Position numbers and translations under genes: made by a program. DNA of 53,869 bases, taken from positions 1 through 53,869 of the IMG/VR virus record IMGVR_UViG_3300028410_000014; one strand, written 5' to 3'. This document shows, piece after piece, positions 1 to 53,869 of this stretch. A model generated the notes under the pieces. The model saw only the letters and a program-made list of their open reading frames with translations, searched no databases and had not been told where the DNA came from. The DNA is from a virus. Its lineage: Duplodnaviria; Caudoviricetes. Position 1 is the stretch's first letter. The number at the start of each line of letters is the position of its first letter.

Positions 1-99
1 TTGTAAGGTACAGACAGGAAGCTCCGGTTTTGGCTCGTCGACTGGTGTCGAACATGTAAGGAGACATGATCTCTTCTAATGTTTGCATTTGTTTATCGA

Positions 100-429
100 T
101 CATTTTCTCATATTCCATTTGGCTCTCGAAATTGCGGTGGCACTGCAATGCTGGCACCCTACCTCATCAATGTGAAAATAAAGATCTTCGCTACCGCAGA
201 AAGGGCAATCCCGCAGCGGGCCTTCCGGCAGTTCTCGCCAATGTGTGACAGTGTCAACTGCCCAATATTCAGTGTTGCCACAGTCATACTTAAATTTATT
301 TGGTTGAGCAACAAAATACATAACATGCATCGACTCATTTTCGACAGGCCAAACCAACACATGCTTGTTGAAATCAGGCTTTTCATCGTTTATATCAATC
401 CAGCTCGTGTTTACCTCAAGTTTTATCAT
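100..429 (-). CDS. DUF551-like domain fused to Lar-type zinc finger
   Basis: WIDINDEKP...VLV...VTHWRELP (DUF551 pattern) followed by LRDCPFCGS...CQHC (Lar-like CxxC pairs). Confidence 0.6.
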   Translation of the reverse strand: MIKLEVNTSWIDINDEKPDFNKHVLVWPVENESMHVMYFVAQPNKFKYDCGNTEYWAVDTVTHWRELPEGPLRDCPFCGSEDLYFHIDEVGCQHCSATAISRAKWNMRK

Positions 430-773
430 TATAAATTACTCGCTATGATTGCGGCCATACGGACACCTTCTTCTGTGATCGGGTCCATATAGGCGGGACC
501 ATTTTTAGGGTACAATGTGACGAAGTGGCCGCGGGGATCAAACCCACGCTCTGTCATCTTATTGACCCAGTCTTGGGGCAACGCATAATCAAATGTTTCC
601 GGCTTGAAATCCGAAGTGCACTTGATTGTTATTGTACTCTTTAAGTTAGGCTGAGAAGATATAAAGCCATGCGTTACTGTATCTTGTTTTGCATGCTGTA
701 CAATCTGAACGTCTTCTACTTTAATTTTTCCGGTTTGAATGAGATTGTTCATTTTGTCAATTAGATGTTTCAT
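429..773 (-). CDS. hypothetical protein
   Basis: Tiles with neighbours through start/stop overlaps. Confidence 0.65.
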   Translation of the reverse strand: MKHLIDKMNNLIQTGKIKVEDVQIVQHAKQDTVTHGFISSQPNLKSTITIKCTSDFKPETFDYALPQDWVNKMTERGFDPRGHFVTLYPKNGPAYMDPITEEGVRMAAIIASNL

Positions 774-1555
774 TCAACGTCCCTCAACTTGAATGGAGCT
801 TGTTCAGCAAATTTTATAACTTGCCATTCATCGTGCTGCTTTACCGCAAAAGCTCGATTTTCTAAGTAAATGCAACTGCACCATTGCGCGCTGGTAACCC
901 ATTTTATTTCACCCTCCCATTTAAATTCCGGCATTATGTCTTCCCAGCCTTCCAGTAAATCGACCCCTCTGTCAAGCTTACTGATTATAGGCCCTTCCAG
1001 GAAGTATACAACGCCATCAGTGTCGAATAGAATTTTAGTCCCGTCTTGTAACCGCATTTTCTTCATGACAGCAGCCTCACGTATTTTCGACCCTTCAAAT
1101 TTGTCTCTCCAATACTCTACATTTGCTTTAAGAGGCTGGGTGTGAGTGTTGAGCCTTTGGAACTTTTTTTCGTTAATGTTCTTTTTGGTCAATTCAAAAA
1201 CTTCTGCTTTGAGCTGCGCATTCTCTTGTTCAAGAAACTCATTTGGGACACTCATCCCGGACACCATGTTTTCGATTTGATCGACTATCTCTACTGTTTC
1301 TTTAAGAATTTTGAAATTTGGGGAAGTTGCCTTGTAATGTTTTTCCCAAATATCGACCGTCAATCTGACTAACGCGTCGTGAGCTGACGGGCTGTACCCC
1401 ATCTTGGCTATTGTTTCCTGCAGCTCCTTGATAACCACTTGCAGCGACTCAGGCCAAACCTCTGGACAAGCTAATTCATCTTCATCACTCCTGGCTTCAT
1501 CATACTTGTGTTCTTCGCGTTCGTAAGCCTCATCACTGTCAATTAAATGTCCCAT
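770..1555 (-). CDS. hypothetical protein with central coiled coil
   Basis: 261-aa ORF, overlaps both neighbours; LEQENAQLKAEVFELTK heptads. Confidence 0.7.
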   Translation of the reverse strand: MGHLIDSDEAYEREEHKYDEARSDEDELACPEVWPESLQVVIKELQETIAKMGYSPSAHDALVRLTVDIWEKHYKATSPNFKILKETVEIVDQIENMVSGMSVPNEFLEQENAQLKAEVFELTKKNINEKKFQRLNTHTQPLKANVEYWRDKFEGSKIREAAVMKKMRLQDGTKILFDTDGVVYFLEGPIISKLDRGVDLLEGWEDIMPEFKWEGEIKWVTSAQWCSCIYLENRAFAVKQHDEWQVIKFAEQAPFKLRDVE

Positions 1556-1839
1556 TATTTTAACGCCTCGTCAGCAAGTTTCAGCAAAGGCTCAATCTTC
1601 TCTATCTTCTCATCAAGCCTCGTAACAGCACAGACCAACGCGTCGTGCAAGTTGTCAGAGTCTTCATTGAAGATTGTGCCCATTTCAATGAAGACTTGTC
1701 CCTCTGACTTATTGAGAAACTGCAGCTTGCCACTGAAGGCCCCGGTCTCGTTAAGTGTGGCATGTATTGCCATATTATATTTAGCCTTAAGGCGTAATAG
1801 CCTTTCGTACTCGGCAATCGCGTCTTTTAACTTTTTCAT
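1555..1839 (-). CDS. hypothetical protein
   Basis: Coupled to both neighbours. Confidence 0.65.
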   Translation of the reverse strand: MKKLKDAIAEYERLLRLKAKYNMAIHATLNETGAFSGKLQFLNKSEGQVFIEMGTIFNEDSDNLHDALVCAVTRLDEKIEKIEPLLKLADEALK

Positions 1840-2036
1840 TTGTATTCCTCATAAGCAAGTTTTATGAAAAGTGCAGCAAAGATGCCTAATGACAATATCA
1901 TAATTGCCAAAATTGTTTTCGGAAAAGTTGCAACCAAAGCACCTAAGACAAAAGCACCTAGTGTTATCAGTGAGGCTCCGCCTGTGAACGTAATTGCTGC
2001 ATTTTTTCTCCACATTCTCTCAAGTAATTCTATCAT
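1836..2036 (-). CDS. small two-TM membrane protein directly downstream of the RT
   Basis: Two hydrophobic stretches; start overlaps the RT stop (ATGA). Confidence 0.65.
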   Translation of the reverse strand: MIELLERMWRKNAAITFTGGASLITLGAFVLGALVATFPKTILAIMILSLGIFAALFIKLAYEEYK

Positions 2037-3937
2037 AAGCGACTCATGCTGTAGTTGAACAGTTCATATTTTTCTCCCGGAAGTACAGGAGGCAGCTTCA
2101 CTTCAAAATTAAACATAGACAATTGCCCTCTGCGATACTGCCTTTTAATAATACCGGCAATAAATCGCGACTTATTGGGATTGTCTGACAGCAATCGCAG
2201 CGCGCTATCCACTACTACTTGCGCCTCTCCCGAGTTTTTGGTGCGAACTAAGTAAAGGTATTGCAGAGTGCTCAAAATTGGCCACTGTAACCCTGGACGA
2301 AACCAGTCAAAGCTGAACTCAAACTGCTTGTAGCGCATGATATAAAATTCAATGTCATTGGCATCCATATCTCTCTTGATCATATGCGCATTGTCGCGAA
2401 TTGTTTCCTCGTATGTTTTTGACAAATTGTAAAAATACGTAGCTCTTTTAACACCTATGAAGTTGTGCCCGTTCTCGTTCTTGATGTAATTAACGTCCAT
2501 CATTTCAGTTATGCTGTCTCCATGGTGTGTTGCCATCTTGACAATAGCAATCATCACAGGCTTTTCAAGAATACTCTGAACGGGTGTCAGGATAATATCT
2601 CTGCCGTTTGCTTCAAAACACTCAAGTTTGTCCCTGTAGCTATGCAGCACAAGGCTGTACACCAAGTTGACCTGAGCATCCGTCATTGAAGCTATTGCGA
2701 CATTGAAGCTGCTCATGCCCAGCCTGAAAATGATTTGCTGATAAGAATGCAACAGCTCTTCAGAAAGCTCTTCTGTAAAGTCTTTATTCACCTCCGGTAG
2801 TATGTCAAAATAGTTTATAGTGGGCAGTCTCACCAGACCTTTTAGAGCCAAATCTTGCATCGTGCTTTTAACGCTGGTCTTGGCAGCACTCAGATCAAAC
2901 CCGTAAGTCGCCTTCATAAACATTTTGAAGTCTTCCAGCAAGTCATGAGCCTGATTTTCTCTGCCTTTACAGAAAATATAAATGTCATCAATATATGACA
3001 CAATCTCATAATAGGGATGCCTGCCCATCTTCTCTTTGGAAGTGTTGATAAACTCAGTCAGCATTTGCCCCATCAGAATGTTGGCGAGGTAATGCTGGTA
3101 ATTACTCTCAATGGTGAGACCATTTTTAGCGTCTGCTGGATCCCCATCTTTATCAATGTATGTGAACTTCAGCAAATTTCCCAAGAAAATAGCTTCCTTG
3201 GACGATCCGAACAATTTTGAGAATATCTTGACAAGCTCCTCAATCTTGATATTGCTGAAGTACTTAACGAGATCCGTTGCCACCAAATGCGTGCTTTCTT
3301 TTCTCAGTTTTTTGCAGTGCTGTTCCATCAGATTGTATTCGTGAATGTAGGGGATAAAATCCCCTTTGGACGTTGTGCGCGGGCCGTATACGTGTACCTT
3401 TTCACTTACATTCTCGTTTAACCACTGGGCAATTGTGCGAGAGCGCCTGTGCAGCATAGAAGCAATCAACATCTCGTTGAGGGCCGGTTTCATAACAAAC
3501 TCGCGCACCTCTTCAGTGGCTTTGTCCGAGTTTTTCGGCACCGAGCGGCTCTTTCGAAAGGCCACCAGAGGCCCAACCTCCGCCAAAAATGTCTGGGCCT
3601 GACTCAGGGCATCCTGCAGCCGAGAAGCGTTGGAGAGGTGATACACACGTCCGTTAAGGGTGACCGATGCGCTGGTCAGCTTGTTTCTTGTGATGTCGCC
3701 GAAGGTCATCTTCAGCAAATTAGCCACGGCTTCTCTGTATTCTTCAATTACATACTCAATGCTGTAGCTGTTCTCCACGGCTTTGTTCACCAGGGCACAG
3801 AACTCCCTGCTGTTGAAGTGGATACGTTCAAATTCACTTAAGTGATCATACTGAATGCTGTGTTTCACATTGTGCTCCAGACTCTCACGGCCTTCGCGCA
3901 AAGAAAATGTTGTGAACAAGCTTGAATATCTAGACAT
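2033..3937 (-). CDS. reverse transcriptase-family polymerase (Abi/UG-like size and layout)
   Basis: RT motifs in order: VPKN..R...KP, TDLVKYFSNI, GLTIESNYQHYLAN, SYIDDIYIF (YIDD at 2984-2995), GFDLSAAKT; about 270-aa C-terminal extension. Confidence 0.88.
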   Translation of the reverse strand: MSRYSSLFTTFSLREGRESLEHNVKHSIQYDHLSEFERIHFNSREFCALVNKAVENSYSIEYVIEEYREAVANLLKMTFGDITRNKLTSASVTLNGRVYHLSNASRLQDALSQAQTFLAEVGPLVAFRKSRSVPKNSDKATEEVREFVMKPALNEMLIASMLHRRSRTIAQWLNENVSEKVHVYGPRTTSKGDFIPYIHEYNLMEQHCKKLRKESTHLVATDLVKYFSNIKIEELVKIFSKLFGSSKEAIFLGNLLKFTYIDKDGDPADAKNGLTIESNYQHYLANILMGQMLTEFINTSKEKMGRHPYYEIVSYIDDIYIFCKGRENQAHDLLEDFKMFMKATYGFDLSAAKTSVKSTMQDLALKGLVRLPTINYFDILPEVNKDFTEELSEELLHSYQQIIFRLGMSSFNVAIASMTDAQVNLVYSLVLHSYRDKLECFEANGRDIILTPVQSILEKPVMIAIVKMATHHGDSITEMMDVNYIKNENGHNFIGVKRATYFYNLSKTYEETIRDNAHMIKRDMDANDIEFYIMRYKQFEFSFDWFRPGLQWPILSTLQYLYLVRTKNSGEAQVVVDSALRLLSDNPNKSRFIAGIIKRQYRRGQLSMFNFEVKLPPVLPGEKYELFNYSMSRL

Positions 3938-4133
3938 TGATGAATCCTCTTAGGTAAAATTCCATAAGATCATGATCAAATTCCGCCTCAGTGTATTCGA
4001 GGCAGAATTTTGATCCGAACAACTTAAAAACTTCTTTACGACCGCCTTCAACAACTGCGACGCAATCCTTGTCAAAGATTACACCGTCAATTAAATGCAT
4101 GTGTGCTTGCCCGAATGTTACGTAAGTTTTCAT
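3930..4133 (-). CDS. hypothetical protein directly upstream of the RT
   Basis: Overlaps the RT start by 8 nt. Confidence 0.65.
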   Translation of the reverse strand: MKTYVTFGQAHMHLIDGVIFDKDCVAVVEGGRKEVFKLFGSKFCLEYTEAEFDHDLMEFYLRGFINV

Positions 4134-4471
4134 TCAGGGACTCTCCTGTAGTACAATGAAGGCACATCGCAAATACACTTACCGACATGCCGTTTGCATT
4201 CGAGGCAAACACCTTTGACATTATGACAAGGCGCACTGAACTCAACAGCACCGCAATTCATACACATCTGTTCCTCTCTATTACATACCAGATCAGCAGC
4301 TTCATCTTGATCTTCTGAATGAAAGTCATCACAAGTGTGCAGGACATGCTCATTAATAACTTCCCTGCGAAATCTGAATGTAACAGGCTGCTCATCAACA
4401 GCGGCCAGCACATCATGGAGGTGCTCTATTTGTTGAAGAGCCGAAGGAAATACATTTTGACGAATGCACAT
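4130..4471 (-). CDS. Cys-rich hypothetical protein
   Basis: CMNC, CLEC, CIC clusters; ATGA overlap with next gene. Confidence 0.55.
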   Translation of the reverse strand: MCIRQNVFPSALQQIEHLHDVLAAVDEQPVTFRFRREVINEHVLHTCDDFHSEDQDEAADLVCNREEQMCMNCGAVEFSAPCHNVKGVCLECKRHVGKCICDVPSLYYRRVPE

Positions 4472-4644
4472 ACTGTAAACCAGTTGAGTTTGCCTTATTG
4501 CTTTTATTCGTTTTTCTTCAGTCAGAATGCGTCAAGTCTCCTTGTAGATGTTGCGGCAAAAATACACCGACTGAGTTGAAACGAAGCCTACTGCTTTTGA
4601 CACATTTTTCACTAACTCTACGATTTGGTTCTCTTGAATTTCAA

Positions 4645-4989
4645 TCATTGCGGATTATACCTTTTGTGATTAAGACGATGGATTAAGCAAAGCTTGATAA
4701 ACATTTCTCTGGCCTTTTTAAGAGAAGTCACAGACTTTAAATACAAAGTTTTGCCATCTAATCCTATGTGAATTATGTAACGGTTCACGTGATTCTCAAT
4801 GCCTAGAGAGCCTGTCATTGTCAGCCGCTTGTCTCCTCTTTCAGCAACTTCTTTCAATCCCTGAGAAAAGGCGGCTTCAGTAAGCCACCCCTCTACTGTG
4901 TATCGATACTCGTTATCCTTTCTGTTGCTCAATGTATTGCTCCACTGAAACGTCTGACATGTAGTCCTCACACAAGGACTGGCATTCAC
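4645..4989 (-). CDS. hypothetical protein (start uncertain)
   Basis: Open frame fills the gap between neighbours; called start overlaps upstream gene. Confidence 0.4.
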   Translation of the reverse strand: MNASPCVRTTCQTFQWSNTLSNRKDNEYRYTVEGWLTEAAFSQGLKEVAERGDKRLTMTGSLGIENHVNRYIIHIGLDGKTLYLKSVTSLKKAREMFIKLCLIHRLNHKRYNPQ

Positions 4990-5215
4990 TGAGTGCTTTC
5001 TCTAAAGGAAGCTTTTCTGAAACTATTTTGATCAATTCAAGAGGGTCATCGTCGACATGATAATCACGCAAAGTGCAATAAAAAATTAAAGCGCCTCTAT
5101 TGTCAAACTCAAAGCTGATGCCAATATTATTGGTCTCAAAAAACTCACAATGCCCTTCGTACACGTGTTCAACTTGTCTGCCATTTGGTCTTACAAACTC
5201 TACTAATTTAAGCAT
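4913..5215 (-). CDS. hypothetical protein
   Basis: GAGGA Shine-Dalgarno upstream of ATG. Confidence 0.65.
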   Translation of the reverse strand: MLKLVEFVRPNGRQVEHVYEGHCEFFETNNIGISFEFDNRGALIFYCTLRDYHVDDDPLELIKIVSEKLPLEKALSECQSLCEDYMSDVSVEQYIEQQKG

Positions 5216-5272
5216 TCTTTAAATCCTCTATAACTCGCTGCATGTTAACTACTCGCCTCTCCAGTTCAGCTA

Positions 5273-5665
5273 TTAAAGCTTCGGTACGTGCGGGATCTTC
5301 ATCTTCGGGACTGTAGGGTTTACACGCACCGGGGCCACCTCTTCTGGTACTCTTAGCTTATCAAGCGCAGCTCCGATGGCCTCAGCTTCTTCGGCTGCAC
5401 TGTAGACTGGCTTCTCCTCTGCGCATGTCTCAAGCTCTGTGAGATACCCCATGTTAACTTTCTGGAAAACCCATTTGTAATTGTATGGACCTGTTGCCTG
5501 ACTTGTCTCATGCACTTCCAGGATGCGGGCAATCTTCAGGCCGTTGGCCGGATGCGCCACCACAATGTCTCCAAAGGACAGAGTCAAGGCCAGGTCTAGA
5601 GGGCATAAGAAAGTATAAGGCTTATCTTCACCGGAAAAATGCGCGCTTACTGTTGTGTTACTCAT
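5273..5665 (-). CDS. hypothetical phage protein with Pro/Lys-rich C-terminus
   Basis: KPYTF...GDIVV...YKWVFQKV pattern; ATG at 5665 preferred. Confidence 0.65.
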   Translation of the reverse strand: MSNTTVSAHFSGEDKPYTFLCPLDLALTLSFGDIVVAHPANGLKIARILEVHETSQATGPYNYKWVFQKVNMGYLTELETCAEEKPVYSAAEEAEAIGAALDKLRVPEEVAPVRVNPTVPKMKIPHVPKL

Positions 5666-5807
5666 CTTCAAATTTCACCTTTCTGAATGTGTAGTGGTAT
5701 TCATGGAGATTTTTTCTTTTTAAAAAATGTATTAGGTAGCTTTCTCTCTTATTTCTCATAAAGTAAAAGTCTAAGGGAAACTTTTTATTTACAGACAAGA
5801 CATACAT
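5658..5807 (-). CDS. small hypothetical protein (49 aa, below ORF-track cutoff)
   Basis: AAGGTG upstream of ATG; MYVLSVNKKFPLDFYFMRNK...KFEDE fills the gap. Confidence 0.45.
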   Translation of the reverse strand: MYVLSVNKKFPLDFYFMRNKRESYLIHFLKRKNLHEYHYTFRKVKFEDE

Positions 5808-5828
5808 AAGACACCTTTTGATTTTAAA

Positions 5829-5852
5829 CCCCCCAACCGTCAGGTCAGGGGC
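5829..5852 (-). terminator. GC-rich hairpin (terminator or processing site)
   Basis: CCCCTGACC-TGAC-GGTTGGGG just after the 5858 stop; near-identical to 6892-6915. Confidence 0.55.
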
Positions 5853-5857
5853 AATAC

Positions 5858-6079
5858 TCAGTAGGCGCGTTTGGACATTGCCTGCTTATTTACTGCGTTT
5901 GCATACGCTTCTTCAGAGGACTCAGTCAAAGCTTCTTTTTCTTCAGCTAGACCTTGCTTGTCATTCAGGAGTTTAGCGTAGGCTTCACCCACGAGTTTTG
6001 TACTGGCATCGTGATCGCCATAATCTTTGACGATCTGCTCGCCCAACATCACTTTATCTTCACTGTATTTGTACATCAT
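5858..6079 (-). CDS. hypothetical protein
   Basis: AGGAG Shine-Dalgarno; followed by hairpin. Confidence 0.65.
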   Translation of the reverse strand: MMYKYSEDKVMLGEQIVKDYGDHDASTKLVGEAYAKLLNDKQGLAEEKEALTESSEEAYANAVNKQAMSKRAY

Positions 6080-6419
6080 TTCTCCTGAGAATTAAGATTG
6101 GTTCATCTTCATTGGTGCTCACAAGGATCACCTTCCTACGTACTGAGATTGCCAACAGTACATTCTTGTCAAGGATATACTCACACTCCAGCAGATCCAT
6201 TATGATTCTACTATTGGGGTCTGAAGATCTTAATTCAATTGTGCCTAAAGAACACAACTCATTCAAACAAACAGCCTGGACTAGATACTGCATACTCTGC
6301 TTCCTTGATACGCTTGAATTGGTTGTGTGCCGCACTGAACATAGCGCAGATGTCTTTATCTTCTGGATACTCAAAGGCTGCCAGCAGATACTCTTCATTT
6401 CCTCTGAATTCAATGCCAA
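6060..6419 (-). CDS. hypothetical protein (true start probably further downstream)
   Basis: C-terminal part fills the gap below 6259; N-terminal part overlaps another ORF. Confidence 0.4.
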   Translation of the reverse strand: MALNSEEMKSICWQPLSIQKIKTSALCSVRHTTNSSVSRKQSMQYLVQAVCLNELCSLGTIELRSSDPNSRIIMDLLECEYILDKNVLLAISVRRKVILVSTNEDEPILILRRNDVQIQ

Positions 6420-6495
6420 GCAGACGGGCCTGTTTGCGCACCATAATGTCCAGAGTTTCTCTTTTACTGGCCTTTGAAAAAAGTTTCCTATACAT
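6259..6495 (-). CDS. hypothetical protein
   Basis: Overlaps upstream stop. Confidence 0.55.
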   Translation of the reverse strand: MYRKLFSKASKRETLDIMVRKQARLLGIEFRGNEEYLLAAFEYPEDKDICAMFSAAHNQFKRIKEAEYAVSSPGCLFE

Positions 6496-6865
6496 TTGTT
6501 GTCATTTCCTGTATTTGTTTTTTGACAATCGATGAGCTTTTGAGGATATCTGCGGCAAACACGCGTTTCTTACTACGAAATAAGTAAGATGTCATAAAGC
6601 CTCGGGACAGCTCGTTACAGAGCGCAGTGTAAGCGGTTTCAGCATCCATTTTAACACGAAGCCACTTATCCCCTCTGTGCCTGTGGATTAACAAATTGTT
6701 ATCCTTGTTAAGCCCAGGCTTTATTATCAACGCGCCTGTATTGACATCTGCTAACAGCATGTCACCTCTTTCTTTAACTTCTGTAAGTAGCTTGGAATTA
6801 CATAAGCGCCCACGAGCACTTACTATCAAATACTCAGTACCATCGTAATCAACAAAAATTGCCAT
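6488..6865 (-). CDS. hypothetical protein
   Basis: GGAGG before ATG at 6865; the track's start at 6898 lies inside a terminator stem. Confidence 0.65.
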   Translation of the reverse strand: MAIFVDYDGTEYLIVSARGRLCNSKLLTEVKERGDMLLADVNTGALIIKPGLNKDNNLLIHRHRGDKWLRVKMDAETAYTALCNELSRGFMTSYLFRSKKRVFAADILKSSSIVKKQIQEMTTNV

Positions 6866-6885
6866 TGCAGCCTCCAAAGTTGCGT

Positions 6886-6914
6886 AAAAAGCCCCCAACC
6901 GTTAGGTCAGGGGC
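6886..6914 (-). terminator. intrinsic terminator
   Basis: GCCCCTGACC-TAAC-GGTTGGGGGC followed by TTTTT. Confidence 0.75.
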
Positions 6915-7003
6915 ATGCAGATTTAGACAAGTCTAGGCTCTACGGGCCTTCCCATTCATTGCGCCAAGCAAACATTACATCCGCTTGACGCGGTAATGGT
7001 TAT

Positions 7004-7564
7004 TTACTTAGCAGCTTCTTTCTCTGCCTTGACTTTTGCACGATGCAAGGCCAGACCTTCCATAGCCTGCGGTGAAACTTCACGCTTCACTTTACCGGCT
7101 TCAAAGGCGGCTTCGATAGTCTCAGCGTTCTGGGCAACCCAATCTGCGGCGTCCACATTGTCGGGTCCAAGCATGTCAACCAAGAGTTCTTTGATGGCGG
7201 CTTCTTTTTCGTCAGCGTCAAGACGCTTCTGACCGGGCCACTTGAAAGACTTTGCGACGTCTTCGTAGTGAGCAACGAGAAATGCGAATTTAGGCTCATC
7301 TTTATGCTGTTCAACGACAGCTTCCAGCGCCTTAGTCAGCTTATTACGCTCACTCTTGGTCACACGCTTAACGGTGCCTGTGCCGAAGATTTGTGCCAAT
7401 TCTTCTTTCTTTTCCAACAACCAGTCCGACATCTGCTCATTACCGGCAGTGGCTGTCATCAGAGCCGCACGAATTTTCGGTGCACGACCGTGATCAACTG
7501 CTTCCGCTTTGGTGTTGAAAAGAGTACCGTCTGCTGCTTGGAATACTGGCTTAACTTCGCTCAT
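7004..7564 (-). CDS. hypothetical protein, probably its own transcription unit
   Basis: 186 aa, Ala/Lys/Glu-rich; promoter motif upstream and terminator downstream. Confidence 0.8.
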   Translation of the reverse strand: MSEVKPVFQAADGTLFNTKAEAVDHGRAPKIRAALMTATAGNEQMSDWLLEKKEELAQIFGTGTVKRVTKSERNKLTKALEAVVEQHKDEPKFAFLVAHYEDVAKSFKWPGQKRLDADEKEAAIKELLVDMLGPDNVDAADWVAQNAETIEAAFEAGKVKREVSPQAMEGLALHRAKVKAEKEAAK

Positions 7565-7632
7565 TTTTAAATCCTTGATGATTATGATGGACTCGCATTA
7601 TTGCCAGCCCTATTTTTACTACGTCTTCTGGG

Positions 7633-7645
7633 TTAATTTAACGGG
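7633..7645 (-). promoter_or_regulatory. candidate phage RNAP promoter, class 2 (CCCGTTARATTAA)
   Basis: Same 13-mer in intergenic DNA at 23081-23093 and 50280-50292, same orientation. Confidence 0.65.
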
Positions 7646-7702
7646 GTCGCAACCCATGTCCTGCATGGCTCCGTCACAACTTGTGGCACGACTTTGAAAA
7701 AC

Positions 7703-7945
7703 TCACTTATTTCTGTTAGCCTCTATTTCACCAACTCTTCCGCCGGATTTGCTCCGGAAGGCACCTTTAGCATTGCCTGTGGGCCAACCCGTTGCACCTA
7801 CGAAAGCAGACAGCCTCTCAGTCGCAACGGCGTGGGCGGCGTAACAGCGCACCTGTCGGGCTTTGAACTCCGCCAGAGATTCTTCGGGTTTGCATCTCAG
7901 GTCTACACACTTTTTACCCTCGATACAGGCTTTACACTCTATCAT
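7703..7945 (-). CDS. hypothetical protein
   Basis: Tiles with neighbour; N-terminal Cys cluster. Confidence 0.5.
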   Translation of the reverse strand: MIECKACIEGKKCVDLRCKPEESLAEFKARQVRCYAAHAVATERLSAFVGATGWPTGNAKGAFRSKSGGRVGEIEANRNK

Positions 7946-8318
7946 ATAATAGCTCCTTCACTAACTCTTCTTCAAGAACTTTGGGATAAGCAAAGTCGGT
8001 ACACTTACGTTGCCATCCCCATTTACCTGATGTGAAATCCCCACTTTTAGGTTGAAAGAAGCGAGGACGGTGATACTTTAAGCAAGACATATGCATTTGA
8101 TCTGCACTTGGCTTGCCGAAGACACAGTCGTCGCAATGTCTCATTATTGCTTGTTTGGACTTAGGTAGTTTGTCAAACACTTCCTGCATATAAATTGTGG
8201 TCGCAACTCTGCTTTGCAAAAACTTTTGAAGCTTTATCTTTGCCTTATGCTCACAGTCGGCGCACATTTCGTCAAAGGATAACAATTGTGCAACATTCCC
8301 GCAATCTTCACAGATCAT
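7932..8318 (-). CDS. Cys-rich hypothetical protein
   Basis: CEDC, CADC, CDDC motifs. Confidence 0.6.
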   Translation of the reverse strand: MICEDCGNVAQLLSFDEMCADCEHKAKIKLQKFLQSRVATTIYMQEVFDKLPKSKQAIMRHCDDCVFGKPSADQMHMSCLKYHRPRFFQPKSGDFTSGKWGWQRKCTDFAYPKVLEEELVKELLYDRV

Positions 8319-8623
8319 ATTTCCCCCTTAATCTCAAGTCTGTTACCGTTCACTCTTGCACGGCCTCTGAAGATGAAGACACTGGGGATGATAAAGTCCC
8401 CCACCCTAGGAAAAAGTTGGCAAGCAGCCTCGCACTCGCTTGTCATTTGCCATCTGGGATTGCCAAACGCATCAACAAAGATAACGCCTTCTACAAGACC
8501 TTTGACAGCTTCGCAGACTATTAACTTTACATAGCTCCTTTGAATGCCTGCCTGTTTTGCTGCGGCGGCAGGTGTGTTACCTCTCCCAATCACTCCTGCC
8601 TCTGTGACAACTAAGTATCGCAT
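8315..8623 (-). CDS. hypothetical protein
   Basis: Overlapping tiling. Confidence 0.6.
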   Translation of the reverse strand: MRYLVVTEAGVIGRGNTPAAAAKQAGIQRSYVKLIVCEAVKGLVEGVIFVDAFGNPRWQMTSECEAACQLFPRVGDFIIPSVFIFRGRARVNGNRLEIKGEI

Positions 8624-8850
8624 GCGGTGTCCTTCAAGTGAAGTCGGTATTTGCGCTTGTAAAAAGCCGCCTCTCGCCTTGAGTGTCTCTTGACTTTCCT
8701 TTCGATAAGCGCGCTCCTTCTAGTGATTTCTGAATTCACCTCTTCCATGACTTCTTTAGAATACTTGAATTCAAGAAGCGAAACAACTTCAAGAAGGAGC
8801 GCATCTAGTTCATTTTTCCAAGTTGTCTCTGCTTTCATACCAAGCCTCAA
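8611..8850 (-). CDS. hypothetical protein
   Basis: Overlapping tiling. Confidence 0.5.
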   Translation of the reverse strand: MRLGMKAETTWKNELDALLLEVVSLLEFKYSKEVMEEVNSEITRRSALIERKVKRHSRREAAFYKRKYRLHLKDTACDT

Positions 8851-9055
8851 TTTTGTTTACTATGTGATCAGGAGCATTCAATCTACGCATGTACCTGCGC
8901 ACCATTACTTTCACCTCTTGAGAATCTGGCTCAGCATCCCAGATAGAATCATATTTGCTTGTGCTGATCTTCAACGGCAGCGACGCCCAATCACCGACAA
9001 TCAAACGGATATGCGTTGAATCTACCTTCCTTATGAAGAACGGTGCGTCATTCAT
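8810..9055 (-). CDS. hypothetical protein
   Basis: Overlapping tiling. Confidence 0.55.
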   Translation of the reverse strand: MNDAPFFIRKVDSTHIRLIVGDWASLPLKISTSKYDSIWDAEPDSQEVKVMVRRYMRRLNAPDHIVNKIEAWYESRDNLEK

Positions 9056-9272
9056 TTAATTTAGCCTTAAAATCTTCGATGCATTTATTGTAGCTATGCT
9101 TATAGCCAAAGTCGTAAAGGCTTGCATGTTCATCACAAGGCCACAGCTTCTCTTGTAAGCAGTCAACTCTGACAAAGGGTTGATACATAAAGTGAAACAT
9201 AGGGTCAAGGTCTGTTACAATTTCGGCAGGCACAGCTAAGTTTTGCCAAAGTACTACTATGTTCTCTTCCAT
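9048..9272 (-). CDS. hypothetical protein
   Basis: GGAGGA Shine-Dalgarno. Confidence 0.65.
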   Translation of the reverse strand: MEENIVVLWQNLAVPAEIVTDLDPMFHFMYQPFVRVDCLQEKLWPCDEHASLYDFGYKHSYNKCIEDFKAKLNE

Positions 9273-9357
9273 AATTCCTCCGCTAACTTACTCATTTGAA
9301 TAGCCCAGTCTTCATTAAAATGCACAACTTCGCAGCTTGATTTTTCCAGAATACTTG

Positions 9358-10185
9358 TCATTTAGGTGGCACCTTAAACTTAGGTGGTGGATTGAACTTG
9401 GGAGGAGCTTTGCGGGTTTCATTGTTATGCGTCTCAGCATCCATTGCGTGAACAATGTTAGGTGCGCTTGCTCCGTAAGAATTGAGAGTGCCACCTCTTT
9501 TCATCCCGACATTGTCTTCCTTAACTGTGTTTGCAGCTATTATGATTTGAGGCGGCCCTTCATCTCTCCCTGTTTTCTTTTCCCTGTTTAATTGTGTGAT
9601 TGATTTCTCAGGTTTATGAGTCAGCCAACCAGGGGTGATGCTGTTGAATTCTACGTCTTTCAGTAGAGACAACTTATGATTTACGTGCGCCTGGTATGCT
9701 TTACAAGGGTCTTGGATGTGCCTAAACTCAGGCATAACAAAACGCATGGGAGCCGTGAAGTCCTCACAGCTGAGCTTGTCAGGCGCTGTCATCAAGACAT
9801 TCTGCAAGTTGTGGTACTCGTGTTTTTCGCCGTGCTGCCTCTCATAGAGGGTACACGCACGGATGAAGCACAGAACCAGCCAAGTGTAATTGGCGGTAGA
9901 CTCACACAGCCAATTCACACAAGGGTGTTCCAAGTTTACACCGGCAAGCAGTATGTAACCTGTTAGGCGAGGCTTCTTACCACTTTCATCCAGAGTGTCT
10001 GTGTGATGCACCCACCACTTGCGGTCATTGCCGTCGTGCTTAACCCACAGTGGGCCGAACCCGTCCAACTTTCGGTGTGCCGAGGACAGCAACATGGCGT
10101 AATGTGGGATTTTCTCCCTCAAATGCGCATTGCAAAGCTCCTCTGCGGAAGTACGCGGGTCTTTGTTTGTGTAAAAGATGTTCAT
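9358..10185 (-). CDS. pyrimidine-dimer DNA glycosylase/endonuclease V-like protein with C-terminal extension
   Basis: MNIFY...P...A...C..H......YA.LLSSAHR and HPC..W...S..NY.WL patterns of the phage Pyr_excise-like family. Confidence 0.65.
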   Translation of the reverse strand: MNIFYTNKDPRTSAEELCNAHLREKIPHYAMLLSSAHRKLDGFGPLWVKHDGNDRKWWVHHTDTLDESGKKPRLTGYILLAGVNLEHPCVNWLCESTANYTWLVLCFIRACTLYERQHGEKHEYHNLQNVLMTAPDKLSCEDFTAPMRFVMPEFRHIQDPCKAYQAHVNHKLSLLKDVEFNSITPGWLTHKPEKSITQLNREKKTGRDEGPPQIIIAANTVKEDNVGMKRGGTLNSYGASAPNIVHAMDAETHNNETRKAPPKFNPPPKFKVPPK

Positions 10186-10427
10186 TAGTGTATTGTCTCC
10201 ATAATGTAGTAAAACAATTCAATTCCCTTATCTTTGTCTATGGAAATCCTGGAAGCCTTCGCCGTAAAGTACTGCGTTGGCAGCCCGCCTCCTTCTATTC
10301 GCAACGCTCTTGTGTCCCCTGATAACACCCAAGCAACAGCAAAAGGAAGCGACTTCAACGGGAGACTCATTTTACACTCTTTCATCGGATTACACCATAT
10401 GTTTGAGTTCAGCCATTGACACTTCAA
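10185..10427 (-). CDS. hypothetical protein (start uncertain)
   Basis: Stop overlaps next ATG. Confidence 0.45.
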   Translation of the reverse strand: MKCQWLNSNIWCNPMKECKMSLPLKSLPFAVAWVLSGDTRALRIEGGGLPTQYFTAKASRISIDKDKGIELFYYIMETIH

Positions 10428-10599
10428 GGCCGAAATAGATACAGAATTTCACAAATACTCTGAGACTTGGAGACTCAACCTCTCCTCTGGACCAACTATC
10501 ATAGGTCCCTCCGCACACTCTCACGTTTTCAATTACAGTGGCACGGCTTGTTTGCTTGAGTTTCATCTTAATGATTTCAAAAGCTTCCAGATAAGTCAT
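10390..10599 (-). CDS. putative XRE-type helix-turn-helix protein
   Basis: TYDSWSRGEVESPSLRVFVKFCIYFGL resembles an XRE HTH C-terminal half. Confidence 0.5.
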   Translation of the reverse strand: MTYLEAFEIIKMKLKQTSRATVIENVRVCGGTYDSWSRGEVESPSLRVFVKFCIYFGLEVSMAELKHMV

Positions 10600-10889
10600 T
10601 AGCTGATTCCGTCTAAATATGATTTGATATCTATGCAGAGTTGTTTTGCCACCAACTCAGCGCCGGCATTGGGTTTTCTTAGTATTACACTTTCAGCTAT
10701 ACCCCAAAGTTTTAGTTTAAAATCTGCAATTTTTTTCCTCTTATTTTCCTCGCAAAGCTTCCAGACTTTATAGTAGGCATTAAGATGGCCGTCATAGTAA
10801 CCTTGCTCGCTCCTTGTGTTAAATGCCGCTGCGGGTATTTTAAAATTACCACGCATTACCTCCTCAAACTCTGTTCGGTCATTTATCAT
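10599..10889 (-). CDS. hypothetical protein
   Basis: Coupled tiling. Confidence 0.6.
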   Translation of the reverse strand: MINDRTEFEEVMRGNFKIPAAAFNTRSEQGYYDGHLNAYYKVWKLCEENKRKKIADFKLKLWGIAESVILRKPNAGAELVAKQLCIDIKSYLDGIS

Positions 10890-11167
10890 TTTGACTCCAG
10901 TCGAACCATTTCACGGTATACCCAGTAGATGACTCTCTCAATTGGTATCTCAGCATATTGCGCCACTACACTGCCATTTGTAGCGGTCTGCACGCCAACT
11001 TTAATAGCCTCTTGAGAAGGTGTCCTTTCTACAATAGCTGGACGCATTTGCACAAAATTCTCCAGACGTTGGATTGCGTCTGAACCGTCAGGAGTTGCAT
11101 TTATTTTGTTTTCATAACCTAACTCTTCAAATTTGTCCAGTAAAGCACTTAAGTCATCAAGTAGCAT
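10886..11167 (-). CDS. hypothetical protein
   Basis: Coupled tiling. Confidence 0.6.
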   Translation of the reverse strand: MLLDDLSALLDKFEELGYENKINATPDGSDAIQRLENFVQMRPAIVERTPSQEAIKVGVQTATNGSVVAQYAEIPIERVIYWVYREMVRLESK

Positions 11168-11519
11168 TTTTAATCTCCTGTGTCATCATATCAGACAACT
11201 CTTTTGCTTTTTGCGGCTCGTGCATTGCCAGATTGACCAGCGCCTCTACTGTAATAGTCCTAAGTTCTTTCACTCTGACGCGCAGCACTGCAATCTCGTC
11301 GGGATGCTTGTGAGAGTCTCCCGGCAGAGGCATATCTCGCCATGTCTCATCATTGTCCAAAGCTGACTGGGCGCGCTGGACTATCCATTTAAACCGCCGT
11401 GTATTAGGGCCATTTGCCGCAATTATAATGTCGTCAAATGCATCTTCCAACCTGCTAAGCATGCCCAAAAGCTCTGGGATGTCATTTAATGATGTGGCTT
11501 GTTTGACCAGTTTTCTCAT
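11157..11519 (-). CDS. hypothetical protein
   Basis: Coupled tiling. Confidence 0.6.
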   Translation of the reverse strand: MRKLVKQATSLNDIPELLGMLSRLEDAFDDIIIAANGPNTRRFKWIVQRAQSALDNDETWRDMPLPGDSHKHPDEIAVLRVRVKELRTITVEALVNLAMHEPQKAKELSDMMTQEIKNAT

Positions 11520-11887
11520 TCAGTCATGCTCCTGTGTCTCGCTTCGACCATTTCTTTGGCAATACGATAGGCAGTATCAGTGCAGAGCCTAGCTATTGCC
11601 TCATCTGTATTTAAGTTGAGAGAACTGTTTTCTAATGCAAAAGACATAAATCTTTCAGCAAAGTCATCGGTCAGTCTGTCAAGATATTTTTTCTCTTCAC
11701 TCTGTTGGCTGTGGTACGCAACTCCATTATACAGGATTTTGTGGTACAACGCTTTAACCTCGTTGCGCGTCATCACTTCACCGTGCTCTTCTAATGCATT
11801 TTGAAATCGTAAGTGTTTGTCTAGCGCATTACCGTCAATGTAAGAATTCTCAAATATCTCAAGCAAAGTTACTGGTGCAATTTTCAT
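11516..11887 (-). CDS. hypothetical protein
   Basis: Coupled tiling. Confidence 0.6.
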   Translation of the reverse strand: MKIAPVTLLEIFENSYIDGNALDKHLRFQNALEEHGEVMTRNEVKALYHKILYNGVAYHSQQSEEKKYLDRLTDDFAERFMSFALENSSLNLNTDEAIARLCTDTAYRIAKEMVEARHRSMTE

Positions 11888-12423
11888 AAGTTAAATACCT
11901 TGTTCGGCATGTCGCTGAGAAATGTATGTCGCTTCTCACTTAGAACATACCCTGCAAGTTCAGGAGGAAGTACGCCGTCACTATCAAGCCTCCAAATTAT
12001 TGCTAAGCATTCGTCTTTCATGGCTTTGACAGAAGTATTTCCGAGTGCTTGCTCTTCTTGGCACCACTGCCACAACTCTACTATGTCTACCGACTTAAGC
12101 CAGAAAGTTTCTTCGGCAGTCAATTCAATTTCAGGGTGAATTTGTTTGAGGATTGCTTTTTCAAAAGTATTTATTTCAGCTTTCATTTTGGGGGCCAAAT
12201 ACTTTACGGGAGTCGGCAGATCACCTGTCCACCGTTCCGGGACATCATGCAGCACAACTGCTTTAATTAAGTTTGTAGAAGGATTAGGGTGAAACACCAT
12301 CAGCAGTGCCAGCATGTTGAAGCTGTGTTGACCTACTGTATACTCGCGATGCATAAATTTTGTGTGACAGCGTTTGACAAATCCGCCTTCACGTATTGCC
12401 TTTATCCGGTCAGAAGTTTTCAC
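11884..12423 (-). CDS. HD-domain nucleotide hydrolase (YfbR/DatZ-like)
   Basis: VKRCH...TVGQHS...LHDVPE..TGDLPTPVK...KSVD signature. Confidence 0.85.
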   Translation of the reverse strand: MKTSDRIKAIREGGFVKRCHTKFMHREYTVGQHSFNMLALLMVFHPNPSTNLIKAVVLHDVPERWTGDLPTPVKYLAPKMKAEINTFEKAILKQIHPEIELTAEETFWLKSVDIVELWQWCQEEQALGNTSVKAMKDECLAIIWRLDSDGVLPPELAGYVLSEKRHTFLSDMPNKVFNL

Positions 12424-12772
12424 CTTGCATCTCCTTAATGTACATTTTTACAATCTGTGTAGCACCAAAGCGGTCTTTCAAAAAGACTTTTGAATTAGCG
12501 ACGACATTTGAGAGTTGTAATATGTTATATGTTTCTTTCATTTCTTTAAAAATAGGAGTCGCCATAAAGTATGAAGTCTCATTAAGCCTTATTTCTACAT
12601 GGTCTGAAAAAGCCACTCTTAAAAATTTTCTGAGGTCTTCAGGGTAGATATAAAAATTCATAAAGTCTTTATAGGCACAAATGCAAAGTTCGGCTAAGTC
12701 GCCACCTTCATGTAAATCCGCCTCGTCAACTAAATAGGTGACATCGTTAGACGCCGTTAAAAGTATTAACAT
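12410..12772 (-). CDS. hypothetical protein
   Basis: AAGGAG Shine-Dalgarno. Confidence 0.65.
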   Translation of the reverse strand: MLILLTASNDVTYLVDEADLHEGGDLAELCICAYKDFMNFYIYPEDLRKFLRVAFSDHVEIRLNETSYFMATPIFKEMKETYNILQLSNVVANSKVFLKDRFGATQIVKMYIKEMQGENF

Positions 12773-12793
12773 AACTGCTCCTTTTGATTTTAA

Positions 12794-12820
12794 CCCCCAA
12801 CATTATGTCGGGGGCTTTTT
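12794..12820. terminator. GC-rich intergenic hairpin
   Basis: CCCCCAACA-TTA-TGTCGGGGG; the T tract lies on the plus strand. Confidence 0.5.
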
Positions 12821-12823
12821 AAT

Positions 12824-13426
12824 CTAACTGTTAAACTTTTTCCACTCATGCTGACTGAACAAGGCTTCCGCCTGTCTACCCAGCATTTTGGCTCCGCTGA
12901 GTGTCTGCCTTTCTTTGAGCTCCTCCTCGATCTTTTTAGCGTGCTCGGGATGGAGCCTTGCCATCATTCGGCGATGCAAGTCTGCATTGACATCCCACCA
13001 AGTTTGATTACTCAAAAATGCACCGTTGTCTTCTTCGGGGCGTTCTTGCTTTACTACCAACTCACTGTAGAAGCGGAGAGCTTCAATGACAGCTACTTGC
13101 GTCAGGCTACCGAAGTCCGAAAACTCCATCAGTTCTGTCACAAATTCTGTATTACTAGGTTGCATTTTTGCTTTCTTTATTGCTTGTACCATGGCTAATA
13201 GATCGTCTTCACTGAAATAGGTGTTATTTCCTATTTTAATGTCAAGATCTTTGTCAACTACCCAAGTCGGGAACTCTTGCAAAAGAAAGCCCTTAAATGG
13301 TAATTCAGCCAGCATATCCAGCAAGTTATCTCGGGTTAAAGAGACACTTTGTTTATCCGGAAATATGTAAATAACAAGTGCGTTTTCAGATACTATCCAT
13401 TCATCATGTGACGCTGTTCTTTTCAT
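12824..13426 (-). CDS. hypothetical protein
   Basis: 200-aa ORF directly after the ligase. Confidence 0.7.
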   Translation of the reverse strand: MKRTASHDEWIVSENALVIYIFPDKQSVSLTRDNLLDMLAELPFKGFLLQEFPTWVVDKDLDIKIGNNTYFSEDDLLAMVQAIKKAKMQPSNTEFVTELMEFSDFGSLTQVAVIEALRFYSELVVKQERPEEDNGAFLSNQTWWDVNADLHRRMMARLHPEHAKKIEEELKERQTLSGAKMLGRQAEALFSQHEWKKFNS

Positions 13427-13428
13427 AT

Positions 13429-14781
13429 TTAAATCATCGCTTTTATAGACTCGTAGCTGTCGGTGTCATCTTTGTCAAATCTGAACTCTTTAAACCTGGG
13501 CAGAAACAATGAGAACGTTTCTCTGTTTCTTTTGCTGAGCAAGTCATTGAAGGTCAACTCCATCAAACGGCCTTTGTAGACATTCTCCCAGTTTTCATAG
13601 ATGTCTTTTCTCAGCTCGTCGGTGTAGCCTGAAACATCTACAATAACATTCCCATCGTCTGTCGCGCAGGCGATTGAGCCGAATGTAGCTTCATTTTTAC
13701 CCGTACCCGGAGTCAGCAACAACATCCGCAGATCTGCAGTGTGTTCAGCTTTAATCTTGATCTCATGCTTGGAAGTTGTTTTCTTCCAAAGACCTTCAGG
13801 GTGCTTCAAGACAGTGCCTTCACCGCCCGAATCCATAACTTTTTGCGCATGTGCTTGTGCCTCTTCCAAGCTGAAGACTTGCCGTGTCTCCACAAAGCTT
13901 ATGTCACTGAAATCTTGGAAAGATAAGATGCTCAGCAGTGCGGCTTTACGTTGGACTCTTTTGCGATCATAAAAATTATCTGCAGCAGCTTGTATTGGCA
14001 CCATATCCCACACTGTGTACGCAACGTGGCAATCATCAGGCAACGTGTCATTGCCGTTTAACAGTGCATTGATGAAACCGTTACCGGTTTGACGCTTCAT
14101 TGTCTGCCCGTCTCTGACAACAATTAGCTCGCCAGAGAAGCGGAAGCCGGGAGGTAACAATCGAATGTCTTTATTTAGACCATCCCAAGACGCCAAGCCA
14201 AGGTCAAATAGCTGGCCTTTGCGTGTATGCATCTGCCCTCCGCTGCCCACTACAGACAGGCTGGCAAACATACCGTCCAGTTTCACTTCACTGTCAATGC
14301 CTGAGACCCAGGGCCATTCTTTAAGATTCACATGCTTGGGCAATGAGCACCGCATGTAAGGGAAGTCGGTGATCAAAGCAGAACCATTGATCTTTTTTGA
14401 AGCTTTGTTTACAATTGCCGTGCCGAAGCCTGCACGCAAATCCTTTTTAAGAATTCGGCGGAACAATTCTTGGGACTCTCCTGTGAGACTTCCTAAATGA
14501 TCAGTGACAAGGTCAATTGTATCTATAGATCGTTGAACTTCACCTGAGGAGAGACGCTCCAAAATATCCCAAGATTCCTCATTTAAAGTATTGTAGCCGG
14601 GAGTTACGGCAGGCATGTCTAGCAGACCAAACCTTAGAAGCGGCTCACAAGCTAATTTGATTACTTTTTTGAATAGTTCAGTATGTAGACACGCTTCAAT
14701 AATATCTTGTTTAGCCTTTGTGCTCGGAGTTACCGCAATGTACTCAATAATTTCAAACACATCATCTGAGTTGTTAATCAT
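13429..14781 (-). CDS. ATP-dependent DNA ligase
   Basis: EVKLDG (motif I), FSGEL, VWD, EGTVLK, KIK, LFLPRF; ATG at 14781 preferred. Confidence 0.93.
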   Translation of the reverse strand: MINNSDDVFEIIEYIAVTPSTKAKQDIIEACLHTELFKKVIKLACEPLLRFGLLDMPAVTPGYNTLNEESWDILERLSSGEVQRSIDTIDLVTDHLGSLTGESQELFRRILKKDLRAGFGTAIVNKASKKINGSALITDFPYMRCSLPKHVNLKEWPWVSGIDSEVKLDGMFASLSVVGSGGQMHTRKGQLFDLGLASWDGLNKDIRLLPPGFRFSGELIVVRDGQTMKRQTGNGFINALLNGNDTLPDDCHVAYTVWDMVPIQAAADNFYDRKRVQRKAALLSILSFQDFSDISFVETRQVFSLEEAQAHAQKVMDSGGEGTVLKHPEGLWKKTTSKHEIKIKAEHTADLRMLLLTPGTGKNEATFGSIACATDDGNVIVDVSGYTDELRKDIYENWENVYKGRLMELTFNDLLSKRNRETFSLFLPRFKEFRFDKDDTDSYESIKAMI

Positions 14782-14901
14782 CCTTTTAAACCTTTTATGA
14801 GAAGTGAGGATTGCCCTTTGTCTAATGTCCACGGCATTTCTTTGCCGCAGTCTACACATTTCTTTAAATTAAGCGACATCAGGCTTACTGTAGTGTTACA
14901 T

Positions 14902-17541
14902 TCACAAGATGTCGACTGCGGCAATTTTAGTTCCTTTTTCTGTTTTGTTGAAGGATTCTTCACTTGCTTTTTCCTCAATAAAATCTACTGCAGTCATTCG
15001 GCCTGTTGACGGAATAAATCGAAGACCTGCAACTCTGCCTGTTAAGCCGATTGTCCTGGCTTTCAGCACTGCCATGTCTATCGTGTTTCTGTCTGTCTCT
15101 GACTCGGCTGTCATGTTTCTTGCAAAGGCCACTATGTCAAATGAGATTTGCTTTATGGAGCCTGAGTTATGGGTGATGGTATGGTTGCCTAAAAGAAAAC
15201 GTCCATTGCCGTTAAGCACAAAACCATAGTAGTCTTGTACATCCAGGGCTTCAACAGTGATGCCTCTCTTCAGCGCATTGGTCTGTCTATCAACTTTGTT
15301 AATTTTCTGCGTAGGAATTTTATCAATATCCCCAGAGATCATAACTTGAAATATCTCAGAACCATTTGAAGAATAATCACCTGAAATTATCTGAGACCTC
15401 ACAGTACTGTAAAGACCCAGAGATCTTGCAATGCTTTTCACTGTTTTTGCAAGCTCTTTATCTTTCTGGTAGAAATAGAAATGACTGTCACGTGTTGAAT
15501 AAGAGCCATCTGTATCAAGCAAGCCTGCAAGAAGCTCTAGTCGCTGTGCTCTGCTGGCATATTGATAAGCTGAAGGAATATGTTTATTTTTAAACAAGTC
15601 AAGGTTTTTCAGCTTGTTAAGCATTTCTCCTTTTGTTTCTGTTATGAAGTTGAAATATTCTTTGTTGACATTTTTTGGGCTCCCTAAGACTGCGCCGAGC
15701 TCATTAGCTACTCTTTCAACAATACCTATGCGAGCTGCGTCCATGATTCTGAAAGCTGATTTAGAACCATCGCCGAGCCAAGCGCCTAGAGAGTAAGGCG
15801 GGATAAGAAGCTCTTGATGGGGTAAATCATAACCTCCGCTGTAGTGCTGCTTACATCTGTATTGAAAGCTGTCACTTTTGTTTAAGAAATCTTTCACAGA
15901 AATATTAAATAATTTGTCATTATGCGACAATGTCAAGACATGGTCTTCATTACAAATGAAAGAATCATTTGAGGTTTTTGTCACCACTCTGTACATTTGC
16001 TGCGAGCCTCGCCTTAATTTTAAAATCTGCCTAGGCTGACCGTTGTCACCAATTAGGCAATCTCCGACTTTTAAATTTTGAACTGCTTCAGAAGTGCCGT
16101 TCGAAAGCAAGACTTTTGTGTCTCTAGCAAGGCATCCTTTTATATCATCCAGAGAAGGCAGTCTTCCTTCTTCGAATGACTTTTTGTCGTTAGGCGTTTT
16201 GCGTAGATGCGACACAAGACCGATCCATACGTCAGGATAGCGCTTCACAATACGCAGCAAGTCGTTCATTATTTTATCTTGTGCTTCATTACCTTGCAAG
16301 TTTTCTGCCCCTTCCGATACAAGTATCGTGATGTGGTCAATGAAAATTTTCTTGCAGCCAACCAAGCACATATATTCTATGCGATCGATTATACTGCCGT
16401 CATTTGCAGAGCCTTGATGATCTAATAGCTCTACTCTGTCGCCTTCAAAGACTTCATTAAAGCCGACTTCAAGATCTTCTAGAGAAATCTCTTCCAGGGC
16501 TTTATTACGCTTCAGCTGCATACTTGCAAGAGACTTACCGGTCTCACCGGGGGCTTCTTCCAAGCTTATTACGCCAATCTTCTCCTTAGATGTCGCCAGG
16601 ATATGCAAGATTATTTCTCGCATTATTGTACTTTTACCCGAACCTGTGCCGGAGATGAATAGCGTAATCTCTCCGCCGCGCATGCCTTTAAGCTTACTGT
16701 TGAGACCGGCAAGACAAGGCGGAAATGGAATTGAAACAACTTTACTTGCTGCTACAATTGCTTCCCATATAGCAGTTCGCTTTATGATCCCGGAGGGTAC
16801 AAACGTAGTTGCGTCAAAGATACATTGAAGTAGCTCTTTGCCACCCATTTCGACAAGCACGTTATTTGCATCATTTTTCGGGAGTTTTGTGACACGCGCT
16901 TTATCGTAACCAATGATTCTTATAGCTTCTTTTTGTGCCTTCAAGCCTGCGTCGTCTTCATCAAAACAAATCACAACTTCTTGAAAAGAGCGAATCCAAG
17001 AGCGATGCTCTACAAGGTGCTCTGCCATTGCGGAAGAAGAAATACCTACTATTGGGTAAAACTTATTGTATCTTTGATGGGATGCCTCGGCTACTGCAAG
17101 AGTATCGCATTCACCTTCGCATATAATTAAACGCTTGCCACCGCCGTTAAAGTGTTCCATACCGAATAGGGACTTGGAACCAGACGGTGTCCATTGAAAC
17201 TCTTTGGGGAGTTTGCGGATTTTATAATGTGTTTCTTTTTCATAGGGGTAGTAATGTGTGTCAATATTACCGTCTGAATTGTAAGAAACTTTCACATTGT
17301 AAAAAGCACAGACTGCTTTGGTAATAGCTCTTGCTTCAAAGCCTCTTGTTGCGTATGTCTTTATCTCTTCTGGATCTATCCTTTTAGGACTGTACATTCT
17401 GGGTGCTGGCTTGACTGCTTCATCAGATTTAAAACTTTTGTCACATGAGAAGCATTTTGAACCGCCGTCTTCATATATCTGACGTGCATCAGTTGAGTCA
17501 CAAGCCAAGCAGGGCTGATTTCGCTTGACGATTTTGCCCAT
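14902..17541 (-). CDS. T7 gp4-like primase-helicase precursor containing an intein
   Basis: N-terminal CxxC/CxxC Zn finger, TOPRIM (CEGECD, FDEDDAG), Walker A SGTGSGKS, IFIDHI, LVSHL, DDIKG|SGSIKQ. Confidence 0.95.
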   Translation of the reverse strand: MGKIVKRNQPCLACDSTDARQIYEDGGSKCFSCDKSFKSDEAVKPAPRMYSPKRIDPEEIKTYATRGFEARAITKAVCAFYNVKVSYNSDGNIDTHYYPYEKETHYKIRKLPKEFQWTPSGSKSLFGMEHFNGGGKRLIICEGECDTLAVAEASHQRYNKFYPIVGISSSAMAEHLVEHRSWIRSFQEVVICFDEDDAGLKAQKEAIRIIGYDKARVTKLPKNDANNVLVEMGGKELLQCIFDATTFVPSGIIKRTAIWEAIVAASKVVSIPFPPCLAGLNSKLKGMRGGEITLFISGTGSGKSTIMREIILHILATSKEKIGVISLEEAPGETGKSLASMQLKRNKALEEISLEDLEVGFNEVFEGDRVELLDHQGSANDGSIIDRIEYMCLVGCKKIFIDHITILVSEGAENLQGNEAQDKIMNDLLRIVKRYPDVWIGLVSHLRKTPNDKKSFEEGRLPSLDDIKGCLARDTKVLLSNGTSEAVQNLKVGDCLIGDNGQPRQILKLRRGSQQMYRVVTKTSNDSFICNEDHVLTLSHNDKLFNISVKDFLNKSDSFQYRCKQHYSGGYDLPHQELLIPPYSLGAWLGDGSKSAFRIMDAARIGIVERVANELGAVLGSPKNVNKEYFNFITETKGEMLNKLKNLDLFKNKHIPSAYQYASRAQRLELLAGLLDTDGSYSTRDSHFYFYQKDKELAKTVKSIARSLGLYSTVRSQIISGDYSSNGSEIFQVMISGDIDKIPTQKINKVDRQTNALKRGITVEALDVQDYYGFVLNGNGRFLLGNHTITHNSGSIKQISFDIVAFARNMTAESETDRNTIDMAVLKARTIGLTGRVAGLRFIPSTGRMTAVDFIEEKASEESFNKTEKGTKIAAVDIL
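15166..16134 (-). mobile_element. intein (323 aa) with LAGLIDADG homing endonuclease
   Basis: Begins CLARDT, ends ITHN followed by Ser; block B ICNEDH; LGAWLGDGS and LAGLLDTDGS motifs; removal restores DDIKGSGSIKQ. Confidence 0.93.
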
Positions 17542-17543
17542 TA

Positions 17544-17726
17544 CTACCTCATTGTGTTCGCAATAAAGCCTAATATTAAAGAAGATAGCATTAATTTAAT
17601 GTTGGATAGGTCGTTGTCTTCAGCAACCCCCAATGCTTCCATTCCCATCAAAATGCAGCTGGCAATTAAACCCACAGCGGCAATGAGTGTGAGGATTACA
17701 AATAAAAAACGTTTGAACTTAAGCAT
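17544..17726 (-). CDS. small membrane protein
   Basis: Two hydrophobic segments. Confidence 0.6.
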   Translation of the reverse strand: MLKFKRFLFVILTLIAAVGLIASCILMGMEALGVAEDNDLSNIKLMLSSLILGFIANTMR

Positions 17727-18177
17727 CGGGGTCTCCCATGTTGATGATTATATTCAGTCTGCGTTTATGCCTTTCAGATAATTTTTCGCTGACATTCCAT
17801 GCAACTTTTTCAATGCGCTTGTTATACCAACGATCTGTTGTAGGCGCCTCCACTAGACACAAGGACCATGTCTCTGCGTAGCTCACAGTACCTGTCATCC
17901 TGTATTGCTCAAGACAAAAGAAATCAAAGTCTGATTTATCACCTGCTTCCAGCAAGCTATTCAATATGTTTGAAGAAGACGTGTACTTACGCCAGTTTGT
18001 CTCATAGCCACTGCTGACTCTGAAAGATTTTTTGCCTAAGTAAAATTTCTCCATTAAATTATCGCGGATTATGTAAACAAAGCCTGCTCCTTTTCCCATC
18101 TGTTGATCAAACTTCCAATGACCATTGTTGAACTTTGAGGCGGAGGGAACATAGTTGTTTGGCACTGACATTTTCAT
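17719..18177 (-). CDS. GIY-YIG family nuclease
   Basis: GFVYII...FYLGKK...WRKYTSS...E...YN. Confidence 0.7.
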   Translation of the reverse strand: MKMSVPNNYVPSASKFNNGHWKFDQQMGKGAGFVYIIRDNLMEKFYLGKKSFRVSSGYETNWRKYTSSSNILNSLLEAGDKSDFDFFCLEQYRMTGTVSYAETWSLCLVEAPTTDRWYNKRIEKVAWNVSEKLSERHKRRLNIIINMGDPDA

Positions 18178-18252
18178 TGGGTTCGCTCAGTTGAGGAACC
18201 GACAACCTACTCATCTTGGAGGGCTATTCTTGACGATCCGAAAAGTTTAATC

Positions 18253-18495
18253 TTAGTCCGGCTCCTTTAGAGCTATTGAACTGATGGTGTGAGTTTTCTT
18301 TGTGAAATCAGGCGTTATTTCTTTTGTGTAAGGCTTAAATGTGCCTACCCAGTCACCACTCAGACAATTCACTCTGACAGCGTCCTCACCGTCCATTGCA
18401 AACATTTCAAAAGTAGTACCATCGAGCCAGACAGTGGCATTTCTATCCACGCAACTCTTTAACGATGGGCCATTCTCGAATAGTGAAGTGTGCAT
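18253..18495 (-). CDS. hypothetical protein (start uncertain)
   Basis: Fills the gap after the exonuclease. Confidence 0.45.
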   Translation of the reverse strand: MHTSLFENGPSLKSCVDRNATVWLDGTTFEMFAMDGEDAVRVNCLSGDWVGTFKPYTKEITPDFTKKTHTISSIALKEPD

Positions 18496-19279
18496 TCCAG
18501 TGCTCCTGAATGTAGATCATTTTGCCATTAGAAAGCAAATGGCTTTCCCAATCATCTCCGTAGGCTTCTAAGTACATTGCCACCACTGCCTCTTGACAGT
18601 CTTCCTCTGTTCCTGCAATTGCCTTTTGTGCTTTAACAGGACCAATGCCAGGGAGTCCCGGTATATGATCTGTAGGATCACCGGAGAGGAGCTGTGCGTA
18701 GTAAAGCCACATGCCTTCTTCTTTACTGACTTTTGAGAGCTCTTTTTTACTGAGATGGTAATGTGTGCCTTCAATGCATCTCAAGTCTTTGTCAATAGTG
18801 CCCACCACAAATTCAATTCCGTGCTCTTTGCACTCGGTTGCCCATGTCCTTACCAAGTCATCTGCCTCTTTACCTGTGGCACCCAGAGCAAGATCTTCTT
18901 CTATAGCTCGCTTTCGAAGATACTCCACAAACGGATTGTGCACATTGTATTTGCCGCGTTTCAGCTTATATTGAGGGTAGATCTCATCTCGGTATGACTT
19001 GCCATCTTTAACCGCCATGACGTATTCTGTGCAATAACTTGCCTCCACTGCAGCTTCAAGCATTTCCAGAAAGGTGTCCCAGCATTTTTCTTGCATAGCT
19101 AAGTCTGTTGTGTAATCATAGCCGGGTACATAGCCCAGCCCCTTGAGAGGCGCAATATTAAGGCCGTGCAACTCCCACTGACTGACCTTCTTACGCCAGT
19201 GGAGGTCTGCGGCATCATGACAGATAATATCTCCGTCAATTATGGCTACTCTTCGCATTGATCCTTCTCCATGTAGCAC
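18443..19279 (-). CDS. 5'-3' exonuclease (T7 gp6-like)
   Basis: IIDGD, YK..R, EADD, IDKDL, GDPTDHIPGLPGIGPVKA; start may be 19258. Confidence 0.92.
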   Translation of the reverse strand: MLHGEGSMRRVAIIDGDIICHDAADLHWRKKVSQWELHGLNIAPLKGLGYVPGYDYTTDLAMQEKCWDTFLEMLEAAVEASYCTEYVMAVKDGKSYRDEIYPQYKLKRGKYNVHNPFVEYLRKRAIEEDLALGATGKEADDLVRTWATECKEHGIEFVVGTIDKDLRCIEGTHYHLSKKELSKVSKEEGMWLYYAQLLSGDPTDHIPGLPGIGPVKAQKAIAGTEEDCQEAVVAMYLEAYGDDWESHLLSNGKMIYIQEHWNAHFTIREWPIVKELRG

Positions 19280-19389
19280 TGATTACATTCTTCCTCGTCA
19301 AACGCGCCTTCCAACTCTTCTTGGGAATCCACCATCTGGCCACAGCCGCTGCATTTGTAAATCATTGGATTCATCCTTATGATAGTTTG

Positions 19390-19599
19390 TTATGGCTCGC
19401 ATTTCTTATTCTCCAGAAAACAGTCATCACACTGTTGCAGCGATACTGCGTCTTCAAGGTGAATTGGGCCATATACCCGATCACCGCAGTCTGTACACTC
19501 GTACCATTTCCTGTAACAATCTCTGCAGAGACCTAGACTGGTATTGGCCCAAGGCTGTGACTTGACACTAACCTCGCAGTGCGCACATTTAAAAGTCAT
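19390..19599 (-). CDS. small zinc-finger protein
   Basis: Four CxxC pairs. Confidence 0.55.
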   Translation of the reverse strand: MTFKCAHCEVSVKSQPWANTSLGLCRDCYRKWYECTDCGDRVYGPIHLEDAVSLQQCDDCFLENKKCEP

Positions 19600-19704
19600 T
19601 GGACTCTCCTTATAGTGGTTTGCTGCACAATTATTGTAGTGTCACCTCCGAAAACAAGCTTATTAAGTTCAGAGTGCTTGTCACAGGCAAGTTGCCATTC
19701 AATA

Positions 19705-19905
19705 TCAGTTTTTATAAGAATCTTTCGCATGCTTTTCTAAGACCTCAACTAGATGTTTTTGCAATATTAAAATCTCTTCAAGACTGAGATATACAGATAC
19801 ATAATTCTCGTAATCCTCCAGTGCTAAGCAGAGGTCGTTATCTGCATCAACACAGCTATTTACCCATAACCTGCTAAATTTTGAGTGTTTGCAATTAATT
19901 TCCAT
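19705..19905 (-). CDS. hypothetical protein
   Basis: TGATG coupling to the polymerase stop. Confidence 0.6.
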   Translation of the reverse strand: MEINCKHSKFSRLWVNSCVDADNDLCLALEDYENYVSVYLSLEEILILQKHLVEVLEKHAKDSYKN

Positions 19906-21779
19906 CAGTGAATGTCCATCCAGTCATTCCCAATTTTACCGTCACCACTCATAATTGTCACTCCAAACAGTTTCGGTCCTTCTTGAAATGCTTTAACGCC
20001 CAGCTCTGCAGCTCTTTCGGCGTATTCTTCAGGAACCATAAAATCAAGCTCATCGTGCATAAATATACAAGGGCTGTACGGTATGTTTTCTTCCTTTAGC
20101 CATTGGGTCAACAGCAGGCATGCACCCGCGCAAGTAATCTTCTCAAGTGACTGCAGCAGGTAAACAAGCAGTTTATGCTTAGAGTCGACATATATGCGAG
20201 TGCCGGCAATAGACGGGATAAAACCATAGCCTTTGTTCTCTCTTTTGGTTTGATTGAATACACGATCCAGTTTATCCAAGAGATCTTTGAACCCTGGAAC
20301 TGCCTTTGTGAAGCCTTTCTTCAGAGTTGCACCACGTTTTTCATTGGGCTGTCCAAAGATATAGCCCCAGAGCTTCCCACCAGAAGCCCCGAACAAGAAA
20401 GCATACAAAATTCTCTTTGCAACGCTTCTCTCTACAACGTGATCCATTCCCATCTCACGCAAAACTTCTGTCAACTTTTGCGCGTTATAAGTATGGATAT
20501 CGTCATGCAGCAGGATTCTGGTGAACTCATCGTTGTTCAGGTAGTGTGCGAGACCACGCGCCTGGTTGCCGGAGGAGTCGCACCCGACAAGTTTCCAGCC
20601 CGGCCTGGATCGGAACAGGCGGCGCATTTCGGGACCGTAGTCGGAGTCTGCGCTTGGTACGTTCACAATAATCTTGTGTCTGGCCCGCATACTCGGCGTG
20701 CCTATTGGGAAGCAATCACCCCTCAGACAACCGTCTTCACCAACGTTCTCTACCCAAGTTTTTGTGATGCCGTAACGGGACTGTACTGTAAGATACTCTA
20801 TGTAGAGCTTGCCGTCACTCCCAAGAAACTCAAGGGAGCTGTCTGTTATTTTCGGTGAAGTTCTTGTCTTCTCAAAAGTCACGGGATTGACTTTAGTGTT
20901 CCATTGATCAGGAATCCAGCCGTTGCGGTAGAGAAACACTTTAACATCTGCAGGAGAACTTAACTTTAGTTTTTTAAACTCAACTCTGCAGTACTCTCCG
21001 TCAATCTCTCTTGTACCATCCTCTTGTCCCTCCTCGGGCTCAATGCCAAACCATGCGCATGTGTGATGATTGTAATCGCCATCCTTTTTCCATTTAGGCT
21101 TTTTGACTTCACAGACACCTTTGACCATGTCAGTCGCCACAGTCTTGATACCAAGTTTTGCTTCAAGTGTTTCTGTGATGGAGTCTAACAAAGCCTTGAG
21201 AGTGTTGAGGAGCTCAATTGCGCCCTCCTTATCAAAAGGCCAGCCATACTCTGCTGCGTCTGCACACCATTGAGCGACTGCGTGTTCAGCTCGCATATAA
21301 GGTATTATAAACTCGTTACGCTCAGCAAGCGCCTCAAATTCAGTTAACAGAACTCTGTAAACTTCAGTGTTGAGATCAACGTCTTGTTGACCGTAAGTAA
21401 GCATTTCGGGAGTATAAGCAGAGTAGTCATCAAACTCTATTTTAGAATAGTCCAGGTACTCGCCCCAAACTTTTAAGCCGTGGCCTTTTTCTCCAAATCG
21501 CTTATAATCTTGTACTTGGCTCATAATAAGACTATCATGAATTCGAGTGCCTGGACTCAAAGTGAAACCATAAATCTTTTTAAGCGCTTTTAAATCAAAA
21601 TTAATAATATTATGGCCTACAACAAGCTCGGCTTCTTGCAGCACTTTTTTCCAACGCATATCCTCTTGAGTACAATAGAAGCGCTCATCCGTTTCTATAT
21701 CTCTGAAACAAATAAGCCACATGCAAGTCAACTTGTCAAGCAAATTGTCAGTTTCAATGTCGAATACGTATCTTGACAT
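19905..21779 (-). CDS. family A DNA polymerase with 3'-5' exonuclease
   Basis: FDIET, GHNIINFD, YGQQDV (exo I-III); DSSGNQAR, RSVAKRILYAFLFG, MHDE (pol A/B/C). Confidence 0.95.
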   Translation of the reverse strand: MSRYVFDIETDNLLDKLTCMWLICFRDIETDERFYCTQEDMRWKKVLQEAELVVGHNIINFDLKALKKIYGFTLSPGTRIHDSLIMSQVQDYKRFGEKGHGLKVWGEYLDYSKIEFDDYSAYTPEMLTYGQQDVDLNTEVYRVLLTEFEALAERNEFIIPYMRAEHAVAQWCADAAEYGWPFDKEGAIELLNTLKALLDSITETLEAKLGIKTVATDMVKGVCEVKKPKWKKDGDYNHHTCAWFGIEPEEGQEDGTREIDGEYCRVEFKKLKLSSPADVKVFLYRNGWIPDQWNTKVNPVTFEKTRTSPKITDSSLEFLGSDGKLYIEYLTVQSRYGITKTWVENVGEDGCLRGDCFPIGTPSMRARHKIIVNVPSADSDYGPEMRRLFRSRPGWKLVGCDSSGNQARGLAHYLNNDEFTRILLHDDIHTYNAQKLTEVLREMGMDHVVERSVAKRILYAFLFGASGGKLWGYIFGQPNEKRGATLKKGFTKAVPGFKDLLDKLDRVFNQTKRENKGYGFIPSIAGTRIYVDSKHKLLVYLLQSLEKITCAGACLLLTQWLKEENIPYSPCIFMHDELDFMVPEEYAERAAELGVKAFQEGPKLFGVTIMSGDGKIGNDWMDIH

Positions 21780-21812
21780 AAGTTAAAGAGGGCCACTACA
21801 GCCCTCTCTCCT

Positions 21813-22427
21813 TTACATAGTCTTGTGTGGCATGGCAGGCATTGCCGCAATCCACTTGTGAACTTCGTTAGCCTTTATCGGCAGACAGCCATTCTCCATG
21901 TACAGTATTGCGTACATTTTGTAGAACAAGCTCTTTTTGCGTTCTTGGAGAGGATCATCTTTTTTGCCCAGACGTTCCATGTATTTACTTTCTTGCAAAT
22001 CCACCGCGCCAAGAAACACTGTGGGGTCTTTGTACTTGGCTTTTCGACTCTCAATGTCAATCCAGCCGTAGTCAGGGAGTCCCGCCAGCATACCGCGATA
22101 GTGACTCGGGTCAACTGCTGAGGATACTCCAATATGAGCTGTTTCGATTAATGGCTCTGCAAGGTCTTTACCTGTCATTTTTTCTTCTATATCAGAGTGC
22201 CAAGCAGACCATCTTTCAAGACCTACAATCCAAGATTCATAGTCTTCAAAACTGCTTAAGGCAATGTCTTGACGACCATTGACCGATATTGAAAGATTGT
22301 GACTTATGAAGAGTTCATTGACTGCGGACATCTTCAAGTCATCTAAAACATTAAGCAAAAGTGGATCTGTTGTGGTTGCAACTCGATAGTCACGTTTGCA
22401 ATCAATTACGTCTATTACGTATTTCAT
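21813..22427 (-). CDS. DUF3310 / T7 gp1.7-like protein (putative nucleotide kinase)
   Basis: AVDPSHY...KY..R.GKKD..LQE..K..FY. Confidence 0.6.
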   Translation of the reverse strand: MKYVIDVIDCKRDYRVATTTDPLLLNVLDDLKMSAVNELFISHNLSISVNGRQDIALSSFEDYESWIVGLERWSAWHSDIEEKMTGKDLAEPLIETAHIGVSSAVDPSHYRGMLAGLPDYGWIDIESRKAKYKDPTVFLGAVDLQESKYMERLGKKDDPLQERKKSLFYKMYAILYMENGCLPIKANEVHKWIAAMPAMPHKTM

Positions 22428-22436
22428 ATATTAGTC

Positions 22437-23039
22437 TCAGAATTTAACGGATTCACGAGCCTTGTCTGAACCTTCCGGTGGCGCTGTTTTCTTGAAAGAC
22501 TCAGAGGGTGCTCTGTCGGCGTCATCTTCACTCCCATACTTGGGGAGTTCACCCAGTACTTTTGTCTTGGTTACAGCGAATTCTTCACGGTCTTCAGACG
22601 GCTTGGGGACATATACTCTGTGCACTGTCACTTGAACGCCCATCAGTATGCTGACAAGCTTAGCTGGCATTGCAGGCTTGTCGCCGCTTGCTGCCATTGC
22701 TTCCTGGTTGTATTGGAAAATTCGGACGTGGCCTTCAGAGCCGTTTCCGACAGTACGCGGATCAATGCTATTTAGGTCTCCGTCAATCAGCTCCGGGCAT
22801 ACCACAGGCGTCATGTCTGCTTTGACTGCTTTGCGCTTCAAGTTCACAAAGTAGAATAGATTATCGTGGTCGTCTGTTTGAGGTGTTACCTTCAGACCGG
22901 CAGCTTGCCACTCTTTCATTTGCTCTTTCTTAGTTGTTCTGATTTGAATTTCCCAAGAAGGGCGCACTTTGCTAAACTTGGTGTTTGGGTTTGCAGGGTC
23001 AAGCCTAATATACCATAATTCGCAATCGTATAACATCAT
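22437..23039 (-). CDS. single-stranded DNA-binding protein (gp2.5-like)
   Basis: VGNGS motif, L.GVQV, charged tail ending in Phe; next to the polymerase. Confidence 0.7.
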   Translation of the reverse strand: MMLYDCELWYIRLDPANPNTKFSKVRPSWEIQIRTTKKEQMKEWQAAGLKVTPQTDDHDNLFYFVNLKRKAVKADMTPVVCPELIDGDLNSIDPRTVGNGSEGHVRIFQYNQEAMAASGDKPAMPAKLVSILMGVQVTVHRVYVPKPSEDREEFAVTKTKVLGELPKYGSEDDADRAPSESFKKTAPPEGSDKARESVKF

Positions 23040-23080
23040 TTTAGAAAATTCCTATGTGTTTGGTTAAAACCCTTTCAGGG

Positions 23081-23093
23081 TTAATCTAACGGG
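23081..23093 (-). promoter_or_regulatory. candidate phage RNAP promoter, class 2
   Basis: CCCGTTAGATTAA upstream of the replication module. Confidence 0.65.
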
Positions 23094-23101
23094 TTGATTG
23101 G

Positions 23102-23485
23102 TTAAAAAACAGAAAGCGCATCTCGCACTGCCTGGGGGATATCTATATCATTTCTGAACAAGTAAACAACACCGAACTCATCGTTTACAAGGTGCAGGAT
23201 TTCCCATGCATTCTCGTACTCTTCTAAATACTCCCAATTTACAAAGGCTTCATCATGTGCAACCATTGTCAGATGCAATAAGAAACCTTTATCACTTGTT
23301 AGATAAGCTTCCTCCTTGCTAAAGTCTTCAGCTGTTTCTAAAACAACAATTATGCCGATCTCTGACATCTTGTTACCCTGCCCTACCCACTCTTCAATAC
23401 TTAGTTGATAGCTATTAAGAGCAATTCTGTTGATTATAGGGTCTTCAATTGCTTCAATGTCTTCGAGTGTTCTGCAGATTATCAT
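23102..23485 (-). CDS. acidic hypothetical protein coupled to the RNAP
   Basis: ATGA overlap with RNAP stop. Confidence 0.7.
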   Translation of the reverse strand: MIICRTLEDIEAIEDPIINRIALNSYQLSIEEWVGQGNKMSEIGIIVVLETAEDFSKEEAYLTSDKGFLLHLTMVAHDEAFVNWEYLEEYENAWEILHLVNDEFGVVYLFRNDIDIPQAVRDALSVF

Positions 23486-25716
23486 GCAAATGCGTACTCC
23501 GAGTCAAGAACCAGTGTCAGGTCTAATTTGCCTTTCTCTATTTTTGTGATGTCCGCTCCTATGTCATTGAAAATTGATGTCAGTGGGTCTTTAAGGTACA
23601 GCTCAACAAAGGTCTCCCTGACAATCCTGAACAGATCATTCATGTCACCCAACAACGCCCCGTAGGAATCATGGACTGTTGTTACCGGGAATGGCGCTCT
23701 GCAGACTGTCAGTATGAGATGGCCCGCATCAAGGCTGTGAATTATGTTCGGTGCGGCACCTTGAGATTGCTTATTTTTAGAGGGCTTTGGCTGCTCCAGA
23801 TAAGAAATCATCAATTGGTACGTATTCTCGTAATACCCCGTGTTCAATCTCTTGCCTTTAGGCGCTCCGTATTGCACCCAAGTTTTCTTAACTTCTCCTT
23901 CAATGTAATGCTGTACTACAGGAAAGTTGGTTATTGGGACAGTCCAAGAGAGGAACTCACCGCGCTGTTCCGCTGCTTTGCCCGCTTGCTCAAATGTTGA
24001 GAGAAGACGCATCGGCTTTTTAAGACAATCCATACAAACTCTGAAAAGATCTCTTCCGAAATAAGCACCCCAAGTGTGTTCCATGTAAGTTAATAACTCA
24101 ATGCCGTGTTTGCGAGAGTCATTTATTACTTGCTCTCCCAGGCCATAAGGCTTAGAGCCGTACGGAAGAGTCATTACGCCTCTCTTGCATATCTTTCTTT
24201 TTTGCTTATCTTCGTTGACTCTCAACCAGAAGATCGGAGCAGCTCTTTTAATGATCTCCTTGTTTTTCAGCTTGTACTTCTTATAGATCTCAATAAGCTC
24301 TTGGCGTTGCTCGCTCTTAGCTTCTGTTGCATTGATCTGCTTCTTCATTTCGATGAGGGTATCAATGCATTTGTCCAGACTCTTCTTAGTCCTTGAAGTC
24401 ATTTCACTGACTTCTTTCTCAAGTTCAGCCCACATGTGGTATGCCACAAACATATAAAGGTCGCCCGGAAGATCTGAGGGCACTAAGTTTACATATGGTG
24501 CCGTCTCTTCATCCAGCATCAAAGCCGATAGATGTTGACTTCCGTTAGTGCTGCCGTCAAGATATGCTTCTAAGCCTGATTCATAAGAGAAGTCCTCGAC
24601 ATCACCCATTTGATGCTGTCTCAATTTCAACATCTCAAAGCATGCAGCAATAAACTGCCAGGGCTTATCTGCCTTCATCCATCCTTGGTTTAACTTAGGA
24701 TTTTCTGCGTACGCAACTATAATCTCTTCATTGTCAAGAACCCACATGTAGCGATCTTTCAGAGGTATCTTGTCTGTTTTTAACTCGTCTTCTCTCCCGG
24801 CGTCCCCGCCCCAGTTAGAAGCAATGCTGACACATAGCCAAAAGAAGCCGCTCTCTTTAATCGCTTTTCTGTCGTTTCGTATCAAAAGGCCTTTGGCCAG
24901 ATCGGAGCCTTGCTCGTTGAGATAGGCGGTTGCCACATACTTTCTTCCTCTGAAATCCATGTATTGTAAATGGTAGAAAGTGTCATCTAAGAATCGTTCA
25001 GCAATGCTGCTGATTGACTTTGTCTCCCTGATCTTTGTAGATCTTGCTTCAGGGCTGTGCGCCTTCCAGACATCATTAAATGCGTCTGCCTTGTTTCTGA
25101 AAGACCACAGCTGTAACTCGTGGACAGCTTTGTTGATGTTCCAACCAACTGATTGAGATTTATTAATAGCCTCATATATCAATGGATGTGTTAGCGGAGT
25201 TACTGTAGATCTGATTTTGTGGTTTGTTTTGATAAGCAATGCACCGGTTGAATGGCGAAAGCTTGTCCATGCGTCATAAGGTAGAAGTGATGGTAGCTTT
25301 TCTAAAGTAGCCGGTGGAAGTTCGTTCCATAATTTGATGAGAGCTGCATCGTCCACTACTTCTACAATATAGGCTTGGTGTCCATTTGAACCTTTGCTTT
25401 TCACTACTTTCAGCAAATTAAGTTCCTCAAAAGAGTAAAGAATAAATGCGCCTGTTTTAGCAGCCAACGCTGAATCTTTTTTGAGTTGCTCTTTGGACAT
25501 AAGCTTTTTACCAATAGCACACACAATTTCTGTAAGGAACGTGAATTGTGCTCCTGACTTTACTCCCTTTTTAGGTCTAGTGTAAAGATACACGACGCCT
25601 ATGATATCGTTGATGTGTTTTTCAAGGGACAACGCCTTCAAGTATTTTAGAGGCATTCTGATTGAAATTTCAGAACCAACTCGGGTTTCAAGACTATTCA
25701 AAATTTTGTTGCGCAT
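23482..25716 (-). CDS. T7-like single-subunit RNA polymerase (744 aa, intact)
   Basis: DFRGRKY, DGSTNGSQH (A), RKICKRGVMTLPYG (B), APNIIHSLD and TVHDS (C), C-terminal YAFA. Confidence 0.96.
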   Translation of the reverse strand: MRNKILNSLETRVGSEISIRMPLKYLKALSLEKHINDIIGVVYLYTRPKKGVKSGAQFTFLTEIVCAIGKKLMSKEQLKKDSALAAKTGAFILYSFEELNLLKVVKSKGSNGHQAYIVEVVDDAALIKLWNELPPATLEKLPSLLPYDAWTSFRHSTGALLIKTNHKIRSTVTPLTHPLIYEAINKSQSVGWNINKAVHELQLWSFRNKADAFNDVWKAHSPEARSTKIRETKSISSIAERFLDDTFYHLQYMDFRGRKYVATAYLNEQGSDLAKGLLIRNDRKAIKESGFFWLCVSIASNWGGDAGREDELKTDKIPLKDRYMWVLDNEEIIVAYAENPKLNQGWMKADKPWQFIAACFEMLKLRQHQMGDVEDFSYESGLEAYLDGSTNGSQHLSALMLDEETAPYVNLVPSDLPGDLYMFVAYHMWAELEKEVSEMTSRTKKSLDKCIDTLIEMKKQINATEAKSEQRQELIEIYKKYKLKNKEIIKRAAPIFWLRVNEDKQKRKICKRGVMTLPYGSKPYGLGEQVINDSRKHGIELLTYMEHTWGAYFGRDLFRVCMDCLKKPMRLLSTFEQAGKAAEQRGEFLSWTVPITNFPVVQHYIEGEVKKTWVQYGAPKGKRLNTGYYENTYQLMISYLEQPKPSKNKQSQGAAPNIIHSLDAGHLILTVCRAPFPVTTVHDSYGALLGDMNDLFRIVRETFVELYLKDPLTSIFNDIGADITKIEKGKLDLTLVLDSEYAFA

Positions 25717-25948
25717 GTCTCTCCTAAGCGTCTAGGTTTGGGATGATTTGGAACCTTTTCGCAATAAGTATAGGATAACAACGAGTAACATTGCAGCATC
25801 TAATCTGAATCTTGTAACACAGATAATCAATAAGATTATAAGTATTGCTTCAATCAGGTCACGAAGTTGCAAGGTTATTCCTCTGAGAAAAAAAAAAGTT
25901 CATGACGCCCTCTCCCACAACCCCAAAGGGATGTGAGAGAGGTAACGC

Positions 25949-26251
25949 CTAGAACAGGTCTTTGTACGGCAGTATTAAATTTTTTAGCTTATTATACGTT
26001 GCGTTTTCTACGTATATTGGCACACCTCCATCTGTTCTCAGATTTGCTATTGCGTGGACTTTTGCCCCAATTAGATTGGAGCCCATAAAGTGCTTTTGAT
26101 TTAAATCCATTAAGTCTGAACCGTTGAAGGTTCTGACAGTCTTTAGCCACTGTTCCTTGTCTAGAAACCTTGCGGCTGTCGGATTCTTGAATGACGACTT
26201 TTTACCTTTATCGTCAACTGCACCGATAAAAGAATAGCAGACGAGATTCAC
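25949..26251 (-). CDS. hypothetical protein
   Basis: GTGA overlap with upstream gene. Confidence 0.6.
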   Translation of the reverse strand: MNLVCYSFIGAVDDKGKKSSFKNPTAARFLDKEQWLKTVRTFNGSDLMDLNQKHFMGSNLIGAKVHAIANLRTDGGVPIYVENATYNKLKNLILPYKDLF

Positions 26252-26529
26252 TTTCCCCTCCTTTTTGCTACAATGCCCAGTATTACCACCTCGGCGAGCT
26301 TGTAGACTAGGTAAATCTGCAAGGAAGTTATCAGTGCGGCTACGATGACGCCTCCTGAGATTAGTAAAATCCCCATAATCGAAGGTGCAAATAGCAGCGC
26401 CAGAGCGCCCACAACACCGACAATTGCCGCGTATTGTAAAAGCATCTCAAATATCCCTGTCTTTTTCATGATTTTTGTCATGAAGAAAAAGGCACAACAA
26501 GTTAGTACTACTAACACAAAATTTGCCAT
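26248..26529 (-). CDS. multi-TM membrane protein
   Basis: Almost entirely hydrophobic; GAGGTG Shine-Dalgarno. Confidence 0.7.
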   Translation of the reverse strand: MANFVLVVLTCCAFFFMTKIMKKTGIFEMLLQYAAIVGVVGALALLFAPSIMGILLISGGVIVAALITSLQIYLVYKLAEVVILGIVAKRRGK

Positions 26530-26694
26530 TATTTTGTCACCTCAAAGTATATGCTCACCAGCATCCTTACGATGCTTACGACAATTAACACTCCCAGCAA
26601 AATGCTCATTTGCCACGTCCTTTCAGAGTTTGGTAAATTTCCAGGCCCATGTGGACTAGGGATACAAGTAAGACGGCTACAACTAAAATGCCCA

Positions 26695-26916
26695 TTATTC
26701 TTTCCTCGTCAATTTGCAGGTACTTGAGTACCCGTTATTGAAAATCCAAGTGCCGTCGATAATGTCAACGACACGCTCTTTGTCTATTTTTGTCCAGCCT
26801 TTTTGCAGGTGACAGTGTAGTTGTGCCTCCCCGCTTTGCACTTCTTCAAGCGCCGCCGGTGCACATCCTGACATCAGTGCTAAAATACACACTATTGCCA
26901 ATGTGCGCGAAATCAT
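26695..26916 (-). CDS. small lipoprotein
   Basis: Signal peptide with lipobox MSGC (Cys18); two further Cys. Confidence 0.65.
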   Translation of the reverse strand: MISRTLAIVCILALMSGCAPAALEEVQSGEAQLHCHLQKGWTKIDKERVVDIIDGTWIFNNGYSSTCKLTRKE

Positions 26917-27322
26917 TCGCCCATTCGCTTTTCTAAATCTAACTCAAAGTACTTTTCACACGCTGGTCTTTCAACAGCAAGATATAAAGCTACTGACACT
27001 ACCGCAACACCAATAACAATAATAATCATTTGATTTTCTTCCTTTTTTTTCTTCCATTTCTGCCCAACGGTCTGGGGCAAAGAATTTGATGAGAACCGCT
27101 AGGATAAAGAAAAACAATATCCCTCCCAAGATTACAATAATAGAACCAAAAAATCCCTATATGAACGCTTTAAATAACATTGTCGTCGTCCTCTTTCTTG
27201 CTCTTTTTAATTCCTTGATAGAGCCCTACGACTCCTCCTATAATAAACATTACCATGAAGACTATTGCCAGGCCAACTAAAATCAATAACATTAGATGTA
27301 GCATAATATTTCCTTTGATTGA

Positions 27323-27355
27323 TGTTTCTTCATATAAGATACTCTATTTCCCGCA
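27323..27355 (-). promoter_or_regulatory. candidate phage RNAP promoter, class 1 (33-bp repeat)
   Basis: TGCGGGAAATAGAGTATCTTATATGAAGAAACA, 31/33 identical to 28753-28785; intergenic. Confidence 0.7.
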
Positions 27356-27357
27356 TT

Positions 27358-27918
27358 TTACTGAATAGCCCAGTTACGCAGCTGTGCACGAAGGAACGCA
27401 ATCTCCTGCGCACTCACGCCTGTTCGAAAAACTTCTCGCTTATCTTGATCGGCAAAAACAAGAGCTAATGGGAACAGATCCCCGTTACTTCTTCTCACAA
27501 AATGGTACGCCAAGAAGTAAGACACCGCGTCTGAATTGACAAATAGTTCTGACTTTTGTCCCCTGAATATTTTATTCAGTTCTGCTTTTATACAGGGGTC
27601 TGGATCGGTACTCACATGCTGAGTACTAAAGGACAGCTTCATACCATTCTGGTACTCGCCCCACTGCATATGAGTTTTGATCACCGGGCCTTTGTACGCC
27701 TCATGCGTTATCACCAGGGTTAAGTCGTCTCTTACAAAATAGGTATCTGATCCTTCTACCCATGTTTTTCCGCGAACAGCGCTGAGCGCACCATCCTGGC
27801 AGAGCCGCTGCCAGTAGTGATAGTCCACCGATTCCCGATGCCCAGGGTCATTTATCCCTTCTAATTCCTTCTTCAATCCTAGAAACATATTCTCAATAGC
27901 TACAATTGCACTGTTCAT
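27358..27918 (-). CDS. hypothetical protein
   Basis: AAGGAG Shine-Dalgarno, 186 aa. Confidence 0.7.
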   Translation of the reverse strand: MNSAIVAIENMFLGLKKELEGINDPGHRESVDYHYWQRLCQDGALSAVRGKTWVEGSDTYFVRDDLTLVITHEAYKGPVIKTHMQWGEYQNGMKLSFSTQHVSTDPDPCIKAELNKIFRGQKSELFVNSDAVSYFLAYHFVRRSNGDLFPLALVFADQDKREVFRTGVSAQEIAFLRAQLRNWAIQ

Positions 27919-27942
27919 AACAACTCCTTTGATTGATAAATA

Positions 27943-28533
27943 TTACGCGGGATCTTTGCTTGCCAGTACGTCCCAGGCATCTGTCCACCTTAGCTGTTCT
28001 TCGATGACTATTTCATGCTTCTGTTTTTCACAGTTCACAAGATGCCCCTCAAAATTGCATATAAAGTGCCAACCGATATAAGGATTCCCTTTCGGCGACC
28101 GGTGTTTAGTCGTGTGCGCCAGTGTCATATGTGTAACTTTGACGCCCAACTCTTCCAGCATCTCTCTTCTGCAGGCTTGTTCAGGCGTTTCTCCCGAGTC
28201 CACCTTTCCGGTTGGCAAAGTAACAGTGCCTCTCTTCTTGTGGTATAAGAGAGCAATGCCTCTAGAGCTTTCCAGTATTGCGCTTATGTAATCAGTTGCC
28301 ATATTTTTCTCCGAAAGTTTTTCATAAATACGACTCTGCTCTGTCGTCAGATGCGTGCACTTTAAGATCGCTCTTATCTCTTGAAATGCAAGTTCTTCCT
28401 CGCGTCCTGTATCAAGATATTCTTTGATAGACCTAACGGGCATGAATCTTTTATCATGCAAATTGATTGCAAGGCGGCCTGCACCTTCCAAGTCGTAATT
28501 CCTGTACTGATCTGCTAAGTCAAAATGATTCAT
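27943..28533 (-). CDS. Nudix hydrolase domain protein
   Basis: GKVDSGETPEQACRREMLEELGV Nudix box. Confidence 0.88.
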   Translation of the reverse strand: MNHFDLADQYRNYDLEGAGRLAINLHDKRFMPVRSIKEYLDTGREEELAFQEIRAILKCTHLTTEQSRIYEKLSEKNMATDYISAILESSRGIALLYHKKRGTVTLPTGKVDSGETPEQACRREMLEELGVKVTHMTLAHTTKHRSPKGNPYIGWHFICNFEGHLVNCEKQKHEIVIEEQLRWTDAWDVLASKDPA

Positions 28534-28559
28534 AATAAATACCTTAAATTGATTTTAAA

Positions 28560-28575
28560 GGCACCCGAAGGTGCC
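28560..28575 (-). terminator. UUCG-tetraloop hairpin
   Basis: GGCACC-TTCG-GGTGCC followed by TTTAAAATCAA. Confidence 0.55.
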
Positions 28576-28586
28576 AGATTTCTTTT

Positions 28587-28733
28587 CTAAAAAAAAAGCT
28601 CATCATAACGCTTTAGACCAAATGCCCAAGTAGCATTCCAATCATGCAGTCTATCTCCGAGGGCTGCAGGAACAAACATCATCATTGAGTGTACTATGCA
28701 ATTGTGCGCAAAAGCTTTAAGCCAAGTTTTCAT
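28587..28733 (-). CDS. small hypothetical protein (48 aa), first ORF after the class 1 promoter
   Basis: MKTWLKAFAHNCIVH...RLHDWNA...DELFF; absent from ORF track because of size. Confidence 0.55.
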   Translation of the reverse strand: MKTWLKAFAHNCIVHSMMMFVPAALGDRLHDWNATWAFGLKRYDELFF

Positions 28734-28752
28734 GTCAAGTCTCTCATATGAT

Positions 28753-28785
28753 TGTTTCTTCATATAAGATACCCTATTTTCCGCA
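28753..28785 (-). promoter_or_regulatory. candidate phage RNAP promoter, class 1 (33-bp repeat)
   Basis: TGCGGAAAATAGGGTATCTTATATGAAGAAACA right after the endolysin stop. Confidence 0.7.
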
Positions 28786-28786
28786 G

Positions 28787-29248
28787 TTATTGTTGCGCCA
28801 AAATCTTAAAGAAAGTCCTGGGATCATTCTGAAAGTACACATAGCCGTGCACCGCGTCTCGCACCCACATCAGCCTTTCATCTCGCATGTCCAGATGAAT
28901 CATGGGCATTTTATTGCCGCCTAACTGAGTGTCCGTGTACAAGCCAATGCCGCCAAAATTCATCTGAGTTGCTCTGTTCCATATCGCAAAAGCAATTTTC
29001 CAGTTAGGCAGAAACAAGTCGGTTGCATCGGACTGCCTTGTGCCCTTCTTTGTGGAGTGTCTTGAGTTTCCTTCGTTACGTATATGCGCACCAAATATTG
29101 GGGATGGCGTCATGGAGTGTGAACCCGGCACTGACTCACGCAAGCGGAATAGCTCGTGCATAAGTCGTAAGTCTAAGGCTTCCGCAACTCCACTTGGCCA
29201 TTCATTTGGTGAAAAACGTGAAGTTAAACTCCAGTCAGTATTTTGCAT
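28787..29248 (-). CDS. peptidase M15-family endolysin
   Basis: R...NSRH...ATD...GIGLY...IHLDMR zinc-binding pattern; AAGGA before ATG at 29248. Confidence 0.78.
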   Translation of the reverse strand: MQNTDWSLTSRFSPNEWPSGVAEALDLRLMHELFRLRESVPGSHSMTPSPIFGAHIRNEGNSRHSTKKGTRQSDATDLFLPNWKIAFAIWNRATQMNFGGIGLYTDTQLGGNKMPMIHLDMRDERLMWVRDAVHGYVYFQNDPRTFFKILAQQ

Positions 29249-29377
29249 AATCGATTCCTTGGAAAAATCCGAAAAAGTGAGCCTCCGGAGAGGCCGCTGG
29301 TGAGACGTTTGAGAGTGCCCGAGGTCAGAGGCATGGGGCAAATTGGAACCCCCTAGCGGCTGACTCTCGCGATGGGT

Positions 29378-29944
29378 TCAAGAGGGTGGCTGAGGGCCAC
29401 GCTGCTGGAGTCTGCGGGCTGCCCTGCCTGTCGGCCTGGGCTGGTGCGACTTGCCGTCTGCGGCCTTCTCAGGGTCATAGTGGGTGGTTTTCTGCATTGC
29501 CACGTAGCCTCTGCGTTCCCATCCGAGCATCCGCTCCAACATCTTGGTGAAGCTGTATTTTTCGTCATGATGAGAGCCGGTAGAGATTACCATCCAGTAG
29601 CCCCTGTCTTCCGCAAACTCGAAAAGGTCTTGATGCAGCATCTTCAGAGCTCTTGCAGCTTTACTTCCTTTGCACCATGAGCAGTAGTACTTCTGCACAT
29701 AGGCCGGGAAAGGCATGTGAAGCATTTGTTCCGGATTGCCGTACAAGAACGCAATGATTTCACCGTCTTCGTCTTCCGCTACTTTTACATAGCAATCCGA
29801 CTTTGATAATTCTTTGGCAAAATCTTTGGCATTAGTTGTCCGTGTCGGTAGCCAGTCTTCCATTGATGCATATTTAATGTAGCATCTCACAATTTCTTTG
29901 GCTGATGGTTTTCTGATTATCATGATAGGTCTCAGGTTAGCCAA
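29378..29944 (-). CDS. GNAT-fold acetyltransferase-like protein
   Basis: IIRK...VAEDEDGEIIAFLYG...GWERRG layout. Confidence 0.55.
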   Translation of the reverse strand: MANLRPIMIIRKPSAKEIVRCYIKYASMEDWLPTRTTNAKDFAKELSKSDCYVKVAEDEDGEIIAFLYGNPEQMLHMPFPAYVQKYYCSWCKGSKAARALKMLHQDLFEFAEDRGYWMVISTGSHHDEKYSFTKMLERMLGWERRGYVAMQKTTHYDPEKAADGKSHQPRPTGRAARRLQQRGPQPPS

Positions 29945-30321
29945 AAACTCAATGATTTGAGTTCTGACACATTAGGTTTTATTTCCATGGCTTCGTATTC
30001 GGCAGCTTTCAAATGAAGCAGACCGGCACGCTGAGCACGGTTCACACGTATCTCATGGTACACCGTCGCAAGCTCTGCTTTGGTGAGGTTTACCCATGTG
30101 TTGTCTGCACGTTTCCAGCTCAATGTTCCGTCAGCGTTGAGTGTGGTCAGATAATCAAACAGATCCAGTTGTTCATACAAGCGTTTGTCTGCCATGGGCC
30201 CGCAATCGAATGCACCAAACTGTGAGTCCACCGGTGAGACTTCGTGAATGTCACGCCACTCACGCACTTGCTGCCAAGTAGCAGGCCTGTTGTCGGGGTT
30301 AAGTTGCAGCGATCGCTTCAA
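29932..30321 (-). CDS. DUF4376-like tail fibre assembly protein
   Basis: FD...WKRADNTWVNLT..EL pattern; downstream of tail tip gene. Confidence 0.65.
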   Translation of the reverse strand: MKRSLQLNPDNRPATWQQVREWRDIHEVSPVDSQFGAFDCGPMADKRLYEQLDLFDYLTTLNADGTLSWKRADNTWVNLTKAELATVYHEIRVNRAQRAGLLHLKAAEYEAMEIKPNVSELKSLSFWLT

Positions 30322-30700
30322 TAGTTATCTCCTTAATTAGATATGGGGTTGAGGAAATACTTAACCAATACTTGCCCGGCAAGTCTACTGAGAGCTCAAT
30401 ATCACCCCCGTCCGAAATCTCTGTTACACCGTCAAACCAATTAATGACGGAGCCAGCAGGTACATTTGAGATAACTGCCGTATCTTGTAAATCCGCGACA
30501 AGTTCAATATGGTTGGGTAAGAAAGGGAAACTAGACTTATGTGTTAACACTCCATCGCTAACCCAGCTATCGTCAGCACCCACATTTGCTTGAGAAGTCA
30601 GTCTAAATTCACCTTCCTTTACTTGCATCAAAACCATTGAGTCTGGGCAAGTGACTACCCTGATGATAGCACCATTTGCATTATAAATAACGTGGTTCAT
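30299..30700 (-). CDS. tail-associated protein
   Basis: TAATG coupling with tail tip gene; IY...G.I...V.CP pattern. Confidence 0.6.
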   Translation of the reverse strand: MNHVIYNANGAIIRVVTCPDSMVLMQVKEGEFRLTSQANVGADDSWVSDGVLTHKSSFPFLPNHIELVADLQDTAVISNVPAGSVINWFDGVTEISDGGDIELSVDLPGKYWLSISSTPYLIKEITIEAIAAT

Positions 30701-33700
30701 TAACGCTGTACTCCCAAGATTAGTAATGAAGCTCCCATTACAGACCACCCACTGTTATTGTTAAAAGGTTGAGAGCAACCTACGTTAAGATAGAAAGTTC
30801 TGTTACCTGAGCCCATTAAGCCTTGAAAAGAAAATACGTGTTGGGTTGTCCACCGCCCACCTCTTGTACTTGACTCTCCTAAACCAACTAGACCATTATT
30901 TTCGTCTCTGATTTCAAACAAAACATTAGTATCATTGTTAGGAGCATTAGCTGAAATTGTGATAGTAAAAACTGTAGACACACTGCCGGGGAAAAATGCC
31001 GAAACACTTGTAATTTGATTACGAAAAGTATTTGGAGCAATAATAGTATCATTACGGGGAGCCGTTCCAAATACAGGAATGGTAACTGCGTTTCCTTGTA
31101 TCTGAAGCGTATCCACATACGCATCTCCGGTGAATATTTTGTTGCCGTCGATGAAAGTTGTGCTTGGCCTAACCCAAGTATCTGTCCTATTCTTTGCCGC
31201 CTGCCCTGCAAGCGCTGCATTACGGATAGTGGATGCGGAGGAGCCAGACACATTTGCAGTATCGTAAGCAGTGTTGCTGCCGGTGTTGTCTGCATTAGTG
31301 GGAGGTTTGCTGCCTGTAACTTCACTGTAAAAAAGACTATCTTTAAATGCAAATCCGCCAAGGCCTGATACGCTGTTTTGACCTCTGAACGTGGCGGAGC
31401 CATTCTTATCTAATTTCCATCCAGCTGCTCCGGGTATCTCCCAGCTGTTACTTTGGATAGTGTTGCCAATTTTTGCATTTGTTATTTCACCGTTTCCGAC
31501 AAATAAATTGACAAAGTCACCGTTTGCGACAAACAACTTTTCGGCATCCAGGTTAGTGATCTTTGCGTTATCAATTGTAGCATCAACAATGTAGGCACCT
31601 GACATAGTCGTCATGCCTTCTGACACACCAAATACTAAGCTTTGAGATGCACTCGGATGGTATATGGCAAAATTGTCTGCCATTACTTCAAACAAAGAAG
31701 GCGAGCCTTCCTTGTTTATTAAGCCAACTCCGGAGACTCTACCGTTGACGTCTGTACGAATTGACCAAGAGGCTTCAATGCCATTTATAGACTGAGTCTG
31801 AGTTTGTATTGCGGCAGTTTGTTTGCCTATTTCTGTGGAAAGATCAGTAAAGTCTATAGCCGCTGCTGTTGCACTGCCCTGCGCGTCCTCTGCAAAAGTT
31901 GAGGCTTGCCCAGCATAGGTTTGCGCATTTCCGCTTGCGCCTTCTGCAAGAGTTGACGCTGTTTCAGCTGCTGACGCATAGGTACCTGCGCTAGTTGCGG
32001 CTGTGACTGCAGTAGAGGCAGAGCCGGATGCAGCTGTTGCACTATTGCCCGCGTTATCTGAGCTGGTTGCTGCAACACCAGCACTAATTTGTGCCCTTTC
32101 TGCTGCGCCGTCCGCGAGTGTGTAAGATTCAGAAGACTCATTCCTGTATATCAGTGATTGATTTTTAGAGTCTAATGCTGCAGCGGCGCTCTCAGCTGCA
32201 TTCATTGTGCTCCCATACGTTGCTTCAAGCCCTGCAAATTGGTCTAGTAGTCCCGTATCAGGCGCATCTATCTTATCAATTCGTTCTGAAAGTCTTAAAT
32301 CAAGGTGCTGATCTTTAATTTTGTCTTCAAGCTCTTCAAGTATAATTGCGGCTGACTGATCAGTCACGGCTACAACCGGGCCGGCGTAAGCTGCGGAGAC
32401 ACCTCCACCCACAGACACTTCTTTTGCCCAATACACCCACCTTGTGTTCGGGCTAATTGAGTGTGCATAGATTCGTGTGGCGAGCACTTTTGCAATAAGA
32501 GTTGCGTCAATAATTGTGGGCTCAGTCTCACCATCCAGCCAAGGCGCGGCAAATATAAGTGTGGCGCTATGTCCGCCTGCTTCAGAATAAATGGGTATGT
32601 CCCAAGTTAATATTATTGACTCAATTATAGGACGCGCTGCCAGATTCAGCGGAGGTGGTGGCTCAAAAGTAATGTCGTTAATTGTGGCATAGTAATCGTA
32701 GTCTACGGACACGCTTTCAGAGAAATCACCAAACACGCCCGAGTAACTGACGAAGCGCACCCAGTAGAAAAGCATACCAAACTCTGTTGGCACCTCCGCA
32801 AATTTCTCACGATCAATAGTTGTGACCAGTCTTGCCGCGTCTTCAAACACGTCAGTCCTGCCGCGATATATTTCGGTAGCATAATGGTTGTTATACTTGG
32901 TGGAGTCCCAGGGTCGCAGCTCAGGGATACTCCAACTGACTGTCACCAATTGCTTTCGATCACCGCTTATTGCAACACTCACGTTTTCAGGAGTCGGAGG
33001 CTCTGCGGGGTCAAGCGAAATAAGGCTTGTAGTGATCATTTCAGAGACAGCGCCGGACTTAGAAACAGACTGTATTCCGAAGATAACTTCAGGATGTACA
33101 AGAGCGGTTAAGCTGAAAGGTGGGTCCAGGATGGCACCGATTCTCTTGAAAAGTAGCTCACCGAAATCATTCAATTCACCGGGGACATGGATAAATATCC
33201 AGTTTTCAAGCAAAAGAGTGCTGCCGGAGTTCAGCCAGACAAGTGATCCAACTGAGTCTTTTGTGTCATAGAGATTCGGCACATATTGCAGGAAAGAAGG
33301 TGCGGAAAACTCTTGGCTGAACACAGGGGATGGTGAAAGATATTGATCATCCTCAACGTTCCAAGCCAGCTGAGTCCAGTCAAAACGAGTGCCGGATAAA
33401 GAACAAGTGCCGTTCTCGGCGGGTTTAACCTTGTCAATCTTAATGTACAATGGACCGTCAATGCTTAGACTTTCAGAGCTCAGCTCAACAATGTCACCTG
33501 GCTCATAGTAGCGATCTGTCAGAATGATTTCAAATTCAAACTCAGACGCGGACCGGCTTGTCCTTACCATTTCTTCGGCTTTAGCCAACGCATGGTACTG
33601 AGAAGTAGCGCCGTCTAGAAACGTTTCAGTCTCCAGCGCAATGCCGTTGTCTTCTGCCCGCATCTCCTCGTAAACTGCGATGTCGTTGGAGTAGTCCCGT

Positions 33701-35349
33701 ACAATAAAACCTGTAATAGACTCACTGCGGGTATACCACGCAAATGAGCCGTTCGGGCCTGTCAGAGTTGCCGCAGGTCTGTCACCCGATATTAAGATTA
33801 CATACTCTTGGCCCGCAATTAAGTTTACGGAGAGAACGGCGGGGTCTAGTTCATCATATCTGGCCTGACGCTCTTCTATCTGACCGTTCCTCCCTCCAGT
33901 ATCATAACTCACAGTCTTTGAGGGTTTCGCCACTATCATCAGCGCCGAGCCAGATTGAGACTCGGTCAGGCCCCTTTCCTCTGCGTTAATAGAGTAATTT
34001 GATTTTAGGCCGATCTCAATGAAACCGCTAAATGCGTAGAACTCTCCGGTGTAAGTCCCGCTGACATCAGGCTTAAATACCCACAGGAATTTGTTTGAAT
34101 CGTGTGTGACGCCAGCCCTTCTCAGCAGACGCCCGGAGCCCCTATTGTTCCAATCTTTTCTGGAGTTTTCATAAAATAGAGAGCCTGTGGGAATTTCAAA
34201 AGAAGAGACATCAGTAGTGTTTCTGGGCCAGGATATTGAAGACTGCTTGAAATTAATGGCTTCATCACTGAATTTCACAAGAGCTTTGTTAAAACGCTGA
34301 TCAGCTTCGGGGTAGTGAACTGTAACAGCTCCGCCCAGCACCAAGTCTTCGTCGGTCAAAACACCTGCAATCTCAATGTTTGCGTTATTAATTCCAGGAT
34401 ACTGTAAAACTAACTTGTATTTACCCTGCGACCAAACTAATCTTGAGTCGCCCATTGTGTTAAGGATGTTCTCAACATTCTCCCTGAACGACCTGCTGGT
34501 GTCCAACAGGATATTGCACTCATATAAAGGGATATCTCGCTTTGTTTGCTTAGTGCCGTTTATGGGCTCCCAGAAAGCCCCTCCGACAGCCGCATTCTGC
34601 ATAACAATTTTATCACAAACTGCGGCGGATTTCTCAAATGAAGCCAGGTCAATGTCTTCTAAATCGAGCTCACGGAAGACTAGCAAATAATCAAGTAAAA
34701 CCCACGCCGGATTGTTTGTGTAAACCGGAGGGTACTGCAGTTCACCGTTAGCGGAGCGTCTGATAGAGCGCCCTTCAACTAAAAAGGCGACATCGGGGAC
34801 GCCTTGAAATTGCGGATCGTCTCTGTCAAGGTCAAACATACAAGAGGCATAAGCCACTTCTGAGAATTTTGCGTTACTGCGCCCTGGGCAATTCACCCTG
34901 ATCATATTGTCTACAACACTTCCGCTCCAATGCACATCGATGCGGTAACCGCTGTTGCCTTGCGTCAGTCTTTCGTCGTCTAGGCGCATGTCATCGTTTA
35001 TAAGGATATCACGAACTGAGCTTATACCACCATACGCCAATGCTTGCTGGAAATACAGGGCTTCTCTGTCACTGCCTGACAATGGGCTGGTACCGGCCTC
35101 AAAAGACTGATTGGCATTTGAAGCTACGTCATTGTACTCCGTAGAGACATTGTGGTAAACTCTTGCCCCGCCTATCTTGTTTCGGCCATAAGCGATAGGG
35201 AGTGCGACCATTTCACCTTCAACAACTACTTCAAATCCTTTGCGTGCGTCTGCTGCGTCTTTGGCCTTACGTTTTGCTTTTGCGGCCTGCTGATACTGAT
35301 AGGCAGTGGATGCTACTGTAATCGCGATTGCTACTGCTGTTGCAACCAT
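30700..35349 (-). CDS. tail tip / host-specificity protein (lambda J-like central fibre)
   Basis: LPIAYG, TNNPAWVLLDYL, Fn3-like repeats (YWVR, YW), Ala/Ser-rich stretch, DVNGRVSG.G...ADNFAI, ITNAKIG; TAATG-coupled start at 35349. Confidence 0.88.
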   Translation of the reverse strand: MVATAVAIAITVASTAYQYQQAAKAKRKAKDAADARKGFEVVVEGEMVALPIAYGRNKIGGARVYHNVSTEYNDVASNANQSFEAGTSPLSGSDREALYFQQALAYGGISSVRDILINDDMRLDDERLTQGNSGYRIDVHWSGSVVDNMIRVNCPGRSNAKFSEVAYASCMFDLDRDDPQFQGVPDVAFLVEGRSIRRSANGELQYPPVYTNNPAWVLLDYLLVFRELDLEDIDLASFEKSAAVCDKIVMQNAAVGGAFWEPINGTKQTKRDIPLYECNILLDTSRSFRENVENILNTMGDSRLVWSQGKYKLVLQYPGINNANIEIAGVLTDEDLVLGGAVTVHYPEADQRFNKALVKFSDEAINFKQSSISWPRNTTDVSSFEIPTGSLFYENSRKDWNNRGSGRLLRRAGVTHDSNKFLWVFKPDVSGTYTGEFYAFSGFIEIGLKSNYSINAEERGLTESQSGSALMIVAKPSKTVSYDTGGRNGQIEERQARYDELDPAVLSVNLIAGQEYVILISGDRPAATLTGPNGSFAWYTRSESITGFIVRDYSNDIAVYEEMRAEDNGIALETETFLDGATSQYHALAKAEEMVRTSRSASEFEFEIILTDRYYEPGDIVELSSESLSIDGPLYIKIDKVKPAENGTCSLSGTRFDWTQLAWNVEDDQYLSPSPVFSQEFSAPSFLQYVPNLYDTKDSVGSLVWLNSGSTLLLENWIFIHVPGELNDFGELLFKRIGAILDPPFSLTALVHPEVIFGIQSVSKSGAVSEMITTSLISLDPAEPPTPENVSVAISGDRKQLVTVSWSIPELRPWDSTKYNNHYATEIYRGRTDVFEDAARLVTTIDREKFAEVPTEFGMLFYWVRFVSYSGVFGDFSESVSVDYDYYATINDITFEPPPPLNLAARPIIESIILTWDIPIYSEAGGHSATLIFAAPWLDGETEPTIIDATLIAKVLATRIYAHSISPNTRWVYWAKEVSVGGGVSAAYAGPVVAVTDQSAAIILEELEDKIKDQHLDLRLSERIDKIDAPDTGLLDQFAGLEATYGSTMNAAESAAAALDSKNQSLIYRNESSESYTLADGAAERAQISAGVAATSSDNAGNSATAASGSASTAVTAATSAGTYASAAETASTLAEGASGNAQTYAGQASTFAEDAQGSATAAAIDFTDLSTEIGKQTAAIQTQTQSINGIEASWSIRTDVNGRVSGVGLINKEGSPSLFEVMADNFAIYHPSASQSLVFGVSEGMTTMSGAYIVDATIDNAKITNLDAEKLFVANGDFVNLFVGNGEITNAKIGNTIQSNSWEIPGAAGWKLDKNGSATFRGQNSVSGLGGFAFKDSLFYSEVTGSKPPTNADNTGSNTAYDTANVSGSSASTIRNAALAGQAAKNRTDTWVRPSTTFIDGNKIFTGDAYVDTLQIQGNAVTIPVFGTAPRNDTIIAPNTFRNQITSVSAFFPGSVSTVFTITISANAPNNDTNVLFEIRDENNGLVGLGESSTRGGRWTTQHVFSFQGLMGSGNRTFYLNVGCSQPFNNNSGWSVMGASLLILGVQR

Positions 35350-35909
35350 TATCTTTTCCCCCATAAAAGTGTCAGAGAACGAGAACCCTCATAGACTTGA
35401 TCAAAGGCACTGTCACTGGGGTCTATGTTCCGAAGAGTCTCGCGCGAGCTGTAGAAGCCATCTGTGGCGTCAAGCGCGGCGAGCACGTTCGATCCTGTTA
35501 TCTTTGTTATTGTTTCCCCCTCGATATCAGTCTCAAAGTTTACGTCTTTACCTTGGACAATCCCGGAGTATAGCGTGAACATATCACTGACGAGCGGCTC
35601 TTCAGTTGAAGGATCGACAAAGCCCAGCTGCACAGTTAACTTGGAGCCTATTAAGCCTTGAGTGTACTGGTCACCGAGCGCGTTGCCAGGATCAGACAAT
35701 ACAACCTCGTATAAAGAACGATCTACTGAAGAAGTAGCTTCTGGAGGAGTGACCCCGACCAGTATTTCAGAAGACAAGTAAGTGCCCTCAGAAGTCACAA
35801 GATCACGACTGTAGTCTGTCATGAATAGGTCTTTTATGCGTACACAATAGAATCTCTCTGCCTCATTGTCTGCAAGCAATTGCACTTGAATAGCCGAGAG
35901 GTTTATCAT
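35349..35909 (-). CDS. tail tip/hub protein
   Basis: Position after distal tail gene; C-terminal D..F......L.WG. Confidence 0.65.
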   Translation of the reverse strand: MINLSAIQVQLLADNEAERFYCVRIKDLFMTDYSRDLVTSEGTYLSSEILVGVTPPEATSSVDRSLYEVVLSDPGNALGDQYTQGLIGSKLTVQLGFVDPSTEEPLVSDMFTLYSGIVQGKDVNFETDIEGETITKITGSNVLAALDATDGFYSSRETLRNIDPSDSAFDQVYEGSRSLTLLWGKR

Positions 35910-36499
35910 ATTTTCTCCACGAATGTAAGTTCGCCGTTGTCCATTAAAATACCGTCTGTAAATGACATGCCCTGGACGCTACCTATTTCAAGGTAGGCAT
36001 GCATTACAAGATCGTCCTGCCAAGCAAAATTGGCATTGCTGGCAGCTTTCGTTAGTTTTGGGCTTATCTCTATAGAGCCACTGCGATCTCGATGCGTCAG
36101 TGTCAAGTATATTTTGTTGCTGTTATCGAATTGGATGAAAGTGCCCGCAGGTATAATACTGTTAGTATCAACCGTGATTGTGGAAGAGCCCACAAGACCA
36201 TTTGCCTTGTCAATTCCGTATCGAGGCACTCTATTATGAACTGCCCCGTAGTTTTGAGGCATTTGCAGTTTGTATACACCCGTATTCCCTTTCTTGACAA
36301 AAAGCGCAAACAGCCCGTTAGAGTCGGTGCTGAGAGGCATCAATTGAGAACTGACCTGCCATCGCTGGGCACTTCTCCTTTTGACGTTACGCTTCAAAGA
36401 AAGGGAATCCGAGACGAACGAGGGTACGATGCTTTCTACCCTCATTGGCGCAACAAATTTGGCCAATAGTTGTTCATTATCGTCAAGGATTCCGTACAT
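35906..36499 (-). CDS. distal tail protein
   Basis: Directly after tape measure; SLSLKR...AQRW, G.FIQF....KIY, I.P.L. Confidence 0.7.
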   Translation of the reverse strand: MYGILDDNEQLLAKFVAPMRVESIVPSFVSDSLSLKRNVKRRSAQRWQVSSQLMPLSTDSNGLFALFVKKGNTGVYKLQMPQNYGAVHNRVPRYGIDKANGLVGSSTITVDTNSIIPAGTFIQFDNSNKIYLTLTHRDRSGSIEISPKLTKAASNANFAWQDDLVMHAYLEIGSVQGMSFTDGILMDNGELTFVEKI

Positions 36500-36500
36500 A

Positions 36501-39500
36501 TCAACTCCTGTTACCCACTTCGCGATTTTGCTTGTTCACGCCTTGGGCAATTGACGGCAGCATTTTGTAAATCTCTGCCTTAGTTTGACGACTGATGTCG
36601 CCGGTTATGTTTACATTAAAGATCTGCTGGCTGGAACTCTTTGGTGACATCTTGTCATTGGATATGTAAGTCGGCTTACTGACACGTCCCACCTGACCAC
36701 CTTTTGCAAACTTAGAGATAGACTTTCCACTGTTCAACGCAGTAAGAAGCCCTAGATTCTTTTGAGTATCTCTTGCGTTAACAACAAATTCTCGATTTGA
36801 GAGCATTGTGGGGATAGAGTCAGATGTGCCTGTACCTGGGCCTGTTACAAGGCCACCTGATGCAAAGTTTTGCAATTCAAACTCGGTCAGAACACCGCTG
36901 TCAATAAACGCATCTGTACCTCCGCCACCCCAGGCTCCGGCAACGCCAGCACCAATCTTCATTATAGCGCCGAAAAAATCGACACCACCACCGCCGCCGC
37001 CTGAGAACATCTCAGTCAGCATCCCACCAATTCCTTTTGCCAACGCGACAAACGACCTGCCTAAAGGCGCAAAAAAGCTCTCGGTGGCGGTATTTCCCAT
37101 TGCCAAGAATTGAGTTCCCATGTTTGCAAAGAAACCTTCAGCGTCTCTGTACCCACTCTCTATCATTTCCTTAGTAGGTACAGTAGTCTCACCGTCATCA
37201 CCCCATCCTGAGAACAGACCGGTAGCGCCTTCAGCGACTTGTGAGCCCAGCCCGTACTGACCTTCATTAATCTTTTTCAGAAAGCCATCAGTTACACCTG
37301 AGATAAGCTGATCTGCAATGCCTTGAGTGAATGCTTCGATTACACCCAGCGTGAAAGTGTTAGCCAAACTTTCAAAGAAGCTGGTAAAGCTCTTATTCTC
37401 ACCCGTCATCAATGCAGTCAAACCGGTCTTTATAGAGCCTCTGATGCCGTCTGACATGGCCTGGCCCGCCGATCTCATGCCGTCTGTCAGTCGAGTGACG
37501 CCCTTCAAAATATTATCTACTTCTCTCTCAAAACCTAAGCGAGCTTGCTCAATGGCTCGTGGGTTCATTCCAGAAGTATCTAAAGCGTTAAGCTCTCCAA
37601 TAAGCCCTTCTAATTTCTTTCTGTCAGAGTCGCTGGCAAGCCGTAATGTGCTTATATCGAGTGATTTACCCGCATCATCTGATGCAATTATAAGGTTGCG
37701 CAAGCTTCCTTCAATTCCTCCAAAGGCTTTCTTGGTAATGCCAGACGTCAAACTGGCTTCTGCTACATCTAAGTCTCTGAAGACGGAAGAAGTGTTTCTG
37801 TCACCTGTTTCCAAGGACTTCGGTGCGGCTCCAGTCTCTTTCGTTACCGGCTTGAGTGCCTCGGGGACTTCTACCCCGGCAAACTTATACAGAGCATCTC
37901 TGACAAAGCCTAACGCATCTGTATTCAAATCAACTGACGTCTTCATGTCTTGAAATTCAGACGACGGAGTGATTTGTGTTAAGAGCTCTTTGAGGCTGAG
38001 CTTGGCACTTGCTGCAATAGCTGCTACGACTTCTTCGGCATTAGTCTTATCGTATGTCAGCAGAATATCTTGCTGCTCATTTGTCAGACCTGCTTCCGCC
38101 ACCTTACGAAGTTGTTCAATTGCTTTTGAGTCGGCTTTATATTTATCACGCGATGCTTTTGAGACCTTTGCAAATTGAGCAATTGTTATCTCACCTATTG
38201 CATTCTGCGCTCTCGCAAAGCCTTCACCTAAACCTTCGTATGCGCTTTGAGCCAGGCTTATTTTAAGATCCTTGCCGAGCTTTAGAATTTCTGTTTGGCT
38301 GTCAATGGCAGATATCACGCCAAAGAGATTCAGAGACTTTTGAGCGCTGTCTTGAGCATTAGCTGCAAAGTTGTCAAATGCTTCTTTAGCAGCAGATGAG
38401 AATCTAAACAACAAGCTTCTGAGCTTAGAGTCGACCATTGCAAACTCACGATCAGAAAAGCCGCCTTGCAGTACAGAGCCTACTACATTGTTCTGATCGG
38501 CGAGGCTGTTACCGGCAAGTGCACTGAGTCTATCTCTGCTGGCCTCAAGTATTGCCAGTCGTTTCATTGCAGTGTAGTACTTTTCAGTTCCGACTGTCAA
38601 TCCTTTCAACTCAGCCTCAACAACTTGCAATTCAGACTCAATTCCTACAAATGTGTCTGTAGCTTCTTTAGACAACCTGTTCATAGCTTTGTAAGTGCTG
38701 AAACCTGCACTATTTAACGCTGCAATTACGCCTTGCGGGAGTTTGGCCATAACCGCTGTAGTTACTTTAATTGCCGCAGATGCCGCAATGAACTTGTCTG
38801 TCAGTAGCTTTTTGAGATCAAGTGCGGAGAAATTTGAACCTAAGTTCTTGATACCGTCATCTGCTATCTGAATTGCAAGGCCTGCATCTTTCAGAGTTTG
38901 CAATCCCGAAGAGTCAATCCCTCTGAAACTAGCCTCTTCAAAGCCTTTCGACATACCGTCGCCGAGTGCGCTCATGAGATTAGGTGCCGTGAGAACCGCA
39001 CGATTCATTCTATCTGTAAAAGAAAGGAAATTTCTTTCAAAGAGACTATAATTCTCTTCATTCTCAGAAGCTGCAGCCCGAACACCTTTTCCTTGGAGTG
39101 TTAGACCTTCTATCGTGGCATCCCGAACAGCCTGCAAGCCGTCGTTTCTATAGATCTGATTGAAGTCTACATTGACCATCTCAGCAACTTCTTTCAGCGC
39201 ATCAATCTTCCCTTCTTTTGCGACCCCTGTAAGCGTTCTGTATTTCTTCAGACTCTTTAAGATAGTCGCACCAGCCGCGCTTAGTGTGCCATTTGCGACG
39301 CTATCATCTGTGTCTCGAAGCTCGGTTATTGTGTCATTTACGCGATTACCTAAGCCGTCTGACATTGAACTGATGATTTCAGGGCTTAATCCCAAGTCCA
39401 CTGAAGACACACGCATACTCGCAACCATAGAAATACTGAGATTTGGGTTGCTGTCTATGCTGTCGTCTATAACATTTTGCGCACTCTTTACTATGCGCTT

Positions 39501-42500
39501 CATGTCAGCTTTCAAATTATTCTGAATATCGACATTTCGTGCATCTGTTTCAAGTGTCAGCTTTATGTTTTCCATGAAGTTCAGGAAAGTCTTCAGTTCT
39601 TGCAAATCGATGTCACTCAAAAACTGAGTCTCTTGAGCTTCAACACCAAAGTCTTTTAGACTTGTGAACAGATTTTGCAATTGATTATTCAGCAGTCGAG
39701 TATCTACTAGCCGTAGGCCTTCTTCAATACCTTGCCGCATTAGCATGCCGGCTGTTTCTGCAGCGTGTTCAAGATTCTTCATTAAAGGCGAATCATTATC
39801 GACAACTCTTGCAGAAAAGAAGCCCTTATCTTGCTCTTCTCTGAGCTCCCTGAACAGCTCAATGTATTTCGCTCTTATATTGTCTATTTGAGCATTCAAT
39901 ACAGCATTCGGCTTCTCGCCCGCATCGTACTCCTTGCTCAGATCAGTGAGCATTTTAATGTTTTCAACTTGCCCCGGTGCGGTGTACCCGGCATTAAATT
40001 CTTTATCTTTCTGAGACTCCAGTCGCTCTCTTATGTCAGCGCTGTTAAACGAGTTGGCCAGCCACATATTTATGGCGTAAACTGCGTCAAGACCTATCTG
40101 GTCAAAAAATTGCTGGGAAGCAGTGAAAATTGAAGTCTTCCCCTCCTGCTTAGAAAGATCTTCTATTGTGTTTCGAAACTCTTCAGTTGAGTAAACTGAC
40201 GCGGAAACCGCCTTACTTACTTGCCGCTCAAGTCCTCTATTTGAGGTCTGAATGCGTTTCATAAGTGTTTTGTCTTCTTTGCCACTCATCTGATTCTCAG
40301 AGGCTTCTAAGATTAACTTACTATACTCTTCCAGACGGTCGTTCAGTTTTTCTAATGTGCGCTCTGGTAAGTTACTCCTGTTCAGCCTGCTTAAATTAAA
40401 GTCTTGCTCAATCCCCAGATTCTTAGCACGTGAAGCTACTTCAGTCTTAAGCCCGGTGCGTGCGTCAACAGAGGGCGATTTGGCCTCCAAATTAAAGAAC
40501 TCACGGGTTCTTGCAATGGCTTTATCCAGCTTCTCATTAAAGTCGTCACCTGTGCCGAACAACCAAACAAGCGCTGCACCGGCAACAGCCAGACCTACTG
40601 CTGTCACAGCCAGTACCGCGATACCAGCTAACATAATAGGGACTGCCGCCAGAAAAGCACCCGAAATCATGGCACCGATTGTCATGATCCAAGGTACAGT
40701 TGCAAGCTTAGTTATAATCCCTGTTATTATGGAGGAGCCAATCGTGGCACCGATTGTACCTCCCATTATCGCGCCCTCCGCACCTCCACCGAAATAGCCC
40801 GCCAGTGCCCCTACAGTTCCACCTAAAGCACTGCCGAAGGCTCGCTGTGTTCTAGTTGCTGCAGTTCTAGCTCTGCGTGCCCAATCTTGGATAATGCTGC
40901 CGCTGAATGTTGCAAGCAGCAGAGCGCCTATTCTTGCACGGAATATATAGAACGCTGCAACAATGCTCGGCAAAGTTACGGCAGCAATTTGATATGCCAT
41001 TGCTTGGAATGGGTTAGATATCTTAAGAGAAGCCCAGTCATCAACAAGGGAATCAAGCACCGATTTATCTGGTTTTATATCTGGAACATCCCCTTCGTCT
41101 TTATCTGAGGCGAATGCCTTGCCGGCAAATAAACTACCTGCGACAATTGCGGCAATGAGTGCTGCTCTACCGGCCCGCCCTATCAAAAGCCTACCTAGGC
41201 TGCCCATCGGACCACCGAGCCTGTTTACATAAGCGCTGAACGCGGCAAACTTTCCTCGCATCAGAGCTAAAAAATCGACAATCTTATTCTTGATTGCAGC
41301 TGGGCCTCTCAGAAACAATGCGCCGAGGAATCCATCTGGGCCTGCCCTGAAAGTGATGCTGCGAGCGAATCTTGTCAAAGACGCTGTAATATTTGAGAGC
41401 AAGCCTGTTAGCGCCCCTAATACCCCTGAACTGCCGCCTGCCCCATTTCGACCTCCAAACATACCACTGAAAGCTCTACCAATACTGGCAAATATAGGAG
41501 ATCTACTGAAGTCTCGGAGCGCAATAGAGATTTTATCCATCCCACCTCTGACCAAAAGCTCAATCTTGGCCATTGTTCTTCTGGGGTTCGGCCCGAGCAG
41601 CACACCTTGCACCCAAGTAAGGCCTGTGCCTACGTATGAAGACAAAGTGGTAGTTATGGAAGTTGTAAAGCCGGTAAGTATCGGTCCGAAATTGTCTACA
41701 GCACGTTGACCAAATGTACCCACGCTACCGAACAGTACATCAGAAAATTTCCGGCCTAGGCCTGAAGTTGACAGCACTGATTCAACAGCAGATATCAATG
41801 GGCGTCCTAGGTATTTAGCAACCAGCTGCTTGACATTTGTCAAACCGCCCTCACCTGCCAAGAACAAATACAACAGACCACCTTTGGTTGCATACTCAAG
41901 CAATACAGAATCCATAAAGATCCCGTCAATTGCGCCGAACATAGTTAATGCTAAACCAATGCCAGACAGTGACCGGGTCAAACCTAACGGACCGAACAAG
42001 TATCTTGACAGAATGCCTCCGCCGCTGCCTGTGATCATTGCCTTACCGGCGGCTAGTATTTTGCCTATTGTTTTCTTCCAGCTGTCGTCACTCAACAAGG
42101 CAGGTATTAATTTTGTGCCAAGAAAGTAAGTACCAATTAAGCCTAACGCACCAGGCAGTGCCGAGGAAAACTTACCTGCAATGTTTAGAATACCTGTAAG
42201 CAGTCCTCCGATTATTGGCAACTCTTTAGCTAGTCCTTGTGTAAGAGACGAAAAGAAGGAACTGGCAGCATTCAGTATTTCAGGCAATGCGTCAAATAGC
42301 GCTGCAAGAGTGCCGCCTATAAATTTACCTACTGCTTCACCTAAGACTGACGCAAAACTGCCTCCAAATAGTTTTTCTGAAAGGTTATTGGACAAGCTGA
42401 ATGCTATACTTGCCGCAACAGCAATAATACGTGCTCTGAATTGACCGGCAACATCGCCTCGCAACAGACCTACAGTTATTGCTGCTGCGGCAAAGCTGAG

Positions 42501-45101
42501 GGCAGCGCTTAAAGCCGATTGAATTTTTGGGCCTAAGCCTTGAAATATGTCGGCAACCTTAGTGGCAAAATTACGGAGACCGTCATAAAGAGAGTTGAGC
42601 TTCCCGCCTACACCGGCAACTGAAGGCACCAATATCTCGGGCACACTTACAGAGCGGGCTTGCAACCTTTCACCGACGCCTGCGTAGACTTCTGAAAATA
42701 GCTTAAGTACTTTGCTGCGGAACTTCAACAAACCTACAGAAACACGCTCCCACAAATTACGGCTGTACTCTACAACACCGTCAATAGTATCAGGCCAGTA
42801 GGAGTTACCTACTACTTTATCATATATATCAAAGAAAGCATCTTTAATTTTCTCGGCAAAAGAAATCACTTTCTCTAATACTAGAGGTAGCCCGTTTTTG
42901 ACTACGGCGTATATACTGTCAGTTAAATCTCTGAATGTTAAAGATAGTCCTCTCAAAATTATTATGGGAGTGGCTATTGCTGCGGCAATTGCGGCCAACA
43001 CGCGACTCAAACCACCTAAGTCGCCCACTACGCTGCTGATACCCTCAGAGAAGCTGTTAACAATGCCTAAAAAGCCACCGCTTTCGGCCATTGCTGAAAC
43101 GCCGGTGCTCCATGCGCCGGAGCCAAAGGAAGACATCTTGGATAGTAATGAGTCCAATTCGCCCATATTTTCCTTAACAACACTGACAAAGCCTACAAAT
43201 ATGCTGCCTGCTACGTTCTTAAGTTTCACTGCGTAGGCAATTACGCCGTCAACCATATCAGGCCAGTAGGAGTTACCTACTACTTTATCATATATGTCAA
43301 GAAAGGTGCCTTTGATACTGTCACCAAAGCTTGATATAAAGGACTGTACTCTTCCAAGGCCACTTTTTGTTTTGCTAAAAATATTACCGACCATACTGTC
43401 AAATGCCGATTCTATCACTTTCGTATACTTGGCGACTTTTGTGAACTTGAGAAACTCAAGCGCAATGTCTTTAAACAGTTTTGACAGAGATGTTACGGGA
43501 ACCCAGTCAGCTATTATTGTGGCCAACATTTTGACTGCCTTCACAGCGCTTGCCGCCATTGCTTCAATGACAGCCATGATGACCTTTGGCAATGACTGTA
43601 AGACATCTCCCAAAAATGTAAACACGTTAAACAAGGAAGGCGCCCACATGTCAAAAATAAGACGAGATGCCTTGTAAAAAGGAACGGACAGGCCTGTTAT
43701 GCCTTTGCCTATTTGTGCAAGAGATACGAAAAAGGTTTCGAGGAAACCTGTCTTTATCGATATCAAGGCGTTGTCAGTTAAGCCAATGTACCTGAGCGCA
43801 GACTTAAAGCTGTTATCTACGTTTATAAATGTTCTGCGAAGTACTGTACCTATTGTGTTTGTGTTGCCGGCCAATGCAACCGCCAAATCACCGAAAGCGT
43901 CTCCGTATAATTTCAGGTTTCTGACTGAAAAAATTTCTTTTATCGTCTCTACGTCAAAACCGGCGGCTGCCCAATTGCGAGGACTGAGTCGTCTTATCTG
44001 GCGAAGCGCTAATTCTACATCGCTTTCTATGTTAATGAAGTCAACGAGACGTATCTGTTTAAAGGAGGTAATGGCACCACCCAGAAAACTCCGGTCGATA
44101 TCCCGTATTATAGAATTCAGGTCTTCAGACAATGTATCTGTGAAAGAAATGTCCGGTATGATTCTGAGGAAGTACTCTCCCATAGTTTTAAAGGAGTTTC
44201 CCAAAGGCTTACTGATCACTTCTATCATCTGTTGCGCTGTTTGTAGCGCAAACATGAATCTGTTGCCCATTTCAAAAGCGCCGTCTGCGGCATCACTTAT
44301 GCCGTCGGCAAAACGGAAAGTGCCTCGAGTAATAGCAGCGGTCAGGTTGAGACCTTTGTCCAATTCCGATGTGTAAATTGACATCGAATCTTTGAGGTAG
44401 CCACCGGCCTCTCCTATTGTGGGCGCCAGCGCCTCAAACTCTTTAGATATGGCAGCACTCTCACGAACAAGCGCACCGAAAACTTCTCTATCTGTCAATT
44501 TACCTTGTTCGGCCAAGCTTTTAAGACTGCTCTTTGCAACACCCATGCCGTCGGCAATAGCTTCTGCAACACGAGGCAGCTGCTCCATAACTGACATCAA
44601 TTCTTGACCGCGAAGCGCACCTGCAGCAAGACCTTGGCCCAGCTGTATAATAGCCGCGTTAGCAGACTCAGCGTCTGTGCCATATATTGCGATGCTTTGT
44701 TGAATGGCCTTTGTGGCCACCAAAATCTCAGACATTGGTTTGCCGGTGCCTTTGAGCGATCTGCCGAATGCACCGAAGGTTTCAACGGAGCTTTGTATGC
44801 TGCTGCGTGTGTCTCTGGCTATTTTATACAATTCTTTTTGAGCTAATATTAACTCATTTGTGCGCCCTGTTACAGATGCTATCTTGTTTTCAAGATTAGA
44901 GAAATTATTTGAAACTCTGAATAGCGCGTTGCCACCCAGTCCCACCGTCGCAATTGCGGCAATACTTCTTACGACTCTGCCAATGGACTTGCCAGCTGAA
45001 AGCGCAGAAGACTCTATATTACCAAGAGACTTATTAACATCCTGTAACTCTCGTGTAGCGCGGTCCGCATTGGCTTTGACGTCTATGAATACACCAGACA
45101 T
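36501..45101 (-). CDS. tape measure protein (2866 aa)
   Basis: QLGQGLAAGALRGQELMSVMEQ tape-measure motif, hydrophobic central region, FASGG..GPGTGTSDSIP near C-terminus. Confidence 0.93.
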   Translation of the reverse strand: MSGVFIDVKANADRATRELQDVNKSLGNIESSALSAGKSIGRVVRSIAAIATVGLGGNALFRVSNNFSNLENKIASVTGRTNELILAQKELYKIARDTRSSIQSSVETFGAFGRSLKGTGKPMSEILVATKAIQQSIAIYGTDAESANAAIIQLGQGLAAGALRGQELMSVMEQLPRVAEAIADGMGVAKSSLKSLAEQGKLTDREVFGALVRESAAISKEFEALAPTIGEAGGYLKDSMSIYTSELDKGLNLTAAITRGTFRFADGISDAADGAFEMGNRFMFALQTAQQMIEVISKPLGNSFKTMGEYFLRIIPDISFTDTLSEDLNSIIRDIDRSFLGGAITSFKQIRLVDFINIESDVELALRQIRRLSPRNWAAAGFDVETIKEIFSVRNLKLYGDAFGDLAVALAGNTNTIGTVLRRTFINVDNSFKSALRYIGLTDNALISIKTGFLETFFVSLAQIGKGITGLSVPFYKASRLIFDMWAPSLFNVFTFLGDVLQSLPKVIMAVIEAMAASAVKAVKMLATIIADWVPVTSLSKLFKDIALEFLKFTKVAKYTKVIESAFDSMVGNIFSKTKSGLGRVQSFISSFGDSIKGTFLDIYDKVVGNSYWPDMVDGVIAYAVKLKNVAGSIFVGFVSVVKENMGELDSLLSKMSSFGSGAWSTGVSAMAESGGFLGIVNSFSEGISSVVGDLGGLSRVLAAIAAAIATPIIILRGLSLTFRDLTDSIYAVVKNGLPLVLEKVISFAEKIKDAFFDIYDKVVGNSYWPDTIDGVVEYSRNLWERVSVGLLKFRSKVLKLFSEVYAGVGERLQARSVSVPEILVPSVAGVGGKLNSLYDGLRNFATKVADIFQGLGPKIQSALSAALSFAAAAITVGLLRGDVAGQFRARIIAVAASIAFSLSNNLSEKLFGGSFASVLGEAVGKFIGGTLAALFDALPEILNAASSFFSSLTQGLAKELPIIGGLLTGILNIAGKFSSALPGALGLIGTYFLGTKLIPALLSDDSWKKTIGKILAAGKAMITGSGGGILSRYLFGPLGLTRSLSGIGLALTMFGAIDGIFMDSVLLEYATKGGLLYLFLAGEGGLTNVKQLVAKYLGRPLISAVESVLSTSGLGRKFSDVLFGSVGTFGQRAVDNFGPILTGFTTSITTTLSSYVGTGLTWVQGVLLGPNPRRTMAKIELLVRGGMDKISIALRDFSRSPIFASIGRAFSGMFGGRNGAGGSSGVLGALTGLLSNITASLTRFARSITFRAGPDGFLGALFLRGPAAIKNKIVDFLALMRGKFAAFSAYVNRLGGPMGSLGRLLIGRAGRAALIAAIVAGSLFAGKAFASDKDEGDVPDIKPDKSVLDSLVDDWASLKISNPFQAMAYQIAAVTLPSIVAAFYIFRARIGALLLATFSGSIIQDWARRARTAATRTQRAFGSALGGTVGALAGYFGGGAEGAIMGGTIGATIGSSIITGIITKLATVPWIMTIGAMISGAFLAAVPIMLAGIAVLAVTAVGLAVAGAALVWLFGTGDDFNEKLDKAIARTREFFNLEAKSPSVDARTGLKTEVASRAKNLGIEQDFNLSRLNRSNLPERTLEKLNDRLEEYSKLILEASENQMSGKEDKTLMKRIQTSNRGLERQVSKAVSASVYSTEEFRNTIEDLSKQEGKTSIFTASQQFFDQIGLDAVYAINMWLANSFNSADIRERLESQKDKEFNAGYTAPGQVENIKMLTDLSKEYDAGEKPNAVLNAQIDNIRAKYIELFRELREEQDKGFFSARVVDNDSPLMKNLEHAAETAGMLMRQGIEEGLRLVDTRLLNNQLQNLFTSLKDFGVEAQETQFLSDIDLQELKTFLNFMENIKLTLETDARNVDIQNNLKADMKRIVKSAQNVIDDSIDSNPNLSISMVASMRVSSVDLGLSPEIISSMSDGLGNRVNDTITELRDTDDSVANGTLSAAGATILKSLKKYRTLTGVAKEGKIDALKEVAEMVNVDFNQIYRNDGLQAVRDATIEGLTLQGKGVRAAASENEENYSLFERNFLSFTDRMNRAVLTAPNLMSALGDGMSKGFEEASFRGIDSSGLQTLKDAGLAIQIADDGIKNLGSNFSALDLKKLLTDKFIAASAAIKVTTAVMAKLPQGVIAALNSAGFSTYKAMNRLSKEATDTFVGIESELQVVEAELKGLTVGTEKYYTAMKRLAILEASRDRLSALAGNSLADQNNVVGSVLQGGFSDREFAMVDSKLRSLLFRFSSAAKEAFDNFAANAQDSAQKSLNLFGVISAIDSQTEILKLGKDLKISLAQSAYEGLGEGFARAQNAIGEITIAQFAKVSKASRDKYKADSKAIEQLRKVAEAGLTNEQQDILLTYDKTNAEEVVAAIAASAKLSLKELLTQITPSSEFQDMKTSVDLNTDALGFVRDALYKFAGVEVPEALKPVTKETGAAPKSLETGDRNTSSVFRDLDVAEASLTSGITKKAFGGIEGSLRNLIIASDDAGKSLDISTLRLASDSDRKKLEGLIGELNALDTSGMNPRAIEQARLGFEREVDNILKGVTRLTDGMRSAGQAMSDGIRGSIKTGLTALMTGENKSFTSFFESLANTFTLGVIEAFTQGIADQLISGVTDGFLKKINEGQYGLGSQVAEGATGLFSGWGDDGETTVPTKEMIESGYRDAEGFFANMGTQFLAMGNTATESFFAPLGRSFVALAKGIGGMLTEMFSGGGGGGVDFFGAIMKIGAGVAGAWGGGGTDAFIDSGVLTEFELQNFASGGLVTGPGTGTSDSIPTMLSNREFVVNARDTQKNLGLLTALNSGKSISKFAKGGQVGRVSKPTYISNDKMSPKSSSQQIFNVNITGDISRQTKAEIYKMLPSIAQGVNKQNREVGNRS
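42788..43295. repeat. perfect 40-bp direct repeat (42788-42827 and 43256-43295)
   Basis: tatcaggccagtaggagttacctactactttatcatatat twice, 468 bp apart, in frame (IYDKVVGNSYWPD). Confidence 0.9.
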
Positions 45102-45116
45102 AAAATACCCTCACGA

Positions 45117-45146
45117 AATAAAGCCCCCACCAAGATAGGTAGGGGC
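45117..45146 (-). terminator. putative intrinsic terminator before the tape measure gene
   Basis: GCCCCTACC...GGTGGGGGC followed by TTTATTT. Confidence 0.55.
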
Positions 45147-45150
45147 ATGT

Positions 45151-45486
45151 TTACTGCTTTTCAGAGACAATCACACCGTTAGGCCGTACTCTGGGCTCTG
45201 ACAGTACAGTTCTTTCAATAAAATGAGAAGGTGCTTGTATTGACGAACCTCGATTCAATAGCAAGACATAATCGACATTATTAACAATTGACTCGCCTTG
45301 AATCTGCCAACTTGCGGCAGCCTCCCCAGTGTCTTTTGGAGTGGCTTCTCTCAGAGCTGCCAGCATTTTATTTTTAACAGATTTCTCTGCATTTTGCACC
45401 GCGTCTCTCTTTGCGGCTTCAATCTCTCGAAGAACATTCTTGATACCTGAAACCTTAATAGTCAATTTTATCCCCTCCTTTGGCAC
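45151..45486 (-). CDS. HK97 gp10-like tail completion protein
   Basis: ATPKDTG.A..SW...N.V.Y...LN.GSS.QAP..F. Confidence 0.75.
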   Translation of the reverse strand: MPKEGIKLTIKVSGIKNVLREIEAAKRDAVQNAEKSVKNKMLAALREATPKDTGEAAASWQIQGESIVNNVDYVLLLNRGSSIQAPSHFIERTVLSEPRVRPNGVIVSEKQ

Positions 45487-45811
45487 TTAATAACTTAGAA
45501 AACATGCCGGAGTTCTGGAATTTGCTGTGGTTGAGCGTACCGTCATCGGAAACAGAGGTCTTTTCCCCTGCACGCATTGTGGCAAGAGAGCTGAATATTT
45601 CTTCTGGGCGGGCTTTCACACCTTGAGCTTGAAGGAGTTTAAATGTCCTCTCATCATCCCTCCAGCCTACAGGTCTCATATTAAAGTATTCAAACCAAGA
45701 AATAAATTCTTCATATGGCATCTCTTCCATTAGCCTGTATACCGGCATTCTGAGTTGGAACGCCAGTTCATAGACTAGGAGTTTGTCGCCTGTGAGCTCT
45801 TCGCGTTTGGG
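45455..45811 (-). CDS. tail assembly chaperone, frameshifted (gpT-like) part
   Basis: Frame open from slippery site CCCAAAC (45805-45811): PKREELTGDKLLVYELAFQLRMPVYRLMEEMPYEEF. Confidence 0.75.
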   Translation of the reverse strand, partial: PKREELTGDKLLVYELAFQLRMPVYRLMEEMPYEEFISWFEYFNMRPVGWRDDERTFKLLQAQGVKARPEEIFSSLATMRAGEKTSVSDDGTLNHSKFQNSGMFSKLLSAKGGDKIDY

Positions 45812-46140
45812 TCACCTGCAACTCCAGAGAATTGCATGATGGCATTGGAGAGTTTAGACAACTCATCCAAGGGAAATTGGTCAAAGTCTTCTGGTGTCAG
45901 GTCAGCCGCATCTGGACAGCCCACTTTAATAACGTCTTGCAAAAGACGGAAGTTAGCGGTCTCATCTTCGCCGATATCTTTGGCAGACTTTTGAATTCCC
46001 ATTACTTCAGAGACAGACAATTTCAGAATCTCTACTTCCTCTTCCATAAACGGGGAGATCTTACGAAGACGTTTACCTACAAGAGCTTTCATTGCTGACA
46101 TAACTGGTACTTCCTTATTAGTGAGATTAGGAGCTGACAT
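45775..46140 (-). CDS. tail assembly chaperone (gpG-like)
   Basis: Between tube and tape measure genes, with slippery heptamer near its end. Confidence 0.75.
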   Translation of the reverse strand: MSAPNLTNKEVPVMSAMKALVGKRLRKISPFMEEEVEILKLSVSEVMGIQKSAKDIGEDETANFRLLQDVIKVGCPDAADLTPEDFDQFPLDELSKLSNAIMQFSGVAGDPNAKSSQATNS

Positions 46141-46363
46141 TTGTCAAGTCTCCTACTTTATTGGCGATGGCCGCGTTCATCTTCTCGATATCCCGCTTCA
46201 TTTCGTGAAGGATTGAAAGAGTTTGCATCAACTCCATGCTCTTCACGGCGTCACCCTCGAACTCGCTCACACGGCTCAGCGTCTTGCTTATGCTGAATTC
46301 AATGTCATTTTTCATGTTACGAAGGGTAAGACTGATGACATAATCTTTGTTAAACGGTTTCAT
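46127..46363 (-). CDS. hypothetical protein in tail module
   Basis: AGGA Shine-Dalgarno. Confidence 0.6.
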   Translation of the reverse strand: MKPFNKDYVISLTLRNMKNDIEFSISKTLSRVSEFEGDAVKSMELMQTLSILHEMKRDIEKMNAAIANKVGDLTNVSS

Positions 46364-46381
46364 TTATGTTCCTAATATAGA

Positions 46382-46405
46382 GAGCCTCCCCCGAAAGAGA
46401 GGCTC
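46382..46405 (-). terminator. hairpin after the tail tube gene
   Basis: GAGCCTCTCT-TTCG-GGGGAGGCTC. Confidence 0.6.
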
Positions 46406-46412
46406 GCCTGAT

Positions 46413-47012
46413 TTAGACGGTAAACGCACCGTAGAAAGCAGACTGGATAGTCAGAGTGATTGTCGCAGTGTTCGCGTCAGTCAACTGAGGATTAACTTGA
46501 AGGGCTTCCAACTTGCCTGTCCAGTAGTATTGCGAGTTACCAACAGTGCCTAAACCGGCAGAGGTAGATGCATATTTAATGTCACCTGCACCTGTTGGCT
46601 CAGCGTTCAGAAGTGTGAAACGGAAGATGTGCTGTTTACCGTCACCTACCATAGAGCCCAGGATGTTGGAGGCGTCATCAGCCCACTCGGAAGGCACATA
46701 GTTCAATGTGATTTCCATAGAAGGCGCGTCTGCCTGGCCCTGAATCTGCTGCGAAGTCTTTGAGCCGTATACAGGCACGTTGACTACGTTAGGTGGTGTG
46801 CCCATGCTTGGGAATTCACGAACGTTCTTCACCCGAACAAAAGTGCCTGGCGCTTGAGTGCCACCGGTAGTTGGGATCTCTTCGCTGAACAGCGCTTGAA
46901 ACTCGGAAGCTTCGTCAAGTGCTGCGATCGCTGCGTTGGTCAATTCTGTTGCAGGGGTTGCCACTGACAAGTCAGAGAAAACGCCTGCACCAATTGAAGA
47001 AATATGAGCCAT
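46413..47012 (-). CDS. major tail tube protein
   Basis: V.NVPVYG...S.QI.GQ.D.P..E.T.NY pattern; position; downstream hairpin. Confidence 0.82.
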   Translation of the reverse strand: MAHISSIGAGVFSDLSVATPATELTNAAIAALDEASEFQALFSEEIPTTGGTQAPGTFVRVKNVREFPSMGTPPNVVNVPVYGSKTSQQIQGQADAPSMEITLNYVPSEWADDASNILGSMVGDGKQHIFRFTLLNAEPTGAGDIKYASTSAGLGTVGNSQYYWTGKLEALQVNPQLTDANTATITLTIQSAFYGAFTV

Positions 47013-47420
47013 TTAATTTACTCCGAAAAAACTGAAAGGAATTGAATAAGTCATCATCGTCAGAGACGGTTTTGCTTTATCCAAAGAAGGATTGTCTGCT
47101 GCGCTGTCAAGAAATTGCACGACGTCACCGTCCAGGTTTTCAACAGATTTTCTCATGAGGAAGGAATCCAGAGAGTCTGCTATTGAATAAGATCTTTTAG
47201 GTGAGTCCACTGTCTTGACAAATATGCCTATTATCAGTAAACCTGAAACTGACTGTCCATTGACGCCTGTTCCACTTGGTATTACTGAAAGACGAATATA
47301 TTCCGTTCCAGGATTCTCGGGAACAATTGAAGAAGGATGCGCAGTTATGCCCATTACCTTCCATGCTTCTGTCGCAAAAACAGAGTAAATAGTCATAAGC
47401 GAACTTTCGTATCGCGACAC
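47013..47420 (-). CDS. tail terminator protein
   Basis: Size and position directly upstream of the tube gene. Confidence 0.6.
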   Translation of the reverse strand: MSRYESSLMTIYSVFATEAWKVMGITAHPSSIVPENPGTEYIRLSVIPSGTGVNGQSVSGLLIIGIFVKTVDSPKRSYSIADSLDSFLMRKSVENLDGDVVQFLDSAADNPSLDKAKPSLTMMTYSIPFSFFGVN

Positions 47421-47423
47421 AGG

Positions 47424-47765
47424 CTACTCCTTATAAACAGTAAGCAGCGTTACATAACGCTTTTGAGCTATGACAGGGCCGATTTTCCAGACTTCGTCTT
47501 CTATTTGAACTTCTGAAAAGTCACCTATTTCGCCGAGTTCTTTTGACTTAAACAAGACTTCTCTTTTGAGAACACTTTTGTCTTTAGACTCTTTGAGGAT
47601 AACACATTTCACGTTAGGCACATTCTCATTAATAACGGGAGAAGTACCTGCCGAAAAATCAAACGACTCAGCTGTCTTGCGAACGAATGTAACACTAATA
47701 GCGAGATCTTTCAACTGATTGAAAGCGAGGACTAGCTGAGAGTCAATTAACGCTTTGTAAGCCAT
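47424..47765 (-). CDS. head closure (stopper) protein
   Basis: Position, beta-rich; TAATG-coupled ATG at 47765. Confidence 0.55.
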   Translation of the reverse strand: MAYKALIDSQLVLAFNQLKDLAISVTFVRKTAESFDFSAGTSPVINENVPNVKCVILKESKDKSVLKREVLFKSKELGEIGDFSEVQIEDEVWKIGPVIAQKRYVTLLTVYKE

Positions 47766-48238
47766 TAGTTTGCCCTCCACCAAATTCTTGAGCCATGATT
47801 CACAAGCATTGGACGTATCAGCGTGTAGGCAATATTCGGCAACGTGGCTGCTTTACGAATGTCTAATAGCTCTACCGAAGAGATTTTGAGAGACTCGACT
47901 TTACCGGTCTCATCCAATAACCCATCATTGTTCAAAAAGTGATAAGCTGTTTCAAATTGCGCTTTCAACAGTCTAGCGGGGTAACCGTCAAAGTCTACAC
48001 AAAAACCCAAACGTGGATCGAGGTAAGAGCCTTTTCTGGGATGTGCCATAAGCTGTGTCCCAGACACGGCAACGCCGCCCCAATCCTCTTCGTCCAGAAC
48101 TTGAGCGGCTGTTACCATTGCAGCATTTTTCATAGCATCATCGGCAACACTCCAAGCTTCCGAGTCCAGTCGAGTTATGAAATATGTCTCCGCTTGTTCA
48201 AGAGTGCCGTATGAGTTTTCGCCGACAATTAACGGCAT
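47765..48238 (-). CDS. head-tail adaptor protein
   Basis: NSY.T...A..YF...W...Q.MAHPR pattern; follows capsid gene. Confidence 0.72.
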   Translation of the reverse strand: MPLIVGENSYGTLEQAETYFITRLDSEAWSVADDAMKNAAMVTAAQVLDEEDWGGVAVSGTQLMAHPRKGSYLDPRLGFCVDFDGYPARLLKAQFETAYHFLNNDGLLDETGKVESLKISSVELLDIRKAATLPNIAYTLIRPMLVNHGSRIWWRAN

Positions 48239-48250
48239 AGGTCACCTCAC

Positions 48251-49435
48251 TTAGGAATGGAATACCGGCAGAATGCCCAGAGACAACGCTGAGGCTGACT
48301 TACGCTTCCAGGTACCGGTGGTGCTAGAAAGGGCATCAGTCGCGGCTGTCATTGCCACACCTGTACCACTTTCAACCACATAGCGGTAAGCTTCATCAGA
48401 CGGGAACGCTTCTTCATTACCCACCCAATCGTAACCGGCAGGAGCAAGAACGTAGCCCCAACGACGCCAGATAGTGGTTGTACCACCACCTTTGTAGGAA
48501 CTGGCATTACGATCAATTTCGGTAGGCTCAGGAACCATCAAGCTCTCCATAGCAACAGCGCCGGGGAGTACAATGAAGGAGGTCTTGGTACCTACGAGAT
48601 CTACGCCTGCACCTGTGTTGACTTTTGTCAATTCAGCTGAGGTCAAGCCTTGAGCTGCACGAGTCTGAATCAAGCGCAATTTGCCTTGAAAGATCGTGTT
48701 AAACTCAATGCTGCCATCGGTTACACGGTCAGCGTCAACAAGGTTTGCTGAACGCAGGCTGGCAATCACTTCCGGGGAAGTAATCAGGTAGGCAAACGGA
48801 GGCTCGTAGTCTTTGTAAGCCATGCCCATTGCCAGCAAGAAAGCTTCAGCGCGTTGAGCGCCTTGGCTTGAACTGGTGGGGGTGCTTACCAGCTTGGACG
48901 CGCCAAGATCCACGTAGAAGCCGTTGCGCAGTTCAGTTGGATCGTTTTCAAAGCTTTGTCCACCAAGACCTGCAGAGCCGGAACCGGAGGCAGCGCCCAT
49001 AAGTACTTCAGACAGAGCAACACCTTTCAGCACAGCAAGAATGCCGTTGTGCTCGTCTTGGCCTTGAGTCTCGCCAAAGTCACGACCGATCTTAGCCAGA
49101 CCATCAATCTGTGTTACCACTTGCTGCATGTTTACTTTCTTTGCACCGTTGGTACGCACAGTCTTGATATACTTCATGTAGTCAGAGCTGTAGCTTGTTA
49201 CAGTACCGTCAGTGGCGTCTGTCAAAGATGCGACGTTGATAGTCGGGTTTAAAGGCTTGTGCCAGCGCATTTGGCCAACAAAAGTCTCTGTGTTAACATC
49301 AATCAGTGGGTTACCACCGACGATGCCTGTGCCAGACAGCTTACGCGCATTTGTGTATGCTTCGTCAGAGTATGCAGAAAGAACTTCTTGCAATACTTCA
49401 TTGCTGGCACCGGCCAGGTTTGTATTTACGGGCAT
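48251..49435 (-). CDS. major capsid protein
   Basis: 394 aa between scaffold and adaptor; E..R....GGG.T....RWGYV..P.GY.W. Confidence 0.85.
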   Translation of the reverse strand: MPVNTNLAGASNEVLQEVLSAYSDEAYTNARKLSGTGIVGGNPLIDVNTETFVGQMRWHKPLNPTINVASLTDATDGTVTSYSSDYMKYIKTVRTNGAKKVNMQQVVTQIDGLAKIGRDFGETQGQDEHNGILAVLKGVALSEVLMGAASGSGSAGLGGQSFENDPTELRNGFYVDLGASKLVSTPTSSSQGAQRAEAFLLAMGMAYKDYEPPFAYLITSPEVIASLRSANLVDADRVTDGSIEFNTIFQGKLRLIQTRAAQGLTSAELTKVNTGAGVDLVGTKTSFIVLPGAVAMESLMVPEPTEIDRNASSYKGGGTTTIWRRWGYVLAPAGYDWVGNEEAFPSDEAYRYVVESGTGVAMTAATDALSSTTGTWKRKSASALSLGILPVFHS

Positions 49436-49444
49436 AATTTTTCC

Positions 49445-50089
49445 TTATTTCTTACGTAATGTCCCCGCTTGTGCCCGCTTAATGATTTCATCTTGTGAAA
49501 GACTAAACATTGATTCAGGCTTGCTGCTGGGTGACGAAGGTTTGATGGTTGTCGTTCCCGCACCGCTTGACTCTTTAGACTTGAAAAGGAATGAGTTCTC
49601 ATCATCTTGCGCAAAAGTAGTGACAAAGGAAGTCAGGGCTGCGCCTGTTTTGTGTTTCCACACTCCATTCTCATCTTGCACAAGCTCACCGACAATTTCT
49701 TCAAATGCCATTTTACGAGACTTTTCGCCACGGAATTCAAGGCCAGACAAAAGGCTGTTGACTTCCATATTTCGGGTCAGTTCAACAATCTTCTTATCTT
49801 TTACACTATCTTTTGCTTTCAGCTCATCAAGTTCACTTTTAAGAGCTTCGGCTTCTAAGCCTTGGTCACGGAGTCTGGCGCGTTCTGCTTCCTTGATTGC
49901 CTGCTCTTGTTCAGCAGCCTTTGCGAGGGCGGCATCACGCTTGGCATATGCGTCATTCAACTTCTCTTTCATCGGTGCAAGTGCTGCGTCTATTGCCGCC
50001 TGCAGAACATCTGCGGGGATTTCAACGGGAGGCACAACCGGAGGTGTCACCGGTGGCACGATTTCATCATCTAGCGGTAGGTCTGACAT
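49445..50089 (-). CDS. capsid scaffolding protein
   Basis: Pro-rich N-terminus, coiled coil, FLFK....SG.G; GAGGA before ATG at 50089. Confidence 0.8.
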   Translation of the reverse strand: MSDLPLDDEIVPPVTPPVVPPVEIPADVLQAAIDAALAPMKEKLNDAYAKRDAALAKAAEQEQAIKEAERARLRDQGLEAEALKSELDELKAKDSVKDKKIVELTRNMEVNSLLSGLEFRGEKSRKMAFEEIVGELVQDENGVWKHKTGAALTSFVTTFAQDDENSFLFKSKESSGAGTTTIKPSSPSSKPESMFSLSQDEIIKRAQAGTLRKK

Positions 50090-50138
50090 AAAATCCTCTG
50101 AGTACAACTCATTTTTTGAAGCACAGCTTCTTTAACAT

Positions 50139-50162
50139 AAAAAGCGAGGCAATTTGCCCCGC
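50139..50162 (-). terminator. intrinsic terminator-like hairpin in the scaffold leader
   Basis: GCGGGGCA-AAT-TGCCTCGC followed by TTTTT. Confidence 0.65.
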
Positions 50163-50279
50163 CAATGTGATATTCATAGGAGAATAGTCTCATTATTTTA
50201 GATTCAAAAGAATCAATAACAACGAGACGAGAACTCTAGAGAGTCCTCTCTCAGTGTCGTCAAGTGTCAACACTTTCCT

Positions 50280-50292
50280 TTAATTTAACGGG
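50280..50292 (-). promoter_or_regulatory. candidate phage RNAP promoter, class 2
   Basis: CCCGTTAAATTAA upstream of the structural module. Confidence 0.65.
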
Positions 50293-50334
50293 TTCGTTTA
50301 ATGTTATGTGAAAGTGATGTTAATACATTATTTA

Positions 50335-53300
50335 TTAACCGACGCCATACCAAGCGCGGTCTTTAGTGAAGCCTTCAGGGATCTTCTCTAAAATATCTAA
50401 AGCCTTAAGTATGTCATCATCTGTAAGCAATTTCCCACCTACGCGTGACCTACCGGCTACAGGTATCAAACCTATGTCAATAGCTTCTTCCCTGAACTTG
50501 TTGTAGACTTCCCTGGGTAGACCTCGTTTAAGCATTTCTTTCAGTGTCATCTCAATGACATTGTCTTTGAGAACTTCTGCGTATATTTCACGAAGCCCTT
50601 CTCGTGCTTGTGTCATGACTGCTGCGTTAGCGAAGAACGCATCATGTATAGTGCTTGTTGGAACATTGTTCTTCTTGCCCCATAAGTGAAACTTCTTTAC
50701 GATAACTGCGTCATTGGAGTGATTCGTTGTGTTAAGAGGAAGGCGTGACGTTCCTCCGTCCTATAAATTCAACTTTGCAAATTCACCGTGATGTACTTTA
50801 GCCATTTCATCATATGTGCCTGCAGCTTCAAGCTCACTTTCAAATTGAATTTATAGAATCCTACATGTTACCATGCAGACCAGACTATATCTTACATCCA
50901 TTGTGGACGTCTCCGCGCTTCGAACTCACTTGAGCTCTACAAGTCTCATATCCCGTTTTGGGATGTACACTCTAGTCGTTGCACCTTCAAACCCATTCCT
51001 GGGTAAGCTTGGCTCAGGATTGTCCACTTGGGAGTTCCCCTGAATTCACGGAGTTTTATAACGGCAATTACTTACCGTTTACTGCGTAGGCTGTCCTGGC
51101 TCTTGTGGCATCAGCAATATCATTTATCTTACCTGACTCACCTGTTGCAACATCCCACCACCCGGCCTCAGTCTTCTGATCCACTTGCACTATGCTGGTG
51201 ATCATCTTGCCGTTCTTGTCACGATACATCAGCTTCTCTTCAAACGACTGCGTGAAGTTCTGCTCTATTGTCTTACCGTCAAAGTTCACCCAAGGCACAT
51301 TTGTCCAACTCTTCGGGAGCTTATTGGCGTAAAGCAATTCAACACCGTCTGAGATTGTCTTTCCGAGAAACTTACGCTTTAATATGACAGTACCTGTTCT
51401 GCGATTGCCTGACGGGTCACTTCCGAAGATGATCTCTGACATTGCGTTCATCTTGTTCCAAAAAGGAAGCCTCTCAACAAAGTCTTTGAGATATAACTTA
51501 CTGGGATCAAGTCCCAAGGCGGAAGCCACACCAGTAGGGAGCTTGGTGCCTTTTCTCACACTGCCTACAGTTGCCGCTTTAAATATCTCCTTGAAGTCAA
51601 ACGCGGCTGAGGACGGCTTAGCGTTTGTGAGATACGCCTGTGCCAACCTGCCAAAGAACTTTGTGAAGTCCTTAAGTATAGGCACCTGTTCAGACAGCTG
51701 CGCAGACATGATCTTTGCGATTGTCTTAAAGTCATCAGGTGTGACTACTTTGTTGTAACTGCGTGACATCTTCTCCACAAGATCTTTTGTCTGAGAGTCA
51801 AGGAACCACAACTGATCCATTATGTCAACACCGGGATCTGTGCCTTTATTGAACACATCTCGGACGTCTGTGCGAAGTGCCCTCAAACGTGCTGCCATCT
51901 CAGGATCAAAGCGATCATATCTGGCGGCTCTGGCAGAGATCTCATTCAGCACTGTGTCCCGATCAGCTGCTTTTACAACCAATGTGTCACCGTATTTTCC
52001 CAGAGCTTTACCTAACTTACCTTCGACATTGAATATGCCGGTCTTCTCACCAGCGCCGTATAAAGTACTGTTATTAACTAAGGTCGCTAAGCTTAGCCAG
52101 ACAAAGTGCCTGCTGCATGTCGCCATGCAGATTAGACTATATCTTACATCCATTGTGGATGTCTCCGCGCTTTGAGCTCGCTTGAGCCCTACGGGTTTCA
52201 TAACCAGTTAAGGTCGTTTACCCTAGTCGTTGAACCTTCAAATGTGTTTCCACATGAGCTTGGCTGCTGATTATCTCTTAGAGACGTCCCAGCAATTCAC
52301 GGAGTTTATACATGGCCACTTTAACCATGTTTTGCATTACGTTAAACACAAGCGCTACCCTGTGCTGGCTTTCACCCTGCATGTCGCCATGCAGATCAGA
52401 CTATATCATCACCTGTTTAGGTGTCCTGCGCTTCGGATTCGCTTGAACCCTACGGACTTCATCTGCCGTTCTGGCCGGTATGCCCTAGTCGTTGCACCTT
52501 CAAGTCCCTTCCGGGACGAGCTTGGCTCAGGATTGTCTCAAAGAGATGTCCCCTGAATTCACAGGATTTTAAAAGGCCCAATTTAAGCCTTTGCTGCCTT
52601 ACGTAAGTCGCGTTCTGTCAAGCCTAACCTCTCATTCAGCTCCCTAAACACAGGATCATTGAATGTTGCTGCAGCTATTTCATCGTACCTTTGCTTTCAA
52701 CTATAATCGTTACATATAGCCGGTTCTCTGATGAACTCCTATATGTCGCCATATAGACAAGACTATATCATCACCTTCATAGGTGTCCCGAGCTTCGAGC
52801 TCACTTGAGCCCTACGGATTTCATCCACCGTTCTGGCGGGTATATCCTAGTCGTTGAACCTTCAAACCCATTCCTGGGTAAGCTTGGCTGCTGATTATCT
52901 CTTAGAGACGTCCCAGCAATTCACGGGATTTTACAAGGCCGTACAGCCTTCGCTTCTGATTTGTGGGAACTACGTTAGAAAGCTCCGCCAACTGTTTGTT
53001 GCGGGTTGTCAAGGCAATGATCTGAGCACCTGACGAAGAAGCATCCTGCTCCAGGGCGAGTCCTGTTTTGTAGTTTACAAGGTTGTTTAGAGATTCTTTA
53101 GAATAGAAGTCAGTTAAGGCTACACTTCGCATGTCTTTGTCAGTTAAATACTGTACATTTAATATTCTGTTAGACTTAATGGCTGACTGTATTCGGTGCA
53201 ATCCATCTACAATCACTTGACGCCCGTTTGTCTCCCAGATCAAGACAGGTGCATTCATATCAGGTGGCGTATTGCGTACTTCTAGCTTAGTATTGACTTG

Positions 53301-53869
53301 TGGACTTTTTTCTAGTGACTTTGCATCTAACTTATATACAGGGCGCTTTAAATTAAAGAGAGCGTCAACTTGGTATAGTACACCGTTTCTTGAAAAAGTA
53401 TTACCTACAGGTTGTTTCAAGAAGTCATCTATCTTTGAAGTCTCAATGGCGAACCTGAAAAACTTCCCCAACTCTTCCGCGTCAATGCTTTGCACAATAT
53501 CCATTTCAAGAATAGCGCGAATGTCTCCGGGCTTATTCCTGCGCATATGGTTGCCAATCTTAATCATATCAGGCCGAAACTTTTCAGCTATTTTCTGGCG
53601 TCCTGTGATAGTCAGTGAGCTGAAACGCCCTTCAAACTTCTCGTCAAGCCCACCCAAGAAAGCACCCACCTGATCCTGAAAATTCTCAAATGCGTCTTTG
53701 CTGAAGGCGTAATCTTCGGCGGTGTTAAGGAATGGACGAAATGTCTCACCACTTTGCGGACCTATCAGGCCTCTATCGTAGATTCGTGCACGATGGTCAA
53801 TGAAAGGGTTGTTGGAAAACGCAGTGTCATCTTTCCTCAACCACTCCATAGCCTTGAATCGCTCATAAG
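50335..53869 (-). CDS. second T7-family RNA polymerase (probable virion RNAP), 5' end outside window, five exons: 53869-52945, 52688-52586, 52334-52324, 52067-51074, 50724-50335
   Basis: Joined exons give one frame with DHRARIY, QDASSSGAQ (A), RKAAKA|QNMV|TLYG (B), VNG|NHSND and TIHDAF (C); 800 aa from Met at 53849, frame open to the window edge. Confidence 0.92.
50725..51073 (-). mobile_element. group I intron 4 (349 nt) with homing-endonuclease relic
   Basis: P1 AACGGU/GCCGUU with U-G; core CAACGACUAG and AAGAUAUAGUC; terminal G; removal joins VNG to NHSND. Confidence 0.92.
50761..50844 (-). pseudogene. AP2-domain C-terminal fragment of a lost HNH-AP2 homing endonuclease
   Basis: FESELEAAGTYDEMAKVHHGEFAKLNL* with no start or nuclease domain, inside intron 4. 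Confidence 0.72.
52068..52323 (-). mobile_element. group I intron 3 (256 nt)
   Basis: P1 ACAUGGU/GCCAUGU; 7-bp P10 UAAAGUG/UACUUUA; conserved core; terminal G. Confidence 0.93.
52335..52585 (-). mobile_element. group I intron 2 (251 nt)
   Basis: P1 AAAGGCU/GGCCUUU; starts with in-frame UAA; conserved core; terminal G. Confidence 0.92.
52689..52944 (-). mobile_element. group I intron 1 (256 nt)
   Basis: P1 AAGGCU/GGCCUU closing GUAC loop; conserved core; terminal G; removal gives RRL-YDEIAA. Confidence 0.92.

What the first reader, a model, noticed from the sequence alone, without database searches (positions are those of the whole stretch)
50335..53869. T7-family RNA polymerase gene interrupted by four self-splicing group I introns clustered on its catalytic motifs
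Seen: the three ORF-track fragments plus two unannotated exons join into one frame once four 251-349-nt inserts are removed. Each insert has a P1 with a U-G pair at the 5' splice site, group I core elements (CAACGACUAG, GAUAUAGUC), extra stems between P7 and P3' (IA-type) and a terminal G. One lies about 30 codons after motif A, two are inside motif B, and one directly precedes HSND. None encodes a complete endonuclease. Known: phage group I introns occur in DNA polymerase, nrd, td, structural and multisubunit-RNAP genes; I know of no case of four in a single-subunit RNAP, but could not search. Inference: enzyme production needs four splicing events, a possible GTP/Mg/temperature-sensitive control or a shield against competing homing endonucleases.
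Basis: partly seen in the sequence, partly recalled or inferred. Interest (0 to 1): 0.9.

Follow-up and report, generated by a model that had tools for sequence, protein, structure and literature searches.

The report
Four introns split phage RNA polymerase
A phage gene for an RNA polymerase that is probably carried inside the virus particle is cut into five pieces by four small self-splicing RNA introns, an unusually dense pile-up of a well-known kind of selfish genetic element.

Summary
Rfam finds four group I introns over its gathering score on the minus strand. That frame runs without gaps at the junctions along an intron-less homologue in roseophage DSS3_VP1 and along EBPR siphovirus 1. 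Introns are 256, 251, 256 and 349 nt; exon 3 is only 11 nt. All have a U·G 5' splice pair, a terminal G, P10 pairing and IA-type extra stems.

In 82 related loci, all 25 further introns lie at these same four sites and mostly carry HNH endonuclease genes. The window's introns have lost theirs; intron 4 keeps the last 28 codons of one.

The host gene is a Mu-F head-protein domain fused to a divergent T7-fold RNA polymerase, sited between portal and scaffold genes, so probably virion-borne. A canonical T7-like RNAP lies elsewhere in the window. A 99%-identical strain (L095) has a fifth intron.

Splicing itself is untested. This is a new, extreme member of a known kind.

The parts
52945..53869 (-). 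Exon 1 (the part in the window; frame starts at 53867). Holds the motif-A Asp D275 at 53045-53043 and a 98-aa in-frame insert at 53106-53399.
   Evidence: Open frame. Aligns to DSS3_VP1 residues 894-1096 and to EBPR siphovirus gp47. The N-terminal continuation is seen in L095.
52689..52944 (-). Intron 1: group I, 256 nt, no endonuclease ORF.
   Evidence: RF00028 73.7 bits. P1 AAGGCU/GGCCUU with U·G, P10 GUAC/GUAC, terminal G. 94% identical over 222 nt to the site-1 introns of L024, L021 and L012.
52586..52688 (-). Exon 2, 103 nt.
   Evidence: Restores ...RRL|YDEIAAATFNDP...RKAAKA, with no gap at either junction against EBPR siphovirus 1 and DSS3_VP1.
52335..52585 (-). Intron 2: group I, 251 nt, no endonuclease ORF.
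   Evidence: RF00028 79.8 bits. P1 AAAGGCU/GGCCUUU with U·G, P10 CAA/UUG, terminal G. 98% identical over 209 nt to the endonuclease-bearing site-2 intron of L007/L008.
52324..52334 (-). Exon 3, 11 nt (CAAAACATGGT), coding the QNMV of motif B.
   Evidence: Required for the gap-free alignment KAQNMVTLYGAG versus KAANMVTFYGAG. Its first 3 nt form P10 of intron 2 and its last 7 nt form P1 of intron 3.
52068..52323 (-). Intron 3: group I, 256 nt, no endonuclease ORF.
   Evidence: RF00028 72.4 bits. P1 ACAUGGU/GCCAUGU with U·G, 7-bp P10 UACUUUA/UAAAGUG, terminal G. Same insertion point as the HNH-bearing intron of EBPR siphovirus 1.
51074..52067 (-). Exon 4, 994 nt.
   Evidence: 57-59% identical to EBPR siphovirus gp49 and 98% to L007/L008.
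50725..51073 (-). Intron 4: group I, 349 nt, with the relic of an endonuclease gene.
   Evidence: RF00028 68.5 bits. P1 AACGGU/GCCGUU with U·G, terminal G. Matches the 769-nt L010 intron apart from a 420-nt internal deletion.
50761..50847 (-). Relic of the HNH-AP2 homing endonuclease gene inside intron 4: its last 28 codons plus the stop.
   Evidence: 100% identical to the 3' end of the 162-aa L010 ORF. That ORF hits Pfam HNH_3 at E 7.9e-20 and AP2 at E 1.3e-7.
50335..50724 (-). Exon 5 with stop codon. Holds NHSND (equivalent to T7 H784-D787) and motif C IHDAFF.
   Evidence: PF00940 E 0.0017. The homologous part of L020 aligns to T7 RNAP residues 768-837.

Best explanation
The four inserts are real group I introns. 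They belong to one IA-type family with P7.1/P7.2 stems and are 74-80% identical to each other. They sit in the late-operon gene for a roughly 1640-aa fusion of a Mu-F/SPP1-gp7-like head protein and a divergent T7-fold RNA polymerase.

Each intron entered by homing. Relatives carry introns at exactly the same four sites, and each site has its own types of HNH endonuclease gene, placed after P9 and before a conserved 3' hairpin. In this phage all four endonuclease genes were later deleted. What remains is the ribozyme core plus the 3' hairpin and the terminal G.

To make the polymerase, the pre-mRNA must undergo four guanosine-initiated self-splicing reactions. P1 and P10 pairings line up the exons, including an 11-nt exon that serves as P10 for intron 2 and P1 for intron 3. 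The protein is then probably packed into the head through its Mu-F domain and delivered with the DNA.

Shown here: the introns, their exact boundaries, their family structure, the site polymorphism, endonuclease loss, and purifying selection on the spliced frame. Inferred: splicing in vivo, the homing history, and virion packaging.
For: Introns and boundaries
- Rfam: 4 of 4 hits over gathering.
- Covariation on 24 aligned cores: 95.7% of 1411 cells are paired, against 31-41% when partners are slid. 44 of 61 pairs show changes on both sides. The splice-site U·G pair is kept in 24 of 24.
- P1, P10 and the terminal G are present in every intron.
- The joined frame is 806 codons without an internal stop and has no gap at any junction against DSS3_VP1.
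- EBPR siphovirus 1 is contiguous across sites 1, 2 and 4, and has an 850-nt insert at site 3 with a group I core (40.5 bits, E 1.2e-8) and an HNH ORF.

Relatives and endonuclease genes
- My own covariance model gives 25 hits in 82 related loci, and all 25 lie at the four sites.
- 59 of the 82 loci have no intron.
- Endonuclease ORFs of 162-259 aa in the long introns hit Pfam HNH, HNH_3, NUMOD or AP2.
- Intron 4 equals the L010 intron minus 420 nt.

Gene still functional and assembly sound
- dN/dS of the spliced frame against intron-less alleles is 0.027 (L008) and 0.054 (L009).
- An independent contig, L095, is 99.1% identical and carries introns 1-3 plus a fifth.
- A DNA contig in run X1 links introns 4 and 3 (table 8, record 2).

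Host gene
- L020, a full-length intron-less homologue, hits Phage_Mu_F at E 4.3e-15 and RNA_pol PF00940 at 45.8 bits against a cut-off of 22.
- The L095 N-terminus hits Mu_F at E 2.1e-13.
- An AlphaFold model of an intron-less homologue (pLDDT 70.6) has T7 RNAP as its best PDB match (1s76_D, E 4.7e-9, probability 1.00).
Against: - No RNA evidence of any kind: no RNA run was listed as holding the stretch, so splicing is inferred from sequence alone.
- P10 is only 3 bp for intron 2, and for intron 4 it is 3 bp, or 6 of 7 with a mismatch.
- The window's own exon fragments score below the Pfam cut-off (best 17.7 against 22 bits). The RNAP assignment therefore rests on full-length relatives and a moderate-confidence model (TM about 0.44).
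- An 11-nt exon between two similar ribozymes invites exon skipping, which would shift the frame.
- Virion packaging is inferred from the Mu-F domain and gene position only.
- Many of the 82 loci are near-duplicates (L007/L008, L021/L024, L056/L057, L083/L084), so the independent count of occupied sites is lower than 25.
Confidence: 0.88

Rival explanations
1. The introns are kept because they protect the gene. With all four (or five) endonuclease target sites already split by an intron, the polymerase gene cannot be cut by the site-specific HNH endonucleases that related co-infecting phages carry at these sites. This does not replace the relic reading; it adds selection to it.
For: Relatives encode HNH endonucleases inside introns at each of the four sites. 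The window has the most occupied sites of the 83 genomes or fragments compared: 4, against at most 2 elsewhere. Passages of PMC11878797 and the abstract of PMC11620839 (listing) report that the phiPA3 intron endonuclease disables the RNAP gene of the co-infecting phage phiKZ.
Against: No test of cleavage or competition exists. Occupied sites with decayed endonuclease genes are also what the neutral homing cycle predicts. 54 of the 62 loci informative at all four sites do well with no intron at all.
Confidence: 0.3
2. Splicing is a regulatory gate. Production of the polymerase is tuned by conditions such as GTP, Mg, temperature or translation, because four ribozymes must all fire.
For: Only by analogy. 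A passage of PMC5931967 reports light-dependent splicing of a cyanophage psbA intron. Passages of PMC10914365 mention condition-dependent group I splicing.
Against: Most relatives have no intron in this gene (59 of 82 loci), so no conserved regulatory need is apparent. The introns vary in presence even between 99%-identical strains (window versus L095). There are no data on splicing rates.
Confidence: 0.1
3. The gene is dead or split: the inserts do not splice, and the fragments are either non-functional or work as separate polypeptides.
For: No RNA data. The three large exons are each open reading frames. Annotators of EBPR siphovirus 1 called the pieces gp47 and gp49 as separate genes.
Against: dN/dS is 0.027-0.054 across the spliced frame. 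Exons 2 (103 nt) and 3 (11 nt) hold motif-B residues and could not be expressed alone. The ribozyme cores keep their pairings through compensatory changes. Frames are restored exactly at all four sites.
Confidence: 0.03
4. Assembly chimera: the four introns come from different strains, and no single genome has them all.
For: The four cores are 74-80% alike and the contig ends 130 nt beyond a polymorphic fifth site. Several joints between intron copies with sides of only 20 nt appear in DNA contigs (table 5).
Against: L095, an independent metagenome contig, carries introns 3, 2 and 1 contiguously at 99.1% identity. In run X1, record 2 spans 50985-52286 (intron 4 to intron 3), record 3 spans 52273-52535 (intron 3, exon 3, intron 2), and record 4 spans 52508-52887 (intron 2 to intron 1), each with 0-6 differing letters (table 8).
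Confidence: 0.03

Closest known systems
Staphylococcus phage Twort orf142, with three group I introns (Landthaler & Shub 1999; seen only as a reference entry in PMC11878797; details recalled)
   Same: Several small group I introns of one subgroup crowd one phage protein-coding gene. Exon skipping between neighbouring introns is an issue there too.
   Different: Three introns there, four here, and five in strain L095. The host gene differs. Here relatives show each site empty, occupied with an endonuclease gene, or occupied without one. Two introns here are only 11 nt apart.
Bastillevirinae DNA polymerase and terminase introns (PMC11878797; passages read)
   Same: [quoted passage not shown] Mean intron length there is about 800 nt because of endonuclease ORFs, as in this gene's relatives.
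   Different: No RNAP gene was reported as a host in the passages I read. The maximum stated there is three introns per gene.
phiPA3 RNAP-subunit intron with HNH endonuclease gp210 (PMC11620839, abstract in the listing; passage in PMC11878797)
   Same: An HNH-bearing group I intron targets a phage RNA polymerase gene, and the endonuclease acts against intron-less competitors.
   Different: That is a subunit of a multisubunit RNAP in a jumbo phage, with one intron and an intact endonuclease. Here it is a single-subunit RNAP with four introns and every endonuclease gene lost.
Phage T4 td / nrdB / sunY introns, subgroup IA2 (recalled; td is mentioned in PMC5746245)
   Same: The same ribozyme architecture, with extra P7.1/P7.2 stems, in a phage host, with optional endonuclease ORFs.
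   Different: In T4 there is one intron per gene. The endonuclease ORFs there sit in other loops (recalled), whereas here the ORF always follows P9.
Coliphage N4 virion RNA polymerase gp50 (described in PMC5512222; passages read)
   Same: A T7-fold RNAP module embedded in a large virion-borne protein encoded among late genes. The phage also has a second, T7-like RNAP.
   Different: N4 gp50 has no Mu-F domain. Those passages say it is almost always fused to a metallopeptidase domain and occurs only in N4-like phages. Here the carrier is Mu-F, the phage has a 2866-aa tape-measure protein and so is siphovirus-like, and sequence similarity to N4 RNAPs is marginal (6dt7, E 0.052).

Membership tests
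Group I intron (Rfam RF00028) | Covariance-model score over the curated gathering threshold | tested here: met
   68.5-79.8 bits against a threshold of 50, for 4 of 4 inserts. Intron 0 of L095 scores 88.5 bits.
Group I intron (Rfam RF00028) | P1 helix between the 5' exon end and the internal guide, with a U·G pair at the splice site | tested here: met
   6-7 bp P1 with U·G in all four, and in L095 intron 0. The pair is U·G in 24 of 24 aligned family members.
Group I intron (Rfam RF00028) | Terminal G, with P10 pairing of the 3' exon to the guide sequence | tested here: met
   All end in G. P10 is 4 bp for I1, 3 bp for I2, 7 bp for I3, and 3 bp (or 6 of 7) for I4. It is weak for I2 and I4.
Group I intron (Rfam RF00028) | Conserved core helices P3-P9, including the P7 pseudoknot, supported by covariation | tested here: met
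   61 pairs in 11 helices are 95.7% paired, and 44 pairs show compensatory change. P7 is 100% paired but nearly invariant. The alignment was fitted to my own model, which biases it toward the structure. The slid-partner controls at 31-41% argue that the signal is real.
Group I intron (Rfam RF00028) | Removal restores a reading frame collinear with intron-less homologues | tested here: met
   Intron-less DNA alleles with the same breakpoints for I4 and I1 appear as contig joints, but with short sides of 20-46 nt.
Group I intron (Rfam RF00028) | Guanosine-dependent self-splicing | not testable with these tools
   No RNA holder was listed. Needs in vitro transcription and splicing, or cDNA.
Subgroup IA (IA2-like) | Extra helices P7.1 and P7.2 between P7 and P3' (criterion recalled from Michel & Westhof) | tested here: met
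   Helices 8-9 and 10 (columns 153-188 and 192-213) are 96-100% paired, and 14 of their 15 pairs show compensatory changes. Three distant members lack the first of these.
Mobile (homing) group I intron | Intron-encoded homing endonuclease | tested here: not met
   None of the window's four introns has an ORF of 60 aa or more. Only a 28-codon relic survives in I4. The feature is met in relatives: HNH-family ORFs of 162-259 aa.
Single-subunit (T7-like) RNA polymerase, Pfam PF00940 | Profile score over the curated cut-off | tested here: inconclusive
   Window fragments: best 17.7 bits against a cut-off of 22 (exon 5), none for exons 1 and 4. The full-length intron-less homologue L020 scores 45.8 bits, over the cut-off.
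Single-subunit (T7-like) RNA polymerase, Pfam PF00940 | Catalytic motifs A (Asp), B (R-x3-K-x7-YG) and C (HD), plus the H784-equivalent HSxD | tested here: met
   DASSSGAQ aligns with N4 RNAPII DATSSGLQ. RKAAKAQNMVTLYG has the R-x3-K-x7-YG spacing (the T7 spacing is recalled). NHSND...IHDAFF aligns with T7 VHSQD...IHDSFG.
Single-subunit (T7-like) RNA polymerase, Pfam PF00940 | Right-hand polymerase fold like T7 RNAP | tested here: met
   The model of homologue L019 has pLDDT 70.6. The Foldseek PDB top hits are T7 and mitochondrial RNAPs, E down to 4.7e-9, probability 1.00, TM 0.35-0.44. The model is of a relative, not of the window's joined protein.
Phage Mu F / SPP1 gp7 minor head protein, Pfam PF04233 | Mu_F domain in the same polypeptide, with the gene between portal and scaffold/major head genes | tested here: met
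   L095 N-terminus E 2.1e-13, aa 144-250. L020 E 4.3e-15. The order portal-like, this gene, scaffold, major head is seen, and in the DSS3_VP1 annotation. The domain lies outside the window.
N4-like virion RNA polymerase | RNAP packaged in the virion and ejected to transcribe early genes | not testable with these tools
   Inferred only from the Mu-F fusion and the late-gene context. The Naomviridae paper does not mention an RNA polymerase (0 occurrences) and holds no virion proteomics.

The most novel reading that the evidence does not exclude
This gene is the most intron-dense phage protein-coding gene on record, with four introns here and five in the 99%-identical strain L095. It marks a natural arena in which a guild of at least five site-specific HNH endonuclease/intron pairs competes over one essential, virion-delivered RNA polymerase. 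That polymerase would be a previously unrecognised Mu-F::T7-fold 'ejected RNAP' family, which gives siphovirus-like phages (including the dU-DNA Naomviridae) an N4-like early transcription strategy.

Ribozyme cores have moved between sites within genomes: intron 3 groups with site-1 cores, and the two L084 introns group together. That would imply endonuclease-independent transposition or core swapping. Full occupancy of the sites would then be selected as immunity during co-infection.
Probability: 0.3. Interest if true: 0.78.

Novelty: new member of a known kind. Interest (0 to 1): 0.6.

Why it matters
Group I introns in phage genes are textbook material, so the mechanism is not new. Three things here are useful.

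1. Extreme packing. The gene holds four introns, five in a sister strain, and two of them are 11 nt apart inside motif B. The tiny exon is almost fully used by P10 of one ribozyme and P1 of the next. That is a natural test case for how neighbouring ribozymes fold and avoid exon skipping.

2. A full series of homing stages. 187 relatives matched in IMG/VR, and the 80 fetched show each site in all stages of the homing cycle: empty, occupied with an endonuclease gene, and occupied without one. Different HNH types serve different sites. This is good material for studying endonuclease competition over one gene.

3. An overlooked host gene. The Mu-F::RNAP fusion is annotated in public records only as 'head protein', 'head morphogenesis' or 'hypothetical'. 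I found no description of it in my searches. If the protein is virion-borne, many siphovirus-like phages bring their own RNA polymerase into the cell.

It also corrects public annotation: EBPR siphovirus 1 gp47, gp48 and gp49 are one intron-split gene plus its homing endonuclease.

Tried and rejected
Alternative 3' splice sites. Rfam's model ends at the P9 hairpin G, 42-136 nt before my 3' ends.
- Splicing there would stay in frame for introns 2 and 3, adding 14 and 15 codons.
- That would insert residues into motif B, which no homologue has.
- It would break the R-x3-K-x7-YG spacing and lose the P10 pairings.
- For intron 1 it runs into a stop codon, and for intron 4 into stops as well (read).
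- Rejected.

3' tails. Folding the tails alone gives two small hairpins each, but weak z-scores of -0.4 to -2.3. I therefore rest the 3' hairpin on its conservation across relatives, not on energy.

RNA evidence. No RNA holder was listed by the look-up of sequencing runs, so nothing can be said about expression.

DNA contig joints. Joints 52145->52520, 50893->52384 and 53735->52376 have sides of about 20 nt, or lie between similar intron copies. I treat the first two as repeat or other-organism artefacts. The third led to the fifth intron.

Sequence searches.
- Pfam on the window's exon pieces gave nothing for exons 1 and 4.
- A PDB sequence-profile search was only marginal (E 0.052).
- Pfam on the 98-aa insert found nothing. 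My ParB-like impression (a DGLHR motif) is recalled and untested.
- The 17-letter junction string gave 0 hits in viral contigs. In metagenome contigs it gave 16 loci, of which 15 were chance hits with no RNAP or intron match.

Script error corrected. The site-tally script put L049 at site 3. The junction sequences show it is at site 2, and I corrected it by hand.

Literature. Ten searches were run. None turned up a group I intron in a phage single-subunit RNAP gene, a phage gene with four group I introns, or a Mu-F::RNAP fusion. I read passages only, not whole papers.

Not used: complex prediction, the search for homologous proteins, the search of protein representatives, the listing of cluster members, the look-up of encoding contigs.

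Full report
THE OBSERVATION

The window is a whole IMG/VR virus record: 53,869 nt, linear, estimated 77% complete. Rfam finds exactly four matches over a gathering score in the entire window. All four are RF00028 group I introns, all on the minus strand between 50861 and 52990, at 68.5-79.8 bits against a threshold of 50.

The exons are 53867..52945, 52688..52586, 52334..52324, 52067..51074 and 50724..50338, with the stop at 50337..50335. The introns are 256, 251, 256 and 349 nt. Joined in a script, the exons give 2421 nt, which is 806 codons with only the terminal stop. No intron contains a gene-strand ORF of 60 aa or more.

ARE THE JUNCTIONS RIGHT?

Three independent tests agree.

(a) Collinearity with intron-less homologues.
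- The joined protein aligns to the uninterrupted 1463-aa 'head morphogenesis' protein of roseophage DSS3_VP1 with no gap at any junction...QKRRL|YDEIAAAT......RKAAKA|QNMV|TLYGAG... and ...AVNG|NHSNDAV....
- EBPR siphovirus 1 is 59-83% identical. It is contiguous across sites 1, 2 and 4, and it has an 850-nt insert exactly at site 3.
- That insert holds a group I core (40.5 bits, E 1.2e-8, below gathering) and the annotated HNH endonuclease gp48.

(b) RNA rules. Every intron has a 6-7 bp P1 with U·G at the 5' splice site, ends in G, and can pair its guide region with the first bases of the next exon. This P10 pairing is 4, 3, 7 and 3 bp (the last is 6 of 7 with one mismatch).

(c) Rejected alternatives. 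Ending the introns at the P9 hairpin, where the Rfam model stops, would keep introns 2 and 3 in frame. It would also insert 14-15 residues into motif B that no homologue has, so I rejected it.

The 11-nt exon 3 (CAAAACATGGT) is therefore real. Its first three bases make P10 of intron 2 and its last seven make P1 of intron 3, leaving one base unpaired.

STRUCTURE AND FAMILY

The four introns are 74-80% identical to each other and share CAACGACTAG and GATATAGTC. I built a covariance model from the four cores plus the EBPR core and aligned 24 family members.

On that alignment I counted 61 pairs in 11 helices, including the P7 pseudoknot, which I added by hand.
- 95.7% of cells are paired, against 31-41% with slid partners.
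- 44 pairs show changes on both sides.
- 0 of 500 shuffles reach the observed covariation score.

The alignment was fitted to the model, which favours the structure, but the slid-partner controls are far below the observed value. Two well-supported helices lie between P7 and P3', the IA-type signature (criterion recalled). After P9 every member has a tail with a hairpin whose loop reads roughly YUARCGA, then about 10 unpaired bases and the terminal G. The energy support for this tail is weak; its conservation is the evidence.

RELATIVES: THE SAME FOUR SITES, EMPTY OR OCCUPIED

Exon 4 recovered 187 relatives in IMG/VR, of which the best 80 were kept. With the two GenBank phages that makes 82 loci.

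My model finds 25 further introns in 23 of these loci, and every one lies at one of the window's four sites. The script put L049 at site 3; the junction sequences show site 2, and I moved it by hand.

| Site | Occupied loci | Which |
|---|---|---|
| 1 | 3 | L012, L021, L024 |
| 2 | 6 | L007, L008, L049, L083, L084, L085 |
| 3 | 8 | L005, L011, L018, L030, L056, L057, L058, L086 |
| 4 | 8 | L010, L013, L014, L027, L044, L069, L083, L084 |

- 59 of the 82 loci show no intron, 21 show one, and 2 show two. The two with a pair, L083 and L084, are near-identical.
- Several other pairs are also near-duplicates, so independent events are fewer than 25.
- Of the 62 loci informative at all four sites, 54 are empty.
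- The window, with four, is the extreme.

Most introns in relatives are 720-1035 nt and carry an ORF of 162-259 aa after P9. The Pfam hits by site are below.

| Site | Example locus | Pfam hits |
|---|---|---|
| 1 | L024 | HNH_3 + NUMOD4 |
| 2 | L008 | HNH_3 |
| 2 | L084 | HNH |
| 3 | L018, L058 | HNH + NUMOD1 |
| 4 | L010 | HNH_3 (E 7.9e-20) + AP2 (32.3 bits, just under the 33.3 cut-off) |

THE WINDOW'S INTRONS ARE DELETION DERIVATIVES

- Intron 4 is 96.7% identical to the first 241 nt of the 769-nt L010 intron and 100% identical to its last 124 nt. It differs by a 420-nt internal deletion.
- What is left of that endonuclease gene is its last 28 codons and stop, at 50847..50761.
- Intron 2 is 98% identical over its 209-nt core to the endonuclease-bearing L007/L008 intron.
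- Intron 1 is 94% identical to L024's.
- Intron 3's core is closer to site-1 cores (78-79%) than to other site-3 introns (about 70%). In a FastTree of cores with the P1 region removed, it groups with site-1 introns (local support 0.967).
- The two introns of L084 also group together. This hints at core movement or conversion between sites. It rests on one quick tree.

IS THE GENE ALIVE, AND IS THE ASSEMBLY SOUND?

- dN/dS of the spliced frame is 0.027 against L008 (464 codons) and 0.054 against L009 (498 codons). Both relatives are intron-less over the compared sites.
- Logan contigs of DNA run X1 bridge intron 4 to intron 3, intron 3 through exon 3 to intron 2, and intron 2 to intron 1 (table 8).
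- Contig joints in salt-lake runs match precise loss of intron 4 (skips 350 nt with one replaced letter) and of intron 1 (skips 256 nt, cut ambiguity 5). Their sides are short, 20-46 nt (table 5).

A FIFTH INTRON IN A SISTER STRAIN

A joint in runs X1 and X2 linked position 53739 to intron-like sequence through 17 extra letters. Searching that 17-mer found nothing in viral contigs. In metagenome contigs it found 16 loci, of which one, L095, is relevant.

- L095 is 99.1% identical to window 52037-53735.
- It carries introns 3, 2 and 1, plus a 268-nt group I intron (Rfam 88.5 bits; my model 188 bits) inside GETF|RPF, at window position 53739/53738.
- That intron has a perfect 7-bp P1 (AGACGUU/GACGUCU), a U·G splice pair and a terminal G.
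- The flanking codons differ synonymously from the window's empty site: ACG TT|T AGA against ACA TTT CGT.
- None of the 65 other loci that span this site has an intron there.
- L095 starts inside intron 3, so whether it also has intron 4 is unknown.

WHAT THE HOST GENE IS

L095 supplies the missing N-terminus. The ORF starts 834 codons upstream of the window's first codon, giving about 1640 aa in all. It has a Phage_Mu_F domain at residues 144-250 (E 2.1e-13), and a DUF4055 portal-like gene lies upstream.

L020, a full-length intron-less homologue of 1684 aa, hits Phage_Mu_F (E 4.3e-15) and RNA_pol PF00940 (45.8 bits against a cut-off of 22). The window's own fragments are sub-threshold (17.7 bits).

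An AlphaFold model of intron-less homologue L019 (31-sequence alignment, pLDDT 70.6, pTM 0.65) has T7 RNAP and mitochondrial RNAPs as its best PDB matches (E 4.7e-9, probability 1.00, TM 0.35-0.44).

Motif alignments:
- DASSSGAQ aligns with the motif A of N4 RNAPII.
- RKAAKAQNMVTLYG is motif B.
- NHSND...IHDAFF aligns with T7 VHSQD(784-787)...IHDSFG(810-815).

So sites 2 and 3 are inside motif B, site 1 is 33 codons after the motif-A Asp, and site 4 abuts the H784-equivalent motif, about 25 residues before motif C.

Downstream lie a scaffold-like gene and the major head gene, the same order as in DSS3_VP1. A Mu-F/SPP1-gp7-type domain is described as a head component and a carrier of delivered effectors (passages of PMC5512222). 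Packaging and ejection of this RNAP is therefore a reasonable inference, but it is untested.

The window also encodes a separate, uninterrupted canonical T7-like RNAP at 23485-25716 (PF00940 E 8.5e-64). It is barely similar to the fused one (BLASTP E 0.009). This two-polymerase layout recalls N4.

MECHANISM, WITH ODDS

Best reading, 0.88: these are self-splicing group I introns left by repeated homing into the most conserved DNA of the gene. They have now lost their endonuclease genes, and all must be spliced out of the late transcript to give the full-length protein.

Whether their retention is selected as protection against the endonucleases of co-infecting relatives (0.3, not exclusive) or is simply the late stage of the homing cycle cannot be decided here. 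A regulatory role (0.1) has no support. A dead gene (0.03) and an assembly chimera (0.03) are contradicted.

COMPARISON WITH WHAT IS KNOWN, AND NOVELTY

- Multi-intron phage genes are known. Twort orf142 has three (reference entry seen). Bastillevirinae DNA polymerase and terminase genes have 'two or even three' (passage of PMC11878797).
- An HNH intron in a multisubunit RNAP gene of phiPA3 is known.
- My searches found no group I intron in a phage single-subunit RNAP gene, no phage gene with four or more group I introns, and no description of a Mu-F::RNAP fusion.
- The Naomviridae paper does not mention an RNA polymerase at all.
- These libraries are incomplete and supplements were closed.

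I therefore file the finding as a new, extreme member of a known kind, with an under-described host gene. Interest is 0.6.

Noticed in passing
L095:1704-1971 (minus strand); equivalent to window 53739/53738: A 99%-identical sister strain carries a fifth group I intron of 268 nt (Rfam 88.5 bits) inside the conserved GETF|RPF segment of exon 1. The window has this site empty, and so do 65 of 65 other loci that span it.
   Followed up: yes
window 23485-25716 (-): A second, uninterrupted, canonical T7-like RNA polymerase of 744 aa (PF00940 E 8.5e-64, phrog_414 E 2.8e-114). The phage therefore encodes two single-subunit RNAPs, as N4 does.
   Followed up: partly
window 14905-17541 (-): The primase/helicase gene appears to contain an intein with a LAGLIDADG endonuclease: Hom_end_hint E 3.2e-19 at aa 470-543 and LAGLIDADG_3 E 1.7e-7 at aa 666-735. 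This is another mobile element in the same genome.
   Followed up: partly
window 53106-53399 (-), within exon 1: A 98-aa in-frame insert just before motif A, absent from DSS3_VP1, EBPR siphovirus 1 and most relatives. It has no Pfam hit; phrog_17560 scores E 6.5e-4. The same hot spot holds a GNAT acetyltransferase domain in L086:259-639, a 212-aa insert in L024 and about 144 aa in L020. It looks like a cargo-domain slot in the polymerase.
   Followed up: partly
L007:2046-5578 and L008:3848-7380: The exon sequence upstream of their site-2 intron is only 64% identical to the window, while downstream it is 98% identical. This mosaic boundary at the intron suggests recombination or co-conversion at the homing site.
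   Followed up: no
A5 alignment of intron cores (window, L084 and others): Intron cores do not cluster by insertion site. Window intron 3 groups with site-1 introns, and the site-2 and site-4 introns of L084 group together (FastTree). This may reflect movement or conversion of ribozyme cores between sites within a genome.
   Followed up: partly
L005 (JF412302.1 25771-31144) and L006 (NC_055826.1 21242-25633): Public annotation misses the polymerase. EBPR siphovirus 1 gp47 ('head protein'), gp48 (HNH) and gp49 ('hypothetical') are one intron-split Mu-F::RNAP gene plus its homing endonuclease. The DSS3_VP1 'head morphogenesis' protein contains the RNAP domain.
   Followed up: yes
window 36504-45101 (-): A very long tape-measure-like protein of 2866 aa, with many PHROG tape-measure hits at its N-terminus. 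This implies a long-tailed, siphovirus-like particle.
   Followed up: no
3' ends of all introns, e.g. window 52689-52738, 52335-52376, 52068-52112, 50725-50775: The introns share a 3'-terminal module: a small hairpin, a second hairpin with a YUARCGA-like loop, about 10 unpaired bases and the terminal G. It lies downstream of the endonuclease ORF in relatives and is kept when the ORF is deleted.
   Followed up: partly

Follow-up and report, generated by a model that had tools for sequence, protein, structure and literature searches.

An RNA polymerase gene of an uncultured, siphovirus-like phage from a lake appears to contain a coding exon of only 11 nucleotides, lodged between two group I introns in the middle of catalytic motif B. 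We consider it highly probable that this exon, part of a putative virion-type polymerase, was left between two mobile introns that are both spliced out while the exon itself is kept. The gene lies at the end of the 53,869-nucleotide stretch of DNA analysed here (the window), and the coordinates and letters that a first-pass annotation had proposed for the exon (52324-52334) are confirmed: on the minus strand, window positions 52334-52324 read CAAAACATGGT. From 5' to 3' along the gene, the exons and introns are arranged as follows.

52945..53869, minus strand: exon 1, partial because the gene continues past the window end; ends ...CAGAAGCGAAGGCT and holds RNAP motif A (DASSSGAQ)
52689..52944, minus strand: group I intron 1, 256 nt, no ORF; Rfam 73.7 bits
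52586..52688, minus strand: exon 2, 103 nt; encodes (L)YDEIAAATFNDPVFRELNERLGLTERDLRKAAKA
52335..52585, minus strand: group I intron 2, 251 nt, no ORF; Rfam 79.8 bits
52324..52334, minus strand: micro-exon (exon 3), predicted to encode Q-N-M and to open the V codon with two bases, at the middle of motif B
52068..52323, minus strand: group I intron 3, 256 nt, no ORF; Rfam 72.4 bits
51074..52067, minus strand: exon 4, 994 nt; starts T ACT TTA TAC GGC (V-T-L-Y-G) and ends ...GTA AAC GGT
50725..51073, minus strand: group I intron 4, 349 nt; Rfam 68.5 bits
50335..50724, minus strand: exon 5, from NHSNDAVIV...IHDAFF (motif C region) to the stop codon

Joining the five exons with the 11 nt included yields a single open frame of 2421 nt (806 codons) that reads RDLRKAAKAQNMVTLYG and is colinear with the spliced EBPR siphovirus 1 gene and with 80 relatives from viral contigs. 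Exon 1 is also colinear with the intron-less relative L016, and the exon 2 peptide is continuous with its flanks in relatives. The missing 5' part of the gene, with a MuF-like N-terminus, is supplied by L146, a metagenome contig of a 99% identical strain from a separate assembly. Skipping the exon had been expected to shift the frame, and omission of the 11 nt indeed gives ...KAAKAYFIRRW*, with a stop after 6 codons. The proposed location at the centre of motif B likewise holds, as the pattern R-x3-K-x7-YG is complete only when the 11 nt are included. The segment is shorter than about four codons, puts the reading frame back in register and carries conserved residues that neither neighbouring exon has. 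By our own arithmetic a random 11-mer would encode Q-N-M-V(GT) at a rate of ~1e-6 per position, so this coding content is not a matter of chance. We take the 11 nt to be a genuine coding internal exon between two group I introns, and from the same features we infer its presence in the mature RNA. An exact 30-mer spanning the exon had no match among viral contigs, a collection from which the window's own record may be absent.

The gene product is predicted to combine an N-terminal MuF head-protein domain with a C-terminal T7/N4-like single-subunit RNA polymerase of the virion type. In L016, Phage_Mu_F scores 56.9 bits and RNA_pol (Pfam accession PF00940) 45.8 bits, against a Pfam cut-off of 22, and gp49 of EBPR siphovirus 1 reaches 23.8 bits for RNA_pol; exon 5 of the window alone scores 17.6 bits, under the cut-off because it is a fragment. 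Polymerases of this class are recognised by motifs A (D..SG.Q), B (R-x3-K-x7-YG) and C (HD.F), placed by T7 residue numbering. The spliced protein would carry all three in the correct order, as DASSSGAQ, RKAAKAQNMVTLYG and IHDAFF, and they are invariant in 19 relatives; the assignment of motif B leans on weak sequence matches and on this residue pattern with its T7 numbering. A family profile aligns motifs A and B weakly to N4 RNAP2 (6dt7_B, E = 0.032), while hhalign matches the motif C region to T7 RNAP with E = 0.0011 over the C-terminus only. Searched against the PDB with phmmer, the polymerase part of L016 matched T7 RNAP at only E ~0.3, and an AlphaFold2 model (mean pLDDT 54.8, pTM 0.41) was too poor for a fold search. 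A window-specific insert of ~105 residues at 53049-53432 had no Pfam match. Of the four group I introns in the gene, two enclose a tiny exon that carries four invariant catalytic-centre residues.

An assembly artefact does not account for the double-intron layout: it is bridged both by L146 and by independent contigs of three sequencing runs. L146 is identical to the window in intron 1, intron 2, the micro-exon and intron 3, and differs from it by a fifth intron and ~1% of bases. In runs X1 and X2, Logan contigs match 52273-52535 without a difference and bridge the exon, and in X3 a contig does so across 52278-52504, with 4 differences and 2 gaps; more than 31 nt lie on either side of the exon in every case. 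None of the contigs listed for a further run, X4, bridges the exon. A chimera in which reads of intron-2-only and intron-3-only strains were joined might be suspected because the introns are repeats where the contigs of this phage are frequently interrupted: the ends of several loci fall within an intron, and Logan contigs are short there. Two such single-intron alleles would, however, have just the 11-nt exon in common, and 11 nt is less than the word sizes that assemblers use. With a second assembly and three runs showing the same arrangement, a chimera is exceedingly improbable. Searches of metagenomes with degenerate junction patterns returned 91 matches, of which blastn and tblastn judged one, L146, to be true; none was true among 12 matches in viral contigs or among 3 matches in a further search of this kind. 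Among the sequencing runs listed as matching window positions 50300-53869, none is an RNA run. A joint 52145>52520 also occurs in X3 and X4, with a short side of 20 letters only that lies within the repeated intron family.

Matches to Rfam accession RF00028 (gathering score 50 bits) flank the 11 nt at 52596-52377 (79.8 bits) and 52355-52113 (72.4 bits), which bears out the claim that the exon stands between introns 2 and 3; further matches lie at 52990-52739 and 51083-50861, and the four introns span 68.5-79.8 bits, above the gathering score and with the P3-P8 core that marks group I introns. Splice sites were refined by the U.G pair at the 5' splice site, the terminal G at the 3' end and homology. 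The Rfam 5' boundary of intron 3 runs into the tail of intron 2 with low posterior, and this boundary was set instead by the P1 common to all other introns at the site. All four introns have a U.G-ended P1 (exon ends ...GGCU or ...GGU against guides GGCC.. or GCC..), with energies of -7.1, -8.2, -9.2 and -7.2 kcal/mol for introns 1 to 4, and a G precedes every 3' exon. Intron 1 forms P1 from AAGGCU and GGCCUU and a 4-bp P10 from GUAC and GUAC. The final 36 nt of intron 4 are in frame and stop-free, yet intronic.

Intron 2 begins with an in-frame TAA, pairs AAAGGCU (52592-52586) with GGCCUUU (52578-52572) in its P1 and has 52335 as its terminal G. Its 3' tail of 42 nt, which includes a hairpin at 52366-52345, is stop-free and in frame, and the Rfam alignment ends at 52377, so intron 2 might be read as ending there, in which case the exon would be 53 nt long and the protein would gain 14 residues (GESQHRVALVFNVM). 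These residues occur in none of the 64 relatives in which the motif is uninterrupted, and their insertion would disrupt the R-x3-K-x7-YG spacing; in the close strain L003 the same place holds a 221-aa HNH ORF in another frame, followed by a homologous hairpin and ...AATG|CAAAAC. Hairpins with a UA[GA]CG loop stand just 5' of the splice site in 10 of 18 intron 3' ends examined, and their eight different, mutually compensating stems indicate that the 42-nt tail lies inside the intron. We give the 53-nt exon next to no chance.

Intron 3 is tied to the micro-exon by its P1. Seven exon bases had been assigned to this helix, and ACAUGGU in the exon does pair with the internal guide GCCAUGU (52316-52310) over 7 bp, at -9.2 kcal/mol. 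Its P10 guide UAAAGUG (52323-52317) forms another 7 bp (-3.9 kcal/mol), and its terminal G is 52068. All nine introns at this site have a terminal G and a P10 of 6-8 bp (two with one internal mismatch), and where synonymous exon positions change, the guide changes with them; exon 4 departs from L003 at 5 of its first 13 nt, against 112 of 1608 overall. For intron 2, the suggestion that P10 forms on the first three exon bases stands only in part: CAA can pair with UUG, but a helix of 3 bp at +0.8 kcal/mol is marginal and energetically negligible. On the exon, the helices of the two ribozyme cores are 1 nt apart, and the cores may interfere with each other.

Either intron site is used by itself elsewhere. 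Of 81 relatives, 64 have an uninterrupted [AS]KAQNMV[TS][FL]YG motif, the upstream (intron 2) site alone is occupied in 6 and the downstream (intron 3) site alone in 8; two are cut by a contig end and one lacks coverage of the region, which leaves 78 that can be judged. None of these 78 has both introns together, so the double-intron layout is rare and may carry a slight cost or be short-lived. Q-N-M-V is invariant in all 19 aligned intron-less relatives. The nearest strains, L003 and L004, are 98% identical to the window in exon 4 and lack introns at sites 1, 3 and 4; at site 2 they have an intron with a 221-aa HNH_3 ORF (27.7 bits), to which the first 206 nt of intron 2 are 98.5% identical. 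Intron 1 shares 95-96% identity with its counterparts at this site in three relatives (L008, L017 and L020), the site being contiguous in L003 and EBPR siphovirus 1, and intron 3 shares its site and guide with eight HNH-type introns. At the intron 4 site, AVNGNHSND is contiguous in L003 and runs X3 and X4 contain the intron-less joint 50724|51075. We also considered a twintron, an intron within an intron. As in a twintron, the two introns are adjacent with almost nothing between them, but the 11 nt that separate them are coding and conserved, which places the introns side by side and not nested; with the sites occupied singly in 14 relatives, this arrangement was rejected.

The favoured explanation of the micro-exon is that two different mobile group I introns settled at neighbouring homing sites 11 bp apart in motif B, the most conserved stretch of the enzyme, where either site alone is occupied in related phages, often by an intron with an HNH gene. 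In the window, introns 2 and 3 both lack an ORF, and each would be expected to self-splice independently. Intron 2 would recognise AAAGGCU at the end of exon 2 and end with its terminal G right after the conserved 3' hairpin; GCCAUGU on the last seven exon bases would choose the 5' splice site of intron 3, and the 7-bp P10 would align exon 4. An active enzyme would need both introns removed and the exon retained, giving RKAAKAQNMVTLYG.

The polymerase gene is under purifying selection, with non-synonymous and synonymous codon changes in two comparisons at 5:54 (exon 4 against L003) and 28:121. A polymerase overrun by four or five introns that had lost its function would fit the unusually high intron load, the one additional intron found after ~53739 in L146 and in contigs of X1 and X2, and the loss of the introns' former endonuclease genes. 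Against such decay, every exon is intact and in frame, non-synonymous changes are few, the U.G pair, terminal G, P1 and P10 are retained in all four introns, and near-identical strains were present in lake samples from both 2017 and 2019. We consider decay very unlikely.

The first-pass annotation had also suggested that splicing is ordered or coupled here and that an off switch is built in. As a regulatory device, the tight packing would force an order of splicing or a controlled exon-skipped fraction and so set, or switch off, the polymerase dose. Between them, the intron 3 P1 and the potential intron 2 P10 occupy 10 of the 11 exon bases, the window introns are paralogues of 75-82% identity, and skipping would lead to a stop 6 codons on. 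In the available text of PMC11878797, skipping between similar group I introns of one phage gene is on record for SIOphi, and skipping in Twort orf142 is cited both there and in the accessible part of PMC3073962. The guides do not favour such skipping: that of intron 2 fits exon 4 no better than the micro-exon (+0.6 against +0.8 kcal/mol), and that of intron 3 misfits the end of exon 2 (-5.9 against -9.2 kcal/mol). The gene is moreover a late structural-module gene, and two sites used singly in 14 relatives and never jointly fit an accidental stacking of mobile elements. A regulatory role is on balance unlikely. It is just as doubtful that ribozyme interference forces a 5'-to-3' co-transcriptional order with sizeable exon skipping, as in SIOphi, and a truncated MuF-only protein; if it did, interference and skipping would tune the amount of active polymerase packed into the virion. 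The virion polymerase of phage N4 is needed in few copies per virion, which would speak against dose control here if the gene resembles that of N4. Since each site is occupied singly in other phages, two independent invasions would explain the layout with no regulatory purpose, and neither ordered splicing nor an off switch is needed to account for the structure. The DNA itself shows the introns with their limits, conserved coding content, recurrence of the layout in independent assemblies and a gene under purifying selection. We infer that splicing takes place, in whatever order, and that intron mobility left this layout behind as a side effect with no function of its own.

Tiny exons are already known from mitochondria and small ones from other phages, and the present case joins them. 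The accessible text of PMC5436844 describes, on the basis of RNA-seq, a 1-bp exon between two group IB introns in placozoan cox1, and that of PMC10352661 states that exons of less than about four codons 'occur regularly in mitochondrial genes'. As with mitochondrial mini-exons, a few conserved, indispensable codons lie between two separate self-splicing introns, the origin is a second intron inserted beside an existing one, and ordinary gene modelling misses the result. Mitochondrial mini-exons belong to organelles and often rely on protein factors. The present one belongs to a bacteriophage, and its introns are short, ORF-less paralogues from a single phage-type family; evidence for the placozoan exon comes from RNA-seq, that for the phage micro-exon from DNA sequence. 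Small exons and exon skipping are reported for Bacillus phages, including a small exon in phiNIT1 and the SIOphi case, in the portion of PMC11878797 that is available. The multi-intron genes of Bacillus and Staphylococcus phages, as far as that portion describes them, resemble ours in that several related group I introns interrupt one gene, which has a small exon in its interior and a potential for exon skipping. Our host gene, unlike those, would encode a MuF-fused single-subunit RNA polymerase, and its exon is 11 nt long, out of frame and inside a catalytic motif; the main text of that source gives no size for the phiNIT1 exon. No phage RNA polymerase gene with a micro-exon was described in the literature that we searched, a result that does not in itself show absence.

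The arrangement offers a natural test of how closely two self-splicing ribozymes can sit and work, with P1 taking 7 of the 11 exon bases, and the precursor reaching from exon 2 just into exon 4 is short (~620 nt), which makes it easy to test in vitro. It also illustrates how gene calling in phages can leave an essential enzyme without its catalytic centre. Such a blind spot had been claimed, and it is borne out by the homologous gene of EBPR siphovirus 1 (JF412302.1; 57% identity in exon 4), which is split in GenBank into three unrelated genes, gp47 ('head protein'), gp48 (HNH endonuclease) and gp49 (hypothetical). That phage has a group I intron with an HNH gene exactly at the window's intron 3 site (...CAGAACATGGT|); unlike the window, it has this single intron, which scores 40.5 bits, under the Rfam threshold, and KAAKAQNMV is contiguous. 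Among near-identical strains the intron count of this gene is 1, 4 or 5, which captures wild phage populations in the course of rapidly gaining and losing introns.

The polymerase gene lies on the minus strand at the right end of the window and runs off that end; the record, all 53,869 bp of which make up the window, is linear, with an estimated completeness of 77%. Four matches to the group I intron family RF00028 fall within the gene, all exceeding the Rfam gathering score of 50. The U.G pair that closes P1 marked the 5' splice sites, whereas homology and the terminal G marked the 3' ones, giving the following layout.

Group I intron matches and exon-intron structure of the MuF-RNA polymerase gene
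52990-52739, minus strand, RF00028 match, 73.7 bits
52596-52377, minus strand, RF00028 match, 79.8 bits
52355-52113, minus strand, RF00028 match, 72.4 bits
51083-50861, minus strand, RF00028 match, 68.5 bits
...-52945, minus strand, exon 1
52944-52689, minus strand, intron 1
52688-52586, minus strand, exon 2, 103 nt
52585-52335, minus strand, intron 2
52334-52324, minus strand, micro-exon, 11 nt
52323-52068, minus strand, intron 3
52067-51074, minus strand, exon 4
51073-50725, minus strand, intron 4
50724-50335, minus strand, exon 5

Joined by script, the exons form 2421 nt (806 codons plus a stop, with zero internal stops), and the spliced protein contains ...LGLTERDLRKAAKAQNMVTLYGAGEKTG... 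Read-through would reach a stop immediately in intron 2, one codon into intron 4, 14 codons into intron 1 and 15 into intron 3. The last 36 in-frame nucleotides before exon 5 are intronic, as confirmed by an allele lacking intron 4 in Logan contigs of sequencing runs X3 and X4 (joint 50724|51075, one letter between). Viral contig L006, 99% identical in exon 4, carries an extra 416 nt in this intron (L006 1059-1474) that separate positions 229 and 226 of the version in the window, which may be a deletion derivative.

The first-pass annotation had assigned the Q-N-M-V of RNA polymerase motif B to an 11-nt exon between introns 2 and 3. Its place and letters are as described (minus strand 52334..52324, CAAAACATGGT), and the coding role is supported by the open 806-codon frame that includes it and by relatives in which QNMV is uninterrupted. 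Omitting the 11 nt shifts the frame, as had been predicted, and the protein then ends ...KAAKAYFIRRW-stop.

The Rfam match of intron 2 stops at 52377, and because the following 42 nt keep the frame and contain no stop, the exon might instead have been 53 nt long. We reject this longer exon on several grounds. Its 14 extra residues occur in no relative. Two viral contigs with exon 4 proteins 98% identical to the window's, L003 and L004, have at that place in the same intron (98.5% identical over the first 206 nt) a 221-aa ORF with an HNH_3 match (27.7 bits vs a cut-off of 24.8), with a homologous hairpin and ...AATG|CAAAAC downstream of it. Such hairpins, of 7-8 bp with a loop containing UA[GA]CG, terminate 10 of 18 intron 3' ends examined, and their stems keep pairing across eight different sequences; they are absent from the other eight ends, in six of which an endonuclease ORF seemingly reaches the splice site. 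Intron 2 of the window, upstream of the 11-nt exon, thus looks like the L003 intron stripped of its endonuclease.

A scan of viral contigs yielded 187 relatives, and the best 80 of these were tallied together with EBPR siphovirus 1 (n=81). The motif [AS]KAQNMV[TS][FL]YG is unbroken in 64 of the 81, an intron lies solely after QNMV in eight (L001, L007, L014, L026, L052, L053, L054 and L082) and solely before it in six (L003, L004, L045, L079, L080 and L081). L010 and L024 begin within a site-3 intron and so do not cover the upstream side, and L006 stops short of the motif B region; none of the 78 judgeable relatives has introns on both sides of QNMV. Sites 1 and 4 are likewise intron-filled in some relatives and empty in most. 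Across 19 aligned intron-less relatives R380, K384, Q386, N387, M388, V389, Y392 and G393 are invariant. In the site-2 intron of L081 (L081 2590-2611) no G directly precedes CAAAAC (...cttaacattaca|CAAAAC), and taking the nearest upstream G as the 3' site would add four residues (LNIT) within motif B; this intron may be decaying or using an unusual 3' site.

EBPR siphovirus 1 (JF412302.1, L001) is the sole match among deposited phage genomes, with 57% identity over exon 4. Its DNA reads ...CTGCGTAAAGCAGCGAAAGCCCAGAACATGGT, followed by a gp48-bearing group I intron (40.5 bits, below the Rfam threshold), and returns to frame at A ACA TTC TAC GGG; the DNA on both sides of the intron thus places it at the window's intron 3 site, with KAAKAQNMV contiguous. 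In the GenBank record this single MuF-polymerase gene appears as three, gp47 ('head protein'), gp48 (HNH endonuclease) and gp49 (hypothetical) (L001 5150-5999, locus coordinates), and the group I intron between the parts goes unannotated.

Independent DNA bears out the two-intron layout. A degenerate junction pattern returned 91 metagenome and 12 viral matches, one of them true by blastn and tblastn: the metagenome contig L146, which is ~99% identical to the window, with introns 1, 2 and 3 at 100% and the same micro-exon. Logan contigs span 52273-52535 with 0 differences in X1 and X2, both runs on lake water of 2017, and one from X3 (salt lake, 2019) spans 52278-52504 with four differences and two gaps. 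X1 may be the source sample of the window; X3 and L146 are more independent witnesses. An assembly artefact is ruled out by L146 and the bridging contigs of X1, X2 and X3.

These sequences also vary in intron content. L146 (1703-1970, locus coordinates) and contigs of X1 and X2 have exon 1 interrupted by a 268-nt fifth intron, also of group I and absent from the window; its site follows window ~53735-53739, where the flanking Arg codon differs (AGA vs CGT). Among near-identical strains the gene has one intron in L003, four in the window and at least four in L146, which ends before site 4. Contig depth in X3 and X4 is 300-1400 over intron cores (window 52323-52441 and 52799-53036) vs ~20-120 over exons, which implies that the intron family occupies many other genomes in these salt-lake samples.

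The first-pass annotation further held that two ribozymes act on almost the whole micro-exon, a claim that is firm for intron 3 and nominal only for intron 2. Seven micro-exon bases pair with the intron 3 guide in P1 (ACAUGGU / GCCAUGU, 52316-52310; 7 bp, -9.2 kcal/mol), and this helix appears in both the local minimum-energy fold and the centroid of the 551-nt precursor. On other exon ends the same guide does no better than -5.9 kcal/mol, and all eight other site-3 introns share the 5' exon and a GCC[AT]TG[AT] guide. The proposed P10 of intron 2 on the micro-exon can form only as CAA/UUG, at +0.8 kcal/mol as an isolated duplex. Intron 3 has its own P10 between its first seven bases, UAAAGUG, and the first seven of exon 4, UACUUUA (-3.9 kcal/mol). 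In all nine introns at site 3 the terminal G is kept (9/9) and P10 is 6-8 bp long, with a single internal mismatch in two of them; the P10 guide co-varies with synonymous exon positions.

Introns 1 and 2 follow the same exon sequence, GC[GA]AAGGCT (52945-52954 and 52586-52595), and their guides (52935-52940 and 52571-52578) are interchangeable, with energies on the two 5' exons of -7.1 vs -7.0 and -8.6 vs -8.2 kcal/mol. The guides cannot discriminate between the two 5' exons. If skipping threatens any exon, it would be the 103-nt exon 2; cross-reaction of the two introns could produce such skipping. Spread by reverse splicing would likewise require a short match such as this shared exon sequence offers.

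Guide duplex energies do not favour skipping of the micro-exon, and whichever intron splices first, the remaining one would still have a normal substrate. Transcription reaches intron 2 first, and its splicing may thus often finish before the intron 3 core exists. With their helices one nucleotide apart, the two cores are probably unable to dock together, judging from general group I architecture. The regulatory reading of the first-pass annotation (ordered or coupled splicing and an off switch) is unsupported, and the layout does not need it. Exon skipping between similar introns is described for SIOphi, where the results section names the terminase gene and the discussion puts exon skipping at >47.2% of polymerase-gene transcripts (PMC11878797), and for Twort orf142, as cited in PMC11878797 and PMC3073962. 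A small exon is also on record for phage phiNIT1 (PMC11878797). Tiny exons between introns are likewise found in organellar genes, where exons of less than about four codons are said to 'occur regularly' (PMC10352661); placozoan cox1 has a 1-bp exon flanked by two group IB introns, attributed to the insertion of a second intron (PMC5436844). Among deposited phage records, 408 match parts of the two-intron stretch, and none covers 80% of it. The phage micro-exon thus adds a case, in a host gene new to it, to a phenomenon already known; it is unusually short and placed in a catalytic motif.

The four window introns are paralogues of one family, with 75-82% pairwise identity in a mosaic pattern. 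Intron 1 is 95-96% identical to the same-site introns of L008, L017 and L020, whose polymerases share only 63-72% identity with that of the window, and intron 2 differs from that of L003 by 1.5%, as against 59 of 331 exon-4 codons; transfer of introns between phages therefore outpaces divergence of the gene. Intron 2 is the only one of the four in the closest strains, L003 and L004; we infer that it preceded intron 3, and the simplest history would be a genome already carrying intron 2 into which intron 3 was subsequently inserted at the adjacent site. Compared with L003, the initial 13 nt of exon 4 contain five differences, all synonymous (overall 112/1608), a divergence that would fit either co-conversion with intron 3 or selection on P10. 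Purifying selection acts on the gene, which is not a wreck: codon differences are 54 synonymous and five non-synonymous vs L003, and 121 and 28 vs L005.

The intron-less relative L016 encodes the gene as a 1684-aa ORF with an N-terminal Phage_Mu_F match (56.9 bits) and a C-terminal RNA_pol match (PF00940, 45.8 bits vs a cut-off of 22). In a profile of 19 relatives, DASSSGAQ...RKAAKAQNMVTFYG aligns to motifs A and B of N4 RNAP2 (6dt7_B, E = 0.032). By hhalign, NHSND...IHDAFF matches the HSQD...IHDSFG region of T7 RNAP (E = 0.0011). The R-x3-K-x7-YG spacing is that of the T7 RNAP residues R627, K631, Y639 and G640. The gene adjoins those for scaffold, major head protein, major tail protein, a 2866-aa tape measure and tail fibre. 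MuF fusions are presumed to travel inside the phage head until they are delivered into the host (PMC5512222), and the product is thus probably an N4-style virion polymerase. A second, ordinary T7-like RNA polymerase is encoded at 23485-25716 (minus strand; phrog_414, E = 2.8e-114), and two single-subunit polymerases, one MuF-fused, suggest an N4-like strategy amid siphovirus-type tail genes.

Between the N-terminal region and motif A lies an in-frame insert of ~105 residues (53049-53432, minus strand), which gave no Pfam match. It contains ...VIVDGLHRIQ..., a motif that presumably resembles ParB-type nuclease domains. The insert is absent in most relatives; L003 has another insert at that place, and contigs of X3 and X4 replace it (joint 53066>53425). 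Elsewhere in the window, residues ~470-730 of an 879-aa primase-helicase ORF (14905-17541, minus strand) match terminase-large-subunit PHROGs, so that a primase-helicase is joined to a terminase-like C-terminal half, an odd combination.
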